Of a DNA stretch of 64,000 nucleotides, positions 1 through 64,000 are shown in pieces. Within the stretch, counting starts at the first letter, position 1, and each line of letters starts with the position of its first letter. The DNA is from Nitrospirota bacterium. GTDB lineage: Bacteria > Nitrospirota > Nitrospiria > JACQBZ01. The stretch spans positions 8,974 to 72,973 of the forward strand of contig JACQBZ010000096.1 in assembly GCA_016194285.1 (NCBI GenBank), written 5' to 3'. The notes below the pieces were generated by a model that was not told where the DNA came from, did no database searches, and was given only the letters and a program-made list of their open reading frames with translations. The position numbers and the translations under genes were made by a program.

Positions 1-547
1 GAGCGGCGACCGTCAACGCCAACTCTCGGGAGCCCCGGCGCTGGTGCAGCCAACGGTCGTTATCGTCCGCCAAGAGAATCACCGCTTCGAACCGCTTCAA
101 CTCCGCCGGCGCCTCGCCCAGGAGATCCTCCGCCGAGATCAGATAGTCGTACAGAAGCCGGGCCGCCGAGAACCGACGGCTGGCGACCCAGCCGGTCAGT
201 CCGAGGGCTTGGATCTCTTTTTCATCTTTCTCAACGGCGATCGAGTGGTGGTCGATCCAGAAGATTCTCCATCCCTGACGGACGAGCTCTTTAAAAAGCT
301 TCTCGGTCTTCCGATCCTTCCAGGTAATGTCCGCGATCCAGAGATCCCGCGGCTCTTTCGAATCCCGCGTCACCTCTTCGATCACCCGATCCACCTCGGA
401 GGGATGGGTGAAGACAGGCCTGGCCCGCGCCTCCCCGTAGAACCGTCCCACGCAAACCGCGGAAGCAATTCCATCCAGACAAAACGGGCCGTGAGTGACG
501 ATGATCGCCGAGCGGTCAGGCCGGTGACCGCCTTCCTGCGGTTTCAT
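1..547 (-). CDS. DHH-family phosphoesterase (NrnA/RecJ-like), 3'-truncated by window edge
   Basis: Own translation from ATG at 547: MKPQEGGHRPDRSAIIVTHGPFCLDGIASAV...WIDHHS. It has a DHH motif and sits last in the nusA-infB-rbfA operon. It is absent from the ORF track because it runs off the window edge. Confidence 0.55.
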   Translation of the reverse strand, partial: MKPQEGGHRPDRSAIIVTHGPFCLDGIASAVCVGRFYGEARARPVFTHPSEVDRVIEEVTRDSKEPRDLWIADITWKDRKTEKLFKELVRQGWRIFWIDHHSIAVEKDEKEIQALGLTGWVASRRFSAARLLYDYLISAEDLLGEAPAELKRFEAVILLADDNDRWLHQRRGSRELALTVAA

Positions 548-554
548 CACATCC

Positions 555-582
555 GTAGGGGCGGTTCGCGAACCGCCCCTAC
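555..582. repeat. Perfect 28-nt GC-rich palindrome (REP-like hairpin) between rbfA and the DHH gene
   Basis: The sequence GTAGGGGCGGTTCG/CGAACCGCCCCTAC is self-complementary. No T-tract follows on either strand. Confidence 0.5.
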
Positions 583-627
583 GAGCCGTCTGAACAGGCG
601 CCCTTTTATTTTTCACTGGACGGCTTC

Positions 628-987
628 TCACGAAGGGGACTCTTTCATCTTTTCCATCAGCTTGTAGATCTTCGCGGCCTCTTCCGCCGTATGGTCTTCA
701 TGAAAACTCAGTTCCGGCACGAACCGGAGCTTCAGCCTCCGTCCCAACTCGCTCCGGATAAACGATCGGGCCTTGTCCAAACCCTGAAAACTCCGGGCGA
801 CATCCGTTCCCAGGACGCTGATAAAGACCTTGACGTTCCGCAAATCATCCGACACCTTCACCGAGGTGACGGTGACAAACCCGATGCGAGGATCCTTCAC
901 CTTGGTCATGAGAATTTCCGCGATCTCCATCCGGATCTGATCCCCGACCCGTTCCGAGCGTTTATATTCGACCATCTCGATCATCAT
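628..987 (-). CDS. rbfA: Ribosome-binding factor A
   Basis: The 119-aa ORF reads YKRSERVGDQIRMEIAEIL...DPRIGFVTVTSVKVSDDLRNVKVFISVLG, typical of RbfA. It sits downstream of infB. The true start may be an internal Met. Confidence 0.9.
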   Translation of the reverse strand: MMIEMVEYKRSERVGDQIRMEIAEILMTKVKDPRIGFVTVTSVKVSDDLRNVKVFISVLGTDVARSFQGLDKARSFIRSELGRRLKLRFVPELSFHEDHTAEEAAKIYKLMEKMKESPS

Positions 988-999
988 CCCGTCATCGGT

Positions 1000-1281
1000 T
1001 TATAGCAGTTCCAAATGGTAATCAATGATGTCCACCCGTGGCGTCCCGCGGATCGCGCCGATCACCTTGTCCAGGACCTCGTTGACATAATCCTTCCGGT
1101 TGCCCACGCACGCCACCCCGATCACCGTCTTTTGCCATAGATCCTGATCGTCGACCTCGGCAATCGAGACATTGAATCGCTGTTTCACTCGGTCTTTGAG
1201 GCTTTTGAGTACCTGTCGTTTGTCTTTGAGCGAGCCGTTATCCGGAAGAAACAACTCGATGGTGCAGACCCCGATAATCAT
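1000..1281 (-). CDS. DUF503 (YlxP-like) protein
   Basis: The 93-aa ORF lies between infB and rbfA, the conserved DUF503 position. Sequence: IGVCTIELFLPDNGSLKDKRQVLKSLKDRV. Confidence 0.85.
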   Translation of the reverse strand: MIIGVCTIELFLPDNGSLKDKRQVLKSLKDRVKQRFNVSIAEVDDQDLWQKTVIGVACVGNRKDYVNEVLDKVIGAIRGTPRVDIIDYHLELL

Positions 1282-1298
1282 GTGACATGCGGATGAGG

Positions 1299-3878
1299 TT
1301 AGAGTTTGGCGGCGATTTTGTCCACGACAAAGGCCTCGATCACGTCTCCCACCTTGAGGTCATTATAATTCTCGATGCCGATGCCGCATTCGTATCCGGC
1401 CTGGACCTCTCGCACATCGTCCTTAAACCGTTTCAAGGAGGAGAGTTTCCCCGTGTAGACCACCACGCTGTCGCGCAGAAGACGGACGCCCGTGCCGGCC
1501 CGCGAGATCATTCCGTCGGTGACATAGGCGCCGGCGATCGTCCCCACTTTCGAGATGTTGAAGACCTGACGCACCTCGCACCGCCCCGTCACCCGCTCCT
1601 TGAGGGTCGGCTCCAACAGGCCTTCCATCGCCGCCCGGATATCGCCGATCGCGTCGTAAATGACGTTGTAGGACCGAATGTCCACCTTCTCGCGCTCCGC
1701 CAGGGCGGCCGCTTTGGCCTCCGGCCGCACATTGAACCCGATCACGATGGCATTGGACGCGCTGGCCAGTAGAACGTCCGTCTCGGTGATCCCGCCCGCG
1801 CCGCTGTGGATCACGTTCAGCTTCACGGCCGGCGTGCTCAGCTTGTTCAAGGACTCCATCAAGGCCTCCGCGGAGCCCTGAACATCCGTCTTCAAAATCA
1901 GGTTCAGTTCCTTTACCGTGCCTTCTTTGATCTGGGTGTAAAGGTCTTCCAGGGTGACGCGGCGCTGCTGCGCGAGCTTGGCCGTCCGTTCCTTCTGCAT
2001 TCGGCTGGTGGCGATCTCACGGGCGACCCGCTCTTCCCGAACCGCGGCAAACGAATCGCCGGCCTGCGGCACACCCGGCAGGCCGATCACCTCCACCGGC
2101 TGCGACGGCCGGGCCGATTCGACCTTCTTCCCTTCATCATTGATCAGGGCCCGGACGCGCCCGAAGAAGCTCCCGGTCACAAAGGCGTCTCCCACGTTCA
2201 ACGTCCCCGACTGGACCAAGACCGTAGCCACCGGTCCGCGGCCTTTGTCCATCTTCGCCTCAATGACGATCCCCTTGGCCAAGCGACTTGGATCGGCCTT
2301 GAGCTCCAACACGTCCGCCTGAAGCAGGATCATCTCAAGCAGGCTTTCCAGATTGAGCCGTTTCTTGGCCGACACCTCCACAAAGATGGACTGGCCGCCC
2401 CAGGCCTCCGACAAAAGATTCTGCTCGGCCAGGGCGCTCTTCACCCGCTCCGGGTTCGCTTCGGGTTTATCAATCTTATTGATCGCCACGATGATCGGGA
2501 CATTCGCCGCACGGGCATGGTTGATCGCCTCGATCGTCTGGGGCATGACGCCGTCGTCCGCCGCCACGACCAGCACCACGATGTCCGTCACCTTGGCCCC
2601 GCGCGCCCGCATCGCGGTGAAGGCCTCGTGACCCGGCGTATCGAGAAACGTCACGGTCCGGTCCCCGACTTTGACGGTGTAGGCACCGATGTGCTGGGTG
2701 ATCCCTCCGGCCTCGCCGGCCGCGACTTTGGTGGACCGAATCGCATCCAGAAGGGAGGTCTTTCCATGGTCGACATGACCCATGATCGTGACGACCGGTG
2801 GACGAGGCCTTAGATCGCCCGCCTCCGAGGTTCTCTCCTCCGACAGCATGTCCTCTTCCGTCTGTCCATGAACGATCTCGGCCTTCAGGCCGTGGTTCTC
2901 GGCGATCAGAACGCCGGCCGCAAGATCCATCGGTTGATTGATCGTCGCCATGGTTCCCATTTCCACGAGCTTCCGGATCACTTCCGTTGTTTTCTGGCCG
3001 ATCAGTTCGGCAAATTCCTTTACCGTAAGCCCCTCGGAGAGCTTGATGATCTTTCTACGCGGCTTGGTGATCTCGACGACGCCGGCCGGCGCAGCCGATC
3101 TTTTATGCCTTTCCTCGCGATGCGTCGATGGACGGATGTCCCGCCAACTGCTCAATTCGTACTGATACTCTTCCAGGGGATTCTCCTTGCTCTTTTTTGT
3201 TTTCCGAACTTTCTTGCCGCGCTGCTTCAAACGATCGGACAGCTCCTGCTTGGCCAACTCAAAAAGATCGGTTTTGAGGAGTTTAGGCTTGACCGGGGCC
3301 GCCATGGATGCCGGGGCCGCAGCCGATGGACTCGCCGGAATCGCGGGAGGCGTTCCTTCGGATACGGCGTGAGGGGCCGCTTCCGATACGGAAGTCGGGT
3401 GGGCCGACGGCTCGGACGGCTGGATCGTCGCCGTGGATGATCCGGATAGGGTCTGCAGATCCGAAGAAGGCGACGCCGCGTGTGGCGTTGAAACGGTCAC
3501 GACCGGCTCCGGCTCCGCTTTTTTCTTGATGAGGATCCGCGTCTTTTTTTCCGGCTCCGGCTGCGGGATCGGCTCCGCTTTTTTGAGCTTGACGGTCTTG
3601 ATCGCCGGCTTCACCGCTTTTTTAACCGGAACGGCCTTTTTGGCCGACTTCTCGACGGACACGGCCTTCTGGGATTTCGTCTTAACCGGGGCCTCGGCCG
3701 CTTTCTTGACGGTCTTGGCCACCGGCGCGGCCTTTTTATATTTCTCAATGATCTGTTTAACGGCCGACTCTTCCACCGTCGCAGAGGGGCTCGAGGCCCG
3801 GCTGCCGAGAACTTTCAGTTCGGCCAACAAATCCTTGGTTGCGATTTTCATCTTTTTTGCGAGATCCGATACGTTCAT
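1299..3878 (-). CDS. infB: Translation initiation factor IF-2
   Basis: The 859-aa ORF has G-domain motifs [16 protein letters not shown] and NKIDK, plus a low-complexity Lys/Ala/Pro N-terminus. Confidence 0.97.
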
Positions 3879-3931
3879 AATTTCAATTTCCCAGATGTTT
3901 TTTTTATTTGGCTTGCCGCGAGGGAGCCGGA

Positions 3932-5395
3932 TTATTGAGACGGTTTCTCGGCCTCTTCCTCCACGGGCTGGTCCGATTCGTCCACCGGCTGAGCCGACTC
4001 GGTTTTCTTCTCCCGCCCCTGCACACGCCCCTGGGCCGCGGACAGAATTCTCTCGGCGGTCTTCTCGCCGATCTTCGGCACCTCCATCAATTGCTCCTTC
4101 GTCGCCGCGGCAATCTTCTCGATCGAATCAAATCCGCCCGCCGTCAACACCTCCAGCAATTTTTTCCCGATGCCGGGAAGATCGATCAGCCCTTCTTCTT
4201 TGTTCCCGCCTTCGGAGCCCGCCGCCGGCACACCGGCGGCCGCATCGGCCGCGGTCCGTTCGGCATCCCGCGCATTCTGCTTCGCCTCGGCCTCGGCCTG
4301 CGCCCGGTGCTCTTGAGCGATCGCCTCTTCAATCTCTTCGGCGCGCTCCTGGGCCCGTTCCTTTTCATACTCGGTCTCGCCCATAATGTCAATCTTCCAA
4401 CCGGTCAGCTTGGCCGCCAGACGCACATTCTGGCCGTTCTTCCCGATCGCCAGGGAGAGTTGGTGATCCGAAACCACGACGAGCGCGGTCTTTTTCTCCT
4501 CATCGATCCCGACCTTTTCCACGGCGGCCGGGTTCAGCGCTTCTCCGATGAAGACGCGCGGGTCCGCGTTCCATGCGATGATGTCGATCTTCTCGCCGCG
4601 GAGCTCGCGCACCACGGCCTGAACGCGGGAGCCTTTGACCCCCACGCAGGCCCCGACCGGATCGACGGCCTTATCCTTGGAGTTTACCGCGATCTTGGTC
4701 CGATCCCCGGGCTCGCGCACGATGCCCTTGATCTCGACGATCTTCTCGGCCACCTCCGGCACTTCCAATTTGAACAATTCGGACACAAAATTCGGATGGG
4801 TCCGGGACAGGATGATCTGCGGCCCTTTGGCCGATTTCTTGACCTCCAAAAGCAGCGCACGGAGCCGGTCGCCGCGACGGTAGTTTTCGCGCGGGGCCTG
4901 TTCCGAGACCGGGAGCAGCGCCTCGGTCTTGCCCACCTCGACGATATAATTCCGGCGCTCGTGCCCCAAGACGATGCCGTTGACCATTTCCCCCTGACGG
5001 CCGGCGTATTCCTTGTAAACGGCCTCCCATTCGGCTTCGCGGACGCGCTGGAAGATGATCTGCTTGGCCGTCTGCGCGGCGATCCGTCCGAAGTCTCCCG
5101 TCTCCAACATGAGGCCGATCTCGTCGCCCAATTCGGCGCCGGCATCCACGCTCTTGGCCTCTTCCAAAGAGACTTCCGCTTTGGGGTTGGCGACCGTTTC
5201 GACGACTTTCCGAAGCGAGACCACCTCGATCTCTCCGGTCTGACGGTCCAGGCGCACTTGAACATTTTCGTTTGCGCCGTACCGTTTTTTCGCGGCGGTC
5301 TGGACCGCCATCTCGACGGCGCTGGCGATCTTCTGACTGTCGATTCCCTTTTCACGGCCGATCTGTTCGATCACGGCCAACAATTCACGATTCAT
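3932..5395 (-). CDS. nusA: Transcription termination/antitermination factor NusA
   Basis: The 487-aa ORF has a NusA N-terminus, S1 and KH regions, and C-terminal HhH-like repeats. It sits upstream of infB. Confidence 0.97.
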
Positions 5396-5430
5396 GAAAA
5401 CTTTCCTCCATTAAAACTTAATCTCATCCA

Positions 5431-5946
5431 TCACCATTCCACTTCGAGTCGGGCCTGGGCGATATCCGCCAGCGCGATCTGAACCGGTTCTCGATCTTCG
5501 GACTGAATTTCCACACGATTCCCCTGAAGACCCTGCAATCGGCCGATGATGACCCACTCTCCATCAAGCGGGCGAGTTAGCTTCAGTCGGGCCAATTTCC
5601 CCGTGGCCCGTTGGTAGTCCTCGGCCTTGCGCAACGGACGGTCCAGTCCCGGCGAGGACACCTCCAGGAGATACGCATTCGGAATGGGATCGGCCGCATC
5701 CAGCGCGTGGCCGACGTAGCGGCTCACCTGCTCGCAGTCGTCCACATTCACGCCGCCGGCCTTGTCGATGAAAATCCGCAGATGGCCCCGCCTCCCGTGG
5801 CCCGACAGTTCCAGATCAACCAGTTCCAGACCCATGGAACTCAAAATGGGAACCACAACCTCCCTGATCCGCTCGATAATCGTTTGAGTATCCTGGGCCA
5901 TTCCAAACCGCGTCATAATGAAAAAAGTGGGCGGAACCGCACCCAC
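5431..5946 (-). CDS. rimP: Ribosome maturation factor RimP
   Basis: The ORF has RimP-like sequence (VVPILSSMGLELVDLEL...VSSPGLDRPL) and is first in the nusA operon. The start is probably the internal Met near 5901. Confidence 0.9.
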   Translation of the reverse strand: MGAVPPTFFIMTRFGMAQDTQTIIERIREVVVPILSSMGLELVDLELSGHGRRGHLRIFIDKAGGVNVDDCEQVSRYVGHALDAADPIPNAYLLEVSSPGLDRPLRKAEDYQRATGKLARLKLTRPLDGEWVIIGRLQGLQGNRVEIQSEDREPVQIALADIAQARLEVEW

Positions 5947-6043
5947 TTTAGACGACTCTTTTATACCACATTATTTTTTAAAATGCAAGAGCAAACTAAT
6001 TATTTACACCTGTTCACGGATAGCACTCAATGATTGTAATAAT

Positions 6044-6076
6044 GAGCCGCCCCGCCGAATGTAGGCGGGGCGGCTC
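6044..6076. terminator. GC-rich stem-loop insulating the rimP operon from upstream DNA
   Basis: The arm GAGCCGCCCCGCC pairs with GGCGGGGCGGCTC across a 7-nt loop. It lies between the CARDB-like stub and the rimP start. Confidence 0.4.
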
Positions 6077-6108
6077 TAACCTCCAACGCTTAACTTCAAG
6101 CCTTTCGA

Positions 6109-6282
6109 TTACGGCGTGACCGTGATCGTGCCCGTGGCCATTCGCGTATTGTTCCCTTCATTCCCTTCGGCCACCGCTCCGTTCACATCCGCAATCGCTC
6201 CCACATAATAGACTCCCGGCGCCGGGCCATTCGGCTGCGCCAGATGACTTCGCGGCTGCACGACGCGATGCTCCCGCGTCAA
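6109..6282 (-). pseudogene. C-terminal stub of a CARDB-like surface-protein gene
   Basis: Own translation: ...VQPRSHLAQPNGPAPGVYYVGAIADVNGAVAEGNEGNNTRMATGTITVTP*. An in-frame stop lies at 6283-6285 and there is no start codon. The GxYYxGAxADxxNAVAExNExNN pattern is typical of CARDB domain ends. Confidence 0.35.
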
Positions 6283-6303
6283 CTACAAGTACTCCTCAGT
6301 CCT

Positions 6304-6356
6304 CTACAACGCCTCCACGCGGCCATCGGGAAAAACACAGAAGCGGTAGACAAAAG
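6304..6356 (-). repeat. Duplicated 3' end (last ~16 codons plus stop) of the YdjM-like hydrolase gene at 12037-12993
   Basis: By hand alignment, 6304-6354 matches 12037-12087 with 5 mismatches in 51 nt. It encodes ...VYRFCVFPDGRVEAL*, compared with ...VYRFRVFPDGRVEAL* in the intact gene. Confidence 0.6.
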
Positions 6357-6497
6357 GTATTCTCAGGTTAATCTGGCACTTTGATGCTCATAGCCAATGC
6401 CATCGGTTCATCGATTTCTCAATGTTCAGACCCTTAAGTTATTTCCCTGTGCCTGTTGCTGCTTTATACCTACCGCAAAATTCCACCTATTTTATAC

Positions 6498-9400
6498 TCA
6501 TTTTGACTTCAACGAGATGTTGATTGTGTGAATCGTCCCATCATCCAACGTAGCCTGGAGACGATAGGTCCCCTGGCTGTAGGGCTTGGTGCCAAGGTTA
6601 TAGATATAGTTGGGCGCGCTATAGCGGAAGAGATTATCGGTATTGGCAGTACCGGAGCTGTCCGTGCTGACCTCCACCACTGTTCCCAGCACGGCATCCG
6701 TGATCTTGAAGACCGCCAGCGTGCCTACGGCAGTGGTGACGGCGAGGCCGTTACAGTCCGTCAACTGATACTTAATAGGCACCGTGCTCCCTAACTTAAA
6801 GATACTGGACCCATCACTGTTAATGGGATCGAGGAATCCAATGAAGTTGTAGGTGACCGAGAAACTGACCGTCTTTGTCGAACTGTTTCCGGCCACATCC
6901 GTTGCTGTTACCGAGAGGCTGTTCAATCCCGGTTTCGTGAGAGTCGCCTTCTGCCCATTGGAGACAGGAGACCCATTCAGTGTCGCCGATACACTGGCCA
7001 CCCCTGAAGCGATGTCTGTGGCACTAAAGGCGATGGTCAAGGTACACGCATAGGTCTGCGGCCCAGGGGCTGTGAGGCTGATCACAGGAGGCGTGGTATC
7101 TACCACATGCACCACGAAGGTAGTGGCCGCGGCGGCGTTGCCATGTGCATCGCTGGCGTTGCAAGTCACCGTGGCGTTGCCCATTCCAAAGGAAGAGCCG
7201 GAGGCCGGCAAGCAGGACGCAACCCCCGCGCCGTCCACGGCATCCGATGTGGCCGGGCTTGTATAGGTAACGACGGCGCCCGCCGCGCTGGTCGCCTCGG
7301 AGGTCAAATCGGCATGAGATGCGATGACGGGCGGCGTGGTGTCACGCACGGTGACCTGCATGGTATCCGTTCCGGTCTCCCCTAGTGTGTCGGTCACGGT
7401 GAGTGTAATGGCATGAATGCCTAACGGGAGAGTCACGGTAGGACTTGCCCCGGTGACTGAGCCGAATGGGCCTGTCCAACTAAAAGTGAGGGGATCTCCT
7501 TCCGGATCGTCGGAGCCGGTTCCATTCAAGCTAACGGAGGCTCCCGCTGGCGAGGTGGCCTCCAAGATCTGGTTTCCCCCCGCATCAGCTTGAGGAGGCA
7601 GATTTTGCACCGCAATCGCAAACCAAGAAAAGGAGGACACCTTACCACGGATTATCTTGTTCGTGGTATCCAAAGATGACGTCACAGGCACCCAGCCGGT
7701 AGCTGTCAAATGAAGAAGCTCAAGATGTTGTTCTTTTGCCGGTGAAATCCCTAAATTATCGTAATTCAATTGAATCGTCGCCGGCCCAGTATAGGTGACC
7801 GTTGTGCTGATGTCATAGTAGGGAACGAGGATTGCATAGCCGGGTTTATCCGGCCCCGGATTCGTCGCACTAATGTTGACAGTGGTGTCACCGCTCCCCG
7901 TCGTTTGAATGAAGCCGACCTTCACCTTAGGATCGGGACTAAACGTTACAAGGGAAACGCCCAGAGGGATAGGACCGCTCACCGAAAAGGATGGGGCATC
8001 CTGATAATGATTGTCATCAACCGTGGCGAAACTATAGTAGATATTTGAACCTACTTTCGGGGTTGAAAAAACAATAAGGCGATAATACATTTTTCCCGAT
8101 TTCGGCAAAAGATCCCACGAGGATTGAGGAATGGTATACTGAAAACCATTTTCCGGGTCTGAAAAGAAGTAATCGCTTAAGTCAATTGGCCCCAGAATTT
8201 CGGAAGAAAAGAAGTTCGTTCCATTACGAGAAGCGATGTCTTTAAACAAGTTATTTTCGGCTGAAACTTCGACCGTGTAATATAGCAACCCCGGGGTCGT
8301 ATGGATTAAGAAGTTAGGGGGGTCGGAAGCGATCTTACTATTAAGATGTTCGATGGATACATCCAAGGGAGAGCAAGGCTTGGTCGTATCCCAATTGGAG
8401 AGGCCCGCATGCGTCAGGAGTCTGGGTTGATGAGGGAAAAGACTTTGCCAGAAATTGATATAGGTTGACCTTGCATGCGGCATGATTTTATCATCGCAGA
8501 CCAGGGATCGAATGCCCCCGCCATCACCATTAAATTTTTCATAGCTGCCCCAATCTATTGTCTCGTACTGTGTGGCGTGGCAGACCCGGCAGGATCGCTT
8601 GACCACATCTCTATAGAGAGAAGAGTGATCTTGCCATCCTGAGGGTACAAAGTCTGAGAATTGCTCCCCAAATGGAAGCAAACCAGAACCGCCATACCAG
8701 CCTTCTATGAGCTGTCTAACAACCGGCGTTGGGTTCGTTTTCAGAACTCCCAGGTTAAGCGCCTTGAACTGGCCCTCTTGATCAAGTCGGCTGTAGCCGG
8801 GGCTTCCGGAATACTGAAACGAGTCAAGAGCAAACGGGATAAAATGCGCCCCGGTATCCCCATAATCCGGGTATGTCCCATTCGTCGGCACCTTCCCTGC
8901 CCCTCCGTGGCAGATGATGCAGACCCTCGGCACGTTCTTCTCACCACGGTCGTCAAGGTTCGCAGTATTTACCCGCCCGCCATTATTGCCAAAGACATAG
9001 AACTTAGTAAACGGGGTTCCAGACAAATCATCCGGCTTGGGGGAGGATTCCATCCCGACCGTTGCAACAGGATTCAGCCCGTTCAGTCCCTCCCATTCAG
9101 TCTCGTAGTTAGTCACATAATAGGCGATGCTTTTGAAGCTACCGTCAGGATTGAACTGGCTCTTCATATGCATGCTTCTCCAGTACCCGAGATCCCCCTG
9201 GTTGTAGTACAAGGCAGAGGCATCATCTCCAGCATCAAAGCCGTTGCGCGTCTTCCAGTCCGCCAAGGTGGTCTTTTGCTTGTGCGGGTCTATCGCTTGA
9301 TAATAGGCGTTGGAGGTATTCTCGTCGTCCACTCCAATAGCGTTCAAGAACCCGCCGTCCTTTGGGGCAACCGTCACGTCCACTTCCCCGTCTCTTAGGT

Positions 9401-11039
9401 TCTGGCCAGAGTAACATGAGGAGCCTCCATAACATGTAGCGACCGGCAAAGAGGCACAAGATTCATACGGGGGATGGAGATTCGATATTCTCTTAGAACT
9501 ATCCGATACTCCGGTATAAACCTGCTTGGTCGACAGCAAAAGGATGTCCGCTGGATTCTGGTTGACCGGGAAATTCGAATTGGTAAGTTGAAGCGTGACC
9601 AAGGTTTTTTCAGGAAGATTGGCAATGACCGCCGATTCCTCATCTTGCGCTTCAAGCTTTCTTGTGGATATCGAATCTCCTGCGTCTGTCGGGACCGTGA
9701 TACGCAAGTAAAGCGGTAATGTGAGGCCCGTCCTCCTCTCATCGACATAAAGCTTAACGCAGGCCGGGTTGTTTGTCTCCATGCCCAGATCGATTACTGA
9801 AGACAGGGCAACGGCAAACGTGGCGGTGACCGCGGTGTCGGCTGTTGTCGTTACCGTACAAGTCCCCATGCCGCTGCAACCTCCGCCGCTCCACCCCGCA
9901 AACGTGAACCCGGGATCGGCCACTGCGGTCAAGGTCACCGTGGTACCGATCTGATAGGCCTGAGAACAGTTGGCCCCACAGGTGATCCCTGCCAAATCGG
10001 AAGTCACTGTACCGCTGCCCGTGCCGGCCTTGCTCACCGAGAGAGTGAAGGCCGAGGAGGTTAGGCCCGCCACCGTAAGCGTCGTGCTCCCGTTGACTCC
10101 GCCGAAGGTCGCGGTGATCGTCGTCGTGCTGGGGCTGAGGCCCGTGGCGATGCCATTTGCGTTAATCGTCGCTACAGACGTATTACTGCTGCTCCAAGTC
10201 ATGCAACTCGACAGCGGTTTGCATTTGCCCGCGCTGCCGGCATTGTAGATGGCCTGAATTTCTGAAGCATCGAGAGCGCGATTGTAGATCCCGACTTCGT
10301 CAATGAGACCGTTGTATAGGCTCCCACCGTATTGATCTATCCCAATCCGCAACGGCAGGTTATTGGTCGGAATCGGCAAAGTTAGTGGGAAGCTACCATC
10401 CAGCGCGCCGTTGACATAGACCTTCATGGTTGAGCCGTCATAAACCCCTGCCACATGCATGAAGGTGTCTAAAGACAAAGTCGTTGTGCCGAAGAGGTTA
10501 TAGGGACCAATGATCAATCGTAGATGACCGGAATAGGTGTCAAGCAGATACCCATCGGGGCCCCCTGGCGTAATCTTATCTACAATTCTTCCACCCAACG
10601 CCGTGGGTTTTATCCAAGCTTCTATGGTTATTTGATTCGTGATGTCAAGGGATGCGGCATCCGGTACATTGACGAAATCATCCAGCCCATCGAAACTAAA
10701 TGCCTGCCCCACCGTCCCGGGCGAAAACGTCGCGCCGTTCATCAGCGCTCCATGATTACTCCCAATCAAATCATTTGCATTTCCATCGCCCGGCCACCAA
10801 CCGACCATGCCTGAAGGAGGGAAGATGCCACCGATCAATATCTGTGTAGAACCATCACTAAACGTCCCCGTGGCCGTGAACGGTTGCGTCTGGCCGACAG
10901 GAATAGTCGGATCGGTCGGCGTGACGGTAATTGAGAAAAGAGTCGCGGCGGCCACAGGGCCGGCAAGTGCGAACCCAAAGGTGAGAACACACAACAATGA
11001 CAAGAAAAAGAGCTTGATCTTACCATCGCGCATATTCAC
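6498..11039 (-). CDS. Giant secreted multidomain protein (Big_2, LamG, InlB-B-repeat-like, PKD, HYR, Ig-like) with a central region carrying two CxxCH motifs
   Basis: The 1513-aa ORF has a signal peptide (LFFLSLLCVLTFGFALAGPVAAA). It also has a LamG_3-like block (GQAFSFDGLDDFVNVP...IDEVGIYNRALDASEIQAIYN), a PKD-like block (NGTGSDDPEGDPLTFSW) and an HYR-like block. CIICH is encoded at 8907-8921 and CRVCH at 8577-8591. Confidence 0.9.
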   Translation of the reverse strand: MNMRDGKIKLFFLSLLCVLTFGFALAGPVAAATLFSITVTPTDPTIPVGQTQPFTATGTFSDGSTQILIGGIFPPSGMVGWWPGDGNANDLIGSNHGALMNGATFSPGTVGQAFSFDGLDDFVNVPDAASLDITNQITIEAWIKPTALGGRIVDKITPGGPDGYLLDTYSGHLRLIIGPYNLFGTTTLSLDTFMHVAGVYDGSTMKVYVNGALDGSFPLTLPIPTNNLPLRIGIDQYGGSLYNGLIDEVGIYNRALDASEIQAIYNAGSAGKCKPLSSCMTWSSSNTSVATINANGIATGLSPSTTTITATFGGVNGSTTLTVAGLTSSAFTLSVSKAGTGSGTVTSDLAGITCGANCSQAYQIGTTVTLTAVADPGFTFAGWSGGGCSGMGTCTVTTTADTAVTATFAVALSSVIDLGMETNNPACVKLYVDERRTGLTLPLYLRITVPTDAGDSISTRKLEAQDEESAVIANLPEKTLVTLQLTNSNFPVNQNPADILLLSTKQVYTGVSDSSKRISNLHPPYESCASLPVATCYGGSSCYSGQNLRDGEVDVTVAPKDGGFLNAIGVDDENTSNAYYQAIDPHKQKTTLADWKTRNGFDAGDDASALYYNQGDLGYWRSMHMKSQFNPDGSFKSIAYYVTNYETEWEGLNGLNPVATVGMESSPKPDDLSGTPFTKFYVFGNNGGRVNTANLDDRGEKNVPRVCIICHGGAGKVPTNGTYPDYGDTGAHFIPFALDSFQYSGSPGYSRLDQEGQFKALNLGVLKTNPTPVVRQLIEGWYGGSGLLPFGEQFSDFVPSGWQDHSSLYRDVVKRSCRVCHATQYETIDWGSYEKFNGDGGGIRSLVCDDKIMPHARSTYINFWQSLFPHQPRLLTHAGLSNWDTTKPCSPLDVSIEHLNSKIASDPPNFLIHTTPGLLYYTVEVSAENNLFKDIASRNGTNFFSSEILGPIDLSDYFFSDPENGFQYTIPQSSWDLLPKSGKMYYRLIVFSTPKVGSNIYYSFATVDDNHYQDAPSFSVSGPIPLGVSLVTFSPDPKVKVGFIQTTGSGDTTVNISATNPGPDKPGYAILVPYYDISTTVTYTGPATIQLNYDNLGISPAKEQHLELLHLTATGWVPVTSSLDTTNKIIRGKVSSFSWFAIAVQNLPPQADAGGNQILEATSPAGASVSLNGTGSDDPEGDPLTFSWTGPFGSVTGASPTVTLPLGIHAITLTVTDTLGETGTDTMQVTVRDTTPPVIASHADLTSEATSAAGAVVTYTSPATSDAVDGAGVASCLPASGSSFGMGNATVTCNASDAHGNAAAATTFVVHVVDTTPPVISLTAPGPQTYACTLTIAFSATDIASGVASVSATLNGSPVSNGQKATLTKPGLNSLSVTATDVAGNSSTKTVSFSVTYNFIGFLDPINSDGSSIFKLGSTVPIKYQLTDCNGLAVTTAVGTLAVFKITDAVLGTVVEVSTDSSGTANTDNLFRYSAPNYIYNLGTKPYSQGTYRLQATLDDGTIHTINISLKSK

Positions 11040-11487
11040 GGGAGACTCCTATCAAGGTTTCAAAACAAATGGGGTAAATGGATCATACTGAATGGGTTTC
11101 CGCTCTTATTTAACAGATGGTCCTTGTTCCTGGCCTGCTTACAGAACAGTGACAAAAACCACAAAAGCCTTCCTCCGAACCTCGGCTCAGAAGAAGGCTT
11201 GTTTAGGTCCCCCGGTATCAATCGCCTCAGAAGGCATAATTGATCCTCATTATAGAGTCGCCAAGACACCGGGCCCTTGAAATCCACAGGAGCTTCTGAT
11301 CCTGTGATCGGCGCCTGGCCTCTAAGAAGTAATTCTGCTCAGATTTTATGGAAATTAAAGAGTAGTACGGCCGACACGTATCATACTCTCAGGCTAAATG
11401 TCAACTACACAAAAGGGGGTTTTTCCACGGAAGAACTAAATATATAGTGGATAGGCAGGGCATGACCGCAACCTGAAGCCTCTCCGG

Positions 11488-11670
11488 TCAAAAGGTCGGG
11501 CAATGGATCTGATCCTGCCCCGCAGATTCTTGGCACGGCCACGCGCGCGGATCGACGGTTTCTTTGCCGGAGAACTTGAAGAGCGTTCGATCGGAATAAT
11601 TGATCGAAAACGACCAGAAACCTTCCCATTTCCCTTTAAGCTTGTGGGTCTTTAGGCGAGGGTGGAATAA
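11488..11670 (-). pseudogene. N-terminally truncated RelE/YafQ-family toxin remnant
   Basis: Own translation directly after the antitoxin stop and in the same frame: LFHPRLKTHKLKGKWEGFWSFSINYSDRTLFKFSGKETVD... This matches the (N)PFHPSLKTHKLKG..WSFSI..YRI.F core of this toxin family. There is no start codon and about 35 N-terminal residues are missing. The C-terminus is degenerate. Confidence 0.5.
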
Positions 11671-11877
11671 TTAACGGTCGAGATCATGAATCAGATCACG
11701 GACGTCCTTGAACGATTTGAGCTTCCCGGCTCTCTTTTCCTCTTCATAGGTTAAGATCGCTTTGAGCGTATCCAGTTCCTCCGCCGCTTTCTTGAGATTC
11801 TCGTATTCCTTACGGCTCAGCGTCACGGTGCCGGACCCTTTCTTTTTCGTAAGTACCGCCATGATCGTCCCTCTCAA
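11671..11877 (-). CDS. Small antitoxin-like protein (tentatively Phd/YefM C-terminal-like)
   Basis: The ORF contains TVTLSRKEYENLKKAAEELDTLKAI. The likely true start is the ATG at 11862, preceded by the SD GAGAGGGA. It abuts the toxin remnant. Confidence 0.55.
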   Translation of the reverse strand: MRGTIMAVLTKKKGSGTVTLSRKEYENLKKAAEELDTLKAILTYEEEKRAGKLKSFKDVRDLIHDLDR

Positions 11878-12036
11878 TTTTTTTTACGTGTCAATCGCAC
11901 AAATATCTTACTGCAAAGCGGAATAGTTGTCAACGAATACACTCTTCACCTTCCGACTTCCCCTCACCCGCCCCCGTGCCTGAGGGGCCGGATGGGGAGG
12001 CCAAAGGTGAGTAAGGAAATGACCGCAACATGAATC

Positions 12037-12993
12037 CTACAACGCCTCCACCCGGCCATCGGGAAAGACGCGGAAGCGGTAAACAAAGATTCCCTCCCGG
12101 CTGATCAGGGACGATCGGAACCGAAGGTCAAAGACGCTCACCACAACCGGATCGTTGGCCGAGCGTCCGGTCGAAGCGGGGTTCCCTTCCACCGTCCAGA
12201 CCGGCGCCTTGAAGAACCATTCCAGCCGTCGGCCCAAGGCCGTCACCCGGGCTTGCTCCACGGCAGGCTGACCGACGGCCGTGATCGCCTCGCCGATAAA
12301 CTCGATCCGGCCCGACAGGGTGTGGATCAGATAAATGCGGTAGGTGTCTCCCGTGCGCACCACGCCTCGCCAGCGGTGTGGCCCGAGGGGCTCGGGGAAG
12401 ACGTAACGGAATTCGGGCCGAGCCGTGAGTCGCACCGATTCGGACGCGAGCGCCTGCCGTGCGATCATCCGATTGCCTTCGCAAAAGAGGATATAAACCG
12501 CAACGCCGATCATCGCGATCCTGGACATCAAGATCAGATGCGGCCGCAGTCGGCGGAAGACGGCCAGCAACAAAGGCGCGGCGAGAAGGCCGGTCAGAAC
12601 CAAATCGATAATAAAGATGATCGCGAGCTCCGGCCGCCAGTCGCTGAACGGCCAGAGCAGCACCAATCCGAAGGAATTCACCAGATCGAAGAAGAGATGC
12701 ACGAATGCGCCGAGAAGGGTGAGTCCAAACAAACGACCAAAGCCCAGTCGCGGGTAGAACCGCCGAAGGATCAGCGCAAGACCCAGGGACCAGAGAGGAA
12801 GAAGAAAAACGGAATGGCCGAAGGTCCGCCGCATCAGGATGGCGGTCGGATCGCCCGTGAGATGAACGACGGCGTCGATGTCCGGGAGATTGGAGGCCAG
12901 CGCGAGAACCGGAACGGCCGGGGGGCCGATCCGCTTTCGTAAAAAGGCGTTGGCCATCCCGACGCCGACCAGGGTGTGCGTGACCGGATCCAT
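12037..12993 (-). CDS. Membrane-bound metal-dependent hydrolase, YdjM/DUF457 family
   Basis: The 318-aa ORF reads MDPVTHTLVG...NLPDIDAV...FGHSVF and has multiple hydrophobic helices. Confidence 0.8.
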   Translation of the reverse strand: MDPVTHTLVGVGMANAFLRKRIGPPAVPVLALASNLPDIDAVVHLTGDPTAILMRRTFGHSVFLLPLWSLGLALILRRFYPRLGFGRLFGLTLLGAFVHLFFDLVNSFGLVLLWPFSDWRPELAIIFIIDLVLTGLLAAPLLLAVFRRLRPHLILMSRIAMIGVAVYILFCEGNRMIARQALASESVRLTARPEFRYVFPEPLGPHRWRGVVRTGDTYRIYLIHTLSGRIEFIGEAITAVGQPAVEQARVTALGRRLEWFFKAPVWTVEGNPASTGRSANDPVVVSVFDLRFRSSLISREGIFVYRFRVFPDGRVEAL

Positions 12994-12997
12994 CGGT

Positions 12998-13840
12998 CTA
13001 CGGGCGGATGGTCTGGAGAAATTGTTGATACAGCCTGCGGGTCGTCCGGCCGGGCCGGCCGTCGCCGATGGGTTTCCCGTCCACCTTCACAATCGGCAGG
13101 ATCTCGGTGGTCGTACCGGTGAGGAATACTTCCTCGGCGCCGAGAAGCTCCTCCAGCGGGATCCCTTTTTCGATCACGGGATCACGGGCCTCGCGCGCGA
13201 GGCCGATCGCCAGGTCCCGCGTGATGCCGGACAGGATGAACGGTCCGTTCGGCGGTGTGACGATCCGGCCTTGGATCACGGCAAAGACGTTGGAGCCGGC
13301 CCCTTCGAGAACCAGCCCGTCCCGGACGAAAAGCGCCTCGAACGCGCCGGCCGATCGGGCCTTCTCACGGGCCATGATGTTGGGAAGGAGATTGACCGAT
13401 TTGATGTCGCAACGGCCCCATCGCAGATCCGGCACCGTGATGACCGAGGCCCCCTTCTCATGGAGCTGGTCCGACAGCGGCGTCAGCTTCCGGACCGTGA
13501 TGATCACGCTGGGCCGGGTTTTTTTCGGAAAGGAGTGATCCCGAGGCGCCGCTCCCCGCGTAATCTGGATATAAAGCTTGGCATCCGGATAACCGCTCCG
13601 GCCGTGGGCCTTTTCCAGAATCGCTTTCCAACGGGATTTTGAATAGACCATCGACAGCCCGAGCGCTTCGGCGCTTTGCTCGAGCCGCCGGAGGTGATCT
13701 TCAATATGAAAGACCCGGCCCCCGTAGGTTCGGATCAGCTCGTAGATGCCGTCACCGAATTGAAACCCCCGGTCTTCCACCGAGACGCGGGCTTGAGCCA
13801 AGGGCATGAATCGTCCGTTCACAAACGCGATGTTGGGCAC
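12998..13840 (-). CDS. dat: Class IV aminotransferase, D-amino-acid transaminase-like
   Basis: The 280-aa ORF has EDRGFQFGDGIYELIR, DLRWGRCDIKSVNLL and EGAGSNVF, closely resembling Bacillus Dat motifs. Confidence 0.8.
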   Translation of the reverse strand: MPNIAFVNGRFMPLAQARVSVEDRGFQFGDGIYELIRTYGGRVFHIEDHLRRLEQSAEALGLSMVYSKSRWKAILEKAHGRSGYPDAKLYIQITRGAAPRDHSFPKKTRPSVIITVRKLTPLSDQLHEKGASVITVPDLRWGRCDIKSVNLLPNIMAREKARSAGAFEALFVRDGLVLEGAGSNVFAVIQGRIVTPPNGPFILSGITRDLAIGLAREARDPVIEKGIPLEELLGAEEVFLTGTTTEILPIVKVDGKPIGDGRPGRTTRRLYQQFLQTIRP

Positions 13841-13879
13841 CGTTTCTCCAATTTCAAATTTGAGATTTGAAATCTCGCA

Positions 13880-14527
13880 TCATTTTTTCCTCATCAAGAC
13901 ATCCCAAAAAACATACAAGCCATCGCCTCGTTCTTCCATTTTTAAGATATCGAACTGTTTTCCGAAAAGCGTCTTGAAGTCCCGCTTCCGGAAGAACCGG
14001 TCGTAATGGCCCCGGTGGACCAGCCAGTTGCGACGGCGCTTTTCACCTGGATGGTGTTTGAACCGGGTCGAAAAGCAGGACAGGATCAGATGGCCGCCCG
14101 GCTTCAGACGCGGCCAAACGCTTTTAAAATAACGACGCGTATCGGCGATCTTCACGTGATGCAAACAGCCGTAATCGATAATCGCATCGAAGGCGTTCGG
14201 AGGGAACGGCAGCCGAAACGCATCGCCGACCATGAACCGGAAGCCGCCGCGGCCCTTCCGCCGCCGCGCAAAGGTCCTCGCCCGACGGATCGCCAGGGGC
14301 TGGTAATCCAGGCCCACAACATGAAACCCTTCGCGCGCGCAGGCCAGCGTATGCCGGCCCTCGCCGCAGCCCAGATCAAGAATCCGCCCCCGGGCCGGAG
14401 CGGCCGCTTTTCGGATGCGCGAAAGGGCACGCAGTACGAATGGGGTCGGGCCGACGGTCGGCCAGCCATGACGACCGGTCTCGTACGCCTTCTCAAAATA
14501 TTTTTTCTGCCTCTGATACAATCCCAC
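13880..14527 (-). CDS. Class I SAM-dependent methyltransferase
   Basis: The 215-aa ORF has motif I (ILDLGCGEGRH) and a following acidic loop (VVGLDYQP). Confidence 0.85.
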   Translation of the reverse strand: MGLYQRQKKYFEKAYETGRHGWPTVGPTPFVLRALSRIRKAAAPARGRILDLGCGEGRHTLACAREGFHVVGLDYQPLAIRRARTFARRRKGRGGFRFMVGDAFRLPFPPNAFDAIIDYGCLHHVKIADTRRYFKSVWPRLKPGGHLILSCFSTRFKHHPGEKRRRNWLVHRGHYDRFFRKRDFKTLFGKQFDILKMEERGDGLYVFWDVLMRKK

Positions 14528-14655
14528 GGTTCGGCTCGATCACCCTCTGAAAGTCCGGCACAGTATACAGCGCTGTCTTGTCCGCGTCAAGGGGGGGTTG
14601 AAACACAATCTCAAGATCAATTGACTTTTTTTAGACGGTATCGCATACTCCGGTC

Positions 14656-15090
14656 ATGAAGAGACTTCCGTTCTTCATCCTCCTCGTCGCGTTCGAGGCC
14701 GTCGTCCACGGGCAGGAGCCCACACCTTCAACGGTTCCGTTGACCCTCCCGGAAGGAAAGACCCTTCAGGTCGAGGTCGCCCGAACGGAAGAGAAGCGGG
14801 CCCTCGGTTTGATGTTTCGCACCGCCCTGGCGGAGGGTCACGGGATGCTGTTCATCTTCGAGCGGCCCGAGCCCCATCGCTTCTGGATGAAGAACACCCT
14901 GATCCCGCTGGACATGGTCTGGATGGATGATCGGAAGCGGATCATCCATATCGAATATCAGGTCCCGCCCTGCAAACTGGATCCCTGCCCGGTCTACGGG
15001 CCGTCGGCCGACAGCCTCTATGTGCTGGAGGTGATTTCCGGCGTGGCCACGCGGGAGAAACTTCGCGTGGGCCAGACGTTGACGTTTTGA
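14656..15090 (+). CDS. DUF192 domain protein (secreted)
   Basis: The 144-aa ORF has a signal peptide and the GLMFR...GMLFIF...FWMKNTLIPLDMVW pattern. Confidence 0.85.
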   Translation: MKRLPFFILLVAFEAVVHGQEPTPSTVPLTLPEGKTLQVEVARTEEKRALGLMFRTALAEGHGMLFIFERPEPHRFWMKNTLIPLDMVWMDDRKRIIHIEYQVPPCKLDPCPVYGPSADSLYVLEVISGVATREKLRVGQTLTF

Positions 15091-15113
15091 TTTGAGGGTT
15101 CGGAATCCCTTCC

Positions 15114-17279
15114 CTATCCGGCTCGGACCCGCTTGGCCTGGACGACGCCGTCGACCGTCTCGATGCTCTTCAAAACCTTATCAAGATGGCCGGCGTTCAA
15201 GATCTCCACGACAAAGTTCAAGATGGCCCGCCGATCCTCGGTGGTCGTGATATCGGCATGGCTGATATTCGCCTTGGCCGAGGTGATCGCGGCCGAGACC
15301 GAGGCCAGCATGCCCGGCCGGTCGACCGTCACCACGCCGATCTTCACGGCATAGGCCGCGGCATCCTTTGTATCCCAGGCCACCTCGACGATCCGGTCCT
15401 TGTCATAGTCCAGCTCATCGATGTTGGGGCAGTCCATCGTATGCACCGACAGACCCCGGCCCCGCGTGATGAAACCGATGATCGGGTCGCCCGGAACCGG
15501 GTTGCAGCATTTGGAGAGATGGATCAGCAGGTCGCCGACCCCCTTGATCTTGACCCCGCTCGGACGCCCCCCGATCTTGCGGATGAGCTTGTCGGCCAGG
15601 CCTTCTTTCACGGCCGCCGCGGGCTGCAGACGTCGGATCACCTGCTCGGTCGTGATCCGACCGTACCCGATCGCGACCAGCAAACCCTCCGGGGTCGCGA
15701 TCCCGAAGTCCTTGGTCAGCGCCGTCAGATGTTCCGGCTTGAAGGCCTCGGTCGAACTCAGGTTGTGCCGCTGCAGCGCCCGCTCGAGCAGTTTCTTTCC
15801 CACCTCCAGGCTCCGGATGCGCTCCTCCGTCTTGATCCAGTGCTTGATCTTGGTCTTGGAACGGGCCGTCCGAACCCACTTCAGCCAATCCTTGCTGGGC
15901 GTCTGGTTCGTGGAGGTCGTGACCTCGACGGAGTCGCCGCTGTGAAGGACGTGTCGAAGCGGAACCAGCTTCCCGTTGACCTTGGCGCCCGTGCAGTGGT
16001 TTCCGACTTCGGTATGGACGCTGTAGGCGAAGTCGAGCGGACAAGCCCCCTTCGCCAGCTCTTTGACATCCCCTTTGGGTGTAAAGACGTAGATGACATC
16101 GGGAAAAAGATCCATCTTGACGGAATCCATGAACTGCCGATTGTCGGCCAGGTCCTGCTGCCACTCGACCAACTGGCGCAACCACCCGAAGACGCGGTCC
16201 GTCTTCTGATCGATCTGGCCCTTTTCCTTGTATTTCCAGTGCGCCGCGATGCCTTCTTCGGCCACCTTGTGCATCTCGTCCGTTCGGATTTGAAATTCCA
16301 CATGGTAGCCCTTGGGACCCATCACCGTCGTATGAAGGGATTGATAGCCGTTGGACTTCGGCACGCCGATATAATCCTTGAACCGTCCCGGCACCGGCCG
16401 CCAAAGGGAATGGATCATTCCGAGGATGGCGTAGCAGTTCATCTTGGTGTCCGTGATGATCCGGACCGCCGCCAGGTCGTACACTTCCTCGAACGGGATC
16501 CCTTGCCGTTCCATCTTCTGGTAGATTCCGAAGAGATGCTTGGAGCGGCCCAGCACCTGGCCCTTGAAACCGTATTCGGTCAGACTTTTCTGTATGATCT
16601 TGATGAGGTCCTGGATATAGGCGTCCCGCACTTCCTGCCGCTGCGCCACTTTTTTGGCCAGGTTGTTGAACACCTCGGGCTTGAGGTATCGCAAGCAGAG
16701 ATCCTCCAGCTCTGTCCTCATCCAACCGATCCCGAGCCGGTTGGCCAGCGGGGCGAAGATGTCCAGCGTTTCCTGCGCGATCCGTTTCTGCTTTTCTTCG
16801 GGAAGATAATGAAGCGTCCGCATATTGTGGAGGCGGTCGGCCAGTTTGATCAGGATGACCCGGATGTCCTCCGACATCGACAGAAGCATCTTGCGGAAGT
16901 TCTCGGCCTGCTTCTCTTCATGCGTCTTGAACTGGATCTTGCCGATCTTGGTGACCCCGTCGACCAGGTAGGCCACTTCTTTTCCGAATCGTTGCTCAAG
17001 GTCGGCCTTGGGAATGTCGGTGTCTTCAATGGTGTCGTGGAGCAGTCCGGCCACGATCGAGGGGACGTCCAGTTTGAGGTCGACGATGATCCGGGCCGTC
17101 TGGAGCGGATGCTGGAGAAACGGTTCGCCCGACTCCCGCTTCTGTCCGGCATGGGCCTGGGCCGAAAAGTCATACGCCTCCTGGATCGGTTGCACGTCGG
17201 CCTGGGGATTATACTGCCGCAGTGATTGGATCAGGGATTGCACGGAGACGGGCTCTGTATGTCGGAGCTTTAACGCCAT
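15114..17279 (-). CDS. spoT: Bifunctional (p)ppGpp synthetase/hydrolase RelA/SpoT
   Basis: The ORF has an HD domain (HDTIEDT), a synthetase domain, and TGS and ACT regions. I chose the ATG at 17279 (MALKLRH), 1 nt after the recJ stop. The ORF track extends the ORF to 17318. Confidence 0.95.
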   Translation of the reverse strand: MALKLRHTEPVSVQSLIQSLRQYNPQADVQPIQEAYDFSAQAHAGQKRESGEPFLQHPLQTARIIVDLKLDVPSIVAGLLHDTIEDTDIPKADLEQRFGKEVAYLVDGVTKIGKIQFKTHEEKQAENFRKMLLSMSEDIRVILIKLADRLHNMRTLHYLPEEKQKRIAQETLDIFAPLANRLGIGWMRTELEDLCLRYLKPEVFNNLAKKVAQRQEVRDAYIQDLIKIIQKSLTEYGFKGQVLGRSKHLFGIYQKMERQGIPFEEVYDLAAVRIITDTKMNCYAILGMIHSLWRPVPGRFKDYIGVPKSNGYQSLHTTVMGPKGYHVEFQIRTDEMHKVAEEGIAAHWKYKEKGQIDQKTDRVFGWLRQLVEWQQDLADNRQFMDSVKMDLFPDVIYVFTPKGDVKELAKGACPLDFAYSVHTEVGNHCTGAKVNGKLVPLRHVLHSGDSVEVTTSTNQTPSKDWLKWVRTARSKTKIKHWIKTEERIRSLEVGKKLLERALQRHNLSSTEAFKPEHLTALTKDFGIATPEGLLVAIGYGRITTEQVIRRLQPAAAVKEGLADKLIRKIGGRPSGVKIKGVGDLLIHLSKCCNPVPGDPIIGFITRGRGLSVHTMDCPNIDELDYDKDRIVEVAWDTKDAAAYAVKIGVVTVDRPGMLASVSAAITSAKANISHADITTTEDRRAILNFVVEILNAGHLDKVLKSIETVDGVVQAKRVRAG

Positions 17280-17280
17280 G

Positions 17281-19107
17281 TCAGGCCCGCCTGTCCGGCA
17301 GGCAGGCTTCTCCCGCAACCCGGAGGTCTTTCACGCGCAGCTGAAGTTGCTCGCGACCCTGCCAGGTGTTTCGCTCCGGGGTAAAGACCAGGTCCAGCGG
17401 CGCGCCGGTTCGGAACAGGCCCATCCGATCGCCCATCCGAAACCCGATGGCGTCGAACAAAACAGCCGGCGAGGCACCGGACAACCCCGCCTGCCGCCCG
17501 CCTGCCGGACGGGCAGGGACGGGCAGGCCCTTCTGTTTCTTAACGGAGAATTTCAGGTGGTTGTTGCCGACGATCCGAGGGTCGACCGGAATCAGTTCCC
17601 GAAGGAGCAGCGTCGGCTCCGGATTGGCCGGCCCGAACGGGGCCAGGCTTTCCAGTTCCGTCACCAGCCTTGGGGTCAGGTCCTCCCACGCGACCGACGC
17701 GTCAATGAATTGCTTCGGTTGAAAATCGTCGGGCTCCAGCGATTCCCACACGATGGAGGACAAGCGTTCACGAAGCGCCGGGATCCGTTCCTCCCGAAGG
17801 GTCAACCCCGCGGCGGAATGGTGGCCGCCGAACCGGATGAGGAACTCCCGGCAGCGCCGCAATCCCTCGTACAAATGAAACCCGGCGATGCTCCGGGCCG
17901 AGCCCTTGGCCAGGCCGTTGGAATCGATCGCGAGAAGAACGGCCGGACGACAATACCGTTCCACCAACCGGGCCGCCACGATTCCGACCACGCCCAGATG
18001 CCACTGACGCGAGGCGAGAACGATGCAACCGTCTTTTTGAAAATCAACCTCCGACTCCACGCGGGCACAGGCCTCCTCCAGAATCTTTTCCTCGATCTCC
18101 TGCCGCTGCCGGTTTTGAAGATTCAGGGACTGAGCGATCCGACGGGCTTCCTCCAAGGACGGCGTGGTCAGGAGACGCACCGCTTCCCCCGCGTCCGTCA
18201 GTCGGCCGGAGGCATTGATCCGCGGGGCCAGGGTGAATCCGACCGTGCCGGCCTTGACCGCGGCCTCGGGGAGCCCGGCCGCTTCTTTCAACGCCCGAAT
18301 ACCGGGCCTCCGGGCTTCCGTCAGTTGTTTTAAGCCTTCTTTGACCAGGAACCGGTTCTCGCCCGTCAGAGGAGAAACATCCGCAATGGTTCCCAGGGCG
18401 ACCAGATCCAGTCCATCGGCCGGAACGGTTCCCGTCAAGGCCTGGATCACTTTGAACGTCAGCCCGGCCGTGCAGAGGCCCTTTTCGGGATACCCGGCAT
18501 CATCCCGCTTCGGATTGAGAAGCGCCGTGGCGGGCGGAAGCTCGTCCGGCACTTCGTGGTGGTCCGTCACAATCACGTCCATTCCCAAGGCGCGGGCAAG
18601 ACGGATCTCCTCGACCGAGGTGGTGCCGCAATCGGCCGTAATCAACAGCGCCGTCCCCCGCGCATGGAGGGCGCGGATCGCCGCCTCGTTTAAACCGTAT
18701 CCTTCCCGAAAGCGATGGGGGATGTAGAAATCGGCGTCCAGACCTTGACGTTTGAAGTAATCGAGGTAGAGGGTGGTGGCCGTCACGCCGTCCACGTCAT
18801 AGTCTCCGTAGATCACGACGCGTTCCGACCGTTGCACGGCCGCGCGGATCCGCGAAACCGCCCGATCCATTTCGTTCAACCGCAACGGATCCAACAGGTC
18901 CGAAACCGACGGGTCGAGAAACGATCGCGCCGCATCCGGCGTGCAGATGCCCCGGTTGATCAAGACGGAGGCCGTGGCGGGTTGAAGCCCAAGTTCCCGC
19001 ATCAGCTTTGGATGCGCTTCTCCGTCGCAAGGCCGTTGAACCCACTGTTTGGAATACACCGTCGCCATATCGTCACTATCATATGGCCAATGACCCCGGT
19101 TTGTCAA
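17281..19107 (-). CDS. recJ: Single-stranded-DNA-specific exonuclease RecJ
   Basis: The 608-aa ORF has DHH motifs (YGDYDVDGVT, VTDHHE) and a DHHA1 region (GGHSAAAG). Confidence 0.95.
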   Translation of the reverse strand: MTNRGHWPYDSDDMATVYSKQWVQRPCDGEAHPKLMRELGLQPATASVLINRGICTPDAARSFLDPSVSDLLDPLRLNEMDRAVSRIRAAVQRSERVVIYGDYDVDGVTATTLYLDYFKRQGLDADFYIPHRFREGYGLNEAAIRALHARGTALLITADCGTTSVEEIRLARALGMDVIVTDHHEVPDELPPATALLNPKRDDAGYPEKGLCTAGLTFKVIQALTGTVPADGLDLVALGTIADVSPLTGENRFLVKEGLKQLTEARRPGIRALKEAAGLPEAAVKAGTVGFTLAPRINASGRLTDAGEAVRLLTTPSLEEARRIAQSLNLQNRQRQEIEEKILEEACARVESEVDFQKDGCIVLASRQWHLGVVGIVAARLVERYCRPAVLLAIDSNGLAKGSARSIAGFHLYEGLRRCREFLIRFGGHHSAAGLTLREERIPALRERLSSIVWESLEPDDFQPKQFIDASVAWEDLTPRLVTELESLAPFGPANPEPTLLLRELIPVDPRIVGNNHLKFSVKKQKGLPVPARPAGGRQAGLSGASPAVLFDAIGFRMGDRMGLFRTGAPLDLVFTPERNTWQGREQLQLRVKDLRVAGEACLPDRRA

Positions 19108-19262
19108 ACCGCCCGACGCCTCGGGACAGCCGAGAAAAATACCGGTTTTGGAATGAAATCGGCGAGAAAAAATATTGACCAGCGAGCAACGCGAGCGAGA
19201 GGGGGAGGCTCCATTCCGCCTTAGGCGGATGGAGGGGGTGACGCAAACCCCTATAGTTGGTC

Positions 19263-20882
19263 TCAGGGCTGAAGTTTCCGGAGTTCTTCCTTCGCCGTCT
19301 TGTTTTCCGGATCCCAGATCAAGGCTTCTTCAAACTGACGCTGGGCCCGTTGGATCATTCCGCTTTTCTTATAGAGCAACCCCAGCCCGAGATAGTGATC
19401 GACACCGGACGGATCGAGTTCGATCGCCATCTTGTAATGCGTTTCGGCATCGCGCTGCCGACCCTGGACCTGGGTTAAGGTTTTGGCCAACAGCAGATGA
19501 TAGCTGGCCTGAGTGGGCGCGGCCTTGACCACGGTTTCAAAATAATAAGCCGCGGTTTTGAAATCGCCTTTCCGGAACGCCTGCTGTCCGGTCTGCACTT
19601 GTAGTTCCAGCGATGGACCGGCGGCCCCCTCATCCCGGCCCTTGACTTTCTTCATGGCCAATTTCGTATCGTAATCTTGGCGTTTTCGCTCCATCAGCAG
19701 TGTATCGTACGCCTCCGTGATGCCGCGGAAGAGCGCCTCAAGTTGGGGGGTGAGTTCCTCCAAGCCAGCCTGGAAATGCCGGTCGGGATGGTATTCCTTG
19801 GCCAGATGAAAATAGGCCCGCTTGATCTGATCCCGCGTCGCTGTTTTTTCCAGGCCCAACACTTCATAAAAATCCTGGTGCTGCAGGGACTCATAGGCCT
19901 GTCGGATCTTCTGTTTGGTGTTCTGAGATTCCTGGGCGTCCTTATGAATCTGTTCGGGCCTGAAAATCTGTTCGCGACCTTCAACGACCGCTTCCTGTTG
20001 CTCCTGTTTGACTTCTTTCAAGAGTTGCTCTTCGAGCACCGGTCCCGGTTTTGCGGTCTCATGGAGTCCGGAGGATGAGGAAGAGGGAGTCTCGGTCAGA
20101 GGTCCTCGCGCGGGCTCCGGGGCTGTCCGGGCCGCCTGAACGGAGGGTTGCTCCGCCGGATGGATGGCGACGAATTCAGCCAGTCCGATCGAAAGAAGGA
20201 AAGAGAGCAGCTTCAGGGTTTCAAACGCGGGAAGTTCGGACGCGGCGAAGATCTCGTAAATCGTATTTTTCCCATCAATCTGCACCAACAGCTTCCGCTC
20301 ATTTTCCTTTAGATCGATGTCCTGAAACAGAACCAGCGGATCCGTCGTGATCTGTAAGATTGTGGTCATGGGCGGGAGCTCGTTCCGGAGACGGATGAAG
20401 TCATTGATCCGGCGGATGCCGTCCAGGATAAGGTTCCCCGTGCTCATTTTAAGGGTAATGATCTCCTGGGTCGGCAGCGGGCCCTCTTCAAACTGATACT
20501 CCCCGTCCAGCCAGGTGAAAAGGCTCAGGATGATATCTTTCACCTGAGAGGTGACCGCCGTGAAGAGATCCTTGGCGGTGAGCACGCCCTGTTCAACCAG
20601 AACCGTCCCGAACCGCTTTCGGGTTTTGCCCGTAACTTCGGAAGCGACCTCGTACTGGTTTAAAGTGATCCGGCCGGCTTTGAGGAGCACCTCTCCCAGC
20701 CAGTCGTCCCGGTATTTGGACGTCGCGAAAATGATGTCGCCGTCTTTGATGAAAAGCGATTTGTGTTGATCGTTCCGACCGACGAGAAGTACGCCGGTTT
20801 TCTTGTGCCGTTGTAGATGGGTCAGAATCTTGGGCAGCCGTTGATCCCGAAGTCTCCCCGATACAGGCAGATCACCGTCCAT
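19263..20882 (-). CDS. DUF4388 / J-domain / TPR protein
   Basis: The N-terminus is DUF4388-like (LPKILTHLQRHKKTGVLLV). A J-domain (DFYEVLGLEKTATRDQIKRAYFHLAKEYHPDR) and C-terminal TPR repeats follow. Confidence 0.8.
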   Translation of the reverse strand: MDGDLPVSGRLRDQRLPKILTHLQRHKKTGVLLVGRNDQHKSLFIKDGDIIFATSKYRDDWLGEVLLKAGRITLNQYEVASEVTGKTRKRFGTVLVEQGVLTAKDLFTAVTSQVKDIILSLFTWLDGEYQFEEGPLPTQEIITLKMSTGNLILDGIRRINDFIRLRNELPPMTTILQITTDPLVLFQDIDLKENERKLLVQIDGKNTIYEIFAASELPAFETLKLLSFLLSIGLAEFVAIHPAEQPSVQAARTAPEPARGPLTETPSSSSSGLHETAKPGPVLEEQLLKEVKQEQQEAVVEGREQIFRPEQIHKDAQESQNTKQKIRQAYESLQHQDFYEVLGLEKTATRDQIKRAYFHLAKEYHPDRHFQAGLEELTPQLEALFRGITEAYDTLLMERKRQDYDTKLAMKKVKGRDEGAAGPSLELQVQTGQQAFRKGDFKTAAYYFETVVKAAPTQASYHLLLAKTLTQVQGRQRDAETHYKMAIELDPSGVDHYLGLGLLYKKSGMIQRAQRQFEEALIWDPENKTAKEELRKLQP

Positions 20883-20894
20883 GATTGGGCTCCA

Positions 20895-21812
20895 TCAAGC
20901 GCGTTTGAGCAGTCTGCCCCCACTCCCTTTCCAGACCACCAAGATCGAACTGGCCACAAAAATAGAGGAGTAGTTACCGACAATGACCCCCACCAAAAGC
21001 GCGAAGGAAAAATCGTGGATGACCTCCCCGCCGAAGAAGAACAGCGCGACCAGCACCAGGACGACGGTCAACGACACCACGATGGTCCGGCTGAGCACCT
21101 GATTGATCCCGCCGTTGATCACCTGCTCCAACGACTCCCGCCGACGAAACTTCAGGTTTTCACGGATCCGGTCAAAAACCACGACCTTGTCGGTCAGGGA
21201 GTAACCGGCCAGCGTCAGCAGGGCCGTCACGATGAGAAGGGTGATTTCCTTGTTGACGAGATAGAGCACGCCCAGGACGGTCAGGACGTCGTGAAACGTC
21301 GCGATCGCGGCTGCGATCCCGAACCGGAATTCAAATCGGACCGCGATATAAAGGATGATGCCGATCATCGAGAAGACGATGGCGATGACGGCCTTTTTCT
21401 GAAGTTCCTGTCCGATCGTGGGACCGATGGCGGTGCTGCTGTCCACCACGAACTTATTCGACGAGAACTCTTTCTCGAAAACCTGGACGATCCGATTGGC
21501 CGCATCCTCCTGAATCGTGTTCTGTTGCTTCACGCGGACCAGGAGCCTATTCCCGTTCGTGAACTCCTGAAGCTCGGCGTCCGGAAAACCGCTGGCCGAC
21601 AGAACCCGGCGGGCGTCGTCGATTTTGATCGGCTGCTCGAATTTGAGCTGGACCGCGGTGCCCCCCGCAAAGTCGATGCCGAGATTCGCCTGACCCCGAC
21701 CGATCTGAACGAGGGTCACCAGCCCGAGGGATACGAGGAGGCCGGAAAAGATAAAGGCATAATTGCGTTTGCCGATGAAATCAATATTCGTTTTTCCCAA
21801 GATTTCGAACAT
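20895..21812 (-). CDS. secF: Protein translocase subunit SecF
   Basis: The sequence is SecF-like. I chose the start MFEILGKTNIDF at 21812, preceded by the SD AGGAGCG. The ORF track extends the ORF to 21878. Confidence 0.92.
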   Translation of the reverse strand: MFEILGKTNIDFIGKRNYAFIFSGLLVSLGLVTLVQIGRGQANLGIDFAGGTAVQLKFEQPIKIDDARRVLSASGFPDAELQEFTNGNRLLVRVKQQNTIQEDAANRIVQVFEKEFSSNKFVVDSSTAIGPTIGQELQKKAVIAIVFSMIGIILYIAVRFEFRFGIAAAIATFHDVLTVLGVLYLVNKEITLLIVTALLTLAGYSLTDKVVVFDRIRENLKFRRRESLEQVINGGINQVLSRTIVVSLTVVLVLVALFFFGGEVIHDFSFALLVGVIVGNYSSIFVASSILVVWKGSGGRLLKRA

Positions 21813-21918
21813 GAACGCTCCTATTATATGTGGGGGCCGCTGCGGCAGACAAGAAACAAGGTCCTCACATGCCCCCACACCCCGCGCTCGGACAGGCGGA
21901 GCCTGATCCTCGCTTATA

Positions 21919-23568
21919 TTAAATGCTCAGCCGTTGCAACTTCCAGCGGCTGTTGATAAAGTCAAAGACCACTTTGGTCCCCACCAGCGCAGTGAACAGA
22001 TTGATCGCAATTCCCAGGCTGAGGCTGACGGCGAATCCTTTGATCGGACCGGTGCCGAACAGGAAGAGCACCGTCGCCGTAATCAGGGTCGTGACATGGG
22101 AGTCGACAATCGTGAGGAACGCCTTGTCGTAGCCGCCGTCCACGGCCAGGCGGACCGGTTTGCCCTGCCGAAGTTCTTCGCGGATCCGCTCAAAGATCAG
22201 GACATTCGAATCCACGCCCATTCCGATCGTCAGGATAATGCCAGCAATGCCCGGAAGAGTCAAGGTGGCATTGAGCGCCGCCAAGGCGCCGATCAAAACG
22301 ATCAGGTTCAAGATCAGGGCCATATCGGCAACAATGCCAGCCAGGCGATAATAAACCATCATAAATAAGATGACCATGCCGCCGGCCAGGACCGTGGCTT
22401 CGATTCCCTTCCGGATCGAATCCTGGCCCAGCGACGGGCCCACCGTGAGGTCTTCAAGCGTGCGGACGGGGGCCAGAAGCGCCCCGGCCCTTAAGACAAT
22501 GGCCAGGTCATTCGCCTCCTGGGTGGTGAAGCTGCCGGTGATCTGCGCGTTTCCGCCGGCGATTCGATCCTGAATAGCCGGCGCCGAATAGACATTGTTG
22601 TCCAGGATGATGGCCAGACGTTTCTTCACGTTCTCGGCCGTGATCCGCTCAAACAACTGGGCGCCGATGCCGTTCATGCTGATCGAGACGTACGACTCGT
22701 TGAACTGCCCGATGCTCACGCGGGCGTCGGTCAGTACGTCCCCGGTCATCAGCGTTCGCTTCTTGATCAGATAGGGGCGCTTTCGGACCTCGCCGGATTG
22801 TTTATCGACTCTCCGTTCGAACATGATCTCATCGCCTTCCGGAACCTTGCTTCCGTATTCGGCCATAAAGGTCTCTTCATTCTGCGGGGTGATGGAGAGC
22901 GGGAGGCTGCGGGCAAGCGGACTGTCTTCATCCAAAAGCTTGAACTCCAAAAGCGCCGTCTTCCCGATCAGCTCCTTGGCCCGCTTGGAGTCCTTCACCC
23001 CCGGAAGCTGGATAACGATCTGCTTGGGGCCCTGTCGCTGGATCAACGGTTCGGCCACCCCGAACTGATCGATCCGGTTGCGAATCGTCTCGAGCGCCTG
23101 GGTGGTCGCGGTGTCCTTGATCCGCATCACCTCGCCCTCCCGAAGGGAATAAACCAGATCGTTTCCCGGGGTCTCCTTTGAAATGAAGTTCGGGAAGTTG
23201 GCCTCGATCTTTTTCGCGACGTCGGCCTTTTTGTCCGGCCCGGGCAGGGTCACGGTCAACTCCGAAGGCCCCGTTCGCTTCACCGATTCCACCGGAAGTT
23301 TCTCCGCGTCGAGAAGGTCTTTGATCGAGGTGGCCGTCCGTTCCACCAGGTTCTCGACCGCCTTGTCCTCTTCCACCTCCAGCACCATGTGAATTCCCCC
23401 CTGAAGGTCGAGACCCAGCGTCACCCCGCGGCTGGGCAGATATTTTTTCCACCAGTCCGGCATCTTTTGAAAAACCGGGGTGGACGGCAAGAAGTAAATG
23501 ATCGAAATCAACACGGTCAAGCTCAACAGCAGCAGTCGTCCTCGAATTCCTCGTTTCACGTCGGGCAT
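21919..23568 (-). CDS. secD: Protein translocase subunit SecD
   Basis: The sequence is SecD-like. I chose the start MPDVKRG at 23568, preceded by the SD AAGGAGAGG. The ORF track extension to 23751 would overlap yajC. Confidence 0.92.
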   Translation of the reverse strand: MPDVKRGIRGRLLLLSLTVLISIIYFLPSTPVFQKMPDWWKKYLPSRGVTLGLDLQGGIHMVLEVEEDKAVENLVERTATSIKDLLDAEKLPVESVKRTGPSELTVTLPGPDKKADVAKKIEANFPNFISKETPGNDLVYSLREGEVMRIKDTATTQALETIRNRIDQFGVAEPLIQRQGPKQIVIQLPGVKDSKRAKELIGKTALLEFKLLDEDSPLARSLPLSITPQNEETFMAEYGSKVPEGDEIMFERRVDKQSGEVRKRPYLIKKRTLMTGDVLTDARVSIGQFNESYVSISMNGIGAQLFERITAENVKKRLAIILDNNVYSAPAIQDRIAGGNAQITGSFTTQEANDLAIVLRAGALLAPVRTLEDLTVGPSLGQDSIRKGIEATVLAGGMVILFMMVYYRLAGIVADMALILNLIVLIGALAALNATLTLPGIAGIILTIGMGVDSNVLIFERIREELRQGKPVRLAVDGGYDKAFLTIVDSHVTTLITATVLFLFGTGPIKGFAVSLSLGIAINLFTALVGTKVVFDFINSRWKLQRLSI

Positions 23569-23656
23569 CCTCTCCTTGTAATTTGTTTCAGACTGACACG
23601 GCCTAAGATGACTCCGTCTCCCGATCTCCGTTTTTCCCCGCGCCGGAGGATCGGGG

Positions 23657-24007
23657 TCAGGAACCCTCTTCCGGCTCCTCCTGAAGTTCCGCGACATACT
23701 CCCGTCGGACTTTGACCCGGACGTTGTCCGCGACCTGGATCGTGACCACATCCTTGTTCAGGGCCGCCACGGTGCCCAACAGGCCGCCAGTGGTCAGCAC
23801 CCGGTCACCCTTCTTCAGCGCCTCCAGCAGGGTCCGGTGTTTCTTCTGTTTTCGTTGTTGAGGAAGGATCAAAAGAAAATAGAATACGACGAAAATCAGG
23901 ACAAACGGCAAAAAAGAGACCACCATCCCTCCGGGTCCCGCCGACGGAGCCGCCGCGGGGGCTCCTCCCGCATCCTGAGCCCAGACGATCGTTGAGAAGA
24001 ATTCCAT
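23657..24007 (-). CDS. yajC: Preprotein translocase subunit YajC
   Basis: The 116-aa ORF has a single TM helix and then the LKKGDRVLTTGGLLGTV motif. Confidence 0.9.
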   Translation of the reverse strand: MEFFSTIVWAQDAGGAPAAAPSAGPGGMVVSFLPFVLIFVVFYFLLILPQQRKQKKHRTLLEALKKGDRVLTTGGLLGTVAALNKDVVTIQVADNVRVKVRREYVAELQEEPEEGS

Positions 24008-24045
24008 TCGCTCATCCTCCTTTTAATCCGATTATTTCGATTCTC

Positions 24046-24108
24046 ACAGCGCGGAGTTTATCCGCCAAAGGCGGATTTACCTCCGCGCGGAGACAAGCTC
24101 CGCGCTGT
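24046..24108 (-). other. Structured intergenic element (nested or alternative hairpins) between tgt and yajC
   Basis: The outer stem is 11 bp perfect: ACAGCGCGGAG (24046-24056) with CTCCGCGCTGT (24098-24108). The inner hairpin is ATCCGCC-AAA-GGCGGAT (24060-24076). An inner palindrome CTCCGCGCGGAG lies at 24081-24092. Confidence 0.4.
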
Positions 24109-24150
24109 ATATTTTTCGATCATACGTCACCGTAATTATGAATCAGCGCA

Positions 24151-26959
<2,809 letters not shown>

Positions 26960-26980
26960 CGAATTTCAATCTCTCTGGGT

Positions 26981-28219
26981 TCAATATCCCGGAACGGCCT
27001 GTCCTAAAAAGCTTTTATCCAGCAGTTGCACCTTCACGACCTGTCCTTTCTCTATTTCACTCAAATCCGACGGAAAAATCAAAAGGCCGTGGGCTTTGAC
27101 CATGGAGGTCAGGACTCCGGAACTCTGGTTGCCCGTTGTCCAGACTTCGTGCCGATCTCCCGCCTTTTTCACCACCGCCCTTACGAAATGCGTTTTCCCG
27201 GGCTTCTTCGTGATCCGTTCCATCAGGACCGCCTCGATGATCGGGCGGAAAAGCAACGTATGTCCTTGCATCTTTCGAAGCGCCGGCCGCACAAATTGTT
27301 CAAAGGTCACCATCGTCGAAACGGGATTTCCGGGGAGCCCGAAGACGGGTTTCGCCTGAAGGCTGCCGAAGGCCAGCGGCTCACCCGGTTTCATCGCGAC
27401 CTTCCAGAAGTCCATCCGGATTCCCAACCGGTCGAGGACCTCCTTCACAAAATCATACATCCCCACCGAAACACCCCCCGAAATCAGGATCAAATCCGAC
27501 GTCAGTCCCTGCGTCAGGCGGCTGAGAAGATCCTCGCGGGTATCCTTCGCAATCCCGAGGATCACCGGAACACCCCCCGCTTCAAGGACTTGAGCCGCCA
27601 ATGCATACCCGTTGCTGTTCATAATCTTGTTCGGGGTCAACGCCTCATCGAAATCGGCCAGCTCATTGCCCGTCGCAAGAATCGCAACGCGCGGGCGCTG
27701 GTAAACAAGGACATGAGACCGGCCAAGAGAGGCCAGCAGTCCCACCTCCGCCGGACCCATCACGCTGTTTTGGGCCAGCATAACATGACCGGCCTGAATA
27801 TCCTCACCGCGAAGGCGAACGTTTTCACCCGGCTCGGCGGGACAAGCAATCTGAACGGAACCCCCTTCCGCGCGGGTGTCCTCGACACGGATCACGGCGT
27901 CCGCTCCTTCCGGCACGGGCGCCCCGGTCATGATCCGGCTGGCCTGTCCACGTCCGACGATCTTGGTCGGAAGAACACCCGCCGCGACCTCTTCGATCAC
28001 CTCGAGCGGGACAGGCTTTTTTTCGGAGGCTTCCAGAACGTCAACATGCCTTACCGCATACCCGTCCATTGCGGAACTATTCCACGGCGGATGATCGCGC
28101 CTCGAGAGCACCGGCTCGGCCAGCACGCGGCCTAATGAATGGAGGAGGTCCAGTTTCTCGGTCCCCATCCGCTGAATCTGATCGAGTATCAACGACCGCG
28201 CTTTTTCAACCGGAATCAT
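26981..28219 (-). CDS. moeA: Molybdopterin molybdenumtransferase MoeA
   Basis: The 412-aa ORF has MoeA-like sequence (SAMDGYAV, ISGGVSVG, GLPGNPVS). Confidence 0.92.
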   Translation of the reverse strand: MIPVEKARSLILDQIQRMGTEKLDLLHSLGRVLAEPVLSRRDHPPWNSSAMDGYAVRHVDVLEASEKKPVPLEVIEEVAAGVLPTKIVGRGQASRIMTGAPVPEGADAVIRVEDTRAEGGSVQIACPAEPGENVRLRGEDIQAGHVMLAQNSVMGPAEVGLLASLGRSHVLVYQRPRVAILATGNELADFDEALTPNKIMNSNGYALAAQVLEAGGVPVILGIAKDTREDLLSRLTQGLTSDLILISGGVSVGMYDFVKEVLDRLGIRMDFWKVAMKPGEPLAFGSLQAKPVFGLPGNPVSTMVTFEQFVRPALRKMQGHTLLFRPIIEAVLMERITKKPGKTHFVRAVVKKAGDRHEVWTTGNQSSGVLTSMVKAHGLLIFPSDLSEIEKGQVVKVQLLDKSFLGQAVPGY

Positions 28220-28320
28220 CTCCGATCAACCCCATTAAAAAATCGTATTATATCGTATAGGCACCGACCTGTAAAGACAGGCGCCGACTCTTTAAATATT
28301 TCGAAAGCAACCAAAATACA

Positions 28321-28348
28321 AAAGGGGGTGACGCGTGTCACCCCCTTT
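28321..28348 (-). terminator. Rho-independent terminator ending the cytochrome operon
   Basis: A 12-bp perfect stem (AAAGGGGGTGAC/GTCACCCCCTTT) has a 4-nt loop. It is followed on the minus strand by a T-rich run (TTTTGTATTTT), 24 nt after the stop at 28372. Confidence 0.6.
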
Positions 28349-28371
28349 GCATGAAAAATGGACAATAGCTT

Positions 28372-30090
28372 TTATTTGCGCTGCGGTTTGGCTGCGCTGG
28401 CCCTTCGGATGATCCAGCCCTCGATCCCAAAAACCACGATCACGGCGATAAAGGGATAGATATAGGCAGTCGTCGGAACCGGCGGCTCAAGGATCGTGTA
28501 GTACCAGGTTGAGATGGATGTTTTCAACCCATGGTCGCCGTTGTTTCCGTCCCAGACAAAAAATACGGTCGGGATGTATTTGCCTTTTTCAAACTGGACT
28601 CCGTTTTCCTTGTCATCCGTCGTCAAGGCCCTCGTCAGAATCACGCGCCACCGGCCGTCTTTATACTCGGAAAAAACAGCCTTGACGTTCTGGCTCGGAC
28701 GAGCTTCGAGTTTCAAATCGCCTCCCATGGCGCCGTGTCCGGTGTACTCCTTCACCGTCCCGTCGGCTTCCCATTTCCAGAGATCAACGGCGTTTTTCGC
28801 ATCCCCGAACACAAATCGCGGCTTTTCCGGAGGCGTCAAGGTTTGCCACTTGCCGGGGAACTCGATGGCCACGGCATCGTTAAACATCGGGTATTCCCTC
28901 AACGCAATCGGTTCTCCGCTTGGCGGGGTTTCCTTGAAACTGGCCTCCTGCGCCAGGGTCTGGGGCGTGGCCACGCTTTTGATCCGATCGTCCCATTCCA
29001 GATACCAACCGATTTCCTTGTCATTAAAAATGGACTTTACCCAAACATCATCAACCAAGCGCACAAAATTCCGCGGCTTGTGGATGATCTGTCCGGCCAA
29101 TCCAATATATTGATTCGGAATTTTCTGCCAGATCGGATCATCCGGATTATTCGGAATGTTCCCTTGGATATTGTGGGCCCTGACCACCACCTGAATGGCG
29201 GGATGAATCGTCTGGGGATCGATCTTTTGCTTCGTGCAGAGTGAGATCACAAAATTCGCAACATCCCAACGCTGCTCCGGGGTCAGGGTTTCGGCAAACG
29301 AAGGCATCGGCGTGCCGTTCAGCCCGGTCGAAACTTCTCGGAAAACATTCCGAGGATTATAAGCATCTTCACGGTTCCCGCGGAAGTTCCAGCACTTGTG
29401 CAGATCGGCCGGAAAGATCGGGAAACCCCATTCGTCCTTCTGGGTTTTGTTTCCGTCGCCGCGTCCCTCATCGCCGTGACATTCCACGCACTTTCCCTTA
29501 TTCATAAAGACATCTTTTCCTCTTTTGATGCTTTCATCCGAGGTGGAGACTTGCTTGCCGTAGTCAATGACATGATACTCTTCATTTTCGGTGTCCTGAA
29601 AGTTCCGGTCTTTTACAAGATCGGCCATGACGAACGCGACCACTTGGTGCCGCTGTTGATCGGTCAGGATCCCATCCCACGGCGGCATCGCGGAGCCCGG
29701 CAATCCATGGGTCACGGTCAAAAAGAGATCATTCTCGGTCGGAAGCTCCCCGCTTCCGGTATGCCGAATCTTAAACGTCCCCGCGTTAAAATTCCGGGGC
29801 CTCGGCCAGAGGCGATCGGCCGAGGGTCCGTCCCCCGCGCCCTCGGGGCCGTGGCACCAAACGCATTTCCTAAAATAGATCTGCTTTCCGGCATCGATGT
29901 CGGCCGGAGAAGGCTTGGCCGGTCGGCCGGCGTTTGCAACCGCAGCCGGTTTTTCCTCTTTTTTGGTTTCGGCCATGGTCAGGACCACGCTTCCGGCTGC
30001 AACGACTGCTACCGTGACAACCCCCATCACGACCGCTTTCTTATAGCTCAAAAGAGATAAAATCCTGTTCATCGCTCGTGCCCCTTTCAC
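28372..30090 (-). CDS. Membrane-anchored dihaem cytochrome c fused to an EB_dh/DOMON-like (haem-b type) C-terminal domain
   Basis: The 572-aa ORF has an N-terminal TM helix and two CxxCH motifs (CVWCH, CVECH) in CcoP-like repeats. The C-terminal ~300 aa resemble the ethylbenzene-dehydrogenase gamma-type domain (IHKPRNFVRL...AVAIEFP...DLWKWEADG). Confidence 0.8.
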   Translation of the reverse strand: MKGARAMNRILSLLSYKKAVVMGVVTVAVVAAGSVVLTMAETKKEEKPAAVANAGRPAKPSPADIDAGKQIYFRKCVWCHGPEGAGDGPSADRLWPRPRNFNAGTFKIRHTGSGELPTENDLFLTVTHGLPGSAMPPWDGILTDQQRHQVVAFVMADLVKDRNFQDTENEEYHVIDYGKQVSTSDESIKRGKDVFMNKGKCVECHGDEGRGDGNKTQKDEWGFPIFPADLHKCWNFRGNREDAYNPRNVFREVSTGLNGTPMPSFAETLTPEQRWDVANFVISLCTKQKIDPQTIHPAIQVVVRAHNIQGNIPNNPDDPIWQKIPNQYIGLAGQIIHKPRNFVRLVDDVWVKSIFNDKEIGWYLEWDDRIKSVATPQTLAQEASFKETPPSGEPIALREYPMFNDAVAIEFPGKWQTLTPPEKPRFVFGDAKNAVDLWKWEADGTVKEYTGHGAMGGDLKLEARPSQNVKAVFSEYKDGRWRVILTRALTTDDKENGVQFEKGKYIPTVFFVWDGNNGDHGLKTSISTWYYTILEPPVPTTAYIYPFIAVIVVFGIEGWIIRRASAAKPQRK

Positions 30091-30114
30091 GTCAACGGAT
30101 GATTAATCCTAGGT

Positions 30115-31029
30115 CTAATCCCATGTTCTGGGGAAGAACTCCGTATGCCAATATTCAAACATGTTCACTTTCCAGATCTCGTCCGTGGTCAGATGCTCTT
30201 CCCATGGCGGCATCGCGGAGGCCCATGGAGCGCTCTCGCGCGGCAATCCCGGTCCTCCCTTGGAGATCCTCCAGAACACAAACGTTTCCTGAAGCTGGGC
30301 GATCGTCCCGGGATCGGCAAAGTTTGCCGGGATTGGAACAAAGGCAAACGCAAACATCCCGCGGCCGTTCAAGTTATCGCCGTGGCAAAAGTGGCAATTC
30401 TGGAAGAAAATGGCTCCGCCGTCTCTCACATTTTTCATATATTGCGGCGCATTCGGGTCAAAAGGATTCATCTTAAAATACTTGGATTCCTGTCCTACCG
30501 GCAGATATTTACCATTATCGTCCACTCTAAAAGGATTTTGAGCAGTCTGCAATGTAAAGTTTGTTCCGCGCACCGTGACGGAGGCGGGCGGAGCCGGATG
30601 AACCGTCCTTAAATCGATCGGCTCGTCAAATTTGGGGAGGTAGAAATCATACGTCCCGTACCCGATGAGCAGCGGAAGAACCACAAAGCTCACCGTTCGG
30701 ATCCCTTTATACATCGGGTTGACCGCCATGACCGTGTTTAAGATGGGTCGTTTAAACTCGGTCCATCCCTTCTCGGTAGAAGAAATAAACAGGAAGACGA
30801 CCAAGGTCACCAACCCCATAAAGGTATAGAGAAGCGCAGACGGTATGGGCGGAAACAACACAAACTTGAAGATCGAGTACGCTCCGAGCCAAAGAAGGAT
30901 GGCCTGCGGAAAAGCCGGTATCCGTTTGCCCATCTTCGTCAGAAGATAGTTCACGCCGACGTAGATGAACGCCACCAAGGTGATAATTAGAAGCAATTCA
31001 ATTGGCATGTAACCCGGAATCCACATCAT
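30115..31029 (-). CDS. Polytopic membrane protein with C-terminal monohaem cytochrome c domain
   Basis: The 304-aa ORF has about 4 hydrophobic helices followed by CHFCH. Confidence 0.8.
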   Translation of the reverse strand: MMWIPGYMPIELLLIITLVAFIYVGVNYLLTKMGKRIPAFPQAILLWLGAYSIFKFVLFPPIPSALLYTFMGLVTLVVFLFISSTEKGWTEFKRPILNTVMAVNPMYKGIRTVSFVVLPLLIGYGTYDFYLPKFDEPIDLRTVHPAPPASVTVRGTNFTLQTAQNPFRVDDNGKYLPVGQESKYFKMNPFDPNAPQYMKNVRDGGAIFFQNCHFCHGDNLNGRGMFAFAFVPIPANFADPGTIAQLQETFVFWRISKGGPGLPRESAPWASAMPPWEEHLTTDEIWKVNMFEYWHTEFFPRTWD

Positions 31030-31101
31030 TCACCTCCGAAATGATCGAATTATTCGAATCCTAGTGGTGTTCACTTAACTTGATGGATCTATGCGTCTAA
31101 G

Positions 31102-32325
31102 TTATTTAGAAGCCGCCTTTCCTCCACCCCCGCCGCACACCGTAGCGAACGATTCCTGCGGGGGCCCGTTCAAACCGTCCTTCTTGGCTTGATCACAATC
31201 CTGAGCCAACAAGTAATCGGCCATCTTTTCCAACGCTCCATAAGTAAACTTCTGGGCAAAGTCCTGGATCATCGGTGAAACCGTTGGATTAGCCTTTTGA
31301 ACAAACTGCGGAACAATAAACGCATTCGGATTGACGATGGATTCCATTACGTATTCCTTTGGTGTTTTTGCATGGGCCTTCCCGGCCTTGACCTGAGCCT
31401 GGTATTCCGGAGAGGCAATACGTCGCGCGGCATTATGCCCCTCGATCAGAAGCGGCCCGATCACGCCGAACTTCGCGGTGGCGATCCCCGGGATTTGATG
31501 ACAAGCAAAACAGCCCATTTTTGTGGCGATCTGATCCGGAGTATCGGAAGCCACTACAATGGGTGGCCCCGCCGGTGCGGCAACTTGCGTCGCTGCAGGG
31601 GCGCCCCCTTTTGGCCGATCGGACTCGGGGATAAACTTCTCATACGCGGCGCGAATTTCTTTGGCTGACGGCGGGGTCTCTCCTTCTCTAAAAAATAGCC
31701 AGGTATCCACCGCAATCAGTTGCTCGATGGTTAAACTGATCGGGGGTTTGTGAACGGCCGGCATCGGACTGTCCTTATCATTAGTGCCCTTTGTACCGAA
31801 GCCCGATACGACATAACAGGCCGGGCAGACATGAGACTCGGCAATATATTCTTCAGCCGTTGTTGCGCGTCCGCTCCCCTTAAAGGATTCAACCTGAACT
31901 GTGTCCGGTTTGAGGTATTTGGGATCCTTGATCCTTTCAGCAGCTCTCTTGGCGATCCCGATTAGATTCGGGGCACGGTCTCCGATATCGCCCGCTTTAA
32001 ATGTATGGCAGAGCGGACATTGCCCTGGCCCGATGCCTCGCTCGGCAAATCCGCCGACCTTTCCAAAGATGACCGCTTCCCCCATCTCGGCCAGTTTATC
32101 GACGGGCATGGTGTCCACCGCACCTGCCTCCATCTTCGGCGGAGGCGGAGGAACTTCACCACGGGTCTGCGGAAGCCAGTTCGAATAACTGGCAAAGATC
32201 CCCGTCATGACCATGTAGAAACCGATCGCCATTAAGATCCCTCGAATCCTCGGCAGATTATAGGCCAAAATGAAGAGAACGATCGAGGACAGCAGAATGG
32301 TGACAGCTAAGAGCCCTTGAGTCAC
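31102..32325 (-). CDS. Membrane-anchored dihaem cytochrome c
   Basis: The 407-aa ORF has two N-terminal TM helices and two CxxCH motifs (CPLCH, CFACH). Confidence 0.8.
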   Translation of the reverse strand: MTQGLLAVTILLSSIVLFILAYNLPRIRGILMAIGFYMVMTGIFASYSNWLPQTRGEVPPPPPKMEAGAVDTMPVDKLAEMGEAVIFGKVGGFAERGIGPGQCPLCHTFKAGDIGDRAPNLIGIAKRAAERIKDPKYLKPDTVQVESFKGSGRATTAEEYIAESHVCPACYVVSGFGTKGTNDKDSPMPAVHKPPISLTIEQLIAVDTWLFFREGETPPSAKEIRAAYEKFIPESDRPKGGAPAATQVAAPAGPPIVVASDTPDQIATKMGCFACHQIPGIATAKFGVIGPLLIEGHNAARRIASPEYQAQVKAGKAHAKTPKEYVMESIVNPNAFIVPQFVQKANPTVSPMIQDFAQKFTYGALEKMADYLLAQDCDQAKKDGLNGPPQESFATVCGGGGGKAASK

Positions 32326-32398
32326 GTTAGATCTCCTGTGGGTAAGATTTGGGGGCCGGCTGGAACCGGCCCCCAGAGATTAGTAATGAGGTTGACGA

Positions 32399-34321
32399 TT
32401 ACTCCGAGCCGCCGGCCATGGCGGGCCGAGCGACCTCTTTCCTCGCCTCGGCGAGTGCATGTTGCGAGGTCAGTTCGCCCAACCAAAATACAAACAATAC
32501 AAACAACCAGAAAGCCATCACATTGATCGACATCACGTTGGCCGCGAACCCAATCGTGTGGGTAAAGGCCCACGGGGAATTATCCCGAAACACCTCCATC
32601 ACGTGCCAGAACAACCGCACCGAGGATCGGATATATCCCATCAAGGCCATTAACCATGTAAAGGAGACCGCCAGGGCAAAAAGGGCATACTGCGAGCGCA
32701 CCGAGATTTTGCCCCACTCAATCGGCCCGGTCAACTTGGACCCTTTCATCATGGCGATGTTAATCGCGCTCCCGATAAACAACGTGGTTAAAGTTCCAAC
32801 GACCTGAGGCACGGACAGTCCGACACGCACATTGGCGGGGATGAAATATCCATAAATCGCCAGCCACCAGTTATTGACCAGGGCCACCGCAAACATCGCC
32901 ATTAAGGCGCCGTTGCCCCATGCCTCCCATTTCACCGTTACGATTTTATTACTGCGCTGATACAAGAGGAAAGAAATGATCGTGGTCATGATCATGGTGT
33001 TCACGGCGCCGTTCTTGGCCGACATCACACCAAAGTTTCCGATCACGGGATGTTGTTGCCCTCCGATGGCCTTCAACTCGGCGGGCCGCATCACCAAGGT
33101 ATGCGGCGTCAACCAAACCAGAAAGGCGGCCGTCGTAAGGAATAGGATGTACTTAATATATTTCTGGTATCGCTCCGCACCCCTCATCCGTTCCATTCCG
33201 TTGAACAGATAATAGTTGGTCGAGAAGAAGAGCGCGCCGATCAGCACCGCCTGTATGATAAACAACCAGGCCAGCAAACCGCCCATCAGCGTGATGCCCA
33301 TCTGCTGGCGGAAACCGTACACTTCACGCATCAGCCAGTAACCGGCAAAAGGCAATGGAATGAGCGACCCGACCGCCAAGAACATCGCAATGTATCCCAT
33401 CCAATCGTAGTAGGCCTTCTCTTCCTGATTCTTGGCCGCAAGGAATTTATACGCTGCGTAGGCCGCAACGATTCCGCCGCCGAACACCATGTTTCCGATG
33501 ATCCGGTGAACATTCAGGGGATTCCATAAGGCATTGTGCATAACCGCCCAGAGATTCCCCAAATATCGACCCTTCTCATCCACGCCGGCCGGGGACATCA
33601 TGAAACTCGCCCATGAATTGGCCAACATCATCAGAACCGTTCCAAACACGTTCAAGAGCACACCCATGCTGGCATGGATCCATTTTGCAAAACCATGGGC
33701 CATGCGGTCCCACCCATAATAATAGAGATAAAGGGTTCCGCTTTCGGCCAAGAAGAGAAGGGCGTAGATATGCATCACGGGCTTGAAAAGGGAGGAGAGA
33801 TACTTAAAGAAATCAGGATAGAGTGTAATAAAACTAAAGATAAGCAATCCGCCGAGGATTGCGGTAACGGAGTAAGCGGTGAGGCTGATCTTGACCATGA
33901 GATGGGCCAGATCATCATATTTCTTGGCCATCACAGGATCCTTCACCAACAGGCCGACCAGTTCGATGATCATGCAGAAGATCGGAACAGCCAGAACAAA
34001 GCTCCCGAAATAAAGATGCTGCTGGGCGATCGACCAGATGATAATTCGGTTTTCGCTGAGAGGATACGGGAGGTTATAACTTGGATAATCGGTGGCTTTT
34101 AATTCGGGAACAGGCGGGCCGGAGACGGGACCTTCTTTCTTATAGTAAATATCCTTGGCCATCTCGACCTTGGGCGCAGTCTCGGTTACGGCCTTGGTCG
34201 CATCGTCAGCCATTACAGGGGTTGAGAGAAGCGGCATAACGAGAGACATCAATAACATCGTCGCCACGGCCCCGAACGAGATCAGGGACCAGACCCGTAT
34301 TCTTCTGCTCATTGCCTTCAT
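32399..34321 (-). CDS. Cytochrome bd-like (CydA-homologous) polytopic membrane protein, putative terminal-oxidase subunit
   Basis: The 640-aa ORF has many TM helices and CydA-like blocks (IAQQHLYFGSFVLAVPIF; NSWASFMMSPAG; WNPLNVHRIIGNMVFGG). No cydB-like gene is adjacent. Three cytochrome c genes follow it. Confidence 0.8.
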   Translation of the reverse strand: MKAMSRRIRVWSLISFGAVATMLLMSLVMPLLSTPVMADDATKAVTETAPKVEMAKDIYYKKEGPVSGPPVPELKATDYPSYNLPYPLSENRIIIWSIAQQHLYFGSFVLAVPIFCMIIELVGLLVKDPVMAKKYDDLAHLMVKISLTAYSVTAILGGLLIFSFITLYPDFFKYLSSLFKPVMHIYALLFLAESGTLYLYYYGWDRMAHGFAKWIHASMGVLLNVFGTVLMMLANSWASFMMSPAGVDEKGRYLGNLWAVMHNALWNPLNVHRIIGNMVFGGGIVAAYAAYKFLAAKNQEEKAYYDWMGYIAMFLAVGSLIPLPFAGYWLMREVYGFRQQMGITLMGGLLAWLFIIQAVLIGALFFSTNYYLFNGMERMRGAERYQKYIKYILFLTTAAFLVWLTPHTLVMRPAELKAIGGQQHPVIGNFGVMSAKNGAVNTMIMTTIISFLLYQRSNKIVTVKWEAWGNGALMAMFAVALVNNWWLAIYGYFIPANVRVGLSVPQVVGTLTTLFIGSAINIAMMKGSKLTGPIEWGKISVRSQYALFALAVSFTWLMALMGYIRSSVRLFWHVMEVFRDNSPWAFTHTIGFAANVMSINVMAFWLFVLFVFWLGELTSQHALAEARKEVARPAMAGGSE

Positions 34322-34486
34322 GGCTAATCTCCCTCTGACTTAATTAAAGAATCTTCAGCCTCGCCATTCCCATTTTAGTCTTTTATTTAATCTAAACTAC
34401 TTCTTAGATTAAGCAACTTCAAGGTCAAGGTTTTTTTTAAAAAACAAACCCGCATTTGCCTCAAAAACCTGCATTTTTCTAGGTCC

Positions 34487-34515
34487 TAGATAGCACCAAA
34501 GGACAATTTTGTCAA
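34487..34515 (-). promoter_or_regulatory. Candidate sigma70-type promoter for the bd-like oxidase operon
   Basis: On the minus strand the sequence reads TTGACA-N17-TATCTA, inside the AT-rich 225-nt gap upstream of the oxidase ATG. Confidence 0.3.
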
Positions 34516-34545
34516 GTAAAAAATCAAAAGCCGATTTTGCCACTT

Positions 34546-34662
34546 TTAGTGGAATAGGAAAAAGTAATCAAGCCCTTGAATTTTCATGAAAAACCAGTCC
34601 ATTGTCTGAAAATATACAACCCATACCACAAGCATGACGAGAAAAGCGACCACCGTCTTCAT
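34546..34662 (-). CDS. Unannotated 38-aa hydrophobic mini-protein
   Basis: Own translation: MKTVVAFLVMLVVWVVYFQTMDWFFMKIQGLDYFFLFH*. The SD AAAGGTGG lies 5 nt upstream. The ORF is below the ORF-track size cutoff. Confidence 0.3.
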   Translation of the reverse strand: MKTVVAFLVMLVVWVVYFQTMDWFFMKIQGLDYFFLFH

Positions 34663-34707
34663 GATATCCACCTTTCTTCAAAAGAGAATGGCAAAGTCTC
34701 TACCGGA

Positions 34708-34809
34708 TCAATTATGGTATACCGCTGCAAGCCAATAGAAGAACCAGATCGAAACAAGACAGACGATGATATATAAAATTGGTCCTGCGTTTTGACGAAT
34801 TTTATCCAT
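34708..34809 (-). CDS. Unannotated 33-aa single-TM mini-protein
   Basis: Own translation: MDKIRQNAGPILYIIVCLVSIWFFYWLAAVYHN*. A strong SD (AAGGAGAGAGAA) lies directly upstream. Confidence 0.35.
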   Translation of the reverse strand: MDKIRQNAGPILYIIVCLVSIWFFYWLAAVYHN

Positions 34810-34937
34810 TTCTCTCTCCTTGAGGTGCGCCCCGAGTTCAATAACGCCCGCGATCTTAGTGAATTAAAAAAAGTTTGTCAAGAAAAAAATCCAAATGAAA
34901 CACCGTTTAAACAAAAGCCGAACCGGTCCCCCATTCA

Positions 34938-35858
34938 CTATGGCTGGGAGCCCGTCTTCGCACACCGGAACCCGATCGTTACATCGCGATATTCAGGATA
35001 CATCTTAAAACGGATCGAGGTCTGTGCACGCTTGATCGAATCGTTCCAGGAAGCTCCGCGAATGACCCGACTCTCCCCCTCCGAGACTCCGACGGGATTG
35101 CTCGCGGGCAACATGCGATAGGAATCCTGGTTATACCAATCCGCAACCCACTCCATCGCATTGCCCGCTAAATCATAAACCCCGTACGGGCTGACGTCCC
35201 GCTTAAATTGATTCACCGGAGCTGTATATGGCACGCCGTCGTCACCCACTAAATTGGCAAATTCGGACCGTTCCTCGTTGCCCCAAGGCCATTTTCGTTG
35301 GTCCGTTCCTTTGGAAGCTTTCTCCCATTCCGCCTCGGTTGGAAGGCGTTTGCCTTTCCATTGGCAATACTCCACCGCGTCATCCCAGGACACTCCGACG
35401 ACCGGGTTCAAGGCCTTGATGAAGAGCGGTATATCTTCTGTCGCGCCCGCCGAAAGATAGCCGGCCAGTCGAGGTTTCCGGTGCCCGGTAAGTCCGATGA
35501 ATTGGTAAAACTGCGCAAAGGTGACCTCGTACTTATCGATAGAATACCCGTCCAGATAGACCTTCCTTACGGGCTTCGCGTCATTGGAACCATCGTGGCT
35601 TCCCATGAAAAATTCGCCGGCGGGGATGAAGACCATCGATTCGAAATCCTCATCGATTTTGGCCTGTCTTACCTCGAGTTCGGCTTTCTGAGATTCTTCG
35701 GACACCTTCGCCAATTTTGTCGCCAGCGGTGTGTATCCCTGATCGGTTCGCGGCTCCTCCAAATCGGGTGGTCCTGATTTCTGACGGATTCCGATCTGAA
35801 TAATGACCAGGATCAAGAAAACAACCGCCAAGTAGATACCGATCAAGTACTTACTCAT
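34938..35858 (-). CDS. Membrane-anchored FGE/SUMF1-family (formylglycine-generating-enzyme-like) protein, paralogue 1
   Basis: The 306-aa ORF has an N-terminal TM helix and FGE-sulfatase domain motifs (VGVSWDDAVEYCQWKGKRLPTEAEWEKA, YDLAGNAMEWVADWY, RVIRGASW). It lacks the C-terminal CxxxxC copper-site pair of true FGEs. Confidence 0.88.
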   Translation of the reverse strand: MSKYLIGIYLAVVFLILVIIQIGIRQKSGPPDLEEPRTDQGYTPLATKLAKVSEESQKAELEVRQAKIDEDFESMVFIPAGEFFMGSHDGSNDAKPVRKVYLDGYSIDKYEVTFAQFYQFIGLTGHRKPRLAGYLSAGATEDIPLFIKALNPVVGVSWDDAVEYCQWKGKRLPTEAEWEKASKGTDQRKWPWGNEERSEFANLVGDDGVPYTAPVNQFKRDVSPYGVYDLAGNAMEWVADWYNQDSYRMLPASNPVGVSEGESRVIRGASWNDSIKRAQTSIRFKMYPEYRDVTIGFRCAKTGSQP

Positions 35859-36072
35859 GACGCATCTCGAATCCTGAGCGGGTCACCCTCTTGACTCTTG
35901 AGTAACTCGCGATTTGCGGATGTCCGATTTCCTCGGCTCAGAGATAAAGCGATGGGCAATAAATATAGATGGTGACGATCCGAATTGTATGCCAAAGGGA
36001 GGCCTGGAGAGCGACAGGAGCCAGAAATCGCAAATGAGGGAGGTGTAAGCGAGTTTCAACAGCCCGAATTTT

Positions 36073-36303
36073 TCACCGGCGACGGCCCGTCACGGCCACC
36101 TTGGGATCCGCCATACCCACTTCTCCGTTTGAGCCTTCATGGGATGGCCATGCCATCGTTTCGGCTCGTTTTTGGCGGCTGACCCGGGACCGGTACAGCA
36201 TCTGACCGACAAAAATTCCGGCCATGAACACGGCACCCGTATAAAACAGGACATAGACGGCATAAAAGAAATGCTTCACTCCGTTCACCCCCTCAACCAC
36301 CAC
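36073..36303 (-). CDS. Small membrane protein, YTGAVFMAG-motif family (copy 3)
   Basis: The ORF contains HFFYAVYVLFYTGAVFMAGIFVGQMLY. By analogy with copy 1, the likely start is the GTG at 36279, preceded by the SD GAGGGGG. Confidence 0.55.
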   Translation of the reverse strand: MVVEGVNGVKHFFYAVYVLFYTGAVFMAGIFVGQMLYRSRVSRQKRAETMAWPSHEGSNGEVGMADPKVAVTGRRR

Positions 36304-36373
36304 CGCTCGCTTGTAACGGGCAGATTAACACGGAAATTTCCGCCTCCGGCCATTCGACACCCTTGAACCGGGC

Positions 36374-36646
36374 TCATCGTTTTAGGGTCAGTTCATCCGA
36401 TTCGCTAACCTCCGTCAGATCGGATTCTGATCCGCTCACCGCTGCGGCGGCCGCTTGCGTGGAGAACCTCTCCTCCAGCTTTTCTCCGATGTACACGCCG
36501 ATCATAAATACGGCCCCCGTATACACCAGCACATAGAGGGCATAGAGTTGTCCTACCAACATGCCCGCCATGAATACAGCGGCCGTGTAGACACCGATTG
36601 AGACCAGAGAAAAAAGACGCCTCACGTACCGAACGACCTTTCCCAA
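36374..36646 (-). CDS. Small membrane protein with two YT(A/G)AVFM(A/I)G-motif helices (copy 2, internally duplicated)
   Basis: The ORF contains VSIGVYTAAVFMAGMLVGQLY followed by ALYVLVYTGAVFMIGVYIGEKL, then an acidic tail. The start codon is uncertain (TTG at 36646 or GTG at 36625). Confidence 0.6.
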   Translation of the reverse strand: MGKVVRYVRRLFSLVSIGVYTAAVFMAGMLVGQLYALYVLVYTGAVFMIGVYIGEKLEERFSTQAAAAAVSGSESDLTEVSESDELTLKR

Positions 36647-36728
36647 CGCCGTCTTTAAATCCGTTCAGCAAAACGTGGCTGAGTGGATGCGTTGACGATG
36701 TTCCAGGCGAATCGTTGCCACCCGGTGT

Positions 36729-36848
36729 TCAAACCCCTCGACGACTTTCCCACGCGCGTTCCAGTTTTTCTCCAACATACATCCCGGCCACAAAAACAGC
36801 GGCCGAGTAGAGGGAAACGGAAAGGGCGTAAAAAAAGAAATGGACCAT
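36729..36848 (-). CDS. Unannotated 39-aa membrane mini-protein, same motif family (copy 1)
   Basis: Own translation: MVHFFFYALSVSLYSAAVFVAGMYVGEKLERAWESRRGV*. The SD GAGGGAGAGAG lies upstream. Confidence 0.4.
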   Translation of the reverse strand: MVHFFFYALSVSLYSAAVFVAGMYVGEKLERAWESRRGV

Positions 36849-37197
36849 CCGAACTCTCTCCCTCGCAAGCTCGCCAGACCTTAGGTTTCTAATTATAAAA
36901 GTTTTTCAACCGACGTGTCAAGCTTAACCCGAGAACCCCTGTCCGTTCCTTGGGTTCGGATCCGCAGATAAGATGGTTCACAGAAATCGCTTGACTTTTG
37001 ACAGATCCTTGATAGAATGGGTTGCCATTCAATGGCCCTTCGGAATCGCACCATGGATATCCCTGAACAGAAAAAGAGAAACACACCCACCTTTGACTTT
37101 ATTGTTTTACTTGGCATGGTGGCAAACCTCATCCTGGCCGTTTTCCTAATCCTCTATTACTTCGGTTTTTTCTAGAAAAATCGTTACACTCAAAAGC

Positions 37198-38133
37198 TCA
37201 GGGAGTCGTTTTGGTGGAGCTGGATTTCATGGCATCCCCTGGTGTGACATCTTTCGCACAACGGAATCCAATCACCGCGCTGGTTTGGTGTTGAGCCGCC
37301 ATAAATCGCTTGGCCACCCTCGCATTAACCGAGGAATCATTCCAGGAGCCGCCCCGATAGACCCGGAATTTTCCCGTTTCGGGTCCTTTGGGGACCTTGA
37401 AAGGAGCGTTTTTGTAATAGTCCGCATCATACCAATCGGCCACCCACTCCGCGGCATTACCCGCCATATCGTATAGCCCATAGGGACTTCGTCCTGGTTC
37501 AAATCGCCCCGGGGGGGCTAGAAATTTATAACCGTCTTCTTCTCCCGTCAGATTGGCCGCCTTTTCGATAAAATCATTTCCCCACGGCCATCGGAAGCTT
37601 TGATCTCCACCCGCCGCCTTTTCCCACTCGGCTTCGGTGGGCAATCGCTTCCCGGCCCATTGACAATAATCTTTTGCGGCACTCCACGATACACCCACCA
37701 CGGGCAGTTCGGGTTTGGTGATGAGGGATAACTCCTCCTGAAAGACAGGAACTACCGGCATGGGATATTGGGTGGCCACCGAGAATTTCGAGAACTGGGC
37801 CTGGGTTACCTCCTTCAAATCGATCGAAAAAGCCGGCAGGAAAACCGCATGCTGCGGCATTTCATCCAAATCCCCGTTCGCAGCCGGACTGCCCATTTGA
37901 AAAGGTCCGTCCGGGATTACGACCATTTCTGAACCATCTTCCGTCATGATCGTGTTGAAACGGCTGAAATCGCGCAGGCCGGTTTGTCGTTCTTGTGTCT
38001 GCTCGACTTGCGTGCTTCGAGGCTTGGATGCTAACCGACTTGTTTTCCAAGCATCATAGATGAAGAAACCGATCAACAGAAAAAAAGAAGCGAAGACGAT
38101 GAGTGTTCCGTAATAAAACGCATCCTTTTTCAT
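37198..38133 (-). CDS. Membrane-anchored FGE/SUMF1-family protein, paralogue 2
   Basis: The 311-aa ORF has an N-terminal TM helix and the same FGE-domain motifs (VGVSWSAAKDYCQWAGKRLPTEAEWEKA, YDMAGNAAEWVADWY, RVYRGGSW). Confidence 0.88.
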   Translation of the reverse strand: MKKDAFYYGTLIVFASFFLLIGFFIYDAWKTSRLASKPRSTQVEQTQERQTGLRDFSRFNTIMTEDGSEMVVIPDGPFQMGSPAANGDLDEMPQHAVFLPAFSIDLKEVTQAQFSKFSVATQYPMPVVPVFQEELSLITKPELPVVGVSWSAAKDYCQWAGKRLPTEAEWEKAAGGDQSFRWPWGNDFIEKAANLTGEEDGYKFLAPPGRFEPGRSPYGLYDMAGNAAEWVADWYDADYYKNAPFKVPKGPETGKFRVYRGGSWNDSSVNARVAKRFMAAQHQTSAVIGFRCAKDVTPGDAMKSSSTKTTP

Positions 38134-38309
38134 GCCTTATCCTTTCTCGATCTGATTCCTTCCGAGTCTAGAATTCGCCGATGTATAAAGATGTGTAAAA
38201 ACGTCAGCACTATAGCCGACCATTGTCAAAAATGCAAGCCTGCCGGAATCGGCCTAAATCCTCGATGATTGAATAACGATTCCCAGTAGCCTATAATCAA
38301 CCCGTATAG

Positions 38310-38991
38310 GTGAAACCGATGCGCTCCTGGGATCGGCGAAAGTTCCTCCAAATCTCCGGCCTAAGCACCCTGCTTAGCCTGGGCGCTAACAGGGCTCAGG
38401 GTGCGATCTATTTTCTTAAAACGTTCCTATCGCTCCCTCCCCGGAATACCCCGCCCGTCACACCGAATTCCCAATTCTACGTTTACGACCTGGGCCGCAT
38501 GTCGAAACGGCTACCCTCTGCGCGCCGTTGTGCCGGGAATTTATGGAATGAAGAATGTGAAATGGATTATGGAAATCGAAGTAACCGATGCGGATTATCT
38601 GGGATATTGGCAACAGCGGGGGTGGTCGGATGAAGCTCTCATTGGAATCATGTCCCGGATCGACAGTCCCGGCGCCTATCAGGAGCTGAGCGGTTTGAAG
38701 CAGGTCATCCGAGGCATCGCCTTCGCCGGCTCGTCCGGAATCCAGAAGGTCGAGGTCAGCACCGACGGTGGGCGACGTTGGAACCTCGCGCAACTTAATC
38801 CGCCCCTCTCCGCTTACACATGGGTATTCTGGCGGTTTGACTGGCAAGTCCCTCAGCCGGGGATCTATCGCATCGTTGTCCGCGCCGCCGATCGATCGGG
38901 CCGCCTTCAGACCGCTGAGTACAGTCGAGGATTTCCAGACGGGACGACCGGCTTCCATGCGATCACCGTGGAGGTGGTCCAGCGATCTTAA
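38310..38991 (+). pseudogene. Sulfite-oxidase-family molybdoenzyme gene with internal deletion and frameshift
   Basis: Frame 1 gives a Tat signal (RRKFLQISGLSTLL) and TPNSQFYVYD. Frame 2 continues with NGYPLRAVVPGIYGMKNVKWIMEIEV and a Mo-co dimerisation-like domain. About 150-180 aa of the catalytic core expected between these blocks are absent. Confidence 0.7.
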
Positions 38992-39002
38992 GTCTTTCCC
39001 TG

Positions 39003-39055
39003 GAAATAACGTGGTGTCCCCAAGGGGATTCGAACCCCTGTTACCGCCGTGAAAG
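39003..39055. repeat. Island attachment-site repeat (left): copy of the tRNA-Glu 3' end plus 9 nt
   Basis: This 53-nt sequence is identical to 45657-45709, checked base by base. Confidence 0.9.
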
Positions 39056-39185
39056 TTCTTAAGTGGCATTTTTCACAGGGTCTTGATTTTGGGCTGGTTT
39101 CCCCGTTTTTCTTCTGAAATCAACGCATTGCTTGTGGTCTACTGATTCTATTAGGTCCATCCATTATTGGGATTTTTGAAGAGTT

Positions 39186-39204
39186 TTAGCACAATTTTAG
39201 CACA
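39186..39204. repeat. Tandem TTAGCACA motifs (11-bp register) near the left island end; a third copy lies at 39246-39253
   Basis: The sequence reads TTAGCACAATTTTAGCACA. The same doublet with the same 11-bp spacing occurs at 45597-45615. Confidence 0.6.
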
Positions 39205-39335
39205 GTGCTGTGGTGGGGTGAACCCCTCGGTTGAGACAATCTGGATTAGCACACTTGCGGTTTAATGGATTGTCCTGCTCATCGGATCGCTACATTTCCT
39301 TCATGTCTAAAAAATAGTCAGGCCCTTTATACCGA

Positions 39336-39659
39336 TTATCGAACTATCGCTCTTAAGACCTTTACTGCAATCTTTAACTTGTCAGGTGTAGCTTCCTTCA
39401 TCAAATCATTCAGAACTTCCTTCAGTTCCTTCGGATTTTCAGCTTCGTGAGCGAATTCAAAAAAGTCTTTCAATTCCACATGTAACGCACCGGCCAGTTT
39501 TGCCAGGGTATCCAAAGAAGGAAAACTCCCTCCAACTTCTATTCTGCTTAAGTGTTTCGCGTCTATTCCGACCTTTTCAGAGAGTTTTTCCTGCGATACC
39601 CCCTTTGTCTTCCGAATCTCTTTAACCCTTGCCCCAAGTTGTTCTTTTATCGTTCTCAT
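39336..39659 (-). CDS. XRE-family helix-turn-helix regulator
   Basis: The 107-aa ORF has the HTH_3 pattern GARVKEIRKTKGVSQEKLSEKVGIDAKHLSRIEVG. Confidence 0.85.
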   Translation of the reverse strand: MRTIKEQLGARVKEIRKTKGVSQEKLSEKVGIDAKHLSRIEVGGSFPSLDTLAKLAGALHVELKDFFEFAHEAENPKELKEVLNDLMKEATPDKLKIAVKVLRAIVR

Positions 39660-39959
39660 AAGCCCCCCCCAGGATGGCTTATGTTCATCCTTGAGAGCCG
39701 TTTATGGAACAGCATGAGATGTAGAGTTTATTGACAAAGTACGTATTTGAGGTAGACTTATCTACATTGAGAACAGGTATTATAGTAATTTATCAGCATT
39801 ACAGAGGGTGTTAAGTAATGGCATATTCCACATCTGAAGAAATGTGAATGCGCCCTAAAGCGGCTTGCAGTTATCCAACTGGGGGGAGCGATCCTGATCT
39901 GGACCAGTTTATGACCACAAGAAATGGCTATCAACTGCAAACAAAAGGAGGAAGACAAC

Positions 39960-40337
39960 ATGAAGAAGGTGATCGCGGTGTTGTTGCTTGTTGTGAATTG
40001 CATGGGCTGTGGCACTTTGTTTAATGGGACGACAAAGAATGTTGGCATTTCGTCAAGTCCCTCAGGGGCGCAAGTAATCGTGGATGGCCGTTCCTATATC
40101 ACCCCGGCTCAGGTGGGACTTAAACGAAACCAGACCTACGCCATTACGGTTCAAAAGGAAGGATATGAACCCGCTGGAGCAACGGTACAGCGGTCCGTTT
40201 CTGGATGGATTTGGGCCGATGTGGTCTCCATGCTCGCGGGTGGAGCTGGACTGCTGGGCTTGATTGTCGATTTTGTGGATGGCGGTGCTTATGATTTGGA
40301 ACCGGATAACGTTAACGTGAATCTTCAGAAAAAATAG
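39960..40337 (+). CDS. PEGA-domain lipoprotein
   Basis: The start MKKVIAVLLLVVNCMGCG (lipobox) follows the SD AAGGAGG. A PEGA-like segment (AQVIVDGRSYITPAQVGL...ITVQKEGYEP) follows. The ORF track begins at 39924. Confidence 0.75.
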   Translation: MKKVIAVLLLVVNCMGCGTLFNGTTKNVGISSSPSGAQVIVDGRSYITPAQVGLKRNQTYAITVQKEGYEPAGATVQRSVSGWIWADVVSMLAGGAGLLGLIVDFVDGGAYDLEPDNVNVNLQKK

Positions 40338-40415
40338 CGAGTGCGTTGCTTCTTTGCAAACCTATAGGTTTATTTTGATCAAAGCACTCAGACAACGAGC
40401 AACGAGGAGGGAACA

Positions 40416-40640
40416 ATGAATAGGTTGAAGAACGTTATAAGCATAGCCATTGTTGTGTTGATGTTCAGCATGGTGGGCTGTGCGGCTTCGATGGTACTGA
40501 TGAAGAACGACAAAGGGGAGATCGCCCGCTGCGAACCGAACACCGGATCGACAATCGCTTTCGGCTATATTGGCAGCAAGATGTCGGTCAATTCCTGTGT
40601 GGCCGAGTACGAAAAGCTGGGGTACAAGCGGGTGCAGTAG
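40416..40640 (+). CDS. Small lipoprotein, unknown function
   Basis: The 74-aa ORF has a signal peptide with the lipobox LMFSMVGC and is preceded by the SD GAGGAGGG. Confidence 0.6.
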   Translation: MNRLKNVISIAIVVLMFSMVGCAASMVLMKNDKGEIARCEPNTGSTIAFGYIGSKMSVNSCVAEYEKLGYKRVQ

Positions 40641-40723
40641 GCGAAGCCGGAAACCCACGTCGGCCAAGAGTACCCCTACCCCGCTGATTTGTTTCACCGC
40701 CCTGTTAAATTCGCAAAGGCCGG

Positions 40724-41653
40724 TTACAAGCCTTTTGTTTTTACCACAGTGTCAATTCGCTTGAATCTAAGCTCATCTATAAATTGTTGAACTTGGGCGT
40801 TTTGCAAAAAATCAGGGATCAACACTACAATTAGCTCTGAACCGTAACGGCTGGCATACTGGTCCATTTGTCCCAAGGCGCGCTGAAGTTCACTGTTGCT
40901 CTTGGGCATCTTGAACTCCACACCGACACCACCCTGTTGAGGATGTCCGATATGGAAGTCGATCTTCAACGTTGTGCCGTGCGCAACAGGAAGCTGCTCA
41001 TGTACATTATCTGGATCAAAAATCTCTAACATTTCGTCCATAAAGTCTTGATAACAATCCTTCTCATACTCATAGTTCTTTAGAATAGGGTACCATTTAA
41101 CAAACGGAATAACGGTTTGCTTGGTTATTGGTATCGCATCCGAGAGAGTGGGCAACCAGCCTTCACGATACCCGATCTCACGATAAATTCTCCTGACGAG
41201 AATATTTTTCGGTCCCTCGCTGTCTATATCGAGCTCTTGACAAATCTCAGATAAGGTTGCCGCATTGTAAGGGTTGAGATAAAAGATGGTCTGTTCTGGA
41301 AAGTCCTCAGGAGACATGGAAAGGTATTTCGTGTGTTGCTTTATACGGACCATCTTCTCTTCTACGGTACCAACTGGATCTTGACCTATTTTTCGTAACC
41401 AATCTGACAGCTCTTGAGAAGTTGAAAAATCGAGATAGCATTGAAGAAGTTTTTCTCTGAATTGCATGTCTACAGTGGGCTTGGCTTCATCTACAGAGGA
41501 CGTAGAGGAAATGCCAGACGGCACAGACGTGGTATCGTTGGTCAGCGGAGCGGCTTTATTGTCCGGTTCTGAAGTAGAAGGAACCTGCTTGCCACAGGAT
41601 GGACAGAACCGAGCCTTATTAGGAACGTTCGACCCACATGAAACACAGAACAT
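40724..41653 (-). CDS. Zinc-ribbon / tandem SAP-like / PD-(D/E)xK-like protein, unknown function
   Basis: The start MFCVSCGSNVPNKARFCPSCG follows the SD GGGGAGGA. There are two SAP-like helices (ELSDWLRKIGQDPVGTVEEKMVRI; TLSEICQELDIDSEGPKNILVRRI). The C-terminus reads LKIDFHIG...GVGVEFKMP...Q, a D...ExK pattern. Confidence 0.75.
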   Translation of the reverse strand: MFCVSCGSNVPNKARFCPSCGKQVPSTSEPDNKAAPLTNDTTSVPSGISSTSSVDEAKPTVDMQFREKLLQCYLDFSTSQELSDWLRKIGQDPVGTVEEKMVRIKQHTKYLSMSPEDFPEQTIFYLNPYNAATLSEICQELDIDSEGPKNILVRRIYREIGYREGWLPTLSDAIPITKQTVIPFVKWYPILKNYEYEKDCYQDFMDEMLEIFDPDNVHEQLPVAHGTTLKIDFHIGHPQQGGVGVEFKMPKSNSELQRALGQMDQYASRYGSELIVVLIPDFLQNAQVQQFIDELRFKRIDTVVKTKGL

Positions 41654-41773
41654 AGCTTTTATCCTCCCCAATGGTGATATTCCGACTACTAACTTCTTTA
41701 GTGCTTCTATTTTGGACCCTCCAACTTTAGCGCTTTTACAGGCTGCCTATGAAAGAGTGAGGCGTTTTATCTT

Positions 41774-42418
41774 CTAAGAGCATTGCCCTGAGGTAGTCGG
41801 ATAAGAACCGCTTGAGGTCTCAATATCCATACGATATAGATCTAACGCCGAATCAAGAAATACGTCTTCATTCCATATCTCAAACTTCTTTTTATTATAT
41901 CGCCAACCGATGTTTACGTTGTCGTGGCTCCATTTGTCCCCGCCCCCGAAATCATTTAGGATGTCGGCGATGAGCGACCAACATGGTTTACGCGTTAAGC
42001 GCTTAAAGTACGCCTGTAAAATCCAAACAAAAGTCCACTGCGTTGCGGGAGGCTTTGTCCTGACTTTCTGTACGCGTTTATCCAGACGTGGTATGGAGAT
42101 AAACTTGCCAGTATCATCCATAATCTGTTCGGTATAGTATTCCATTTTTCCCAGTTGCTTTAGTCCCCGAAGATAAAGTTGCTTCCAGATATCTTTCCAT
42201 CTTTTTCCTTCTTTTTTCATGAGATGACGCTTCATCTTCTTATAATTTGCTTCCTTTCGATTCTTAGCTTCCTTCCCATGACCGGTAACAAACGGTAGGG
42301 TTAGGGGGTTTAGCATGTGCTGATCCTCGGCCAACCAACGGACAAAATCCACGTTTCCACCGATTTCGTTTAATTTTTGCTTCCAGTCCAGGCTGGACCT
42401 CATCCGCTTCCTTCCCAT
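41774..42418 (-). CDS. Hypothetical basic protein, no recognisable domain
   Basis: The 214-aa ORF is Lys/Arg-rich and AT-rich. An alternative start lies at 42403, after a GGAAGGA SD. Confidence 0.6.
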   Translation of the reverse strand: MGRKRMRSSLDWKQKLNEIGGNVDFVRWLAEDQHMLNPLTLPFVTGHGKEAKNRKEANYKKMKRHLMKKEGKRWKDIWKQLYLRGLKQLGKMEYYTEQIMDDTGKFISIPRLDKRVQKVRTKPPATQWTFVWILQAYFKRLTRKPCWSLIADILNDFGGGDKWSHDNVNIGWRYNKKKFEIWNEDVFLDSALDLYRMDIETSSGSYPTTSGQCS

Positions 42419-42472
42419 CTCGTGTCCAAAAAAAGGGGTGGTATTGTAATATCTCTCTTTTATTAGAAATAG

Positions 42473-42504
42473 TATACTCCGATATTATAAAAAATATACT
42501 CCGA
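42473..42504. promoter_or_regulatory. Direct repeats TATACTCCGA x2 (22-bp register) in a divergent promoter region
   Basis: Identical 10-mers lie at 42473-42482 and 42495-42504. They sit between the minus-strand gene start (42418) and the plus-strand mini-ORF (42507). Confidence 0.4.
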
Positions 42505-42506
42505 GC

Positions 42507-42620
42507 ATGGACAAGGAACAAGAGAAAAAGCGAGGTTTGCTGATAATCCGGGAGGCCGCAAAGGTGTTTGAAAAGAGCCGTGTTATCGAAACCAAGAAGG
42601 GAGGTGAAACCTATGCCTAA
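42507..42620 (+). CDS. Candidate 37-aa mini-ORF
   Basis: Own translation: MDKEQEKKRGLLIIREAAKVFEKSRVIETKKGGETYA*. Its stop overlaps the next ATG (ATGCCTAA). Confidence 0.25.
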   Translation: MDKEQEKKRGLLIIREAAKVFEKSRVIETKKGGETYA

Positions 42621-42744
42621 GAAACGAGAGCTTGAAGAGCGTGTCGCAGAGCTGGAAGAAAAATTGGAGGAAGCCCGTGACCTCATTGTTGAGGCTCTTG
42701 GTCTTGAAGATGAAGACGACGCTGAGTTCGAAGGAGACGGATGA
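42613..42744 (+). CDS. Candidate 43-aa acidic coiled-coil mini-protein
   Basis: Own translation: MPKKRELEERVAELEEKLEEARDLIVEALGLEDEDDAEFEGDG*. A strong SD (GGGAGGTGA) lies upstream. Confidence 0.35.
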   Translation: MPKKRELEERVAELEEKLEEARDLIVEALGLEDEDDAEFEGDG

Positions 42745-42870
42745 CGGTGAGTAGTCCGTTAATAGGGGGAGAATAAGGGGCGGTGTTATCTATCTCGGAT
42801 ACCATCCGCCCCCTTTCCCAAAAACAGGATAATTGATATACACCAATGTGATGACAGGTGAAAGATGACA

Positions 42871-43161
42871 CTACCCTACCAGAAAAGGCACACGACGGGT
42901 CCGGGGTTTCTTTTTGCCGTTCTTGGAGCGAGACGGCGGATTGTGAGCGAAGGCAGGGCGTTCGCGAGAGAGTCTTCGCATCTCCCATCGGGTACCATCC
43001 GGTGCTATGTAGATCTGAACCAGCTTGACCCCTTTCATCAAGGGAGCCAGTGGGACCATCTCCCGGTCATCAAAATACTCGATCGTGTCGTGGGTATCCC
43101 AGAACTCTCGCTCCTCCGACCGGGATTTGAACTTTGGGATCGGTTTCGTCCTACTCTTCAT
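42871..43161 (-). CDS. BrnA/CopG-antitoxin-like protein (N-terminal motif only; possibly degraded)
   Basis: The N-terminus KPIPKFKSRSEEREFWDTHDTIEYFD matches the BrnA-type antitoxin signature. The rest is atypical. No BrnT-like toxin is seen nearby. Confidence 0.45.
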   Translation of the reverse strand: MKSRTKPIPKFKSRSEEREFWDTHDTIEYFDDREMVPLAPLMKGVKLVQIYIAPDGTRWEMRRLSRERPAFAHNPPSRSKNGKKKPRTRRVPFLVG

Positions 43162-43227
43162 GCTTATCTGGTTCTCTCAGCAACATACAAGTTTTTGTAG
43201 ATTATGAAGGCGGATAGAAAAATGCTG

Positions 43228-43413
43228 TTACCGTTTACGCAGAGCTTGTGCCGCAAGAAGACCGATACCCATCATAAATATCAAGGCAATATCTTTGTCA
43301 TAAATTCTCATCTCGAACGAGTCGCCAAAGTAGGAAACATCCAGAATGGGCTGCCTGTAAGTTCTCGGAGCGGCCTGATAAACCGCCGGATTATTATTGG
43401 AGTTAATATACAT
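43228..43413 (-). CDS. Hypothetical small protein with C-terminal hydrophobic helix
   Basis: The 61-aa ORF is preceded by the SD AAAGGAGA, 7 nt upstream. Confidence 0.4.
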   Translation of the reverse strand: MYINSNNNPAVYQAAPRTYRQPILDVSYFGDSFEMRIYDKDIALIFMMGIGLLAAQALRKR

Positions 43414-43519
43414 TTGTTTTCTCCTTTGTTAGTTAATGTTCCGCAGGAGTTTGGCTTTCTCCATAATTGTTATATCATACCATGAAAGTTGAACATTTTC
43501 AAGGCAAGAGGGAGCAACT

Positions 43520-44209
43520 ATGCCCTGGATGACGATAAGAGAAGCGGCGGAAACCTTGAAGGTTAGCCGAAGAACAATCCGCCGAATGATTAAAGCGGGT
43601 ACTCTGACTTCCCGGTTAGAGAATGGAATGCGCCTTGTCCTGTTGCGTAGGGGTAAGGAGATTGCCCCGGTGGAGCAGGAAACAGGTCGGAATCAAGGAC
43701 TACTGTCCATCTTGTTTGAGACTTACGAATCCTTCCGGGCACTCAAGGCGCGGTGTCTTAGTCGGTTAGCTTTAGAAAAAACTGCGGGCGGCTTATTTAC
43801 AGAACTTTCCGATCAGGAAAGAAGGCCCGCATTTGAGGGCTGGGTCCCCCTTTATCAGAAAATTCAAGCCCTCTATAAATCCCTGGATGGAATGGTTAGC
43901 AAAATGACCCTCACCAGGGATGTCCTTCAAGGGGTCTATCGAGGGACGCTGGATGTCCGGGAGACGTGGGGCCGGTATGACCTAAGGGACAGCGAATATG
44001 ATATTGCAGCCAATCAAGAAGTAAGCGATGAAAATACCCAGGCCATTATGGACAGCATCCTGAACGGCCTAAAAAAGTTACTCATCGGGTGCGTCAACCC
44101 CAGTGATGCACCTGACACGGGGTGTGACATTGAGTATGACACTGAGCGTGACATGTCCTATGACACGCCCTCGGAGCGCCTCTATGATACGGACAATAAT
44201 GATGAGTGA
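43520..44209 (+). CDS. Helix-turn-helix (excisionase/MerR-type) DNA-binding protein
   Basis: The N-terminus reads MTIREAAETLKVSRRTIRRMIKAGTL and the SD AGAGGGAG lies upstream. The remaining ~170 aa match nothing I recognise. Confidence 0.7.
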   Translation: MPWMTIREAAETLKVSRRTIRRMIKAGTLTSRLENGMRLVLLRRGKEIAPVEQETGRNQGLLSILFETYESFRALKARCLSRLALEKTAGGLFTELSDQERRPAFEGWVPLYQKIQALYKSLDGMVSKMTLTRDVLQGVYRGTLDVRETWGRYDLRDSEYDIAANQEVSDENTQAIMDSILNGLKKLLIGCVNPSDAPDTGCDIEYDTERDMSYDTPSERLYDTDNNDE

Positions 44210-44513
44210 CATCTACTTGGACATAAAGGACCTGTCAAAGCACCTTAAAATTAAACGGTCCACCCTGTACGCATGGGTGTCTCAGGGCAAGATCCCCCAT
44301 GTGAAGGTCCATAGCCTCATACGCTTTCAAAAAGAGGAGATTGACCGCTGGCTGGAGTCATTCAAGAAAGACAACTCGACGCCTTCCCCTATCATCCCCG
44401 AAGGCCGGGAAAAGGCCCCGCTTGACATTTTGATTGATAGGGCCAAGCGGGATGTCTATAATACCCAGCGCGGGAAAACCGGCCCTCTCTCAAGACCCGG
44501 AAGGGAGGGATGA
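44199..44513 (+). CDS. xis: AlpA/excisionase-family HTH protein
   Basis: Sequence: MMSDIYLDIKDLSKHLKIKRSTLYAWVSQGKIPHVKV...IRFQKEEIDRWL. The start overlaps the previous stop (ATGATGAGTGA). The ORF track begins at 44103. Confidence 0.8.
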   Translation: MMSDIYLDIKDLSKHLKIKRSTLYAWVSQGKIPHVKVHSLIRFQKEEIDRWLESFKKDNSTPSPIIPEGREKAPLDILIDRAKRDVYNTQRGKTGPLSRPGREG

Positions 44514-45658
44514 GAATGGGATTAGTCAGGAGAGGCCGGATGTGGTGGATGAGTTTTTCGTATCAAGGAAAGCAAGTAAGACGGTCAACTGGGACTTCCG
44601 ACCGAAAGCTGGCCGAGGCAATCCTGGCCAAGGTCAGGGTGAACATCGTGGAAGGCCGTTATTTTGAGATGCTGCAAGAGAGGGAACGAACCTTCCGCGA
44701 GATGATGGACCGGTATATGAAAGAGTGTGCTCCAAAGAAAGCCTCGAAGAGCAACCTGCGGGATCAAACCTGCCTCAAGCATCTCCTCCCATACTTTGGG
44801 GAGAAAGCTCTGGCCGAAGTCACGCCGAAACTGATCGCTGCTTACAAAGTGAAGCGGCGGGAAGAGGGATCTGCCCCGGCGACATTAAATAATGAACAAC
44901 GGGATGCTCGCAAGCGCCGTCAAAAGGCAGCAGCCCCGGCCACACTGAATAAGGAGCTTGGGCTGATGAAGGCTGCCTTTAATGTAGCGATCCGCGAGTG
45001 GGAGTGGTGCAGGGATAACCCTGTCCGGCGAGTGTCGATGGAGCGGGTAAATAATGCCCGCGTCCGCTGGGTGAACGATGATGAGTTTGCGTCCGTGCTT
45101 GAGCGCTGTCCGGACTGGCTCAAGCCCATTGTTCAGGTGGCCCGTTATACCGGTATGAGGCGGGAGAACATCATCGGGTTACAGTGGGACCAGGTGGACT
45201 TCTTCCGAAAGGTGATTCTGCTGGATCAGACGAAGAACGGGGACCGGCTGGGAATTCCGTTATGCGAGCGGGTGGTCGAGGTGTTCAAGGTCTTAGCAAG
45301 GGTAAGGCATATCCGGTCAAAATACGTATTCACCGGACCGGAGGGTCAGCCTTATGAGGGAGCGGCTGCAAGCATGGCCTTTATTCGGGCTTGCCGAGCC
45401 GCTGGGATCGAAAATTTCCGATTCCATGACCTTCGGCATACCTTTGCTTCCTTGCTGGTTCAAAGAGGCGTAGACCTCTACCGTGTCCAGCGATTGTTAG
45501 GTCATCGGGATGGCCGGATGACGCAACGTTACAGTCACCTGTCACCTGAGAATTTACGGGAGGCTGTATGGGTTTTCGATCAGGATTGTGATAGATTTAG
45601 CACAAATTTAGCACAATCGCGAATTTTGAAAAAAGGCGGGAACAATACAAGCCATTGA
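44510..45658 (+). CDS. int: Tyrosine recombinase (phage-type integrase)
   Basis: The 382-aa ORF has the catalytic region ARYTGMRRENI...HDLRHTFAS...LGHRDGRMTQRYSHL. It lies adjacent to the tRNA. Confidence 0.95.
   Translation: MRMGLVRRGRMWWMSFSYQGKQVRRSTGTSDRKLAEAILAKVRVNIVEGRYFEMLQERERTFREMMDRYMKECAPKKASKSNLRDQTCLKHLLPYFGEKALAEVTPKLIAAYKVKRREEGSAPATLNNEQRDARKRRQKAAAPATLNKELGLMKAAFNVAIREWEWCRDNPVRRVSMERVNNARVRWVNDDEFASVLERCPDWLKPIVQVARYTGMRRENIIGLQWDQVDFFRKVILLDQTKNGDRLGIPLCERVVEVFKVLARVRHIRSKYVFTGPEGQPYEGAAASMAFIRACRAAGIENFRFHDLRHTFASLLVQRGVDLYRVQRLLGHRDGRMTQRYSHLSPENLREAVWVFDQDCDRFSTNLAQSRILKKGGNNTSH
45597..45615. repeat. Tandem TTAGCACA motifs (11-bp register) near the right island end, inside the int 3' end
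   Basis: The sequence reads TTAGCACAAATTTAGCACA, with the same orientation and spacing as 39186-39204. Confidence 0.6.
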
Positions 45659-45709
45659 AATAACGTGGTGTCCCCAAGGGGATTCGAACCCCTGTTACCG
45701 CCGTGAAAG
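45657..45709. repeat. Island attachment-site repeat (right), overlapping the functional tRNA-Glu 3' end
   Basis: This 53-nt sequence is identical to 39003-39055. Confidence 0.9.
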
Positions 45710-45743
45710 GGCGATGTCCTAGGCCGGGCTAGACGATGGGGAC
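45666..45743 (-). tRNA. tRNA-Glu (anticodon UUC), CCA encoded
   Basis: The reverse complement reads GTCCCCATCGTCTAGCCCGGCCTAGGACATCGCCCTTTCACGGCGGTAACAGGGGTTCGAATCCCCTTGGGGACACCA. It is close to E. coli tRNA-Glu and has the anticodon loop CTTTCAC. Confidence 0.9.
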
Positions 45744-45753
45744 ACACGAGGAG

Positions 45754-45826
45754 TGAGCCGCCCGGGATTCGAACCCGGGACACCCGCCTTAAAAGGGCGG
45801 TGCTCTACCAACTGAGCTAGCGGCTC
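45754..45826 (-). tRNA. tRNA-Lys (anticodon UUU)
   Basis: The reverse complement reads GAGCCGCTAGCTCAGTTGGTAGAGCACCGCCCTTTTAAGGCGGGTGTCCCGGGTTCGAATCCCGGGCGGCTCA. It has a cloverleaf with the anticodon loop CTTTTAA. Confidence 0.9.
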
Positions 45827-45875
45827 CAATTTCACCAATAAAAGATTGAATTTTAACAGACGCGTGGAAATCTTG

Positions 45876-47219
<1,344 letters not shown>

Positions 47220-47311
47220 TCAGAGCTTTCAAACGACGGGTTCGCTGTGCAATCGTATCTTGGAGTATCGTAGGCGCCTACAACAGATTTGTCAAGGAAG
47301 CTGTCAAATCA

Positions 47312-47387
47312 TGGTGGAGCTGGGGGGGATCGAACCCCCGACCTCCAGACTGCCAGTCTGGCACTCTCCCAACTGAGCTACAGCCCC
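47312..47387 (-). tRNA. tRNA-Ala (anticodon GGC), CCA encoded
   Basis: The reverse complement reads GGGGCTGTAGCTCAGTTGGGAGAGTGCCAGACTGGCAGTCTGGAGGTCGGGGGTTCGATCCCCCCCAGCTCCACCA. It has the G3:U70 Ala identity pair. Confidence 0.9.
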
Positions 47388-47555
47388 ACGTATTTAAACT
47401 GACCTGACGAATTTCTGTCCAACATGGATTGCGGAAAAAATCCTTTTCCCACGCCGGTGGGGAGACTCTCGCTCCAAATCAAGATGATGATGCTATATGT
47501 AAAATCATCGTATCATTGTCCCCCATGGCTGTCAAGGCGGATGGATCTCAAAAAA

Positions 47556-47585
47556 ACGGTCGCATCGCCCAAGCGATGCGACCGT
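47556..47585 (-). terminator. Rho-independent terminator after the 47621-48430 gene
   Basis: A 13-bp perfect stem (ACGGTCGCATCGC/GCGATGCGACCGT) has a 4-nt loop and is followed on the minus strand by T7. Confidence 0.65.
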
Positions 47586-47620
47586 TAAACTTTCCCGCGG
47601 TGTAACGATTCGGGTCCGCG

Positions 47621-48430
47621 TTATTTTGCGGCAAATGCAAAATCGGCCGTCGCCTTGCCCTTCGCCGGAACGGTCACTTTTGCTTCCTGCGCACCCAAGA
47701 TCGGATGGAAGGCATGAATTTCATACGTGCCCGGTGGAACACCATCAATGGAAAAAGTTCCATCCTCATTGACGATGGCATAATACGGATTACTCACGGG
47801 CTGGAAATAAACTTCCATGTAGTTGTGCTGGTCACACTGGATTTTCATCGTGCTTTCCTTTTTCCGAAGGACTACAGGCTTTTTGATGACCTGTCCTTTC
47901 TCGGGAAGCGGAAGATTGAAGATGGTGCTGCTGTTGGCACCCGATTGTTCATAGGCATGCGGGTTATGCAGTACCCCCGTGGCGGCTTTCGGATCCGTCG
48001 GATCGGCATCGGTATTCAAGATTCGGATCTCGGCCTTCTTCACCACAACGCCTGTCAAGGTGGAAGGGCCGCCCTGCACTTTAAACCGACAAAGATCGGT
48101 TTTAACATCCGTCCCTTCGAATTTGAACGGCTTTCCTTTCTCGATCTCCTCGATGAAGACCACAACATCCGTCAGGGCCCCGTTCTTAACATTGACCTGC
48201 TGGACAATACGATGGCCCTTCCCATCCGAATCGGCTTGTTCACAGAACTTTGAATTGGGGAATTTTGCAAAATCAAACTCCTTTGGTGCAGGCACCGCTC
48301 CCTTAAATGACACCTTACCCGTAATGGTTCCTCCGTCCGGAACCGGCGCTTCTTCATACGCCGAAACGATTGGAGCGCCGATTAAACTGACCGCGACGGC
48401 CAGACCAAACGCTGCGATAAACCCTTTCAT
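47621..48430 (-). CDS. Secreted protein with carboxypeptidase-regulatory-like ends and a cupredoxin-like His...Cys-x2-His-x2-Met pattern
   Basis: The start MKGFIAAFGLAVAVSLIGAPIVSA (signal peptide) follows the SD AAGGAAAGGAG. It contains LHNPH and, about 44 aa later, QCDQHNYM (47816-47836). The C-terminus contains DGTFSIDGVPPGTYEI. Confidence 0.8.
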   Translation of the reverse strand: MKGFIAAFGLAVAVSLIGAPIVSAYEEAPVPDGGTITGKVSFKGAVPAPKEFDFAKFPNSKFCEQADSDGKGHRIVQQVNVKNGALTDVVVFIEEIEKGKPFKFEGTDVKTDLCRFKVQGGPSTLTGVVVKKAEIRILNTDADPTDPKAATGVLHNPHAYEQSGANSSTIFNLPLPEKGQVIKKPVVLRKKESTMKIQCDQHNYMEVYFQPVSNPYYAIVNEDGTFSIDGVPPGTYEIHAFHPILGAQEAKVTVPAKGKATADFAFAAK

Positions 48431-48842
48431 CTTCTGATCTCCTTTCCTTGTATGAGTAGAGGGGAACTCCGCTCTACTTTCTTTTCCCACCTTTAGAAAA
48501 GACTAAACTTGTTGTTGTCTTCCGCCGGCCTGCTGAAAACTTGCTCTTTATTTGGTTTATGGTTACAGGGTTCCCGACCCACTTAATGGTGGTCGTACCT
48601 TTTGAGAGGACTGACAGAACTTCAATGAGGAAGACCCTTTGACCATTTCTACACCGTTCGATGCCCCCTGTAAAAAACGGTTTCGAAGTCTACGCCACAA
48701 TTTCAACCCTGTCAAGAAAAAAATTCTACGCCCTATTTTGGGGGGTGTCAAGCTCGAAAGTCGGCCGATCCTTCAATTCGGCTTGCAATGCGGATGGGAA
48801 TCGATTATAAAAGTGGATCAAACTCGAGACCGGGCCGGCATC

Positions 48843-49478
48843 ATGTCTTCTATTATACCGTTTTTCATTACAGCGTTCGTATCTTTGTTCGCGATCGTGG
48901 ACGCGATCGGAAATGCGCCCATGTTCCTTTCGATCACCCCCCACAACACGCATGCCGAGCGCGTAAAGATGGCGGGAAAGGCCGCGGTCGCTGTCTTCAT
49001 CATCCTGACCGTTTTCGCGCTGCTGGGCAATCGTATCTTTCAAGTCTTCGGCATTACCATGGATGCCTTCCGCATCGCCGGCGGACTCATCCTGCTGAAG
49101 ATCTCGCTGGACATGGTGGAGGCGAAGAGTCTCCGGACGCGTCATACCCCCGAAGAAGATCAGGAAGGTCTGGCCAAAGAAGACGTCGCGATTATTCCTC
49201 TGGCCATGCCGATGCTGAGTGGCCCAGGCGCGATTTCAACCGTGATCGTCCTCACGGCTCAGGCCACCTCGGCCGGCCTGATGGGCGCTCTGTTAATGGC
49301 GATTGGACTGAACGTCGGTCTCGTTTATTTGATCTTGAGGAGCTCGACCCGGGTCGTCGCCCTTTTTAAAGAAACGGGAATGCGAATCTTGACGCGGATT
49401 CTCGGCATCGTCTTGGCATCCATCGCCATCCAGTTTATCCTGACCGGACTCCGGTCTTACATGGCCGCCGCTCGGTAA
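48843..49478 (+). CDS. MarC-family (UPF0056) integral membrane protein
   Basis: MSSIIPFFITAFVSLFAIVDAIGNAPMFLS... is typical of the MarC family. The ORF-track N-terminal extension from 48639 is probably untranslated. Confidence 0.85.
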   Translation: MSSIIPFFITAFVSLFAIVDAIGNAPMFLSITPHNTHAERVKMAGKAAVAVFIILTVFALLGNRIFQVFGITMDAFRIAGGLILLKISLDMVEAKSLRTRHTPEEDQEGLAKEDVAIIPLAMPMLSGPGAISTVIVLTAQATSAGLMGALLMAIGLNVGLVYLILRSSTRVVALFKETGMRILTRILGIVLASIAIQFILTGLRSYMAAAR

Positions 49479-49539
49479 GCAGAAACGGGTGGTTAAAAAT
49501 GGCCGGTCTTGTCAAGCCGGCAGGGGCTGTCCGATTCCA

Positions 49540-50181
49540 TTACTCATTACCGTCATGATGCCAAAACAAAGGATCCCTTTGGATCGAACCCCGTTTGATT
49601 AACTCCAGAAATTCTTCGCGGGTTTCTCGACGCGTTCGAAATCCTCCCAACATCGCACTGGTGATCGCCGTCGCATTCTGTTTTTCCACACCTCGCATCA
49701 TCATGCAGAGATGCTGGGCCTCCATCACAACCGCCACACCCTGCGGCTTGATCTTCTCCTGGATGATTTCAGCAATCTGCTGCGTCAGCCGCTCTTGAAC
49801 CTGAAGCCGTCGGCTGAACACTTCGACGATCCTCGGCAGCTTACTCAGACCAATGACCTTTTTATCCGGAAGGTAAGCAATATGACATTTGCCAAAAAAA
49901 GGAACGAGATGGTGTTCGCAAAGACTGAAGAAATCGATATCTTTGACGATCACCATCTCATCGTATTTGATGGAGAAGAGCGCGCCGTTTAAAACCTCAT
50001 TGATGTCCTCGGTGTATCCCTTGGTTAAAAAATGGAACATCTTGGCCACCCGTTCCGGCGTTTTGATCAGCCCTTCGCGGGTCGGGTCCTCCCCCACCAG
50101 TACCAGTAACTGTTCAATGGCTTCCTGAAGCTGCTGCGTCTTCTCTCCGGTTTTCATCGCGATCTCTTTCAAAGGTTGCAT
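49540..50181 (-). CDS. folE: GTP cyclohydrolase I
   Basis: The ORF has [22 protein letters not shown] and the [23 protein letters not shown] motif. Confidence 0.92.
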
Positions 50182-50245
50182 GCCTTGCCCCCAAAACAGG
50201 CGTTATGAATGGCGGGCCTCCGGTGGTTAAGGGCGGGTCAACTTT

Positions 50246-50551
50246 TCATGGCTTGATGGCCTTGGACTCTCCCGGAATTTGAACGGTCACGTCGCCCAAG
50301 ATCTTGGCCTGACACGCCAACCGATGCGGCGGAAGCAACGCAGCCAAATCCATCATATCCTCTTCTTCAAATTCAATCCCGGTCAGGTTCTCGTGCCCCT
50401 CGATCACCACCACCCGACAGGTACTGCAGGAGGCAAATCCGCCGCATTCGTGAGGCAGCGGCACCCCCAGGAACTGGGCCGCTTCAAGCAACGACTTCTT
50501 TTCGGGAACGTCTCCGCTTTTTCCCGATGGATAAAAAGTGACCTTGGACAT
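50246..50551 (-). CDS. [2Fe-2S] ferredoxin
   Basis: The 101-aa ORF has the Cys pattern HECGGFASCSTCRV...LACQ. Confidence 0.85.
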   Translation of the reverse strand: MSKVTFYPSGKSGDVPEKKSLLEAAQFLGVPLPHECGGFASCSTCRVVVIEGHENLTGIEFEEEDMMDLAALLPPHRLACQAKILGDVTVQIPGESKAIKP

Positions 50552-50578
50552 AGGATCATTCCAGCCGAGGCCGCTTTT

Positions 50579-51853
50579 TCAGGACGCGACCTTCATCGTG
50601 CAGCGATGGGCCTTGATGTGGGATTCAAACTCCTCCGGAAAGTGGCGCAGGCTGCATTCCACCGCCACCGCGGCCCCGGTAATGACGGTGCAGTCACCGC
50701 GACCCTTGACGAAACCGCTGAGCTGCTGAAGCGACCGGAGGTCTTCCGGCTTTCCGTGTCCCGTCTCAATTTTCTCAAGGATCTGATGAAGGTAATGCGT
50801 ACCCATCTTACAGGGGGGACACTGACCGCAGCTTTCATCCCTAAAGAAATTACAAAAATTCATGGTTTGTTCAACCATGCAGCGGGTATCATCCAGCACA
50901 ATGACTCCGGCAGATCCCAGACCGGATCCAATCACCTTGAGCGAATCAAAATCCATCGAGACATCGATATCCTTCGGCGTCAGGAAAGCATGGGATGGAC
51001 CGCCCGGATAAACCGCTTTCAGCGTCCGTCCGTCCTTTATTCCTCCTCCGAAGTCCTCGATGAGTTTACGAAGGGAAATGCCGAGTGGAAGCTCATACAC
51101 CCCGGGCCGGTTGATATCGCCACTGATGGAGAAGAGCATCGTTCCAGGACAGGTTTTGGTCCCGAACGATCGAAACCAATCCGTACCGTTGGAAACGATG
51201 GGCGGAACATTCGAGAGCGTTTCAACATTGTTCACCACGGTGGGCTTGCCGTATAAACCATAGACGGTCGGATAATAGGGTGGTTTGTGTTTGGGCTTGG
51301 CTTCCCGTCCTTGCATGCATTCCAGCATGGCGGTCTCTTCACCAGCCACGTAGGTATCCGGACCCAGAAAAATCTGGATGTCACATGAAAATCCAGTTCC
51401 CAAAATATTGTGCCCCAACAATCCGTGTTTCTGAGCATCCACGATCGCCTGTTTAACGATTGCGATCTCTTCGCTGAAGGCCCCATTTATAAACAGATGG
51501 GATTCCCTTGCGCCCACGGCGTAAGTCGCGATCGCGATGCCCTCAAGAAGTTGATGGGGATTCAACCGAAGCAGCAGACGATCTTTGTAGGTTCCCGGCT
51601 CATGTTCGCCCGCGTTGCAGGCCAGATAGCGTTCCAACTCCCGATGGGTCGCGACCATTTCCCACTTCTTCCCGGTTGGAAAACCGGCCCCTCCCCGTCC
51701 CCGCAACCCGGAACGTTTGATGGTTTCGATCACATCGAGCGGCTGAGAATGTCGGAGAACTTTTTCTAAGGCCTGGTAGCCACCCTTTTTCTGGTAGGTC
51801 TCAAGGTCAACCGTTCCCTTCGTTGTATCTTTCAGCAGAATCTGCTGTGTCAC
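50579..51853 (-). CDS. NuoF-like NAD(H)-binding FMN/[4Fe-4S] flavoprotein
   Basis: The 424-aa ORF has GLRGRGGAGFPTGKKW, an FMN site, and the ESCGQCPPCKMG cluster motif. No nuoE or nuoG gene is adjacent. Confidence 0.9.
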   Translation of the reverse strand: MTQQILLKDTTKGTVDLETYQKKGGYQALEKVLRHSQPLDVIETIKRSGLRGRGGAGFPTGKKWEMVATHRELERYLACNAGEHEPGTYKDRLLLRLNPHQLLEGIAIATYAVGARESHLFINGAFSEEIAIVKQAIVDAQKHGLLGHNILGTGFSCDIQIFLGPDTYVAGEETAMLECMQGREAKPKHKPPYYPTVYGLYGKPTVVNNVETLSNVPPIVSNGTDWFRSFGTKTCPGTMLFSISGDINRPGVYELPLGISLRKLIEDFGGGIKDGRTLKAVYPGGPSHAFLTPKDIDVSMDFDSLKVIGSGLGSAGVIVLDDTRCMVEQTMNFCNFFRDESCGQCPPCKMGTHYLHQILEKIETGHGKPEDLRSLQQLSGFVKGRGDCTVITGAAVAVECSLRHFPEEFESHIKAHRCTMKVAS

Positions 51854-51952
51854 ACTCGTCTCCCCATCTCATTCGCACGGACCCAAAGTGGTTTGCCTGA
51901 AATTCAAGGTGGTGGTCCAACTGGATGCCACGCGAGATCATCCCGGCTTAGA

Positions 51953-52447
51953 TTAAAGGTAATGGCTTAATGCCATAAAAAAGAGCATTGGAATAGAAAG
52001 ATAGAAATTGGTACGCGATGCCAGATAGGCTTTTCGAGCCATGGCCGCCATCTCGGCCGGCGGGGACTGTTGCTTGGCGGCTGCATCGGCCGTCATCTGA
52101 ATGATCCGTTTTTGATTCGGCCAGATAATCAGCCAAACGTTGAGGAACATGATGATTCCCAGCGCTCCACCGATGCCGATGGACACTTCCCAAGCCCCGC
52201 TCCCACCGCCCCATTTCCTCATGAGGATCACGAGTCCGGCCAGAACCGTGACCGCCGCACTCCATCGAAACCACCATAACGCGGGCGGCATCAATTGCGG
52301 AATGATTTTCCCCTTGGTCCCCGCATCAAGGCTCTTCATAAAGTTGACATTCACCAGGTTAAAAAAATAAAGAAGACCAATCCATGTAATTCCGGCCAAG
52401 AAGTGAATCCAACGGAACAGCAACTCGAACGGATCGACGCCAGGCAT
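51953..52447 (-). CDS. Integral membrane protein (urate-hydroxylase PuuD N-terminal-domain-like)
   Basis: The 164-aa ORF has 4 hydrophobic helices and the pattern WIHFLAGITWIGLLYFFNLVNV. The function is uncertain. Confidence 0.65.
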   Translation of the reverse strand: MPGVDPFELLFRWIHFLAGITWIGLLYFFNLVNVNFMKSLDAGTKGKIIPQLMPPALWWFRWSAAVTVLAGLVILMRKWGGGSGAWEVSIGIGGALGIIMFLNVWLIIWPNQKRIIQMTADAAAKQQSPPAEMAAMARKAYLASRTNFYLSIPMLFFMALSHYL

Positions 52448-52677
52448 GGTTCCTCCTTCGTTATGATCGTTGTAAAGGCAAGAATTAAATCGATTTTTTG
52501 TACAAATGCCTCACCGATTTTACAAAGAGTAAAACGCTTATAAAATACACCTCCTGATTTTATATTGTCAACTCAATAATCAGAACGAATCTCGACTTGG
52601 CCCAGGTAAATAGGGATCGCACAGGTCTCAGATCGGTTGGTTCACAGGTTCAAAGGAAGAGACATCCTGATGAGACG

Positions 52678-52875
52678 TCAACGAAACACCAATCGTTTTC
52701 GCGTTTTGCTCCCCATCGGCGCAGGCCGATTCTTCCGATTGGCCAGGATTACAGGATCAATGATTTCACCGCAACCGAGACAACGCCAGCCAAAAAAGAA
52801 TATCGCCCCTGTGTCATCCCGAAGGTCTTCAAAGGGTTCATGGACCATATAGCTTTCGCAACGCGGACATTTCAT
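52678..52875 (-). CDS. 4-Cys zinc-ribbon mini-protein, paralogue A
   Basis: The 65-aa ORF MKCPRCESYMVHEPFEDLRDDTGAIFFFGWRCLGCGEIIDPVILANR... aligns along its length with the 62879-63085 product. Confidence 0.65.
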   Translation of the reverse strand: MKCPRCESYMVHEPFEDLRDDTGAIFFFGWRCLGCGEIIDPVILANRKNRPAPMGSKTRKRLVFR

Positions 52876-52900
52876 GGTCTAAATCTCTCGTTCACAAAAT

Positions 52901-52954
52901 TGAAACATGATGTTTCATATATGAATTATACCGACCTTGAGCAGCGGTTGTCAA
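52901..52954 (-). promoter_or_regulatory. Near-consensus sigma70 promoter plus palindromic operator upstream of paralogue A
   Basis: On the minus strand, TTGACA (52949-52954), N18 and TATAAT (52925-52930) are followed by the palindrome TGAAACA-N3-TGTTTCA (52901-52917). Confidence 0.45.
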
Positions 52955-53083
52955 GGTGAAATCGATCCGATCGTCTTTTCTAATGACATTTTCACCACGA
53001 TGAAAAGGATAAGCCCGAAGCTGAGTGGGCTGGCGGAGAGGTCTTAAAAGGGTTTCTTGACGGGTTGTATTGTCGAGTTCCGA

Positions 53084-54448
53084 TTATCCGTTCGAGGATT
53101 TAATCCAAGAATAGCTTATACCAAACTCCTTGATTTTCCTCCATAAAGTGGTACGACTGATCTTAAGCCTTTCGGCCGCAGCCCTGTAGTTCCAGTCGGT
53201 CTGCGAGAGAGCTTTTAACACCAATTGTCTTTCCAAAATCTTAAAAGGATCCTCTTGTTTAATGGCCAAATCTATAAAATCGTCTTTGACATAAAACATG
53301 TCTTTCGGTAAATGGGACGGCAGGATCGTACTGCCCGTGCAAAGGACCACGGCATGTTCGATGATGTTCTCAAGTCTTTGTATGTTTTCTGGATAATCGT
53401 AATTAAGCAGTATCTCCATCGCGGCTGGCGCCACGGATTTTATTTTTTTGCCCATTAAGGTGTTGAACCGCTTTAGGAAATGTTGGACGAGAAGAGGAAT
53501 GTCGTCACGCCGTTCACGAAGGGGAGGAAGGACAATCGAAACCGTCCGAAGTTGATCATAGAGCTCCCGGAGAAACTCACCGTGTTCAACAGCCGAGTTG
53601 AGGTCCCGATGAGTGGCCGCAAGGACTCGAACATTCGCCCGAATTTTCCGGTGATCCCCCACCCGCTCAAACTGCTTCTCCTTCAAAAATTGTAGCAGTT
53701 TGACCTGGGCAGCAGAACTGATGTACCCAACTTCGTCAAGGAAGAGCGTCCCCCCGTCCGCCAGATCCAAACGACCGACCCGACTCGAAACCGCGCCGGG
53801 AAAAGCCCCCTTGACATAACCGAAGAGTTCACAGGTCAGCATCGCATCGGTCAAACCGCCGCAGTTGACTTTCACAAAAGGTTTTTCACTGCGAGGACCA
53901 TTTTCATGAATGGCGTGGGCCAACAGCTCCTTGCCGGTACCCAGTTCACCCTCGATCAGGACACTGGATTCACTTCGAGCCATCTCGGGTAAAAGGGCGC
54001 AGACGCTCTGCATCCGGTGATTCTTGCCAATGATGTTTTCAAAGGAGTATCTTCCCCTCAAGGCCTCGTTTAAGGCTTCAATCTGCGAACGATCCCGGAT
54101 GATCTCTACCCCCCCAATCACCCGACCGCTCTTGTTTTTTAGAAGGACCGTATTCGTGCTGATGGTCACCAGCTTTCCGTTCTTATTCCTTAAGACGGTC
54201 TCGTAGTCATGGATGTTTCGGCTGGTGGATAAGGTCTGTTCAAGAAGACATTCATTATCACAGGCCGCGCACCGAACCACTTGCGCACAGGACATCTCCT
54301 TGGCCTCTTCCTTCGAGTAGCCCAGCAGGCGTTCGGCGGCTTTATTCAGGTATTTGATCTTTTTATCTAACCCGATGGTGACAACGCTGTCGTTCAGAGA
54401 ATCAAGAATCACCTCGGTGTCGATTTGTTTGGTATCCAGAGCTTTCAT
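53084..54448 (-). CDS. Sigma54-dependent transcriptional activator with N-terminal PAS domain
   Basis: The ORF has a PAS domain, an AAA+ domain (GELGTGKELLAHAIH, GAFPGA-type GAFTGA loop, GGTLFLDEVG) and a C-terminal Fis-type HTH. Confidence 0.92.
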   Translation of the reverse strand: MKALDTKQIDTEVILDSLNDSVVTIGLDKKIKYLNKAAERLLGYSKEEAKEMSCAQVVRCAACDNECLLEQTLSTSRNIHDYETVLRNKNGKLVTISTNTVLLKNKSGRVIGGVEIIRDRSQIEALNEALRGRYSFENIIGKNHRMQSVCALLPEMARSESSVLIEGELGTGKELLAHAIHENGPRSEKPFVKVNCGGLTDAMLTCELFGYVKGAFPGAVSSRVGRLDLADGGTLFLDEVGYISSAAQVKLLQFLKEKQFERVGDHRKIRANVRVLAATHRDLNSAVEHGEFLRELYDQLRTVSIVLPPLRERRDDIPLLVQHFLKRFNTLMGKKIKSVAPAAMEILLNYDYPENIQRLENIIEHAVVLCTGSTILPSHLPKDMFYVKDDFIDLAIKQEDPFKILERQLVLKALSQTDWNYRAAAERLKISRTTLWRKIKEFGISYSWIKSSNG

Positions 54449-54502
54449 AACTAAAGATTATTTTAGACCCGCATTTTCGCTTAGTCAACATCGATCTTTC
54501 GC

Positions 54503-55444
54503 TCATCCGATCATGCGGTCCACATCCGCGCAGAGTTCTTTTACCCCATCGGCCGACTTCCGTAATCCCGCGGTCTCCTCCGAGGTAAGCTCGAACTCCA
54601 CGATCGCCTCGATGCCGCCGTGGCCCAACTTGGCCGGGACCCCGACGAACAGGTTCTGGACACCGTATTCACCTTTGCAGAGGGCCGCACAGGGGAGAAT
54701 CTTTTTCTTGTCTTTTACAATCGACTCGACCATCTCGACAATGGCGGCGGAAGGGGCGTAATAGGCGCTTCCGGTCTTCAGGAGTTTGACAATCTCGGCC
54801 CCGCCGTCTCGGGTTCGCTGAACAATCGCATCCAGTCGGTTTTTCGGGATCAATTCCGTCACGGACACCCCGCTCACCGTCGTGTAACGGGGGAGAGGAA
54901 TCATGCCGTCTCCATGCCCGCCCATCACAATGGCCCGGACGGTCTCGGCCGAGACACGAAGCTCTTGGGCGATGAAGGTCGCCATGCGAGCCGAATCCAG
55001 TACTCCGGCCATGCCGATGATCCGCTCCCGAGGGAACTGAGTCGTCTTGTAGGTCACATAGGTCATGGCATCCAGGGGATTGGAAACCACAATGATCACG
55101 GCTTCCGGCGAGTGAACGGCCACTTGCTGCGCGACGGTCTTGACGATCTTGGCATTGGTGGACAGAAGATCGTCCCGACTCATTCCCGGTTTCCGGGGAA
55201 CACCGGAAGTGATAATGACCAGATCGGATCCTTCGGAATCGGCGTAATTGTCCGTCCCGCGGATCTGTGTGTCGTAACCGTAAATCGGGGCCGATTCGGC
55301 GAGATCCAGAGCCTTTCCTATCGCCACATCTTTGTTGATGTCGAGCAGGACCAGTTCTTCCGCAAGCTCTTTTTCAACCAACCGCTGCGCCGCCGTCCCT
55401 CCGACGTTGCCAGCGCCAATGATCGTGATTTTTCGTCGTTTCAT
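54503..55444 (-). CDS. mdh: Malate dehydrogenase (LDH-like family)
   Basis: The 313-aa ORF has [12 protein letters not shown] and GGHGD motifs. Confidence 0.93.
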
Positions 55445-55630
55445 GTCGGAGAGCTCCTCTGCGTTTTACCGACTGATTCTTACGTTAACAAACCTAAAAT
55501 ACGATATCACACGCTGGGAATGAGGTCAAGGAAGGTCGAGCGACGATCGAAAGAGACTCTCATCACAACAAAGGCGCCGGTCGAATGGGGGTGTCACCTA
55601 TTATCCGTTATGATCGTGACGGATTAAAAA

Positions 55631-55670
55631 AACCCAAGCCCGGATTCAATCTGGAATCCGCGCTCGGGTT
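55631..55670 (-). terminator. Imperfect stem-loop with T-tract (minus strand) upstream of mdh
   Basis: A 17-bp stem with 2 mismatches (AACCCAAGCCCGGATTC / GAATCCGCGCTCGGGTT) is followed on the minus strand by a T-run. Confidence 0.4.
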
Positions 55671-55845
55671 CTTCTAAAAGCGGTCTGCGGCCGGCAAACA
55701 TGGCTGTCCTTTTCGTCAAAGAAAAGAACGGGCGGGTTGCGAAACGTCAGCCTGGAAAATGCATGATCATTGTTACTCCAGTTAGGATGGCCCGTTTAAT
55801 TCATAATATCACAAAAAAACGGGTCTAACCGTCTCCAAAGAGCCA

Positions 55846-56520
55846 TTATCTTAGAGAACGATCCTGCTTTTTCAGCCATTTGTAGAACATCGGAATCAGG
55901 CTCAACAAAATCAACAGACCGACGGCCAGAGCGAATCCCCATGAATCGATGTGGGTCAGCGTGCTGCCCAAATAGACGTAGGCAAAGGTCCCCGGAATGA
56001 TGCCCAAGAAAGTCCCCAGGATGTAGTCCCGTGCGCCGATCTTGGAAATCCCGGCCATATAGTCCAGCACATTGAACGGCACCAGCGGGATCAGCCGCAG
56101 GAAGAAAACCACCTCAAACCCGCGCGAGGCGGCCTGTTCATCGAGTGAATCCATGGTTTTGAACTTTTCCTTGAGCAGGCGCGTGACGAAATCGCGACCC
56201 AGGAAACGTCCCACAAAGAAGGCAAGAGTCGCCCCGATCGTTGCCCCGACCACCGTGAGGATCGTTCCCCACAGTGGCCCGAAGGCCAGTCCACCCGCGA
56301 TCGTGATGATCCAACCGGGAACGAAAAAGACCGGCGCGATGCTGTAAATCAAAAGATACAGAAGAGGAGCAAGATATCCGACCGATTGGATAGCGGCACG
56401 GATCGCCTCCGGCTTGGCATACCGGCCCAGGCCCGACCACTGAAACAGCACAATACAGACGACGATAAATATCAGGAGACCCGCAAACTTCAGGGTCTGC
56501 CAGGAAAACCCCATGGTCAT
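55846..56520 (-). CDS. TVP38/TMEM64 (DedA-related) family membrane protein
   Basis: The 224-aa ORF has FVPGWIITIAGGLAFGPLWGTILTVVGATIGATLAFFVGRFLGR. Confidence 0.85.
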   Translation of the reverse strand: MTMGFSWQTLKFAGLLIFIVVCIVLFQWSGLGRYAKPEAIRAAIQSVGYLAPLLYLLIYSIAPVFFVPGWIITIAGGLAFGPLWGTILTVVGATIGATLAFFVGRFLGRDFVTRLLKEKFKTMDSLDEQAASRGFEVVFFLRLIPLVPFNVLDYMAGISKIGARDYILGTFLGIIPGTFAYVYLGSTLTHIDSWGFALAVGLLILLSLIPMFYKWLKKQDRSLR

Positions 56521-56555
56521 CCCAACCTTGTCAGTGGGCAGTTTACTTCACCGGA

Positions 56556-56981
56556 TTACGGCACAACAATGATTTTGCCCGACATGTGATGGAAAGGAAG
56601 GTGACACATGTACAGGTATTCGCCGGGCTTTGCAAAGGTCTTCCGGTATTCCTTCCGAGGAGGCAATTGCCCGACATCGATCACCCGAACCTCCGGTGAA
56701 AGCTCCTTCGGGTTGCAGGGGTCACCTCCCGCACTGCTGATGAGGGTATGCGTTTCATAATCTTGATTGATCCATTCCACGGTTGTCCCGGCCTTGACCG
56801 TTACGACCGGCGGATCATAGGCGTTGTCACACCGACTCTCTGCATCCATCACGATCTTGATCATGACCACCGAAGGCGGTGCAGGCTGAGCCGGTTCCGC
56901 GGGAGGCGTCTCGGCCGATCTTCCGACCCCCCATCCGAGCAGGACGCAAAAAATGACGGCCGCAAGAACACCCATTTTCAT
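56556..56981 (-). CDS. Secreted cupredoxin (plastocyanin/azurin-family blue copper protein)
   Basis: The ORF has a signal peptide, VVTVKAGTTVEWINQDYETHT, and YMCHLPFHHMSGKIIVV (His/Cys/His/Met ligand pattern). Confidence 0.85.
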   Translation of the reverse strand: MKMGVLAAVIFCVLLGWGVGRSAETPPAEPAQPAPPSVVMIKIVMDAESRCDNAYDPPVVTVKAGTTVEWINQDYETHTLISSAGGDPCNPKELSPEVRVIDVGQLPPRKEYRKTFAKPGEYLYMCHLPFHHMSGKIIVVP

Positions 56982-57023
56982 CCAGACGATTCCCTCCTAG
57001 GTCCTGGCCATATAAAAACTCAT

Positions 57024-57049
57024 GTAGGGGCCTAAACCTATGCCCCTAC
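57024..57049. repeat. GC-rich hairpin GTAGGGGC-N10-GCCCCTAC between convergently ordered minus-strand genes
   Basis: It has an 8-bp perfect stem. Its termini are identical to those of the palindrome at 555-582. Confidence 0.45.
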
Positions 57050-57106
57050 ACGAGTCATGTATTCATAAGCGCAATGCTTTTTCTTCAAGCACGAAGCCGC
57101 GGAGGC

Positions 57107-57394
57107 TCAGGAGCGAATGTCGACTGCAACCATCTTACCTTTTTCTTCTTTGTAGCCGACCATTACCCGGTCTTTGACCTTGAGCTCCTTGAGAATCGTG
57201 TCGGTCGCTGCAAAGGTCATCGGTTGATCCGTCTCGGCGTCCTGGATCGTGAAGGTCTGGGCCTTCGCATCAATCGTCGTGACATTCCCGACATGCGTGT
57301 TCGGCCCGGCCGATTTGCAGGCCCAGCCCATTGCTACAGGTCCCAGCAGGAACACGGTCAGGATCACAACCACAATCAGAGATCGATTTTTCAT
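57107..57394 (-). CDS. Small secreted protein (tentatively CusF-like OB-fold)
   Basis: The 95-aa ORF has a signal peptide and then HVGNVTTIDAKAQTFTIQD...MTFAA...LKVKDRVMVGY. The functional call is weak. Confidence 0.55.
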   Translation of the reverse strand: MKNRSLIVVVILTVFLLGPVAMGWACKSAGPNTHVGNVTTIDAKAQTFTIQDAETDQPMTFAATDTILKELKVKDRVMVGYKEEKGKMVAVDIRS

Positions 57395-57500
57395 GACGCA
57401 CCCCTCCTTTTATTTAACGGGTATTATGCCTCAAACCGTTCGGGCTTTGCAATACCGCATGCACCGAGCAGACCACTTCGAAGTTATTATGTATTTCGAC

Positions 57501-57529
57501 TTGACGTGAGGCACTTAAACTGTTATAAT
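57501..57529 (+). promoter_or_regulatory. Near-consensus sigma70 promoter of the desaturase gene
   Basis: The sequence reads TTGACG (57501-57506), N17, TATAAT (57524-57529). Confidence 0.5.
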
Positions 57530-57546
57530 TCGTTCGCAAGTAACGG

Positions 57547-57586
57547 AAACCGCCCTCTATGATGTTTCGGTTATGGAGGGCGGTTT
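57547..57586 (+). promoter_or_regulatory. Terminator-like hairpin in the desaturase 5' leader
   Basis: An 11-bp perfect stem (AAACCGCCCTC/GAGGGCGGTTT) has an 18-nt loop and is followed by TGTGTGT. It lies between the promoter and the SD/ATG at 57617. Confidence 0.45.
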
Positions 57587-57616
57587 TGTGTGTCAGGATA
57601 GGGAAAGGAGTCTCGA

Positions 57617-58501
57617 ATGAATCAAGCGTTTGCCGGAACAGAAATACTTTCAAGAACCGGAACAGAAACAGTTACAAGACCCATCGACTATATCGCGATT
57701 GCGCTTTTTTCCATGATCGTACTGGTGGCGCTCATCGGCGTCCCGGTTTTTGGTTTCACCTATGGTTACACGGGGTTCGACTGGATCTTGTTCGGTATCT
57801 TGTATGTCGTAACCGGGTTGGGCATCACCGTGGGATACCATCGCATGATCTCGCATCGGAGTTTCACCTGTCCGGATGCCGTGAAGGTGGCGCTTCTGAT
57901 CGCTGGGGGATGGGCATTTCAAAATTCGGCCTTAAAATGGTCGGCCGATCATGTACGACATCACGCCAAGGTGGATCAGGAAGAAGATCCTTACAATGCC
58001 AAGAAAGGATTCTGGTACAGCCATTGCGGCTGGCTGTTGTTAAAGGATCCTTACGCTGATGATAAATACACGGCACAGTTTAAGAAGGATACGCTGGTGG
58101 TCTGGCAAGAAAAATATTACGCTCCGATCCTGATTTCCGGTTTCGCCCTGCCTTTCTTGGCGGGACTATTTCACGGAGGATGGATGAGCGGGCTGGGCTG
58201 TTTTCTTCTGGCCGGCGTGGGTCGGGCCTTCCTGGTGCTCAACTCAACGTTCTGCATTAATTCGATCTGCCATATGTGGGGGGATCAGCCCAACGGAACG
58301 GACAACAGCAGCCGGGACAGTTGGTGGATCTCTCTCATTACATTCGGCGAAGGCTATCACAATTACCACCATGCCTATCCGAAGGATTATCGGAACGGTC
58401 CGAAGTGGTATAACTTCGATCCGTCGAAATGGCTGATTTTCGGTCTGCGAACAGTGGGTCTTGCGGGAAATCTATACCGGGTGTGCCCCAAAACAAAATA
58501 A
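57617..58501 (+). CDS. Acyl-CoA (delta-9-type) fatty acid desaturase
   Basis: The ORF has the three histidine boxes HRMISH, HVRHH and HNYHH, plus TM helices. Confidence 0.92.
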   Translation: MNQAFAGTEILSRTGTETVTRPIDYIAIALFSMIVLVALIGVPVFGFTYGYTGFDWILFGILYVVTGLGITVGYHRMISHRSFTCPDAVKVALLIAGGWAFQNSALKWSADHVRHHAKVDQEEDPYNAKKGFWYSHCGWLLLKDPYADDKYTAQFKKDTLVVWQEKYYAPILISGFALPFLAGLFHGGWMSGLGCFLLAGVGRAFLVLNSTFCINSICHMWGDQPNGTDNSSRDSWWISLITFGEGYHNYHHAYPKDYRNGPKWYNFDPSKWLIFGLRTVGLAGNLYRVCPKTK

Positions 58502-58519
58502 TCCATCACCAAGCAAAAA

Positions 58520-58556
58520 GGGTATCCCCGATATCAGAACGGGGGTGCCCTTTTTA
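58520..58556. terminator. Bidirectional terminator between convergent genes
   Basis: A 10-bp stem including G:U pairs (GGGTATCCCC/GGGGGTGCCC) is flanked by T-runs in both transcript orientations. Confidence 0.55.
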
Positions 58557-58578
58557 TTTCATCCTTCGAGCTTATCGT

Positions 58579-59223
58579 TTATGTTTTCTTTGAAACCTCG
58601 ATGAATTTCAGGCGAAGGCTGTAGAGAGTCTGTTGGAGTAACTCGGACTCACTCTTTGTCAAATTTCCCTTGGTCTTTTCCTCCAGCAGTCCAAGAAGAT
58701 CGATCAGTTCTCGGGCTTGCACGAGATCAACCGGCGGTGTCGAACCCGGTACCGACGGTACACCGGGCACCCGAGCCTGGCCGATGGCCATCAGCGCCGA
58801 GGCCCCGACGGAAAAGATGAAAGAAGAGAAATCCAAGCGACCTCCGGTTTGGGATCCGGTCCGGGGATCCATTGCCGGCCCGGTTCCGGATTTCGAACTT
58901 GCCTCCCCACGAACCTCGGCATTTTCAACTCGCTGCTGTCGATCCGAACCCGTCAAAGGCGCGTCCATTTTACCTTTTTCTTTCTGCAACTTAGGCGACT
59001 CGAGATGTTGAACTTCCAACTCGGGAAGCGTTAGGTCCAAGTCATGCAACGGACGAGGACGGTGCTTCCCTTCTTTTGGTGGAACCGAGGTCGGTTTGGC
59101 GGGCTGCTTGGTAGGCGCGGAGGTGGCAGGGGCCGATCTTTCTTCCTTGACCGGCAAAGGCGTGGCGCACTGTGAACAGACATCGCCGATGCTTTCCTCA
59201 TGCCCGCACGCCGGACAGCGCAT
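58579..59223 (-). CDS. DUF1844-domain protein with N-terminal zinc ribbon
   Basis: The N-terminus reads MRCPACGHEESIGDVCSQC. The C-terminus reads FSSFIFSVGASALMAIG...IDLLGLLEEKTKGNLT...LRLKF, typical of DUF1844. Confidence 0.75.
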   Translation of the reverse strand: MRCPACGHEESIGDVCSQCATPLPVKEERSAPATSAPTKQPAKPTSVPPKEGKHRPRPLHDLDLTLPELEVQHLESPKLQKEKGKMDAPLTGSDRQQRVENAEVRGEASSKSGTGPAMDPRTGSQTGGRLDFSSFIFSVGASALMAIGQARVPGVPSVPGSTPPVDLVQARELIDLLGLLEEKTKGNLTKSESELLQQTLYSLRLKFIEVSKKT

Positions 59224-59366
59224 ATTTCCTCACAACTCCAAGCCCAAGAACGCTATATTCAATTAAGTATACCTCGTTCCTATTTTTAGCGCAATTGTCC
59301 TAAAGTCCATCGGGAAAACGTCCTTGACAGACCGAAGGCTGACCGGTATTATGATGATCCAAAATC

Positions 59367-59804
59367 ATGGAAATGGCATCTCTATATCTCATGAATGAGA
59401 AGCCGAAAACCCTTCGGATGATCCGCTGGATGCCGATAGCCATTCTGGCCGGCCTTTGGTTTTTGCCGGGCTGCGACACGGACACGCGCGAAATCTCACC
59501 GGCCACATTAACCTCCAATGTGCCGGAAGAGCACGCAAAAGGGGAGGCGGCTTTTAACCGATACTGCACAGCGTGTCATGGAAAGGCGGCGGCCGGAACG
59601 GACCACGGCCCAAGCTTTATCAATCGAATTTATGAACCCAATCACCATGGCGACCCATCCTTTTTCCTTGCGCCCCGGAGGGGCGTCCGGGCCCACCACT
59701 GGAACTTCGGCGATATGCCGAAGATCAAGGGGGTGTCGGACGACGACCTTAAACAGATCGTCGGTTACATCCGTTGGCTGCAGCGGCAAGCCGGAATCCA
59801 ATAA
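59367..59804 (+). CDS. Monohaem c-type cytochrome (lipoprotein-type signal)
   Basis: The ORF has a CTACH motif and the signal ILAGLWFLPGC. The start is probably an internal Met (MIRWMPIA). Confidence 0.8.
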   Translation: MEMASLYLMNEKPKTLRMIRWMPIAILAGLWFLPGCDTDTREISPATLTSNVPEEHAKGEAAFNRYCTACHGKAAAGTDHGPSFINRIYEPNHHGDPSFFLAPRRGVRAHHWNFGDMPKIKGVSDDDLKQIVGYIRWLQRQAGIQ

Positions 59805-59818
59805 CAAGGTCCTATTCC

Positions 59819-61486
59819 ATGTCGGACGAATTCTTCACAACCCAAGAGCGTGAACATCTCGCGCCGTTTTTTACAAATCCCGATCGGGAGATCTTCGGGC
59901 TGAAACTCCCACAGGAAGTGGCGGGGGCACTCTTCTCCCGGTACAGTCGCTCGGCCAAGGATCTCCGTCGGGTTTTCTTAGACGAATTTTTAGGCCAGAT
60001 GGACGCGCTTCATGCGCCGCCGGCGGCGGACGACACCGACGCGCTGAAAAAAGCGCGCGCTTTCTACGATCGCGTGCTGGTCGGTTATGGAGATGATTCC
60101 GTCGCCCAACTGGGCGGGGCCCACATCGCGTGCGAGGGAATTTCCAATGTCGCGGCGAATGTCCTTGAAGATTCACGGATCGGTCTTGCGCCGCTGGAAA
60201 AATCCACACGGTATGTGCGATTCGACAAAAAAGATTCCCGAGGCGACTATCTGTTTTATAAAGAGCCCCGCATTATGGCGTCCCGGCACGCCGCGCCTTA
60301 TCGGGAGGTCATGAACCTTCTGTTTGAGAGTTACGCACGCCAGATGGATCCTATGATCGATTTCATTGCGGAGCGCCTGCCCATCGCCGAAGTACCCTTC
60401 AAACATCCCCAAACCGGGGAGATGCTGGCCTATACGGATATCGAACGCGACGCGCAACTGAAGAAATGGGCCCAGACCGCATATCGATCGACGATACGGG
60501 CCCAGGCCTGCGACCTGCTGCGCGGCTTTCTACCCGCCTCCACGAAAACCAACGTCGGCCTTTTCGGCACCGGTCAGGCCTTTGAGTACTTATTGACCAA
60601 ACTCTACTCCTATCCCTTAACCGAGATGCGTCAACTGGCCGAGCAGATGCACGGCGAATTAAATGCGTTGATTCCTTCTTTTGTCAAACGGGCCCGTTCC
60701 AACAGCTATCTCACCGAGACGTACCGAAACACCCGAGCGTTCGCTCAACAACAGACGGTCGGTCTCGACAAGGCGCCGTCCGAAGCGGTCACGCTGGTGG
60801 ACTACGACGTCGACGCGGAAGAAAAAGTCCTGTCGGCCATCCTCTATCCGCACACCCGGCTTCCGTTGACGCAGCTCCGGGCCGAGGTCCGATCCTGGAA
60901 CCCGGACCGCAGGGCCCGGTTGTTGAGCGAATACCTGGAACATCGAAAACACCGACGGGACAAACCGGGACGGGCGTTTGAACAGGTTTATTACACCTTC
61001 GACCTTCTGGGCAATCTCGGAATGTACCGGGATCTTCATCGTCACCGGATCCTGTCCCAGGAGCGTCAAGATTTTGATGTGGCGCATGGTTATGATACTC
61101 CCAACGAATTGTCCGAAACCGGGTTTAAGGAAGAGTTCGACCGGTGCATGGCCCAAGCGGCCGAGCTCTATCATCGGATACAGACCGATCTTCCCTCCGA
61201 AGCCCAGTACGTGGTTCCGTTTGCCTATCGGGTCCGCTGGTACATGAAATTGAACCTACGGGAACTGGCCCATATCGCCGAGCTTCGCACCATGCCCCAG
61301 GGTCATCCTGATTATCGGTTCATGGTCCACGAGATCTGCCGTAAGGTCGAGGCCGTGCATCCGACCCTGTTGCGTTTCGTCAAGTTTATCGACTGGAAAG
61401 ATTATCACCTGGGACGCCTCCAGTCTGAAATGCGAACAGAGTACAGAAAATCCATCCTCGCTCCAAATCCCGAATCCCGACCGTAA
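59819..61486 (+). CDS. Long ThyX-family (FAD-dependent thymidylate synthase-like) protein
   Basis: It has the ThyX-type RHR signature (YRDLHRHRILSQERQ). I chose the start MSDEFFTTQE at 59819. At ~555 aa it is about twice the usual ThyX length. Confidence 0.75.
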   Translation: MSDEFFTTQEREHLAPFFTNPDREIFGLKLPQEVAGALFSRYSRSAKDLRRVFLDEFLGQMDALHAPPAADDTDALKKARAFYDRVLVGYGDDSVAQLGGAHIACEGISNVAANVLEDSRIGLAPLEKSTRYVRFDKKDSRGDYLFYKEPRIMASRHAAPYREVMNLLFESYARQMDPMIDFIAERLPIAEVPFKHPQTGEMLAYTDIERDAQLKKWAQTAYRSTIRAQACDLLRGFLPASTKTNVGLFGTGQAFEYLLTKLYSYPLTEMRQLAEQMHGELNALIPSFVKRARSNSYLTETYRNTRAFAQQQTVGLDKAPSEAVTLVDYDVDAEEKVLSAILYPHTRLPLTQLRAEVRSWNPDRRARLLSEYLEHRKHRRDKPGRAFEQVYYTFDLLGNLGMYRDLHRHRILSQERQDFDVAHGYDTPNELSETGFKEEFDRCMAQAAELYHRIQTDLPSEAQYVVPFAYRVRWYMKLNLRELAHIAELRTMPQGHPDYRFMVHEICRKVEAVHPTLLRFVKFIDWKDYHLGRLQSEMRTEYRKSILAPNPESRP

Positions 61487-61508
61487 GGCCTGAGCGAAGA
61501 AAAATTCC

Positions 61509-62096
61509 ATGCAGCACAAAAACCGCTTCGCGTTGAAAGAATGGGCCATCATCCTCAAGGCGTTGTCGGAAGGACGACAAATCTTGCTGCTGCGCAAGGG
61601 CGGTCTCATCGAAAAGAACACCCGCTTCATGGTTGAGCATACCGAATTTTTTATCTATCCGACCTATCTTCATCAGCAGCGCAGGGGCATTGTTCCGGCT
61701 TGGAGGGGGTATTTAGAACAAATCCTGGCGGCCCCACCCCCGGAAGGCGAAGTGATCCTGTCCCACTATGCCGTCGTGCAGCAGGTGCTCAAGATCATCG
61801 ATCCGGACCGAATTCAAACGCTGTCGGACTGCCATGTGCTCAACAACGAAGAGGTCCGGAAGCGTTTTTTCTACGGCCAAGCGCCGGGACTTCATCTCAT
61901 CCTGCTGCGTGTCTTTCAACTTCCCAAGCCGTTCCGGATACCGATCCGACCCCATTACACCGGCTGTCGATCGTGGGTCGATCTCGGACAGGAGATCCCC
62001 ACGTCCGGATGCCGGCCCGTTCTCAATGACGACGCCTTTGACCGGGAAGTTCGCCGCATCACCGAACGCATCGGCCCATCGGTCCAGCCCCCCTGA
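61509..62096 (+). CDS. DUF1802-family protein
   Basis: The N-terminus ALKEWAIILKALSEGRQILLLRKGG is typical of DUF1802. Confidence 0.7.
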   Translation: MQHKNRFALKEWAIILKALSEGRQILLLRKGGLIEKNTRFMVEHTEFFIYPTYLHQQRRGIVPAWRGYLEQILAAPPPEGEVILSHYAVVQQVLKIIDPDRIQTLSDCHVLNNEEVRKRFFYGQAPGLHLILLRVFQLPKPFRIPIRPHYTGCRSWVDLGQEIPTSGCRPVLNDDAFDREVRRITERIGPSVQPP

Positions 62097-62112
62097 TCAA
62101 CCGACAAAGGAC

Positions 62113-62141
62113 TTGACACGGCCCGGTACCGATGTTATGAT
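62113..62141 (+). promoter_or_regulatory. Candidate sigma70 promoter of the TetR gene
   Basis: The sequence reads TTGACA (62113-62118), N17, TATGAT (62136-62141). Confidence 0.4.
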
Positions 62142-62181
62142 GGCCGACAAATAGACTAACCGGTCAGTTTTAAGCGAGACG

Positions 62182-62817
62182 ATGTCGGACAAAGGCGAGG
62201 CCACAAAACAAAAAGTGCTCAAAACCGCCCGGGAGTTGTTTTACCTCAACGGGTACAACAACACCAGCATCGACGATATTTTGAAAGCCAGCAAGATCAA
62301 AAAAGGGAATCTGTATTTCCATTTCAGCAGCAAGGAAGCCCTCGGATACGCGGTGATCGATAGTTACCTGACCGAGGAGGCCGACATGATCGACCGGATC
62401 TTGGCCGGGCCGGGCCGCCCGATGGAACGGGTTTACCGGTTGTTCGATTCTTCCAGGAAGCATCTCAGCAAGCAAGGCTGCCGCGGCGGTTGCCCCATTG
62501 GAAATTTTGCACTCGAGATGTCGGATATCCACAACGGCTTTCGGAAGAAGATCAATGCGGTCTTTGACGCCTGGTGCGATCGCCTGGAGAAACTCCTTCG
62601 GGAGGCGAGGCAGACCGGCGAACTCCCGCCCTCCATCGATCCGAAGGCCCTGGCTTGTTTCATGGTCGCGGTTTGGGAGGGCGGTGTGATGCTAGTGAAG
62701 ACCCGAAAAGATCCGCGAATCTTGGGGGACTGCATCAAAAGTTTGAAGGCGATCGTCGAGGCCTGCTTGCCCCTGCCCGTCCGGCAGGCGGGGGACCGAC
62801 GGGCCTACCGGGCCTAA
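62182..62817 (+). CDS. TetR/AcrR-family transcriptional regulator
   Basis: It has the N-terminal HTH KVLKTARELFYLNGYNNTSIDDILKASKIKKGNLYFHFSSKEAL. Confidence 0.9.
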   Translation: MSDKGEATKQKVLKTARELFYLNGYNNTSIDDILKASKIKKGNLYFHFSSKEALGYAVIDSYLTEEADMIDRILAGPGRPMERVYRLFDSSRKHLSKQGCRGGCPIGNFALEMSDIHNGFRKKINAVFDAWCDRLEKLLREARQTGELPPSIDPKALACFMVAVWEGGVMLVKTRKDPRILGDCIKSLKAIVEACLPLPVRQAGDRRAYRA

Positions 62818-62835
62818 ATATTTTTACCCGTTTGA

Positions 62836-62855
62836 TTGACCGACTGGTCGGTCAA
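62836..62855. promoter_or_regulatory. Perfect 20-bp palindrome, candidate TetR operator
   Basis: TTGACCGAC-TG-GTCGGTCAA lies between the tetR stop and the SD/ATG of the 4-Cys mini-protein. Confidence 0.55.
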
Positions 62856-62878
62856 AACTTAAAGAAAGGAGGTCTCCG

Positions 62879-63085
62879 ATGCGTTGCCCGCGCTGCAATG
62901 GGTTAATGGTCAATGATTGGTTTCAGGATATTCGGGATGATACGGGGCGTATAAATTTTGAGGGGCTGCGCTGTCTGATCTGCGGCGAAGTGGTGGATCC
63001 CGTCATTCTTCGTAACCGTCGAATCGGACCGGAAGGTATTCCGGGCCGTCGTCGCCGGCGCTTGAGCCCGGCAGGGGTTTCATAA
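62879..63085 (+). CDS. 4-Cys zinc-ribbon mini-protein, paralogue B
   Basis: The 68-aa ORF reads MRCPRCNGLMVNDWFQDIRDDTGRINFEGLRCLICGEVVDPVILRNR... The SD AAGGAGG lies upstream. Confidence 0.65.
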   Translation: MRCPRCNGLMVNDWFQDIRDDTGRINFEGLRCLICGEVVDPVILRNRRIGPEGIPGRRRRRLSPAGVS

Positions 63086-63105
63086 TGGTTAGGGAAAGGA
63101 CGGTC

Positions 63106-63234
63106 ATGAACCTGCAAGGATTTTATCCGTTGATCGTATTTGGCGTTATTTTATTTTATATGGCCGTCGTGCTGTTCTTTTTCATGTATGCCCTCATGAT
63201 CCGATTGGTTCCCGCACAGGTAAGATCCCGATAA
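63106..63234 (+). CDS. Unannotated 42-aa hydrophobic mini-protein
   Basis: Own translation: MNLQGFYPLIVFGVILFYMAVVLFFFMYALMIRLVPAQVRSR*. The SD AAAGGACGG lies upstream, and the ORF starts 20 nt after paralogue B. Confidence 0.35.
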   Translation: MNLQGFYPLIVFGVILFYMAVVLFFFMYALMIRLVPAQVRSR

Positions 63235-63443
63235 CCATCGGTTTGCTCAACATAAGCAGCCCCGGATCACGTTCAGATGCGGGCCAACCAGTCGAGGCGG
63301 CGCGCAGACCGCACCGACCGCGATCGACCGCTTAAAACCCTCCGATTGATTTTCGGAACCGAACCCATTATAGTGACGGACGTCCATGTCGTTTTGAAGG
63401 CGAGCCGGCCTTCAAACGATGCCCCGAAGCGGAAGGCGGTTCC

Positions 63444-64000
63444 ATGAATCAACGCTCCCGGACGTCCAACCCAACCGAACCAGCCGATGTGGTCATTGTC
63501 GGCGGAGGAATGGGCGGGCTGCTGTTGGCCTTGATCCTCGGCCGCGGCGGCCGGACCGTGACGATCATCGAGCGCCAGCCCAAGCTCCAGCCGATTGCGC
63601 GCGGAGAACTGCTCCAGCCAAACGGCCTTCGGATCTTGGATCGGCTCGGATTGCTGGACAGACTCAAAACGCTTCCGGCCTATCGGGCCCACCGATTTGA
63701 TTTCCACCGCATCGGCGGCCGGAAGCTCTGCACCGTTGATTACCGGACGCTCCCTCCCCCCTGGAATTATACGCTGATCACGCGGCCGCACCATCTGCTG
63801 AGCCTCCTTTTGGAACAACTCGAACAGACCGGCTGCGTCCGCCTCTTGACCGAAACCGACTTCCAAGAGCTGCTGCTTCAGCATAACAGGATCATCGGAA
63901 TCCGGGCGGTGCAGAACGGCCGCCCCATCGAACTCCGCACATCACTCGTGATCGGCTCGGACGGCTCCTATTCCAAGGTTCGACAGGCGATGGGGATCCG
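63444..64000 (+). CDS. FAD-dependent monooxygenase (UbiH/aromatic-ring hydroxylase-like), 3'-truncated by window edge
   Basis: Own translation: MNQRSRTSNPTEPADVVIVGGGMGGLLLALILGRGGRTVTIIERQ...VIGSDGSYSKVRQAMGI. It has GxGxxG and DG..S.vR motifs. It is absent from the ORF track because it runs off the window edge. Confidence 0.85.
   Translation, partial: MNQRSRTSNPTEPADVVIVGGGMGGLLLALILGRGGRTVTIIERQPKLQPIARGELLQPNGLRILDRLGLLDRLKTLPAYRAHRFDFHRIGGRKLCTVDYRTLPPPWNYTLITRPHHLLSLLLEQLEQTGCVRLLTETDFQELLLQHNRIIGIRAVQNGRPIELRTSLVIGSDGSYSKVRQAMGI

Follow-up and report, generated by a model that had tools for sequence, protein, structure and literature searches.

Operons that combine a CydA-like membrane protein with c-type cytochromes have been described repeatedly (Lucker 2010, Lucker 2013, Mundinger 2019, Yu & Leadbetter 2020, Yu 2022, Murali 2021). 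In N. moscoviensis, the cluster 'bd-like_3 + two cytochromes c + alt_NxrC_2' is among the 40 most transcribed genes (Mundinger 2019). The same cluster is named 'TO_1' in Ca. Manganitrophus (Yu & Leadbetter 2020; Yu 2022), where its expression lies at the 98th percentile. The operon context given for the OR-N2 subfamily is 'multiple cytochromes c and an ebdC homolog' (Murali et al. 2021). NIDE0901 (bd-like_2) of N. defluvii (Lucker 2010), which PMC12342949 places in the same subfamily, is also CydA-like and lacks the Q-loop, and cytochrome c has been proposed as its electron donor. Papers from 2024-2025, PMC12342949 included, still present OR-N proteins as lacking biochemical characterization, as the initial annotation of the DNA studied here had noted, and the PDB copy that we searched by profile and by fold holds no OR-N structure.

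Our study shows that a Nitrospirota locus, lying in the 64,000-nt stretch of DNA that we analysed (the window), is a real, complete copy of this already described, never purified bd-like multi-haem membrane complex, known from Nitrospira-type bacteria. Its operon context agrees with that described for OR-N2. Gene content and synteny make it the ortholog of the bd-like_3 cluster of N. moscoviensis; with that cluster and with TO_1 it shares the signature residues, the ~14 TM helices, the missing Q-loop, and the content and order of the four genes. It differs in having no second bd-like copy (bd-like_4) nearby, in belonging to a clade that is probably without nitrite oxidation, and in carrying Phe for a Met haem-b ligand in its last gene. 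The initial annotation had tied the locus to NIDE0901 as a novel terminal oxidase. The subfamily is indeed the same, but the ortholog is bd-like_3/alt_NxrC_2 and not NIDE0901/bd-like_2, paralogy and orthology being judged here from gene content and synteny. NIDE0901/bd-like_2 has extra conserved histidines proposed as a Cu site, and its N. moscoviensis locus includes complex III genes, bd-like_1 and alt_nxrC_1. The oxidase proposal concerned that protein; for the present cluster such a function is hypothetical, and in Nitrospira the cluster has been assigned a role as NXR anchor or in reverse electron flow (Mundinger 2019).

The first gene of the locus, A (32399..34321, minus strand), encodes an OR-N2-type CydA-like ('bd-like') polytopic haem b protein of 640 aa with ~14 TM helices. 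Its translation contains the annotated motifs AQQHLYFGSF, NSWASFMMSPAG and WNPLNVHRIIGN. The resemblance to CydA had been located in the N-terminal half, and this is where we found it: the match to Pfam PF01654 Cyt_bd_oxida_I (E=3e-14, 52.8 bits, cutoff 26.2) is limited to aa 99-335, corresponding to profile positions 10-238 of 418. With hhalign, A aligned to residues 8-211 of E. coli CydA (probability 95%), and a profile search against the PDB returned CydA chains as the sole matches. The AF2 model is of only moderate confidence (pLDDT 64); its best 10 Foldseek matches are all CydA (probability 1.0), with CydB next. Both hhalign and the PDB profile search pair H19, E107 and H186 of CydA with H102, E193 and H272 of A, and the published OR-N2 table gives Met433 as the equivalent of Met393, the second b558 ligand. 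All the OR-N2 signature residues (Murali et al. Suppl. Table 6) are found in A at a constant offset of +3. They are invariant or nearly so across 33 sequences, and the key residues are kept among 27 representatives down to 26-46% identity. These residues place A in the cytochrome bd superfamily, subfamily OR-N2.

Compared with canonical CydAB(X) (E. coli 6RKO, Geobacillus 5DOQ), A keeps TM1-5 and the equivalents of His19, His186 and Glu107, but homology ends after TM5. The Q-loop is absent, the CydA quinol-site residues are all missing, and there is no recognisable quinone-binding motif. Because it lacks the Q-loop, A cannot oxidize quinol in the manner of CydA, and Lucker 2013 likewise concluded that the protein is not a quinol oxidase. 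Two residues of the bd oxygen site are also changed, Glu99 to Tyr186 and Glu445 to Ser566, which makes a third haem hypothetical. In addition, A has ~five more TM helices than CydA, with the invariant polar residues H407, E415, H424, K436, R565, R569, H573 and D580; its invariant histidines and Met433 are placed on the periplasmic side. CydB, reported as missing next to A, was found nowhere in the window, nor was a second bd-family gene, and the partners of A are c-type cytochromes. Elsewhere, A is naturally fused to a TM helix and a cytochrome c (P0121, P0122, P0141).

The annotation of the other genes as three c-type cytochromes, one of them fused to an EB_dh/NxrC-type domain, agrees with our domain searches, and all the CxxCH motifs quoted for them are in the translations. 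B (31102..32325, minus strand, GTG start) is a membrane-anchored dihaem cytochrome c of 407 aa, with haem sites CPLCH103 (with Met188) and CFACH272 (with Met352). C (30115..31029, minus strand, ATG start) is a polytopic monohaem cytochrome c of 304 aa with ~4 TM helices, haem site CHFCH212 (with Met273) and an invariant His144. D (28372..30090, minus strand) is an 'alt_NxrC'-type protein, 572 aa long from its listed start. A TM anchor at its N-terminus is followed by a cytochrome c module with two haems (aa 63-289; CVWCH76 and CVECH201), then by an EB_dh/NxrC-like domain (aa 318-531) and, at the C-terminus, by another TM helix. Both C and D gave matches to Cytochrome_CBB3 and Cytochrom_C. The three proteins total five His/Met c haems, and their CxxCH counts of 2, 1 and 2 are conserved across orthologs (two motifs in 50/52 for B, one in 52/53 for C), as are the distal Met residues.

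The likeness of D to haem-b subunits holds for the fold and fails for one ligand. The domain matches EB_dh (E=1.5e-13, aa 318-524), TIGR03477, the DMSO reductase type II haem b subunit (E=1.6e-25, under the model's cutoff), EbdC (2IVF_C) and Kuenenia NXR-C (7B04_C); it has the G-D-x4-V-(D/N)-x-W-x-W pattern of the latter two. Yet in the alignment the canonical Met ligand of haem b (Met155/Met108) is replaced by Phe428, at a position that varies between F, H, M and Y across the family, and the Lys ligand is shifted by one residue (K523). The domain is nonetheless conserved within the clade. Unlike EbdC and NXR-C, it forms one protein with a dihaem cytochrome c and two TM anchors, and the window lacks genes for an alpha or beta subunit. 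The cytochrome part of D (aa 66-289) aligns with the whole of 6H5L chain B (E=2e-50), the Kuenenia dihaem partner of an HAO-like protein, with the CxxCH motifs and distal Met regions of both haems aligned. We take this chain to be Kustc0457 and its HAO-like partner to be Kustc0458. There it is a soluble partner of an octahaem enzyme, whereas in D it is a module of a membrane-anchored fusion within a bd-like operon.

Re-derivation of the coordinates placed the four same-direction ORFs exactly where they had been annotated, on the minus strand from 34321 to 28372, with gaps of 73 nt (A-B), 72 nt (B-C) and 24 nt (C-D, with the originally listed D start). The start of D is more likely the ATG at 30072 than the one at 30090, judging from Met7, kept in 93% of orthologs, and from AAAGGGG just 5' of it; the C-D gap would then be 42 nt. 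Shine-Dalgarno sites precede the GTG of B (AGGAG) and the ATG of C (GGAGGTG). The clean terminator was found as described: 24 nt past the D stop codon, a 12-bp GC-rich stem with a U-tract (28348..28321, minus strand; -24.4 kcal/mol, z=-6.2) is followed by UUUUGUAUUUU. Between A and B lies a GC-rich hairpin without U-tract (32351..32374, minus strand; -25.3 kcal/mol, z=-5.4). It is conserved, and adds to earlier knowledge of this cluster: in ~30/52 orthologous spacers there is a hairpin with a free energy of -20 kcal/mol or below, and the sequences of these hairpins are unrelated. The hairpin may act in transcript stabilization, processing or partial termination.

The claim of a complete compact operon stands as far as the four genes go, but the unit reaches past the coordinates first given, since the 616 nt 'intergenic' region 5' of A contains two conserved small ORFs. 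The first, s1 (34708..34809, minus strand), encodes a 33-aa single-TM protein, MDKIRQNAGPILYIIVCLVSIWFFYWLAAVYHN, without match in Pfam or NCBIfam. It occurs on the same strand 150-450 nt 5' of A in 18 loci, with the motif I/LWFFYWFG and substitutions highest at the third codon position (2717/2473/3867). The second, s2 (34546..34662, minus strand), encodes a 38-aa single-TM protein, MKTVVAFLVMLVVWVVYFQTMDWFFMKIQGLDYFFLFH, kept in 22 loci including Manganitrophaceae and Troglogloeales, with the motif YFQxxDWxxMxxQGLDYF and codon-position differences of 4296/3285/5971. In Nitrospira sp. Kam-Ns4a, a 40-aa gene is called at the s1 position and s2 is called as well. The latter is also called on a Logan contig with an identical A protein, and is left uncalled in the NCBI MAG GCA_016201865.1. 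The transcript thus probably comprises six genes, in the order s1-s2-A-B-C-D. A promoter-like site 5' of s1 (34853..34881, minus strand; TTGACA-17-TAAGAT, 10/12 matches) is weakly compatible with this by its location; it is a consensus match alone, of a kind no more frequent in our scan than expected from shuffling. Both ORFs, conserved but mostly unannotated, add to earlier descriptions of the cluster, and we found no mention of them or of the A-B hairpin in the publications that we consulted on the OR-N2/bd-like_3/TO_1 cluster. They are candidate small subunits of the complex, unrelated in sequence to CydX of canonical cytochrome bd.

Further upstream are two genes for FGE-fold proteins. The first (34938..35858, minus strand) encodes a membrane-anchored, sulfatase-modifying-factor-like protein (Pfam FGE-sulfatase, E=1e-56), whose similarity to PvdO, EgtB and GldK is under threshold; the second (37198..38133, minus strand; E=5e-58) shows the same conservation. 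All the Nitrospirota loci bearing B, C and D have one or two such genes directly upstream and co-directional, another addition to earlier descriptions; in Nitrospinota, Gemmatimonadota and Chloroflexota the locus lacks them. FGE-fold proteins are possible accessory factors. Downstream of D, the next gene is moeA, a molybdenum cofactor gene with its own promoter-like site (TTTACA-17-TATAAT, 28275..28247); this adjacency is restricted to the closest relatives. We found neither nxrAB nor other Mo-enzyme alpha or beta genes in the window, where the only nearby molybdoenzyme gene, of the sulfite-oxidase family, is broken.

The four genes are conserved together: the order A-B-C-D was found again in ~50/80 related loci from four phyla, which argues for more than a chance arrangement. 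Among the carriers of the operon are Gemmatimonadota, Chloroflexota and the Manganitrophaceae, which oxidise Mn. In Nitrospira sp. Kam-Ns4a the syntenic ortholog lies between the same flanks, FGE-fold genes upstream and argS-tgt-yajC-secD downstream. The clade of the window is sister to 2-01-FULL-66-17, and non-Nitrospirales orders of Nitrospiria are reported to lack nitrite-oxidising proteins, so that this lineage is probably non-nitrite-oxidising.

We consider it an even call that the locus encodes an OR-N2 membrane complex working as a terminal oxygen reductase fed by cytochrome c. A would be the catalytic membrane core, retaining the CydA four-helix bundle and TM5. His102 (for His19) would ligate the active-site haem, His272 (for His186) and Met433 (for Met393) would be the first and second ligands of low-spin haem b558, and Glu193 would stand for the proton-channel Glu107. 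The membrane-anchored periplasmic B, C and D would accept electrons from donors in the periplasm and hand them to the b haems of A. O2 would most likely be reduced to water at the His102 haem site, which the invariant Tyr186 and the P-side H407, H424 and H573 may assist. The feed by cytochrome c is supported, at the level of sequence, by the tight operon, the good Shine-Dalgarno sites, the conserved haem counts and distal Met, and the natural fusions of A to cytochrome c. Several points weigh against this reading. Two residues of the canonical bd oxygen site are not kept; the same cluster is reported in strictly anaerobic anammox bacteria (Mundinger 2019; Lucker 2013), a poor fit with an obligatory O2 reductase; the favoured terminal oxidase of Nitrospira is the paralog bd-like_2/NIDE0901 (Mundinger 2019); electron-transport proteins of N. 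marina are mostly unresponsive to low O2; and no OR-N family enzyme has been purified or solved to date.

The anammox reports would be accounted for by the main rival, a rather doubtful one in our view, in which the complex is a periplasmic donor:quinone oxidoreductase running in reverse, akin to alternative complex III. Periplasmic donors of high potential would feed electrons in through D, B and C, and the pmf would drive these uphill through the b haems of A to quinone, bound at a new site that the C-terminal helices form in place of the Q-loop. Reductant for CO2 fixation would be supplied in this way. Reverse electron flow has been proposed for exactly this cluster (Lucker 2013; Mundinger 2019). 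The ~five extra helices of A, with invariant polar residues of no assigned role, could suit it, and the Glu193 pathway could serve quinone protonation. However, A shows neither a quinone-binding motif nor the CydA quinol-site residues. His/Met c haems are typically high-potential, and five of them make a poor wire to quinone. The periplasmic position of the invariant histidines and Met433 is that of a bd-type haem site, and the operon occurs in Gemmatimonadota and Chloroflexota, which are not known to depend on reverse flow from donors of very high potential.

The NxrC/EbdC fold of D raises a different, improbable explanation: the complex would dock a periplasmic enzyme of the type II DMSO-reductase family (an NXR-like alpha-beta pair) to the membrane and serve as its electron exit. 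The EB_dh domain would sit beside the FS4 cluster of the beta subunit, in place of the gamma subunit or bound to it, and electrons would leave through the c haems to A. Within Nitrospira sensu stricto, A paralogs that form a nested clade lie directly upstream of nxrA/nxrB, and in Kuenenia and Nitrospina the cluster is inside the nxr region (Lucker 2013). Yet the window has no such enzyme, Phe428 takes the place of the haem-b Met at a variable position, and moeA, whose vicinity might suggest a molybdoenzyme, is adjacent in the closest relatives only. A still less probable role is protective and not energy-conserving, that of a periplasm-fed scavenger of O2, NO or H2O2 guarding O2-sensitive enzymes, for instance in the rTCA cycle. 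Roles of this kind are known for canonical bd oxidases, the question was raised for OR-N in a Nitrospinota paper, and the rTCA enzymes of Nitrospirota are O2-sensitive (Mundinger 2019); but a complex with five c haems plus an additional domain looks elaborate for this job, and very high constitutive expression in lithotrophic growth points to a core catabolic role.

High expression in the aerobes N. moscoviensis and Ca. Manganitrophus also supports the oxygen reductase that we favour. That its role is not NXR-specific is argued by the lack of nxrAB in the window, by the position of its clade within Nitrospiria orders reported without NXR, and by the presence of the operon in Manganitrophaceae, Gemmatimonadota and Chloroflexota. 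Such a reductase would take its substrate protons from the cytoplasm through the Glu193 pathway, and thereby generate membrane potential.

Our analysis identified the four co-directional genes at 34321..28372 on the minus strand as a copy of a known respiratory module, one that is important and still uncharacterised. They encode a CydA-like ('bd-like') protein, here called A (34321..32399, minus strand, 640-aa ORF), a dihaem cytochrome c, B (32325..31102, minus strand, 407 aa), a monohaem cytochrome c, C (31029..30115, minus strand, 304 aa), and D (30090..28372, minus strand, 572 aa as first reported), a dihaem cytochrome c fused to an EB_dh domain ('alt_NxrC'). The arrangement described by the initial annotation was reproduced exactly, with spacers of 73, 72 and 24 nt. 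Its domain calls for all four proteins were confirmed by Pfam, the CxxCH motifs of B, C and D lie at the positions it gave, and its clean terminator is a 12-bp stem at 28348..28321 (-24.4 kcal/mol, z=-6.2). The start of D is more likely the ATG at 30072 (Met7), which is kept in 93% of the orthologs and preceded by a Shine-Dalgarno-like AAAGGGG; this choice makes the C-D gap 42 nt. An Rfam search of 27.5-39.5 kb returned no match, no convincing sigma-54 promoter was found by eye in the region upstream of A, and the count of sigma-70-like matches did not exceed the expectation from shuffled sequence.

Protein A is a relative of the cytochrome bd subunit CydA. It scores 52.8 bits against Pfam PF01654 (cutoff 26.2), and the Cyt_bd_oxida_I match (aa 99-335, profile positions 10-238 of 418) is confined to the N-terminal half, as had been proposed. 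Profile-profile alignment with E. coli CydA (hhalign, probability 95%) pairs CydA 8-211 with residues 91-297 only. A profile search of the PDB with A retrieved canonical CydA chains only, over the same N-terminal region; the profile was needed, as phmmer with the single sequence of A gave no PDB match. The AlphaFold2 model, built from an alignment of database proteins, is of moderate confidence (pLDDT 64, pTM 0.60) and has about 14 helices, as does the hydropathy profile. CydA chains take the first ten places among its Foldseek matches, and CydB comes next. The expected absence of a CydB partner also held, since neither the operon nor the rest of the window has a PF02322-type or second bd-family ORF. 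None of the proteins A-D has a haem-copper oxidase Pfam match.

The residues of the canonical enzyme are retained selectively. The active-site haem ligand His19 corresponds to His102 of A, which is invariant in 33/33 sequences and present in 25 of 27 divergent representatives, and by direct alignment the haem b558 ligand His186 corresponds to His272. The proton-pathway residue Glu107 is found as Glu193, and the position of Glu99 is taken by an invariant tyrosine, Tyr186. The alignments to CydA end after TM5, so the equivalents of Met393, the other b558 ligand (Met433 of A, M430 +3), and of Glu445 (Ser566) rest on a published table of the OR-N2 subfamily. Thus, of the three haem ligands named in the initial annotation, the two histidines were recovered directly and the methionine through that table only, and the Q-loop with its quinol-binding residues is absent, as homology stops at CydA residue 211 and TM6 follows directly on TM5. 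Judged by these residues, A would not be a canonical quinol-oxidising CydAB (qOR) protein: it lacks the Q-loop, Glu99, Glu445 and a neighbouring CydB. Three histidines predicted on the periplasmic side, H407, H424 and H573, are invariant.

The subfamily of A can be specified. Murali, Gennis & Hemp (2021) split the cytochrome bd superfamily into qOR, OR-C and OR-N, and their Supplementary Table 6 characterizes OR-N2 (reference TKS59798.1, 14 TM) by H99, Y183, E190, Y197, Y199, H213, H269, M430/N434, S563 and W569. Protein A has all of these at a constant offset of +3 (H102, Y186, E193, Y200, Y202, H216, H272, M433/N437, S566, W572), and they are all invariant or nearly so in the 33-sequence alignment. 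According to the same supplement, OR-N2 operons typically contain multiple cytochromes c and an ebdC homolog, and their electron donor is unclear; the operon studied here likewise has several cytochromes c and an EbdC homolog. Signature residues and operon content together identify A as an OR-N2 CydA homolog. We rejected membership in OR-N1, in which Gly occupies the Glu107 position and the operon includes petA/petB/petD (Murali 2021), because A has Glu193 at this position and neither Rieske nor cytochrome b genes occur in the window. No OR-N-type structure is present in the April 2026 copy of the PDB. The initial annotation stated that such proteins had never been characterised biochemically, and papers of 2024 and 2025 still call the OR-N family uncharacterised; we found no report of biochemical or structural characterisation of OR-N complexes in the literature searched.

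The cytochromes are conserved with A. Two CxxCH motifs are found in 50/52 orthologs of B, one in 52/53 of C and two in 44/46 of D, and each c haem of the three proteins has a conserved distal Met. The dihaem module of D (aa 66-289) matches PDB 6H5L chain B, the dihaem partner of a Kuenenia HAO-like protein, over the full length of that chain (E=2e-50). The EB_dh domain (aa 318-524) scores 51.7 bits against PF09459 (cutoff 33.3) and aligns to Kuenenia NXR-C (7B04_C), the haem b subunit of nitrite oxidoreductase (NXR), and to EbdC (2IVF_C). Against TIGR03477, the NCBIfam model of the type II DMSO reductase haem b subunit, D scores 89.6 bits (E=1.6e-25), below the cutoff of 169.85, and is therefore a domain relative and not an equivalog. 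EbdC and NXR-C hold haem b by Met and Lys (Met155/Lys305 in NXR-C). In our alignments, Met155 (prMgd motif) and the equivalent Met of EbdC fall on Phe428 of D (codon ~28807-28809), a column with F15/H12/M8/Y4 across 43 D orthologs: F is found in lineages that include the clade of the window, H in Manganitrophaceae, Troglogloeales and basal Nitrospinota, and M in Nitrospina. The Lys position aligns one residue from K523 (residues 523-524; column K25/H9/R3). The canonical Met/Lys haem b site thus seems to be missing from the domain. We considered decay of the domain following the loss of its Met ligand and rejected it, because the domain is 82-86% identical to its closest relatives and so is under constraint. 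Five residues upstream of Phe428, Lys423 (E-K-P motif) is invariant and family-specific.

Gene order ties the operon to a published cluster. The cluster reported by Lucker et al. (2013), conserved in Nitrospina, Kuenenia and Nitrospira, comprises a bd-like protein of 14 TM helices that lacks a Q-loop, a monohaem and a dihaem cytochrome c, and an 'alternative NxrC' with two haem c sites. In N. moscoviensis, Mundinger et al. (2019) named it bd-like_3 + alt_NxrC_2, found it among the 40 most transcribed genes, and set it apart from bd-like_2, the NIDE0901-type putative terminal oxidase beside complex III genes and alt_nxrC_1. For Ca. Manganitrophus, Yu et al. call the cluster TO_1; there, two cytochromes c and a periplasmic cytochrome b accompany the bd-like protein, with expression at the 98th percentile. 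The window has the order FGE, FGE, s1, s2, A, B, C, D, moeA, argS, tgt, yajC, secDF, where FGE stands for genes of FGE-sulfatase fold and s1 and s2 for small ORFs. This order is the same in the closest MAG, GCA_016201865.1. In the complete genome of Kam-Ns4a, a cultured Nitrospira sp. whose closest homolog of A is 68% identical, it reads second bd-like gene, FGE, FGE, 40-aa gene, 70-aa gene, A, B, C, D, two genes, argS, tgt, yajC, secD. The shared order makes the operon a syntenic ortholog of the bd-like_3/alt_NxrC_2 cluster. The relation to NIDE0901 of Nitrospira defluvii put forward in the initial annotation accordingly stands for the subfamily, as NIDE0901 is an OR-N2 subunit (PMC12342949), and not for the locus.

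Relatives of A are numerous: more than 7,800 were found in a search of ~5.8 billion proteins, where the closest named matches are all Nitrospirota, and clustering at 50% leaves 1,056 representatives of the family (260 with E<=1e-30). We compared 80 related loci fetched from named genomes, and the order A-B-C-D occurs in ~50 of them, in line with the expected co-conservation. Carriers include several Nitrospiria orders, Nitrospirales, Manganitrophaceae, Troglogloeales, Nitrospinota, one Chloroflexota MAG and Gemmatimonadota, the last of which often lack B. In three natural fusions (P0121, P0122, P0141; 784-889 aa), one of them from a hydrothermal-vent Nitrospinae bin, the bd-like protein continues into an additional TM helix and either one or two cytochrome c domains. 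As domain architectures, they support a putative physical complex between A and B.

Close bd-like paralogs (~67% identity) form a nested clade in Nitrospira sensu stricto that has moved to a place directly upstream of nxrA/nxrB (L016-L029; for example L020 7815-15549, Nitrospira sp. DJ). Two sigma-54 activators precede them, and no B, C or D lies within 8 kb. These copies might be taken to make the operon specific to NXR, a view we rejected because they form a single nested, lineage-specific clade and because a cultured Nitrospira retains the syntenic copy linked to B, C and D.

The window itself has no nxrAB in its 64 kb; its housekeeping genes are infB, relA, recJ, secDF, tgt, argS and purA. 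In a neighbour-joining tree of A, it groups with the groundwater 'Nitrospirae/Nitrospiria' MAGs JACQCA01, JACQFA01 and Hainich H32, in a clade sister to that of RIFCSPHIGHO2_01_FULL_66_17, both outside Nitrospirales. According to PMC12342949, the Nitrospiria orders outside Nitrospirales, listed there as 2-01-FULL-66-17, JACQBW01, JACQBZ01, JACQCE01, JACRHA01 and SBBL01, lack genes for nitrite-oxidising proteins. Given this list and the tree placement, the source organism is probably not a nitrite oxidiser. Together with the macro-synteny with Nitrospira, this implies an ancestral origin of the operon in Nitrospiria, where it would predate nitrite oxidation.

The transcription unit appears from sequence to reach upstream of the coordinates first reported. 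The 616 nt between A and the nearest FGE-fold gene hold two small hydrophobic ORFs, s1 (34809..34708, minus strand, 33 aa, motif I/LWFFYWFG) and s2 (34662..34546, minus strand, 38 aa, motif YFQxxDWxxMxxQGLDYF). They recur in 18 and 22 loci, respectively, on the same strand, just upstream of A and with intact frames, and their substitutions are most frequent at the third codon position. A gene caller picked s2 on a Logan contig with an identical A protein, and both positions are called in Kam-Ns4a. Both are missing from the NCBI annotation of the closest MAG and mostly unannotated in public MAGs, and neither has a match in Pfam or NCBIfam, CydX type included. The s1 ortholog of Nitrospirales has a C-P-C motif at its end, which the s1 of the window lacks. 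Small proteins such as CydX, CydS and CydH are subunits of bd oxidases. By analogy, the size, single TM helix and operon position of s1 and s2 make them candidate small subunits of the complex.

Further upstream lie two genes for membrane-anchored proteins of FGE-sulfatase fold (34938-35858 and 37198-38133, minus strand). One or two such co-directional genes directly precede the operon in all Nitrospirota loci with B, C and D that we examined, and none are found upstream of the Nitrospinota, Gemmatimonadota and Chloroflexota versions. Similarity to PvdO, EgtB and GldK is below threshold only, and a role as maturation factors is possible. By eye, the proteins of the window, L012, L083 and L084 seem to lack the usual FGE Cys pair in their C-terminal RGASWND...GFRCA region. 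Within the operon, the A-B spacer holds a GC-rich hairpin without U-tract (32374..32351, minus strand, -25.3 kcal/mol, z=-5.4). Hairpins of -20 kcal/mol or stronger, of unrelated sequence, occur in ~30 of 52 orthologous A-B spacers (L001-L078; A-B spacers only), which suggests that an element acting in the processing or stability of the transcript is conserved here.

What the module does can be argued from its parts. The reading we favor, which we consider evenly poised between right and wrong, is that of a terminal oxygen reductase fed by cytochrome c. Protein A retains the bd-type haem ligands His102 and His272 and the proton-pathway Glu193 and has lost the quinol site; B, C and D provide three membrane-anchored cytochromes with five His/Met c haems, tightly spaced and co-conserved with A. 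Electrons from periplasmic donors would reach the His272/Met433 haem by way of D, B and C and then move on to the His102 haem, O2 would be the acceptor, and charge separation would proceed through Glu193. Tyr186 and the periplasmic H407, H424 and H573 may share in the site. For bd-like proteins, a Cu site of three histidines beside the high-spin haem was reportedly proposed by Lucker 2010, a part that H407, H424 and H573 could play here. This type of operon is highly expressed in aerobes whose haem-copper oxidases are absent or barely expressed, and it also occurs here in a lineage that probably lacks NXR. Against an oxidase stand the apparent loss of Glu99 and Glu445, the report of the cluster in anaerobic anammox bacteria (Lucker 2013, Mundinger 2019) and the preference for a different paralog as the oxidase of Nitrospira (Mundinger 2019). 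A more elaborate version adds that the operon is a third, independently evolved solution for the oxidation of cytochrome c by O2, built on a bd scaffold. Here, the His102 haem, Tyr186 and a Cu or extra haem held by H407/H424/H573 would converge on the haem-CuB-Tyr site of haem-copper oxidases, s1 and s2 would be subunits, FGE-fold maturation would be possible in Nitrospirota, and the module would predate nitrite oxidation in Nitrospiria; we regard this whole combination as doubtful.

We also weighed other functions. Lucker et al. (2013), who called the function of the cluster 'enigmatic', suggested ACIII-like reverse electron transport, and reverse electron flow to quinone driven by the pmf would use the same chain of haems. 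Yet A has no Q-loop quinol site, the conclusion also reached by Lucker 2013, and we judge this function rather unlikely. The relation of D to NXR-C and EbdC would fit a docking module for a periplasmic molybdoenzyme; EB_dh/NxrC gamma subunits normally come with molybdoenzyme alpha and beta genes, and the 64-kb window has none, so that docking seems very unlikely to us. The bd-type haem site would also suit a protective scavenger of O2 or NO, which, set beside five conserved c haems, strikes us as highly improbable. We retain the oxygen reductase as the working interpretation.

Several other features of the window deserve mention. A low-GC island at ~39000-45660 (GC 0.47-0.48, flanks 0.52-0.60) carries an HTH/MerR-like gene and a tyrosine integrase (44510-45658, plus strand) beside tRNA-Glu (45666-45743, minus strand), which is followed by tRNA-Lys (45753-45826, minus strand). 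The island is missing from the otherwise collinear GCA_016201865.1 and probably represents an integrative element that entered at the tRNA. Adjoining it, a gene for a sulfite-oxidase-family molybdoenzyme (38310-38991, plus strand; TAT signal, Oxidored_molyb + Mo-co_dimer) is broken: its N-terminal signal and C-terminal 160 aa are in different frames and ~80 residues are missing. The close relative L083 has an unbroken copy of the gene (279 aa). A 1513-aa protein with LamG, Big_2, HYR and PKD domains, encoded at 6498-11039 (minus strand) where GC is lower (0.51-0.55), is probably a surface adhesin. A NuoF-like gene (50579-51853, minus strand; Complex1_51K + NADH_4Fe-4S) stands alone in the window, outside any complex I operon, near a PAS/sigma-54 activator (53084-54448). 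Stand-alone NuoF genes have been discussed for Nitrospira (Mundinger 2019).

Overall, this copy adds to the known module the s1 and s2 candidates, the FGE-fold neighbors, the A-B hairpin, the non-canonical haem b ligand position and a syntenic operon in probable non-nitrifiers. These details are modest, and useful for purification, heterologous expression and the prediction of structures or complexes. The genomes of cultured strains already make the question of function as testable as the window does, and the gap left by the lack of a purified member is unchanged by it. The question matters because a canonical cytochrome c oxidase is missing from many Nitrospina and from most Nitrospira, which are the dominant nitrite oxidisers and complete ammonia oxidisers, and is barely expressed in the Mn-oxidising Ca. 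Manganitrophus. In these three groups, OR-N-type bd-like complexes are the leading candidates for the terminal oxidase, and they may also join periplasmic substrate oxidation to the membrane. That a lineage which probably never oxidises nitrite has the alt_NxrC_2 cluster in the same chromosomal location argues that the cluster is a general respiratory module rather than an accessory of NXR.

Follow-up and report, generated by a model that had tools for sequence, protein, structure and literature searches.

A conserved pair of FGE-fold proteins and several mini-proteins adjoin the bd-like_3 respiratory cluster of Nitrospirota

In a 64,000-nucleotide stretch of Nitrospirota DNA (the window), two genes for proteins with a formylglycine-generating-enzyme (FGE) domain lie among small genes for single-helix and motif-bearing mini-proteins, next to a bd-like respiratory gene cluster (Table 1).

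Table 1. Genes and signals of the locus, in order of descending position
Feature	Position	Strand	Description
FGE2	37198..38133	-	311 aa, FGE-fold, single N-terminal hydrophobic helix, without catalytic Cys pair
'anti'	37053..37175	+	40-aa single-helix mini-protein, convergent with FGE2
Promoter-like TTGACT-16-TAGAAT, with TG	36991..37018	+	upstream of 'anti', 10/12 consensus
Sigma-70 promoter TTGACA-18-TATAAT	36892..36921	-	upstream of miniA, 12/12 consensus positions
miniA	36729..36848	-	39 aa, one helix, motif YSAAVFVAGMYVGEKLE
miniB	36374..36625	-	83 aa from GTG, two motif-bearing hydrophobic segments, acidic tail
miniC	36073..36279	-	68 aa from GTG, one helix (YTGAVFMAGIFVGQ), basic tail
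FGE1	34938..35858	-	306-aa FGE2 paralogue, N-terminal helix, without catalytic Cys pair
Promoter-like TTGACA-17-TAAGAT	34853..34881	-	upstream of sm33, 10/12 consensus
sm33	34708..34809	-	33-aa single-helix mini-protein
sm41	34546..34671	-	38-41-aa mini-protein, C-terminal motif MKIQGLDYFF, directly upstream of bd-like gene
bd-like (CydA-like, OR-N type) membrane protein	32399..34321	-	PF01654 E=3e-14
Membrane-anchored c-type cytochrome	31102..32325	-	407 aa; weak Cytochrom_C and SoxX matches
Membrane-bound c-type cytochrome	30115..31029	-	304 aa; PF13442, PF00034; syntenic
NxrC-like, alt_NxrC_2 type	28372..30090	-	PF13442, PF00034, PF09459, TIGR03477
Intrinsic-terminator-like hairpin	28321..28348	-	12 bp, 7 GC pairs; cluster end

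The two FGE-domain proteins, already recognised as paralogues of ~310 aa in an earlier note on this DNA, match the FGE-sulfatase family PF03781 (FGE1 E=1.2e-56, FGE2 E=5.4e-58) and are 44% identical across 268 aa. Their orthologues fall into separate groups, the median margin between them being 39 bits. Each protein has one strongly hydrophobic N-terminal 19-mer (mean Kyte-Doolittle hydropathy 2.1-2.9), as expected from the single transmembrane helix proposed before. In an AlphaFold2 model of FGE2, residues 5-36 form a helix in which G9, F14, F17 and L19 are near-invariant among orthologues, so the anchor is conserved. A linker of ~45 residues with low model confidence follows. The best Foldseek matches of this model, whose mean pLDDT is merely 67.9, were the FGE structures 2q17, 6muj and 6s07, and the GNxxEW calcium-site motif is retained in the window proteins.

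Copper-dependent FGEs bind Cu(I) through two cysteines, C336 and C341 in human FGE and the pair within LCHESYC in the T. curvata enzyme. Both are gone from both paralogues: in FGE2 the T. curvata residues align with one gap and one Val, and the human pair is missing as well, while in FGE1 C336 corresponds to a gap and C341 to Ile. Among 41 homologues no Cys is invariant beyond two structural ones, which sit at the positions of the human C218-C365 disulfide. No sulfatase gene (PF00884) was called within 10 kb in any of the five annotated loci (L001, L003, L005, L087 and L088). The proteins share the domain and fold of FGE/SUMF1 but, in line with the earlier note, are not sulfatase maturases.

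Other members of the family were likewise rejected as assignments. EgtB, OvoA and SenA synthases do not fit, as the DinB domain is absent and the scores lie far below cut-off (TIGR03440, 85 versus 360; SenA, 83 versus 420). The same holds for PvdO (NF051459, 79-97 versus 500), with no pyoverdine genes in the neighbourhood, and for PorK/GldK (TIGR03525, 104-106 versus 350), whose lipoprotein signal is missing: there is no lipobox, as the hydrophobic stretch at the N terminus of FGE1 and FGE2 neither contains a Cys nor is followed by one. NirV does not fit by gene context, since the neighbouring genes, in the window as in the five annotated loci, include none for a copper nitrite reductase. A closer likeness exists to non-catalytic members of the family. 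SUMF2/pFGE, PorK/GldK, Tsi3 and PvdO have the PF03781 fold in common with the window proteins, and SUMF2, Tsi3 and PvdO also lack the two copper-binding cysteines. PorK, which is present among the PDB matches of the window proteins, is a ring lipoprotein of the type IX secretion system (T9SS) and a structural piece of a large envelope machine, and the T6SS immunity protein Tsi3 works through protein binding (bioRxiv 10.1101/2021.05.21.445229). The window proteins differ from these four in that a hydrophobic N-terminal anchor takes the place of a lipoprotein or secretion signal, in that they invariably come as two conserved paralogues, and in that their genes lie with mini-protein genes beside a respiratory cluster.

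On which side of the membrane the FGE domains lie appears ambiguous from the sequence. The earlier note had them facing the periplasm, and the invariant Cys pair at the disulfide positions, the sole pointer in that direction, agrees with this; however, in 73% of the FGE2 orthologues the flank behind the helix carries more positive charge than the one before it, at the N terminus. If the FGE domain were cytoplasmic, it would be unable to contact periplasmic cytochromes.

Between FGE2 and FGE1 the window encodes three small proteins with a YTGAVFMAG-type motif. Six-frame translation of the window gave four copies of this motif, all within these three ORFs. At the DNA level the copies form a repeat family (66-77% identity), the ORFs match one another (phmmer E 1e-7 to 1e-12), and each of the four hydrophobic segments bears an AxxxA-GxxxG packing motif. 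Pfam and NCBIfam hold no match for the family, so the description as a locally amplified, unassigned family stands. Of 1.84 billion representatives, 40 clusters belong to it; a database of 5.8 billion proteins contains 129 members, and all of those with a named source come from Nitrospirota MAGs.

Such ORFs, short (39-90 aa), lacking database annotation and 94-214 nt apart in the window, might be no genes at all, but products of chance or of a DNA-level repeat in a GC-rich intergenic region. The pattern of substitution is at odds with this idea. Changes are found mostly at third codon positions, and dN/dS lies between 0.03 and 0.3 (miniA orthologues, ~0.2-0.3; miniB versus close orthologues, 0.03-0.05; miniC, 0.03-0.1), which indicates purifying selection on the proteins. 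Orthologues at the equivalent locus position are recognisable down to ~25-30% identity, among them diverged versions of miniA in L008, L009 and L087-L089. Ribosome-binding sites precede miniA (GGGAGAGAG) and the miniC start (GAGGGGG), and the promoter upstream of miniA recurs at the equivalent place with 11-12 of 12 consensus positions in all 11 mini-carrying loci; Nitrospira loci that lack the minis reach 7-9 of 12. Sequence evolution therefore already refutes a non-gene origin, which we consider extremely improbable. Orthologues and ribosome-binding sites also bear on the lengths: 39 aa holds for miniA, but miniB and miniC are likely 83 and 68 aa long instead of the 90 and 76 aa given before, for the GTG start of miniB is ATG in relatives and that of miniC is ATG in L003 and L007. 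In L087-L089 the start and stop codons of miniA, miniB and miniC overlap, an arrangement suggestive of coupled translation.

Three further mini-proteins, 'anti', sm33 and sm41, were absent from the earlier note; they belong to the core module and always travel with the FGE pair. The protein 'anti' is near-invariant, 34-45 aa long, with the core FDIIVLAGMVVNIILAVFLILYYFDFL in 80 loci, where 76 distinct DNA sequences encode 23 protein sequences and the first, second and third codon positions have entropies of 0.33, 0.07 and 0.96. It has no reliable match in Pfam or NCBIfam. Subunit IV of aa3 oxidases (PF07835, COX4_pro_2) was rejected as an identity, with 19.3 bits against a threshold of 22 and one of 21 members at E<=1; a search of PDB sequences with the family profile returned no oxidase subunit. 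With jackhmmer we located sm33 in 79 loci, and in each of them it lies between the FGE genes and the bd-like gene; sm41 occurs in 80 loci, those of Nitrospira sp. Kam-Ns4a and N. moscoviensis among them. The hydrophobic 19-mers of sm33 and sm41 score 2.2-2.3.

Small subunits of respiratory oxidases (CydX, CydS/CydY, CydH, CcoQ and aa3 subunit IV) resemble these mini-proteins in being 30-70 aa long, having one helix, being strongly conserved and being encoded next to a catalytic gene. Such subunits stabilise or tune their complex. A single-helix protein of less than 70 aa beside a cydA-type gene is what sm33 and sm41 represent, a likeness in layout alone: oxidase small subunits have no sequence relationship to the window minis, and at E up to 5 the mini-proteins had no significant match in Pfam or NCBIfam, the CydX, CydS and CydH families included. 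The window module differs further in that one small gene lies on the opposite strand and in that the YTGAVFMAG family is triplicated, with one member internally repeated.

The neighbouring cluster can be assigned more precisely. Its bd-like protein is 66% identical to that of N. moscoviensis (locus L029) and is the orthologue of bd-like_3 (NITMOv2_3643). The order of the CydA-like gene, two membrane cytochromes c and the NxrC-like gene is identical there and in ~70 further loci, and the 407-aa cytochrome is syntenic in 80 loci in which a bd-like gene directly precedes its homologue. The NxrC-like protein combines di-heme c and EB_dh haem-b domains with terminal membrane anchors, and the TIGR03477 family that it matches is the gamma subunit of type II DMSO reductases. 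By domain content and gene order, the window genes at 28372-34321 are thus an OR-N type cluster, orthologous to the bd-like_3 / alt_NxrC_2 cluster of Nitrospira (Mundinger et al. 2019). In N. moscoviensis bd-like_3 clusters with two c-type cytochromes and alt_NxrC_2, and the set has been discussed as an NXR-linked or reverse-electron-flow complex; the proposal of a Cu-containing terminal oxidase concerns bd-like_2 (PMC6606698), and we reject that identity for the neighbouring gene. Papers on 'Ca. Manganitrophaceae' refer to the cluster as TO_1, a member of the OR-N family within the cytochrome bd superfamily. The published descriptions examined name, besides the bd-like protein, a pair of c-type cytochromes and the NxrC-like protein, but no FGE-like pair or mini-proteins, and we found no mention of the FGE pair or mini genes in the literature searched.

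How tightly these genes are associated was assessed in 65 loci in which a bd-like gene is followed by that of the 407-aa cytochrome and the flank available upstream measures 4 kb or more. Both FGE paralogues occur in 62 of the 65 loci, all 62 from Nitrospirota, and FGE2, FGE1, 'anti', sm33 and sm41 are present in every one of the 62, which stem from GTDB species representatives with a bd-like protein 61-92% identical to that of the window. The linkage to a bd-like oxidase that the earlier note had named as a test is therefore conserved, and on a broader scale than proposed. The remaining three loci belong to Nitrospinota, which have the bd-like / cytochrome / NxrC-like core but none of the FGE or mini genes within 10 kb; thus the FGE pair and minis are not needed for core function. 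The YTGAVFMAG minis are restricted to one lineage outside Nitrospiraceae and are a lineage-confined addition outside the conserved core module. Gene order is FGE2-FGE1-anti-sm33-sm41-bdl in Nitrospira and FGE2-anti-miniA-miniB-miniC-FGE1-sm33-sm41-bdl in the window lineage, where the FGE pair remains with bd-like_3 and bd-like_4 is not nearby.

The conserved 'anti' gene also interrupts what the earlier note had described as a ~9.8-kb same-strand block (28372-38133). Lying on the plus strand between FGE2 and the rest, it makes a single operon unlikely; it cuts off FGE2 in the window lineage and both FGE genes in Nitrospira, so that co-transcription with the oxidase genes is not guaranteed. This division into separate transcription units would suit an independent envelope module, uncoupled from the respiratory cluster, in which the FGE pair and minis form a ligand-binding or sensor-like receptor of C-type-lectin fold, or a protective binding protein, and owe their position to shared ancestry or co-regulation. 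FGE-fold domains widely serve as binding modules, including Tsi3 immunity proteins, and the PDB matches include the variable protein TvpA of a diversity-generating retroelement (DGR; 2y3c) and the kinase-linked FGE domain of ToxD. As all 62 loci are from one phylum, the synteny may partly reflect inheritance, not selection. We nevertheless regard such a module as rather unlikely. The linkage outlasts rearrangements of gene order with zero exceptions in 62 loci, an independent FGE-like gene adjoins another bd-like paralogue in L066, and sm33 and sm41 sit directly upstream of the bd-like gene, ~60-230 nt from its start. Moreover, no kinase, regulator or DGR element was found in the FGE neighbourhood of the annotated loci.

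The same synteny could be expected if the FGE pair were a maturation factor that acts transiently, delivering a metal or cofactor to the oxidase and cytochromes or modifying them by a chemistry unlike that of Cu-dependent FGE, with the minis as membrane partners. The transcript level would agree: by transcription the bd-like_3 cluster belongs to the top 40 genes of N. moscoviensis (bd-like_3 at rank 37), while the FGE2 orthologue NITMOv2_3647, at rank 539, reaches ~15% of the bd-like_3 level. Several members of the FGE family are enzymes (FGE, EgtB, OvoA and, under its NCBIfam name, PvdO), and Ser263 and several Arg by the former active site are conserved. On the other hand, besides the lost Cys pair and the absent DinB domain, the invariant columns hold no His or Cys cluster in its place, the copper-binding proposal relates to a different paralogue, and in Nitrospinota the complex exists in the absence of these genes. 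The parallel drawn earlier with NirV, likewise an FGE-domain protein whose gene is linked to that of a redox enzyme in bacteria of the nitrogen cycle, amounts to shared domain membership alone. About 61% of nirK genomes have NirV alongside NirK, yet it has no demonstrated function and NirK maturation proceeds without it (PMC4770552). NirV offers no known mechanism to carry over to the window proteins; it also differs in being a single, nirK-adjacent gene without mini-proteins, whereas the window partner is the bd-like / cytochrome c / NxrC-like set. We found no pointer to the maturation or metal-supply role for the oxidase that the earlier note had considered, and we hold it to be improbable.

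The survival of the FGE-oxidase association through gene-order rearrangement, together with the second pairing in L066, favours another reading, which we judge about as probable as all others taken together: FGE1, FGE2 and the minis would belong to the bd-like_3 / cytochrome c / NxrC-like membrane complex as accessory or assembly subunits with no catalytic function. The membrane-anchored FGE folds, probably as a heterodimer, would bind or dock proteins, the use to which PorK/GldK, Tsi3 and SUMF2 put this fold. The proteins 'anti', sm33 and sm41 would be small single-helix subunits of the bd-like_3 assembly, with a role like that of CydX/CydS in cytochrome bd or CcoQ in cbb3 but no likeness in sequence. 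In the window lineage miniA, miniB and miniC, transcribed from their own strong promoter upstream of FGE1 and probably co-transcribed with it, may add a small bundle of four hydrophobic segments to the membrane part. Given the FGE2 transcript level, an assembly factor or sub-stoichiometric partner fits better than a core subunit.

Up to six tiny conserved membrane proteins and two FGE-fold proteins, all unstudied, therefore lie beside a bd-like respiratory cluster. Since they adjoin a highly expressed cluster in Nitrospira-type bacteria, the FGE pair and the minis are probably overlooked accessory parts.

FGE1 and FGE2, two membrane proteins encoded upstream of the bd-like oxidase gene, both match the FGE-sulfatase domain across its whole length and are 44% identical. 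Each opens with one strongly hydrophobic segment, so the earlier description of two paralogues with a single N-terminal helix holds. Residue-by-residue alignment likewise confirmed that both lack the copper-binding cysteine pair: in FGE2 a two-residue deletion covers one cysteine position and valine occupies the other, and in FGE1 one lies in a gap and the other is an isoleucine. Cysteines at the positions of the human C218-C365 disulfide are retained without variation, as is the GNxxEW motif of the calcium site. With the NCBIfam models for EgtB, SenA, PvdO and GldK, both proteins scored far under the cut-offs. Two proteins with tandem FGE domains (P0068 and P0097), considered as FGE2-FGE1 fusions, proved to be internal duplications, and their gene neighbourhood, with sugar-metabolism and toxin-antitoxin genes, is unrelated.

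An AlphaFold2 model of FGE2, built with 41 homologues and reaching a mean pLDDT of only 67.9, was used solely for the fold and the N-terminal helix (residues 5-36). Structure prediction, which the earlier note had proposed for reading the active site, thus gave fold and helix, but the surroundings of the former active site were poorly modelled. The membrane helix of FGE2 contains near-invariant residues. The FGE domains may face the periplasm, as previously claimed. The retained cysteines at the disulfide positions fit this orientation, but the charge of the helix flanks is ambiguous or contrary for FGE2, where the post-helix flank is more positive than the N-terminal one in 73% of the orthologues; few FGE1 sequences could be parsed.

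Features of the FGE cluster and its surroundings (window coordinates unless a related locus is named)
Feature	Coordinates	Strand	Remarks
FGE1	34938-35858	minus	306 aa; PF03781 FGE-sulfatase across whole domain, E=1.2e-56
FGE2	37198-38133	minus	311 aa; PF03781 across whole domain, E=5.4e-58
miniA	36729-36848	minus	motif-bearing small gene
miniB	36374-36625	minus	motif-bearing small gene
miniC	36073-36279	minus	motif-bearing small gene
sigma-70 promoter	36921-36892	minus	TTGACA-18-TATAAT, upstream of miniA; 12/12 consensus positions
'anti'	37053-37175	plus	small gene, opposite in strand to and convergent with FGE2; not in the earlier note
sm33	34708-34809	minus	small gene; not in the earlier note
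sm41	34546-34671	minus	small gene adjoining bd-like gene on upstream side; not in the earlier note
truncated molybdopterin oxidoreductase gene	38401-38991	plus	between FGE2 and island boundary
integrative element	38998-45709		6.65 kb, low GC (about 47%), inserted at tRNA-Glu (45666-45743)
CarboxypepD_reg / fn3_3 protein	47621-48490	minus	window
CarboxypepD_reg / fn3_3 protein	9111-9893		L003
CarboxypepD_reg / fn3_3 protein	7635-8450		L087
CarboxypepD_reg / fn3_3 protein	7654-8466		L088
CarboxypepD_reg / fn3_3 protein	7703-8560		L089
predicted surface protein, 1513 aa	6498-11039	minus	Laminin_G_3, Big_2, HYR and PKD domains

To follow the cluster across genomes, we searched with the window proteins all related loci, that is, the best 80 by bd-like profile among species-representative genomes, a sample that leaves out anammox bacteria and more distant relatives, and further loci fetched via individual proteins. 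In 65 loci a bd-like gene is followed by the gene for a 407-aa cytochrome and preceded by at least 4 kb of flank. FGE2, FGE1 and three single-helix mini-proteins ('anti', sm33 and sm41) were encoded in 62 of these, all from Nitrospirota, and the linkage of the FGE pair to a bd-like oxidase thus recurs in other genomes. The three loci without the FGE pair and the small genes are the Nitrospinota loci, which keep the bd-like / cytochrome / NxrC-like core and have housekeeping genes such as hisD upstream.

Nitrospira loci show the order bd-like_4 ... FGE2-FGE1-anti-sm33-sm41-bd-like_3, and the lineage of the window, outside Nitrospiraceae, has FGE2-anti-miniA-miniB-miniC-FGE1-sm33-sm41-bd-like. 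Judging by this difference, the minis, which carry the 'YTGAVFMAG' motif, were inserted, in this lineage only, into a module that all sampled Nitrospirota loci conserve. A second bd-like gene was found neither in the window nor within reach in the other loci of its lineage. Between bd-like_4 and FGE2, Nitrospira loci encode a DUF3047 protein and a 118-aa glycine-rich multi-helix membrane protein (L005 8886-9945, with an equivalent in most loci). All three genes (DUF3047, 118-aa and bd-like_4) are missing nearby in the mini-carrying lineages, so that this trio and the minis are mutually exclusive within the sampled flanks. A marine Nitrospiraceae MAG encodes, in addition to a standard locus (L024), an extra 309-aa FGE-like protein directly upstream of a 685-aa stand-alone bd-like paralogue, with neither cytochrome nor small genes (L066 8553-11800).

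Several mini-carrying lineages have a gene for a 270-290-aa CarboxypepD_reg / fn3_3 protein just upstream of FGE2, which may be part of the same neighbourhood; in the window, purA, three tRNA genes and an integrative element intervene. A 58-nt direct repeat (38998-55 and 45652-709, 97% identical) delimits this element, whose genes encode a tyrosine integrase (44510-45658), HTH/MerR-like regulators, one protein with a PEGA domain and one with a zinc ribbon. The element parts purA from the FGE2 side of the cluster; in L001 the two genes are only about 0.7 kb apart. The truncated molybdopterin oxidoreductase gene retains the last 36 Oxidored_molyb positions and part of Mo-co_dimer and is probably a gene remnant; L087 has a full-length Oxidored_molyb gene upstream of the cluster. 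Elsewhere in the window, the stretch encoding the 1513-aa surface protein has a GC content of about 51%, under that of its flanks.

We then asked whether the three motif-bearing ORFs are real. They hold four motif copies, which at the DNA level are 66-77% identical and make up a repeat family, and six-frame translation of the window revealed no motif outside them. Derivation from a larger neighbouring protein was rejected, as within the window the ORFs match only each other (E 1e-7 to 1e-12). Differences between orthologues from related contigs fall mainly on third codon positions (dN/dS 0.03-0.3), so the ORFs are conserved at the protein level. Judged by these orthologues, miniB and miniC truly begin at internal GTG codons (ATG in relatives), which shortens the products from the previously given 90 and 76 aa to 83 and 68 aa. 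Much diverged versions, down to about 25-30% identity, occupy exactly the same place in L008, L009 and L087-L089, where their start and stop codons overlap. At the position of the miniA promoter, all 11 mini-carrying loci have a site matching 11-12 of 12 consensus positions; Nitrospira loci lacking minis reach only 7-9 of 12 there. On this comparative evidence (third-position bias, orthologue starts, diverged same-place versions and the conserved promoter) miniA, miniB and miniC are genes, and the alternative that they are not is refuted by the low dN/dS and by the retention of the promoter.

At 50% identity the family falls into 40 clusters among 1.84 billion representative proteins, and a 5.8-billion-protein database contains 129 of its proteins. 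Members with a source name all come from Nitrospirota, Nitrospiria or Nitrospirae MAGs and are labelled hypothetical. Neither Pfam nor NCBIfam contained a match, in agreement with the earlier failure to assign the family. Its conserved core, approximately Y-A-x-Y-V-L-x-Y-T-G-A-x-F-M-x-G-x-x-x-G-Q-R-x-E-R-x-W, forms a hydrophobic helix containing small-xxx-small packing motifs and continues into a charged membrane-adjacent stretch. The motif is missing from the first hydrophobic segment of miniB in distant relatives, and the internal repeat is therefore a trait of the window's closer relatives.

Among the other small genes, 'anti' is nearly invariant across loci (core FDIIVLAGMVVNIILAVFLILYYFDFL): 76 distinct DNA sequences from 80 loci encode 23 protein sequences. 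Entropy by codon position is 0.33 / 0.07 / 0.96, and this concentration of variation at the third position marks 'anti' as a protein-coding gene on the plus strand. An assignment to COX4_pro_2 (E=0.0014, under the gathering score) was dismissed as chance, since just 1 of 21 family members matched. A PDB profile search with 'anti' returned transmembrane-composition matches only, such as the ActA helix of 6f0k. Being on the opposite strand, 'anti' splits what had been described as a same-strand block. This split would suit an independent binding or sensor module formed by the FGE pair and the mini-proteins and lying nearby through ancestry or co-regulation, as would the origin of the whole evidence from one phylum; we consider such a module rather unlikely.

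By coordinates, locus L029 of Nitrospira moscoviensis contains bd-like_3 (NITMOv2_3643) and bd-like_4 (NITMOv2_3650) of Mundinger et al. 2019 (PMC6606698). The FGE2 orthologue there is NITMOv2_3647, annotated as a conserved protein of unknown function; its transcript ranks 539, at about 15% of the bd-like_3 level. RefSeq locus tags (NZ_CP011801 3442014-3446289; bd-like_3 RS16745, FGE2 orthologue RS16755) leave numbers for one gene only between the two, which suggests that 'anti', sm33 and sm41 are unannotated in this genome. According to PMC6606698, bd-like_3 shares a gene cluster with alt_NxrC_2 and a pair of c-type cytochromes. By transcription this cluster ranks within the top 40 genes of N. 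moscoviensis; it is common to Nitrospina and anammox bacteria, and it possibly serves as nitrite oxidoreductase anchor or reverse electron flow route. In related papers the cluster goes by the name TO_1, or proteins of this kind are assigned to the OR-N family within the cytochrome bd superfamily. The FGE-like and small genes are not mentioned in the searchable literature on Nitrospira bd-like clusters, and literature searches linking FGE or SUMF1 to these clusters yielded nothing relevant.

The terminal oxidase proposed to contain copper is a different paralogue, bd-like_2 (PMC6606698). The idea that the FGE pair matures the neighbouring oxidase or supplies its metal found nothing positive in our analysis, its NirV precedent has no known mechanism, and we regard it as improbable. 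Directly after the NxrC-like gene, both lineages have a molybdenum-cofactor gene (window 26981-28219, minus strand; L005 18956-19603), which is moeA in the window, L001 and L003, and NTP_transf_3, possibly MobA-like, in Nitrospira sp. Kam-Ns4a; its position fits a molybdoenzyme partner for the complex. Operon structure in the cluster was predicted from the conserved promoter, promoter-like sites and one terminator. An Rfam scan of 27.5-46.5 kb detected two tRNAs only, and the long intergenic gaps were free of RNA elements.

The reading we prefer, at about even odds, makes the FGE-fold pair and the mini-proteins accessory or assembly components, without catalytic function, of the bd-like_3 membrane complex. 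Such a role is argued for by the exceptionless synteny in Nitrospirota, which survives rearrangement, by the near-invariant residues in the FGE2 membrane helix, by the loss of all catalytic apparatus known for the family, and by the general experience that small single-helix proteins encoded next to oxidase genes prove to be subunits. FGE1 and FGE2 are always present together, which suggests a heterodimer, and this would associate physically with the complex. FGE-fold proteins with binding or structural functions are already known: PorK is structural and was among the PDB matches of FGE1 and FGE2. Tsi3 acts by binding (bioRxiv 10.1101/2021.05.21.445229). In the lineage of the window, miniA, miniB and miniC together contribute four hydrophobic segments that carry packing motifs. 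Their genes have a consensus promoter of their own, lie upstream of FGE1 and are probably co-transcribed with it; in the membrane part of the complex the three proteins would form an additional small bundle of helices.

Nitrospira-type bacteria account for a large share of global nitrite oxidation, and their membrane electron route is still unsettled. Until now, what the bd-like_3 / alt_NxrC_2 complex consists of has been deduced from only four genes. FGE-fold proteins of non-catalytic type and small membrane proteins associated with oxidases are known already; new is their very consistently conserved combination beside this complex, constant in the sampled Nitrospirota and missing in the sampled Nitrospinota. 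The two FGE-fold proteins and three near-invariant mini-proteins are thus candidates for complexome, proteomic and cryo-EM work, and the YTGAVFMAG family, whose consensus promoter is conserved, cleanly illustrates how a new mini-protein family expands beside such a complex. More tentatively, the FGE-like heterodimer with 'anti', sm33 and sm41, and in some lineages miniA, miniB and miniC, could be genuine unrecognised subunits of the NXR-linked bd-like complex, its FGE-fold domains coupling it to its soluble partner, either as the docking site or as a new site of catalysis. If true, this would be the first FGE-fold subunit in a respiratory complex and would account for a Nitrospirota-specific feature of a complex that ranks with the most highly expressed ones in nitrite oxidisers.
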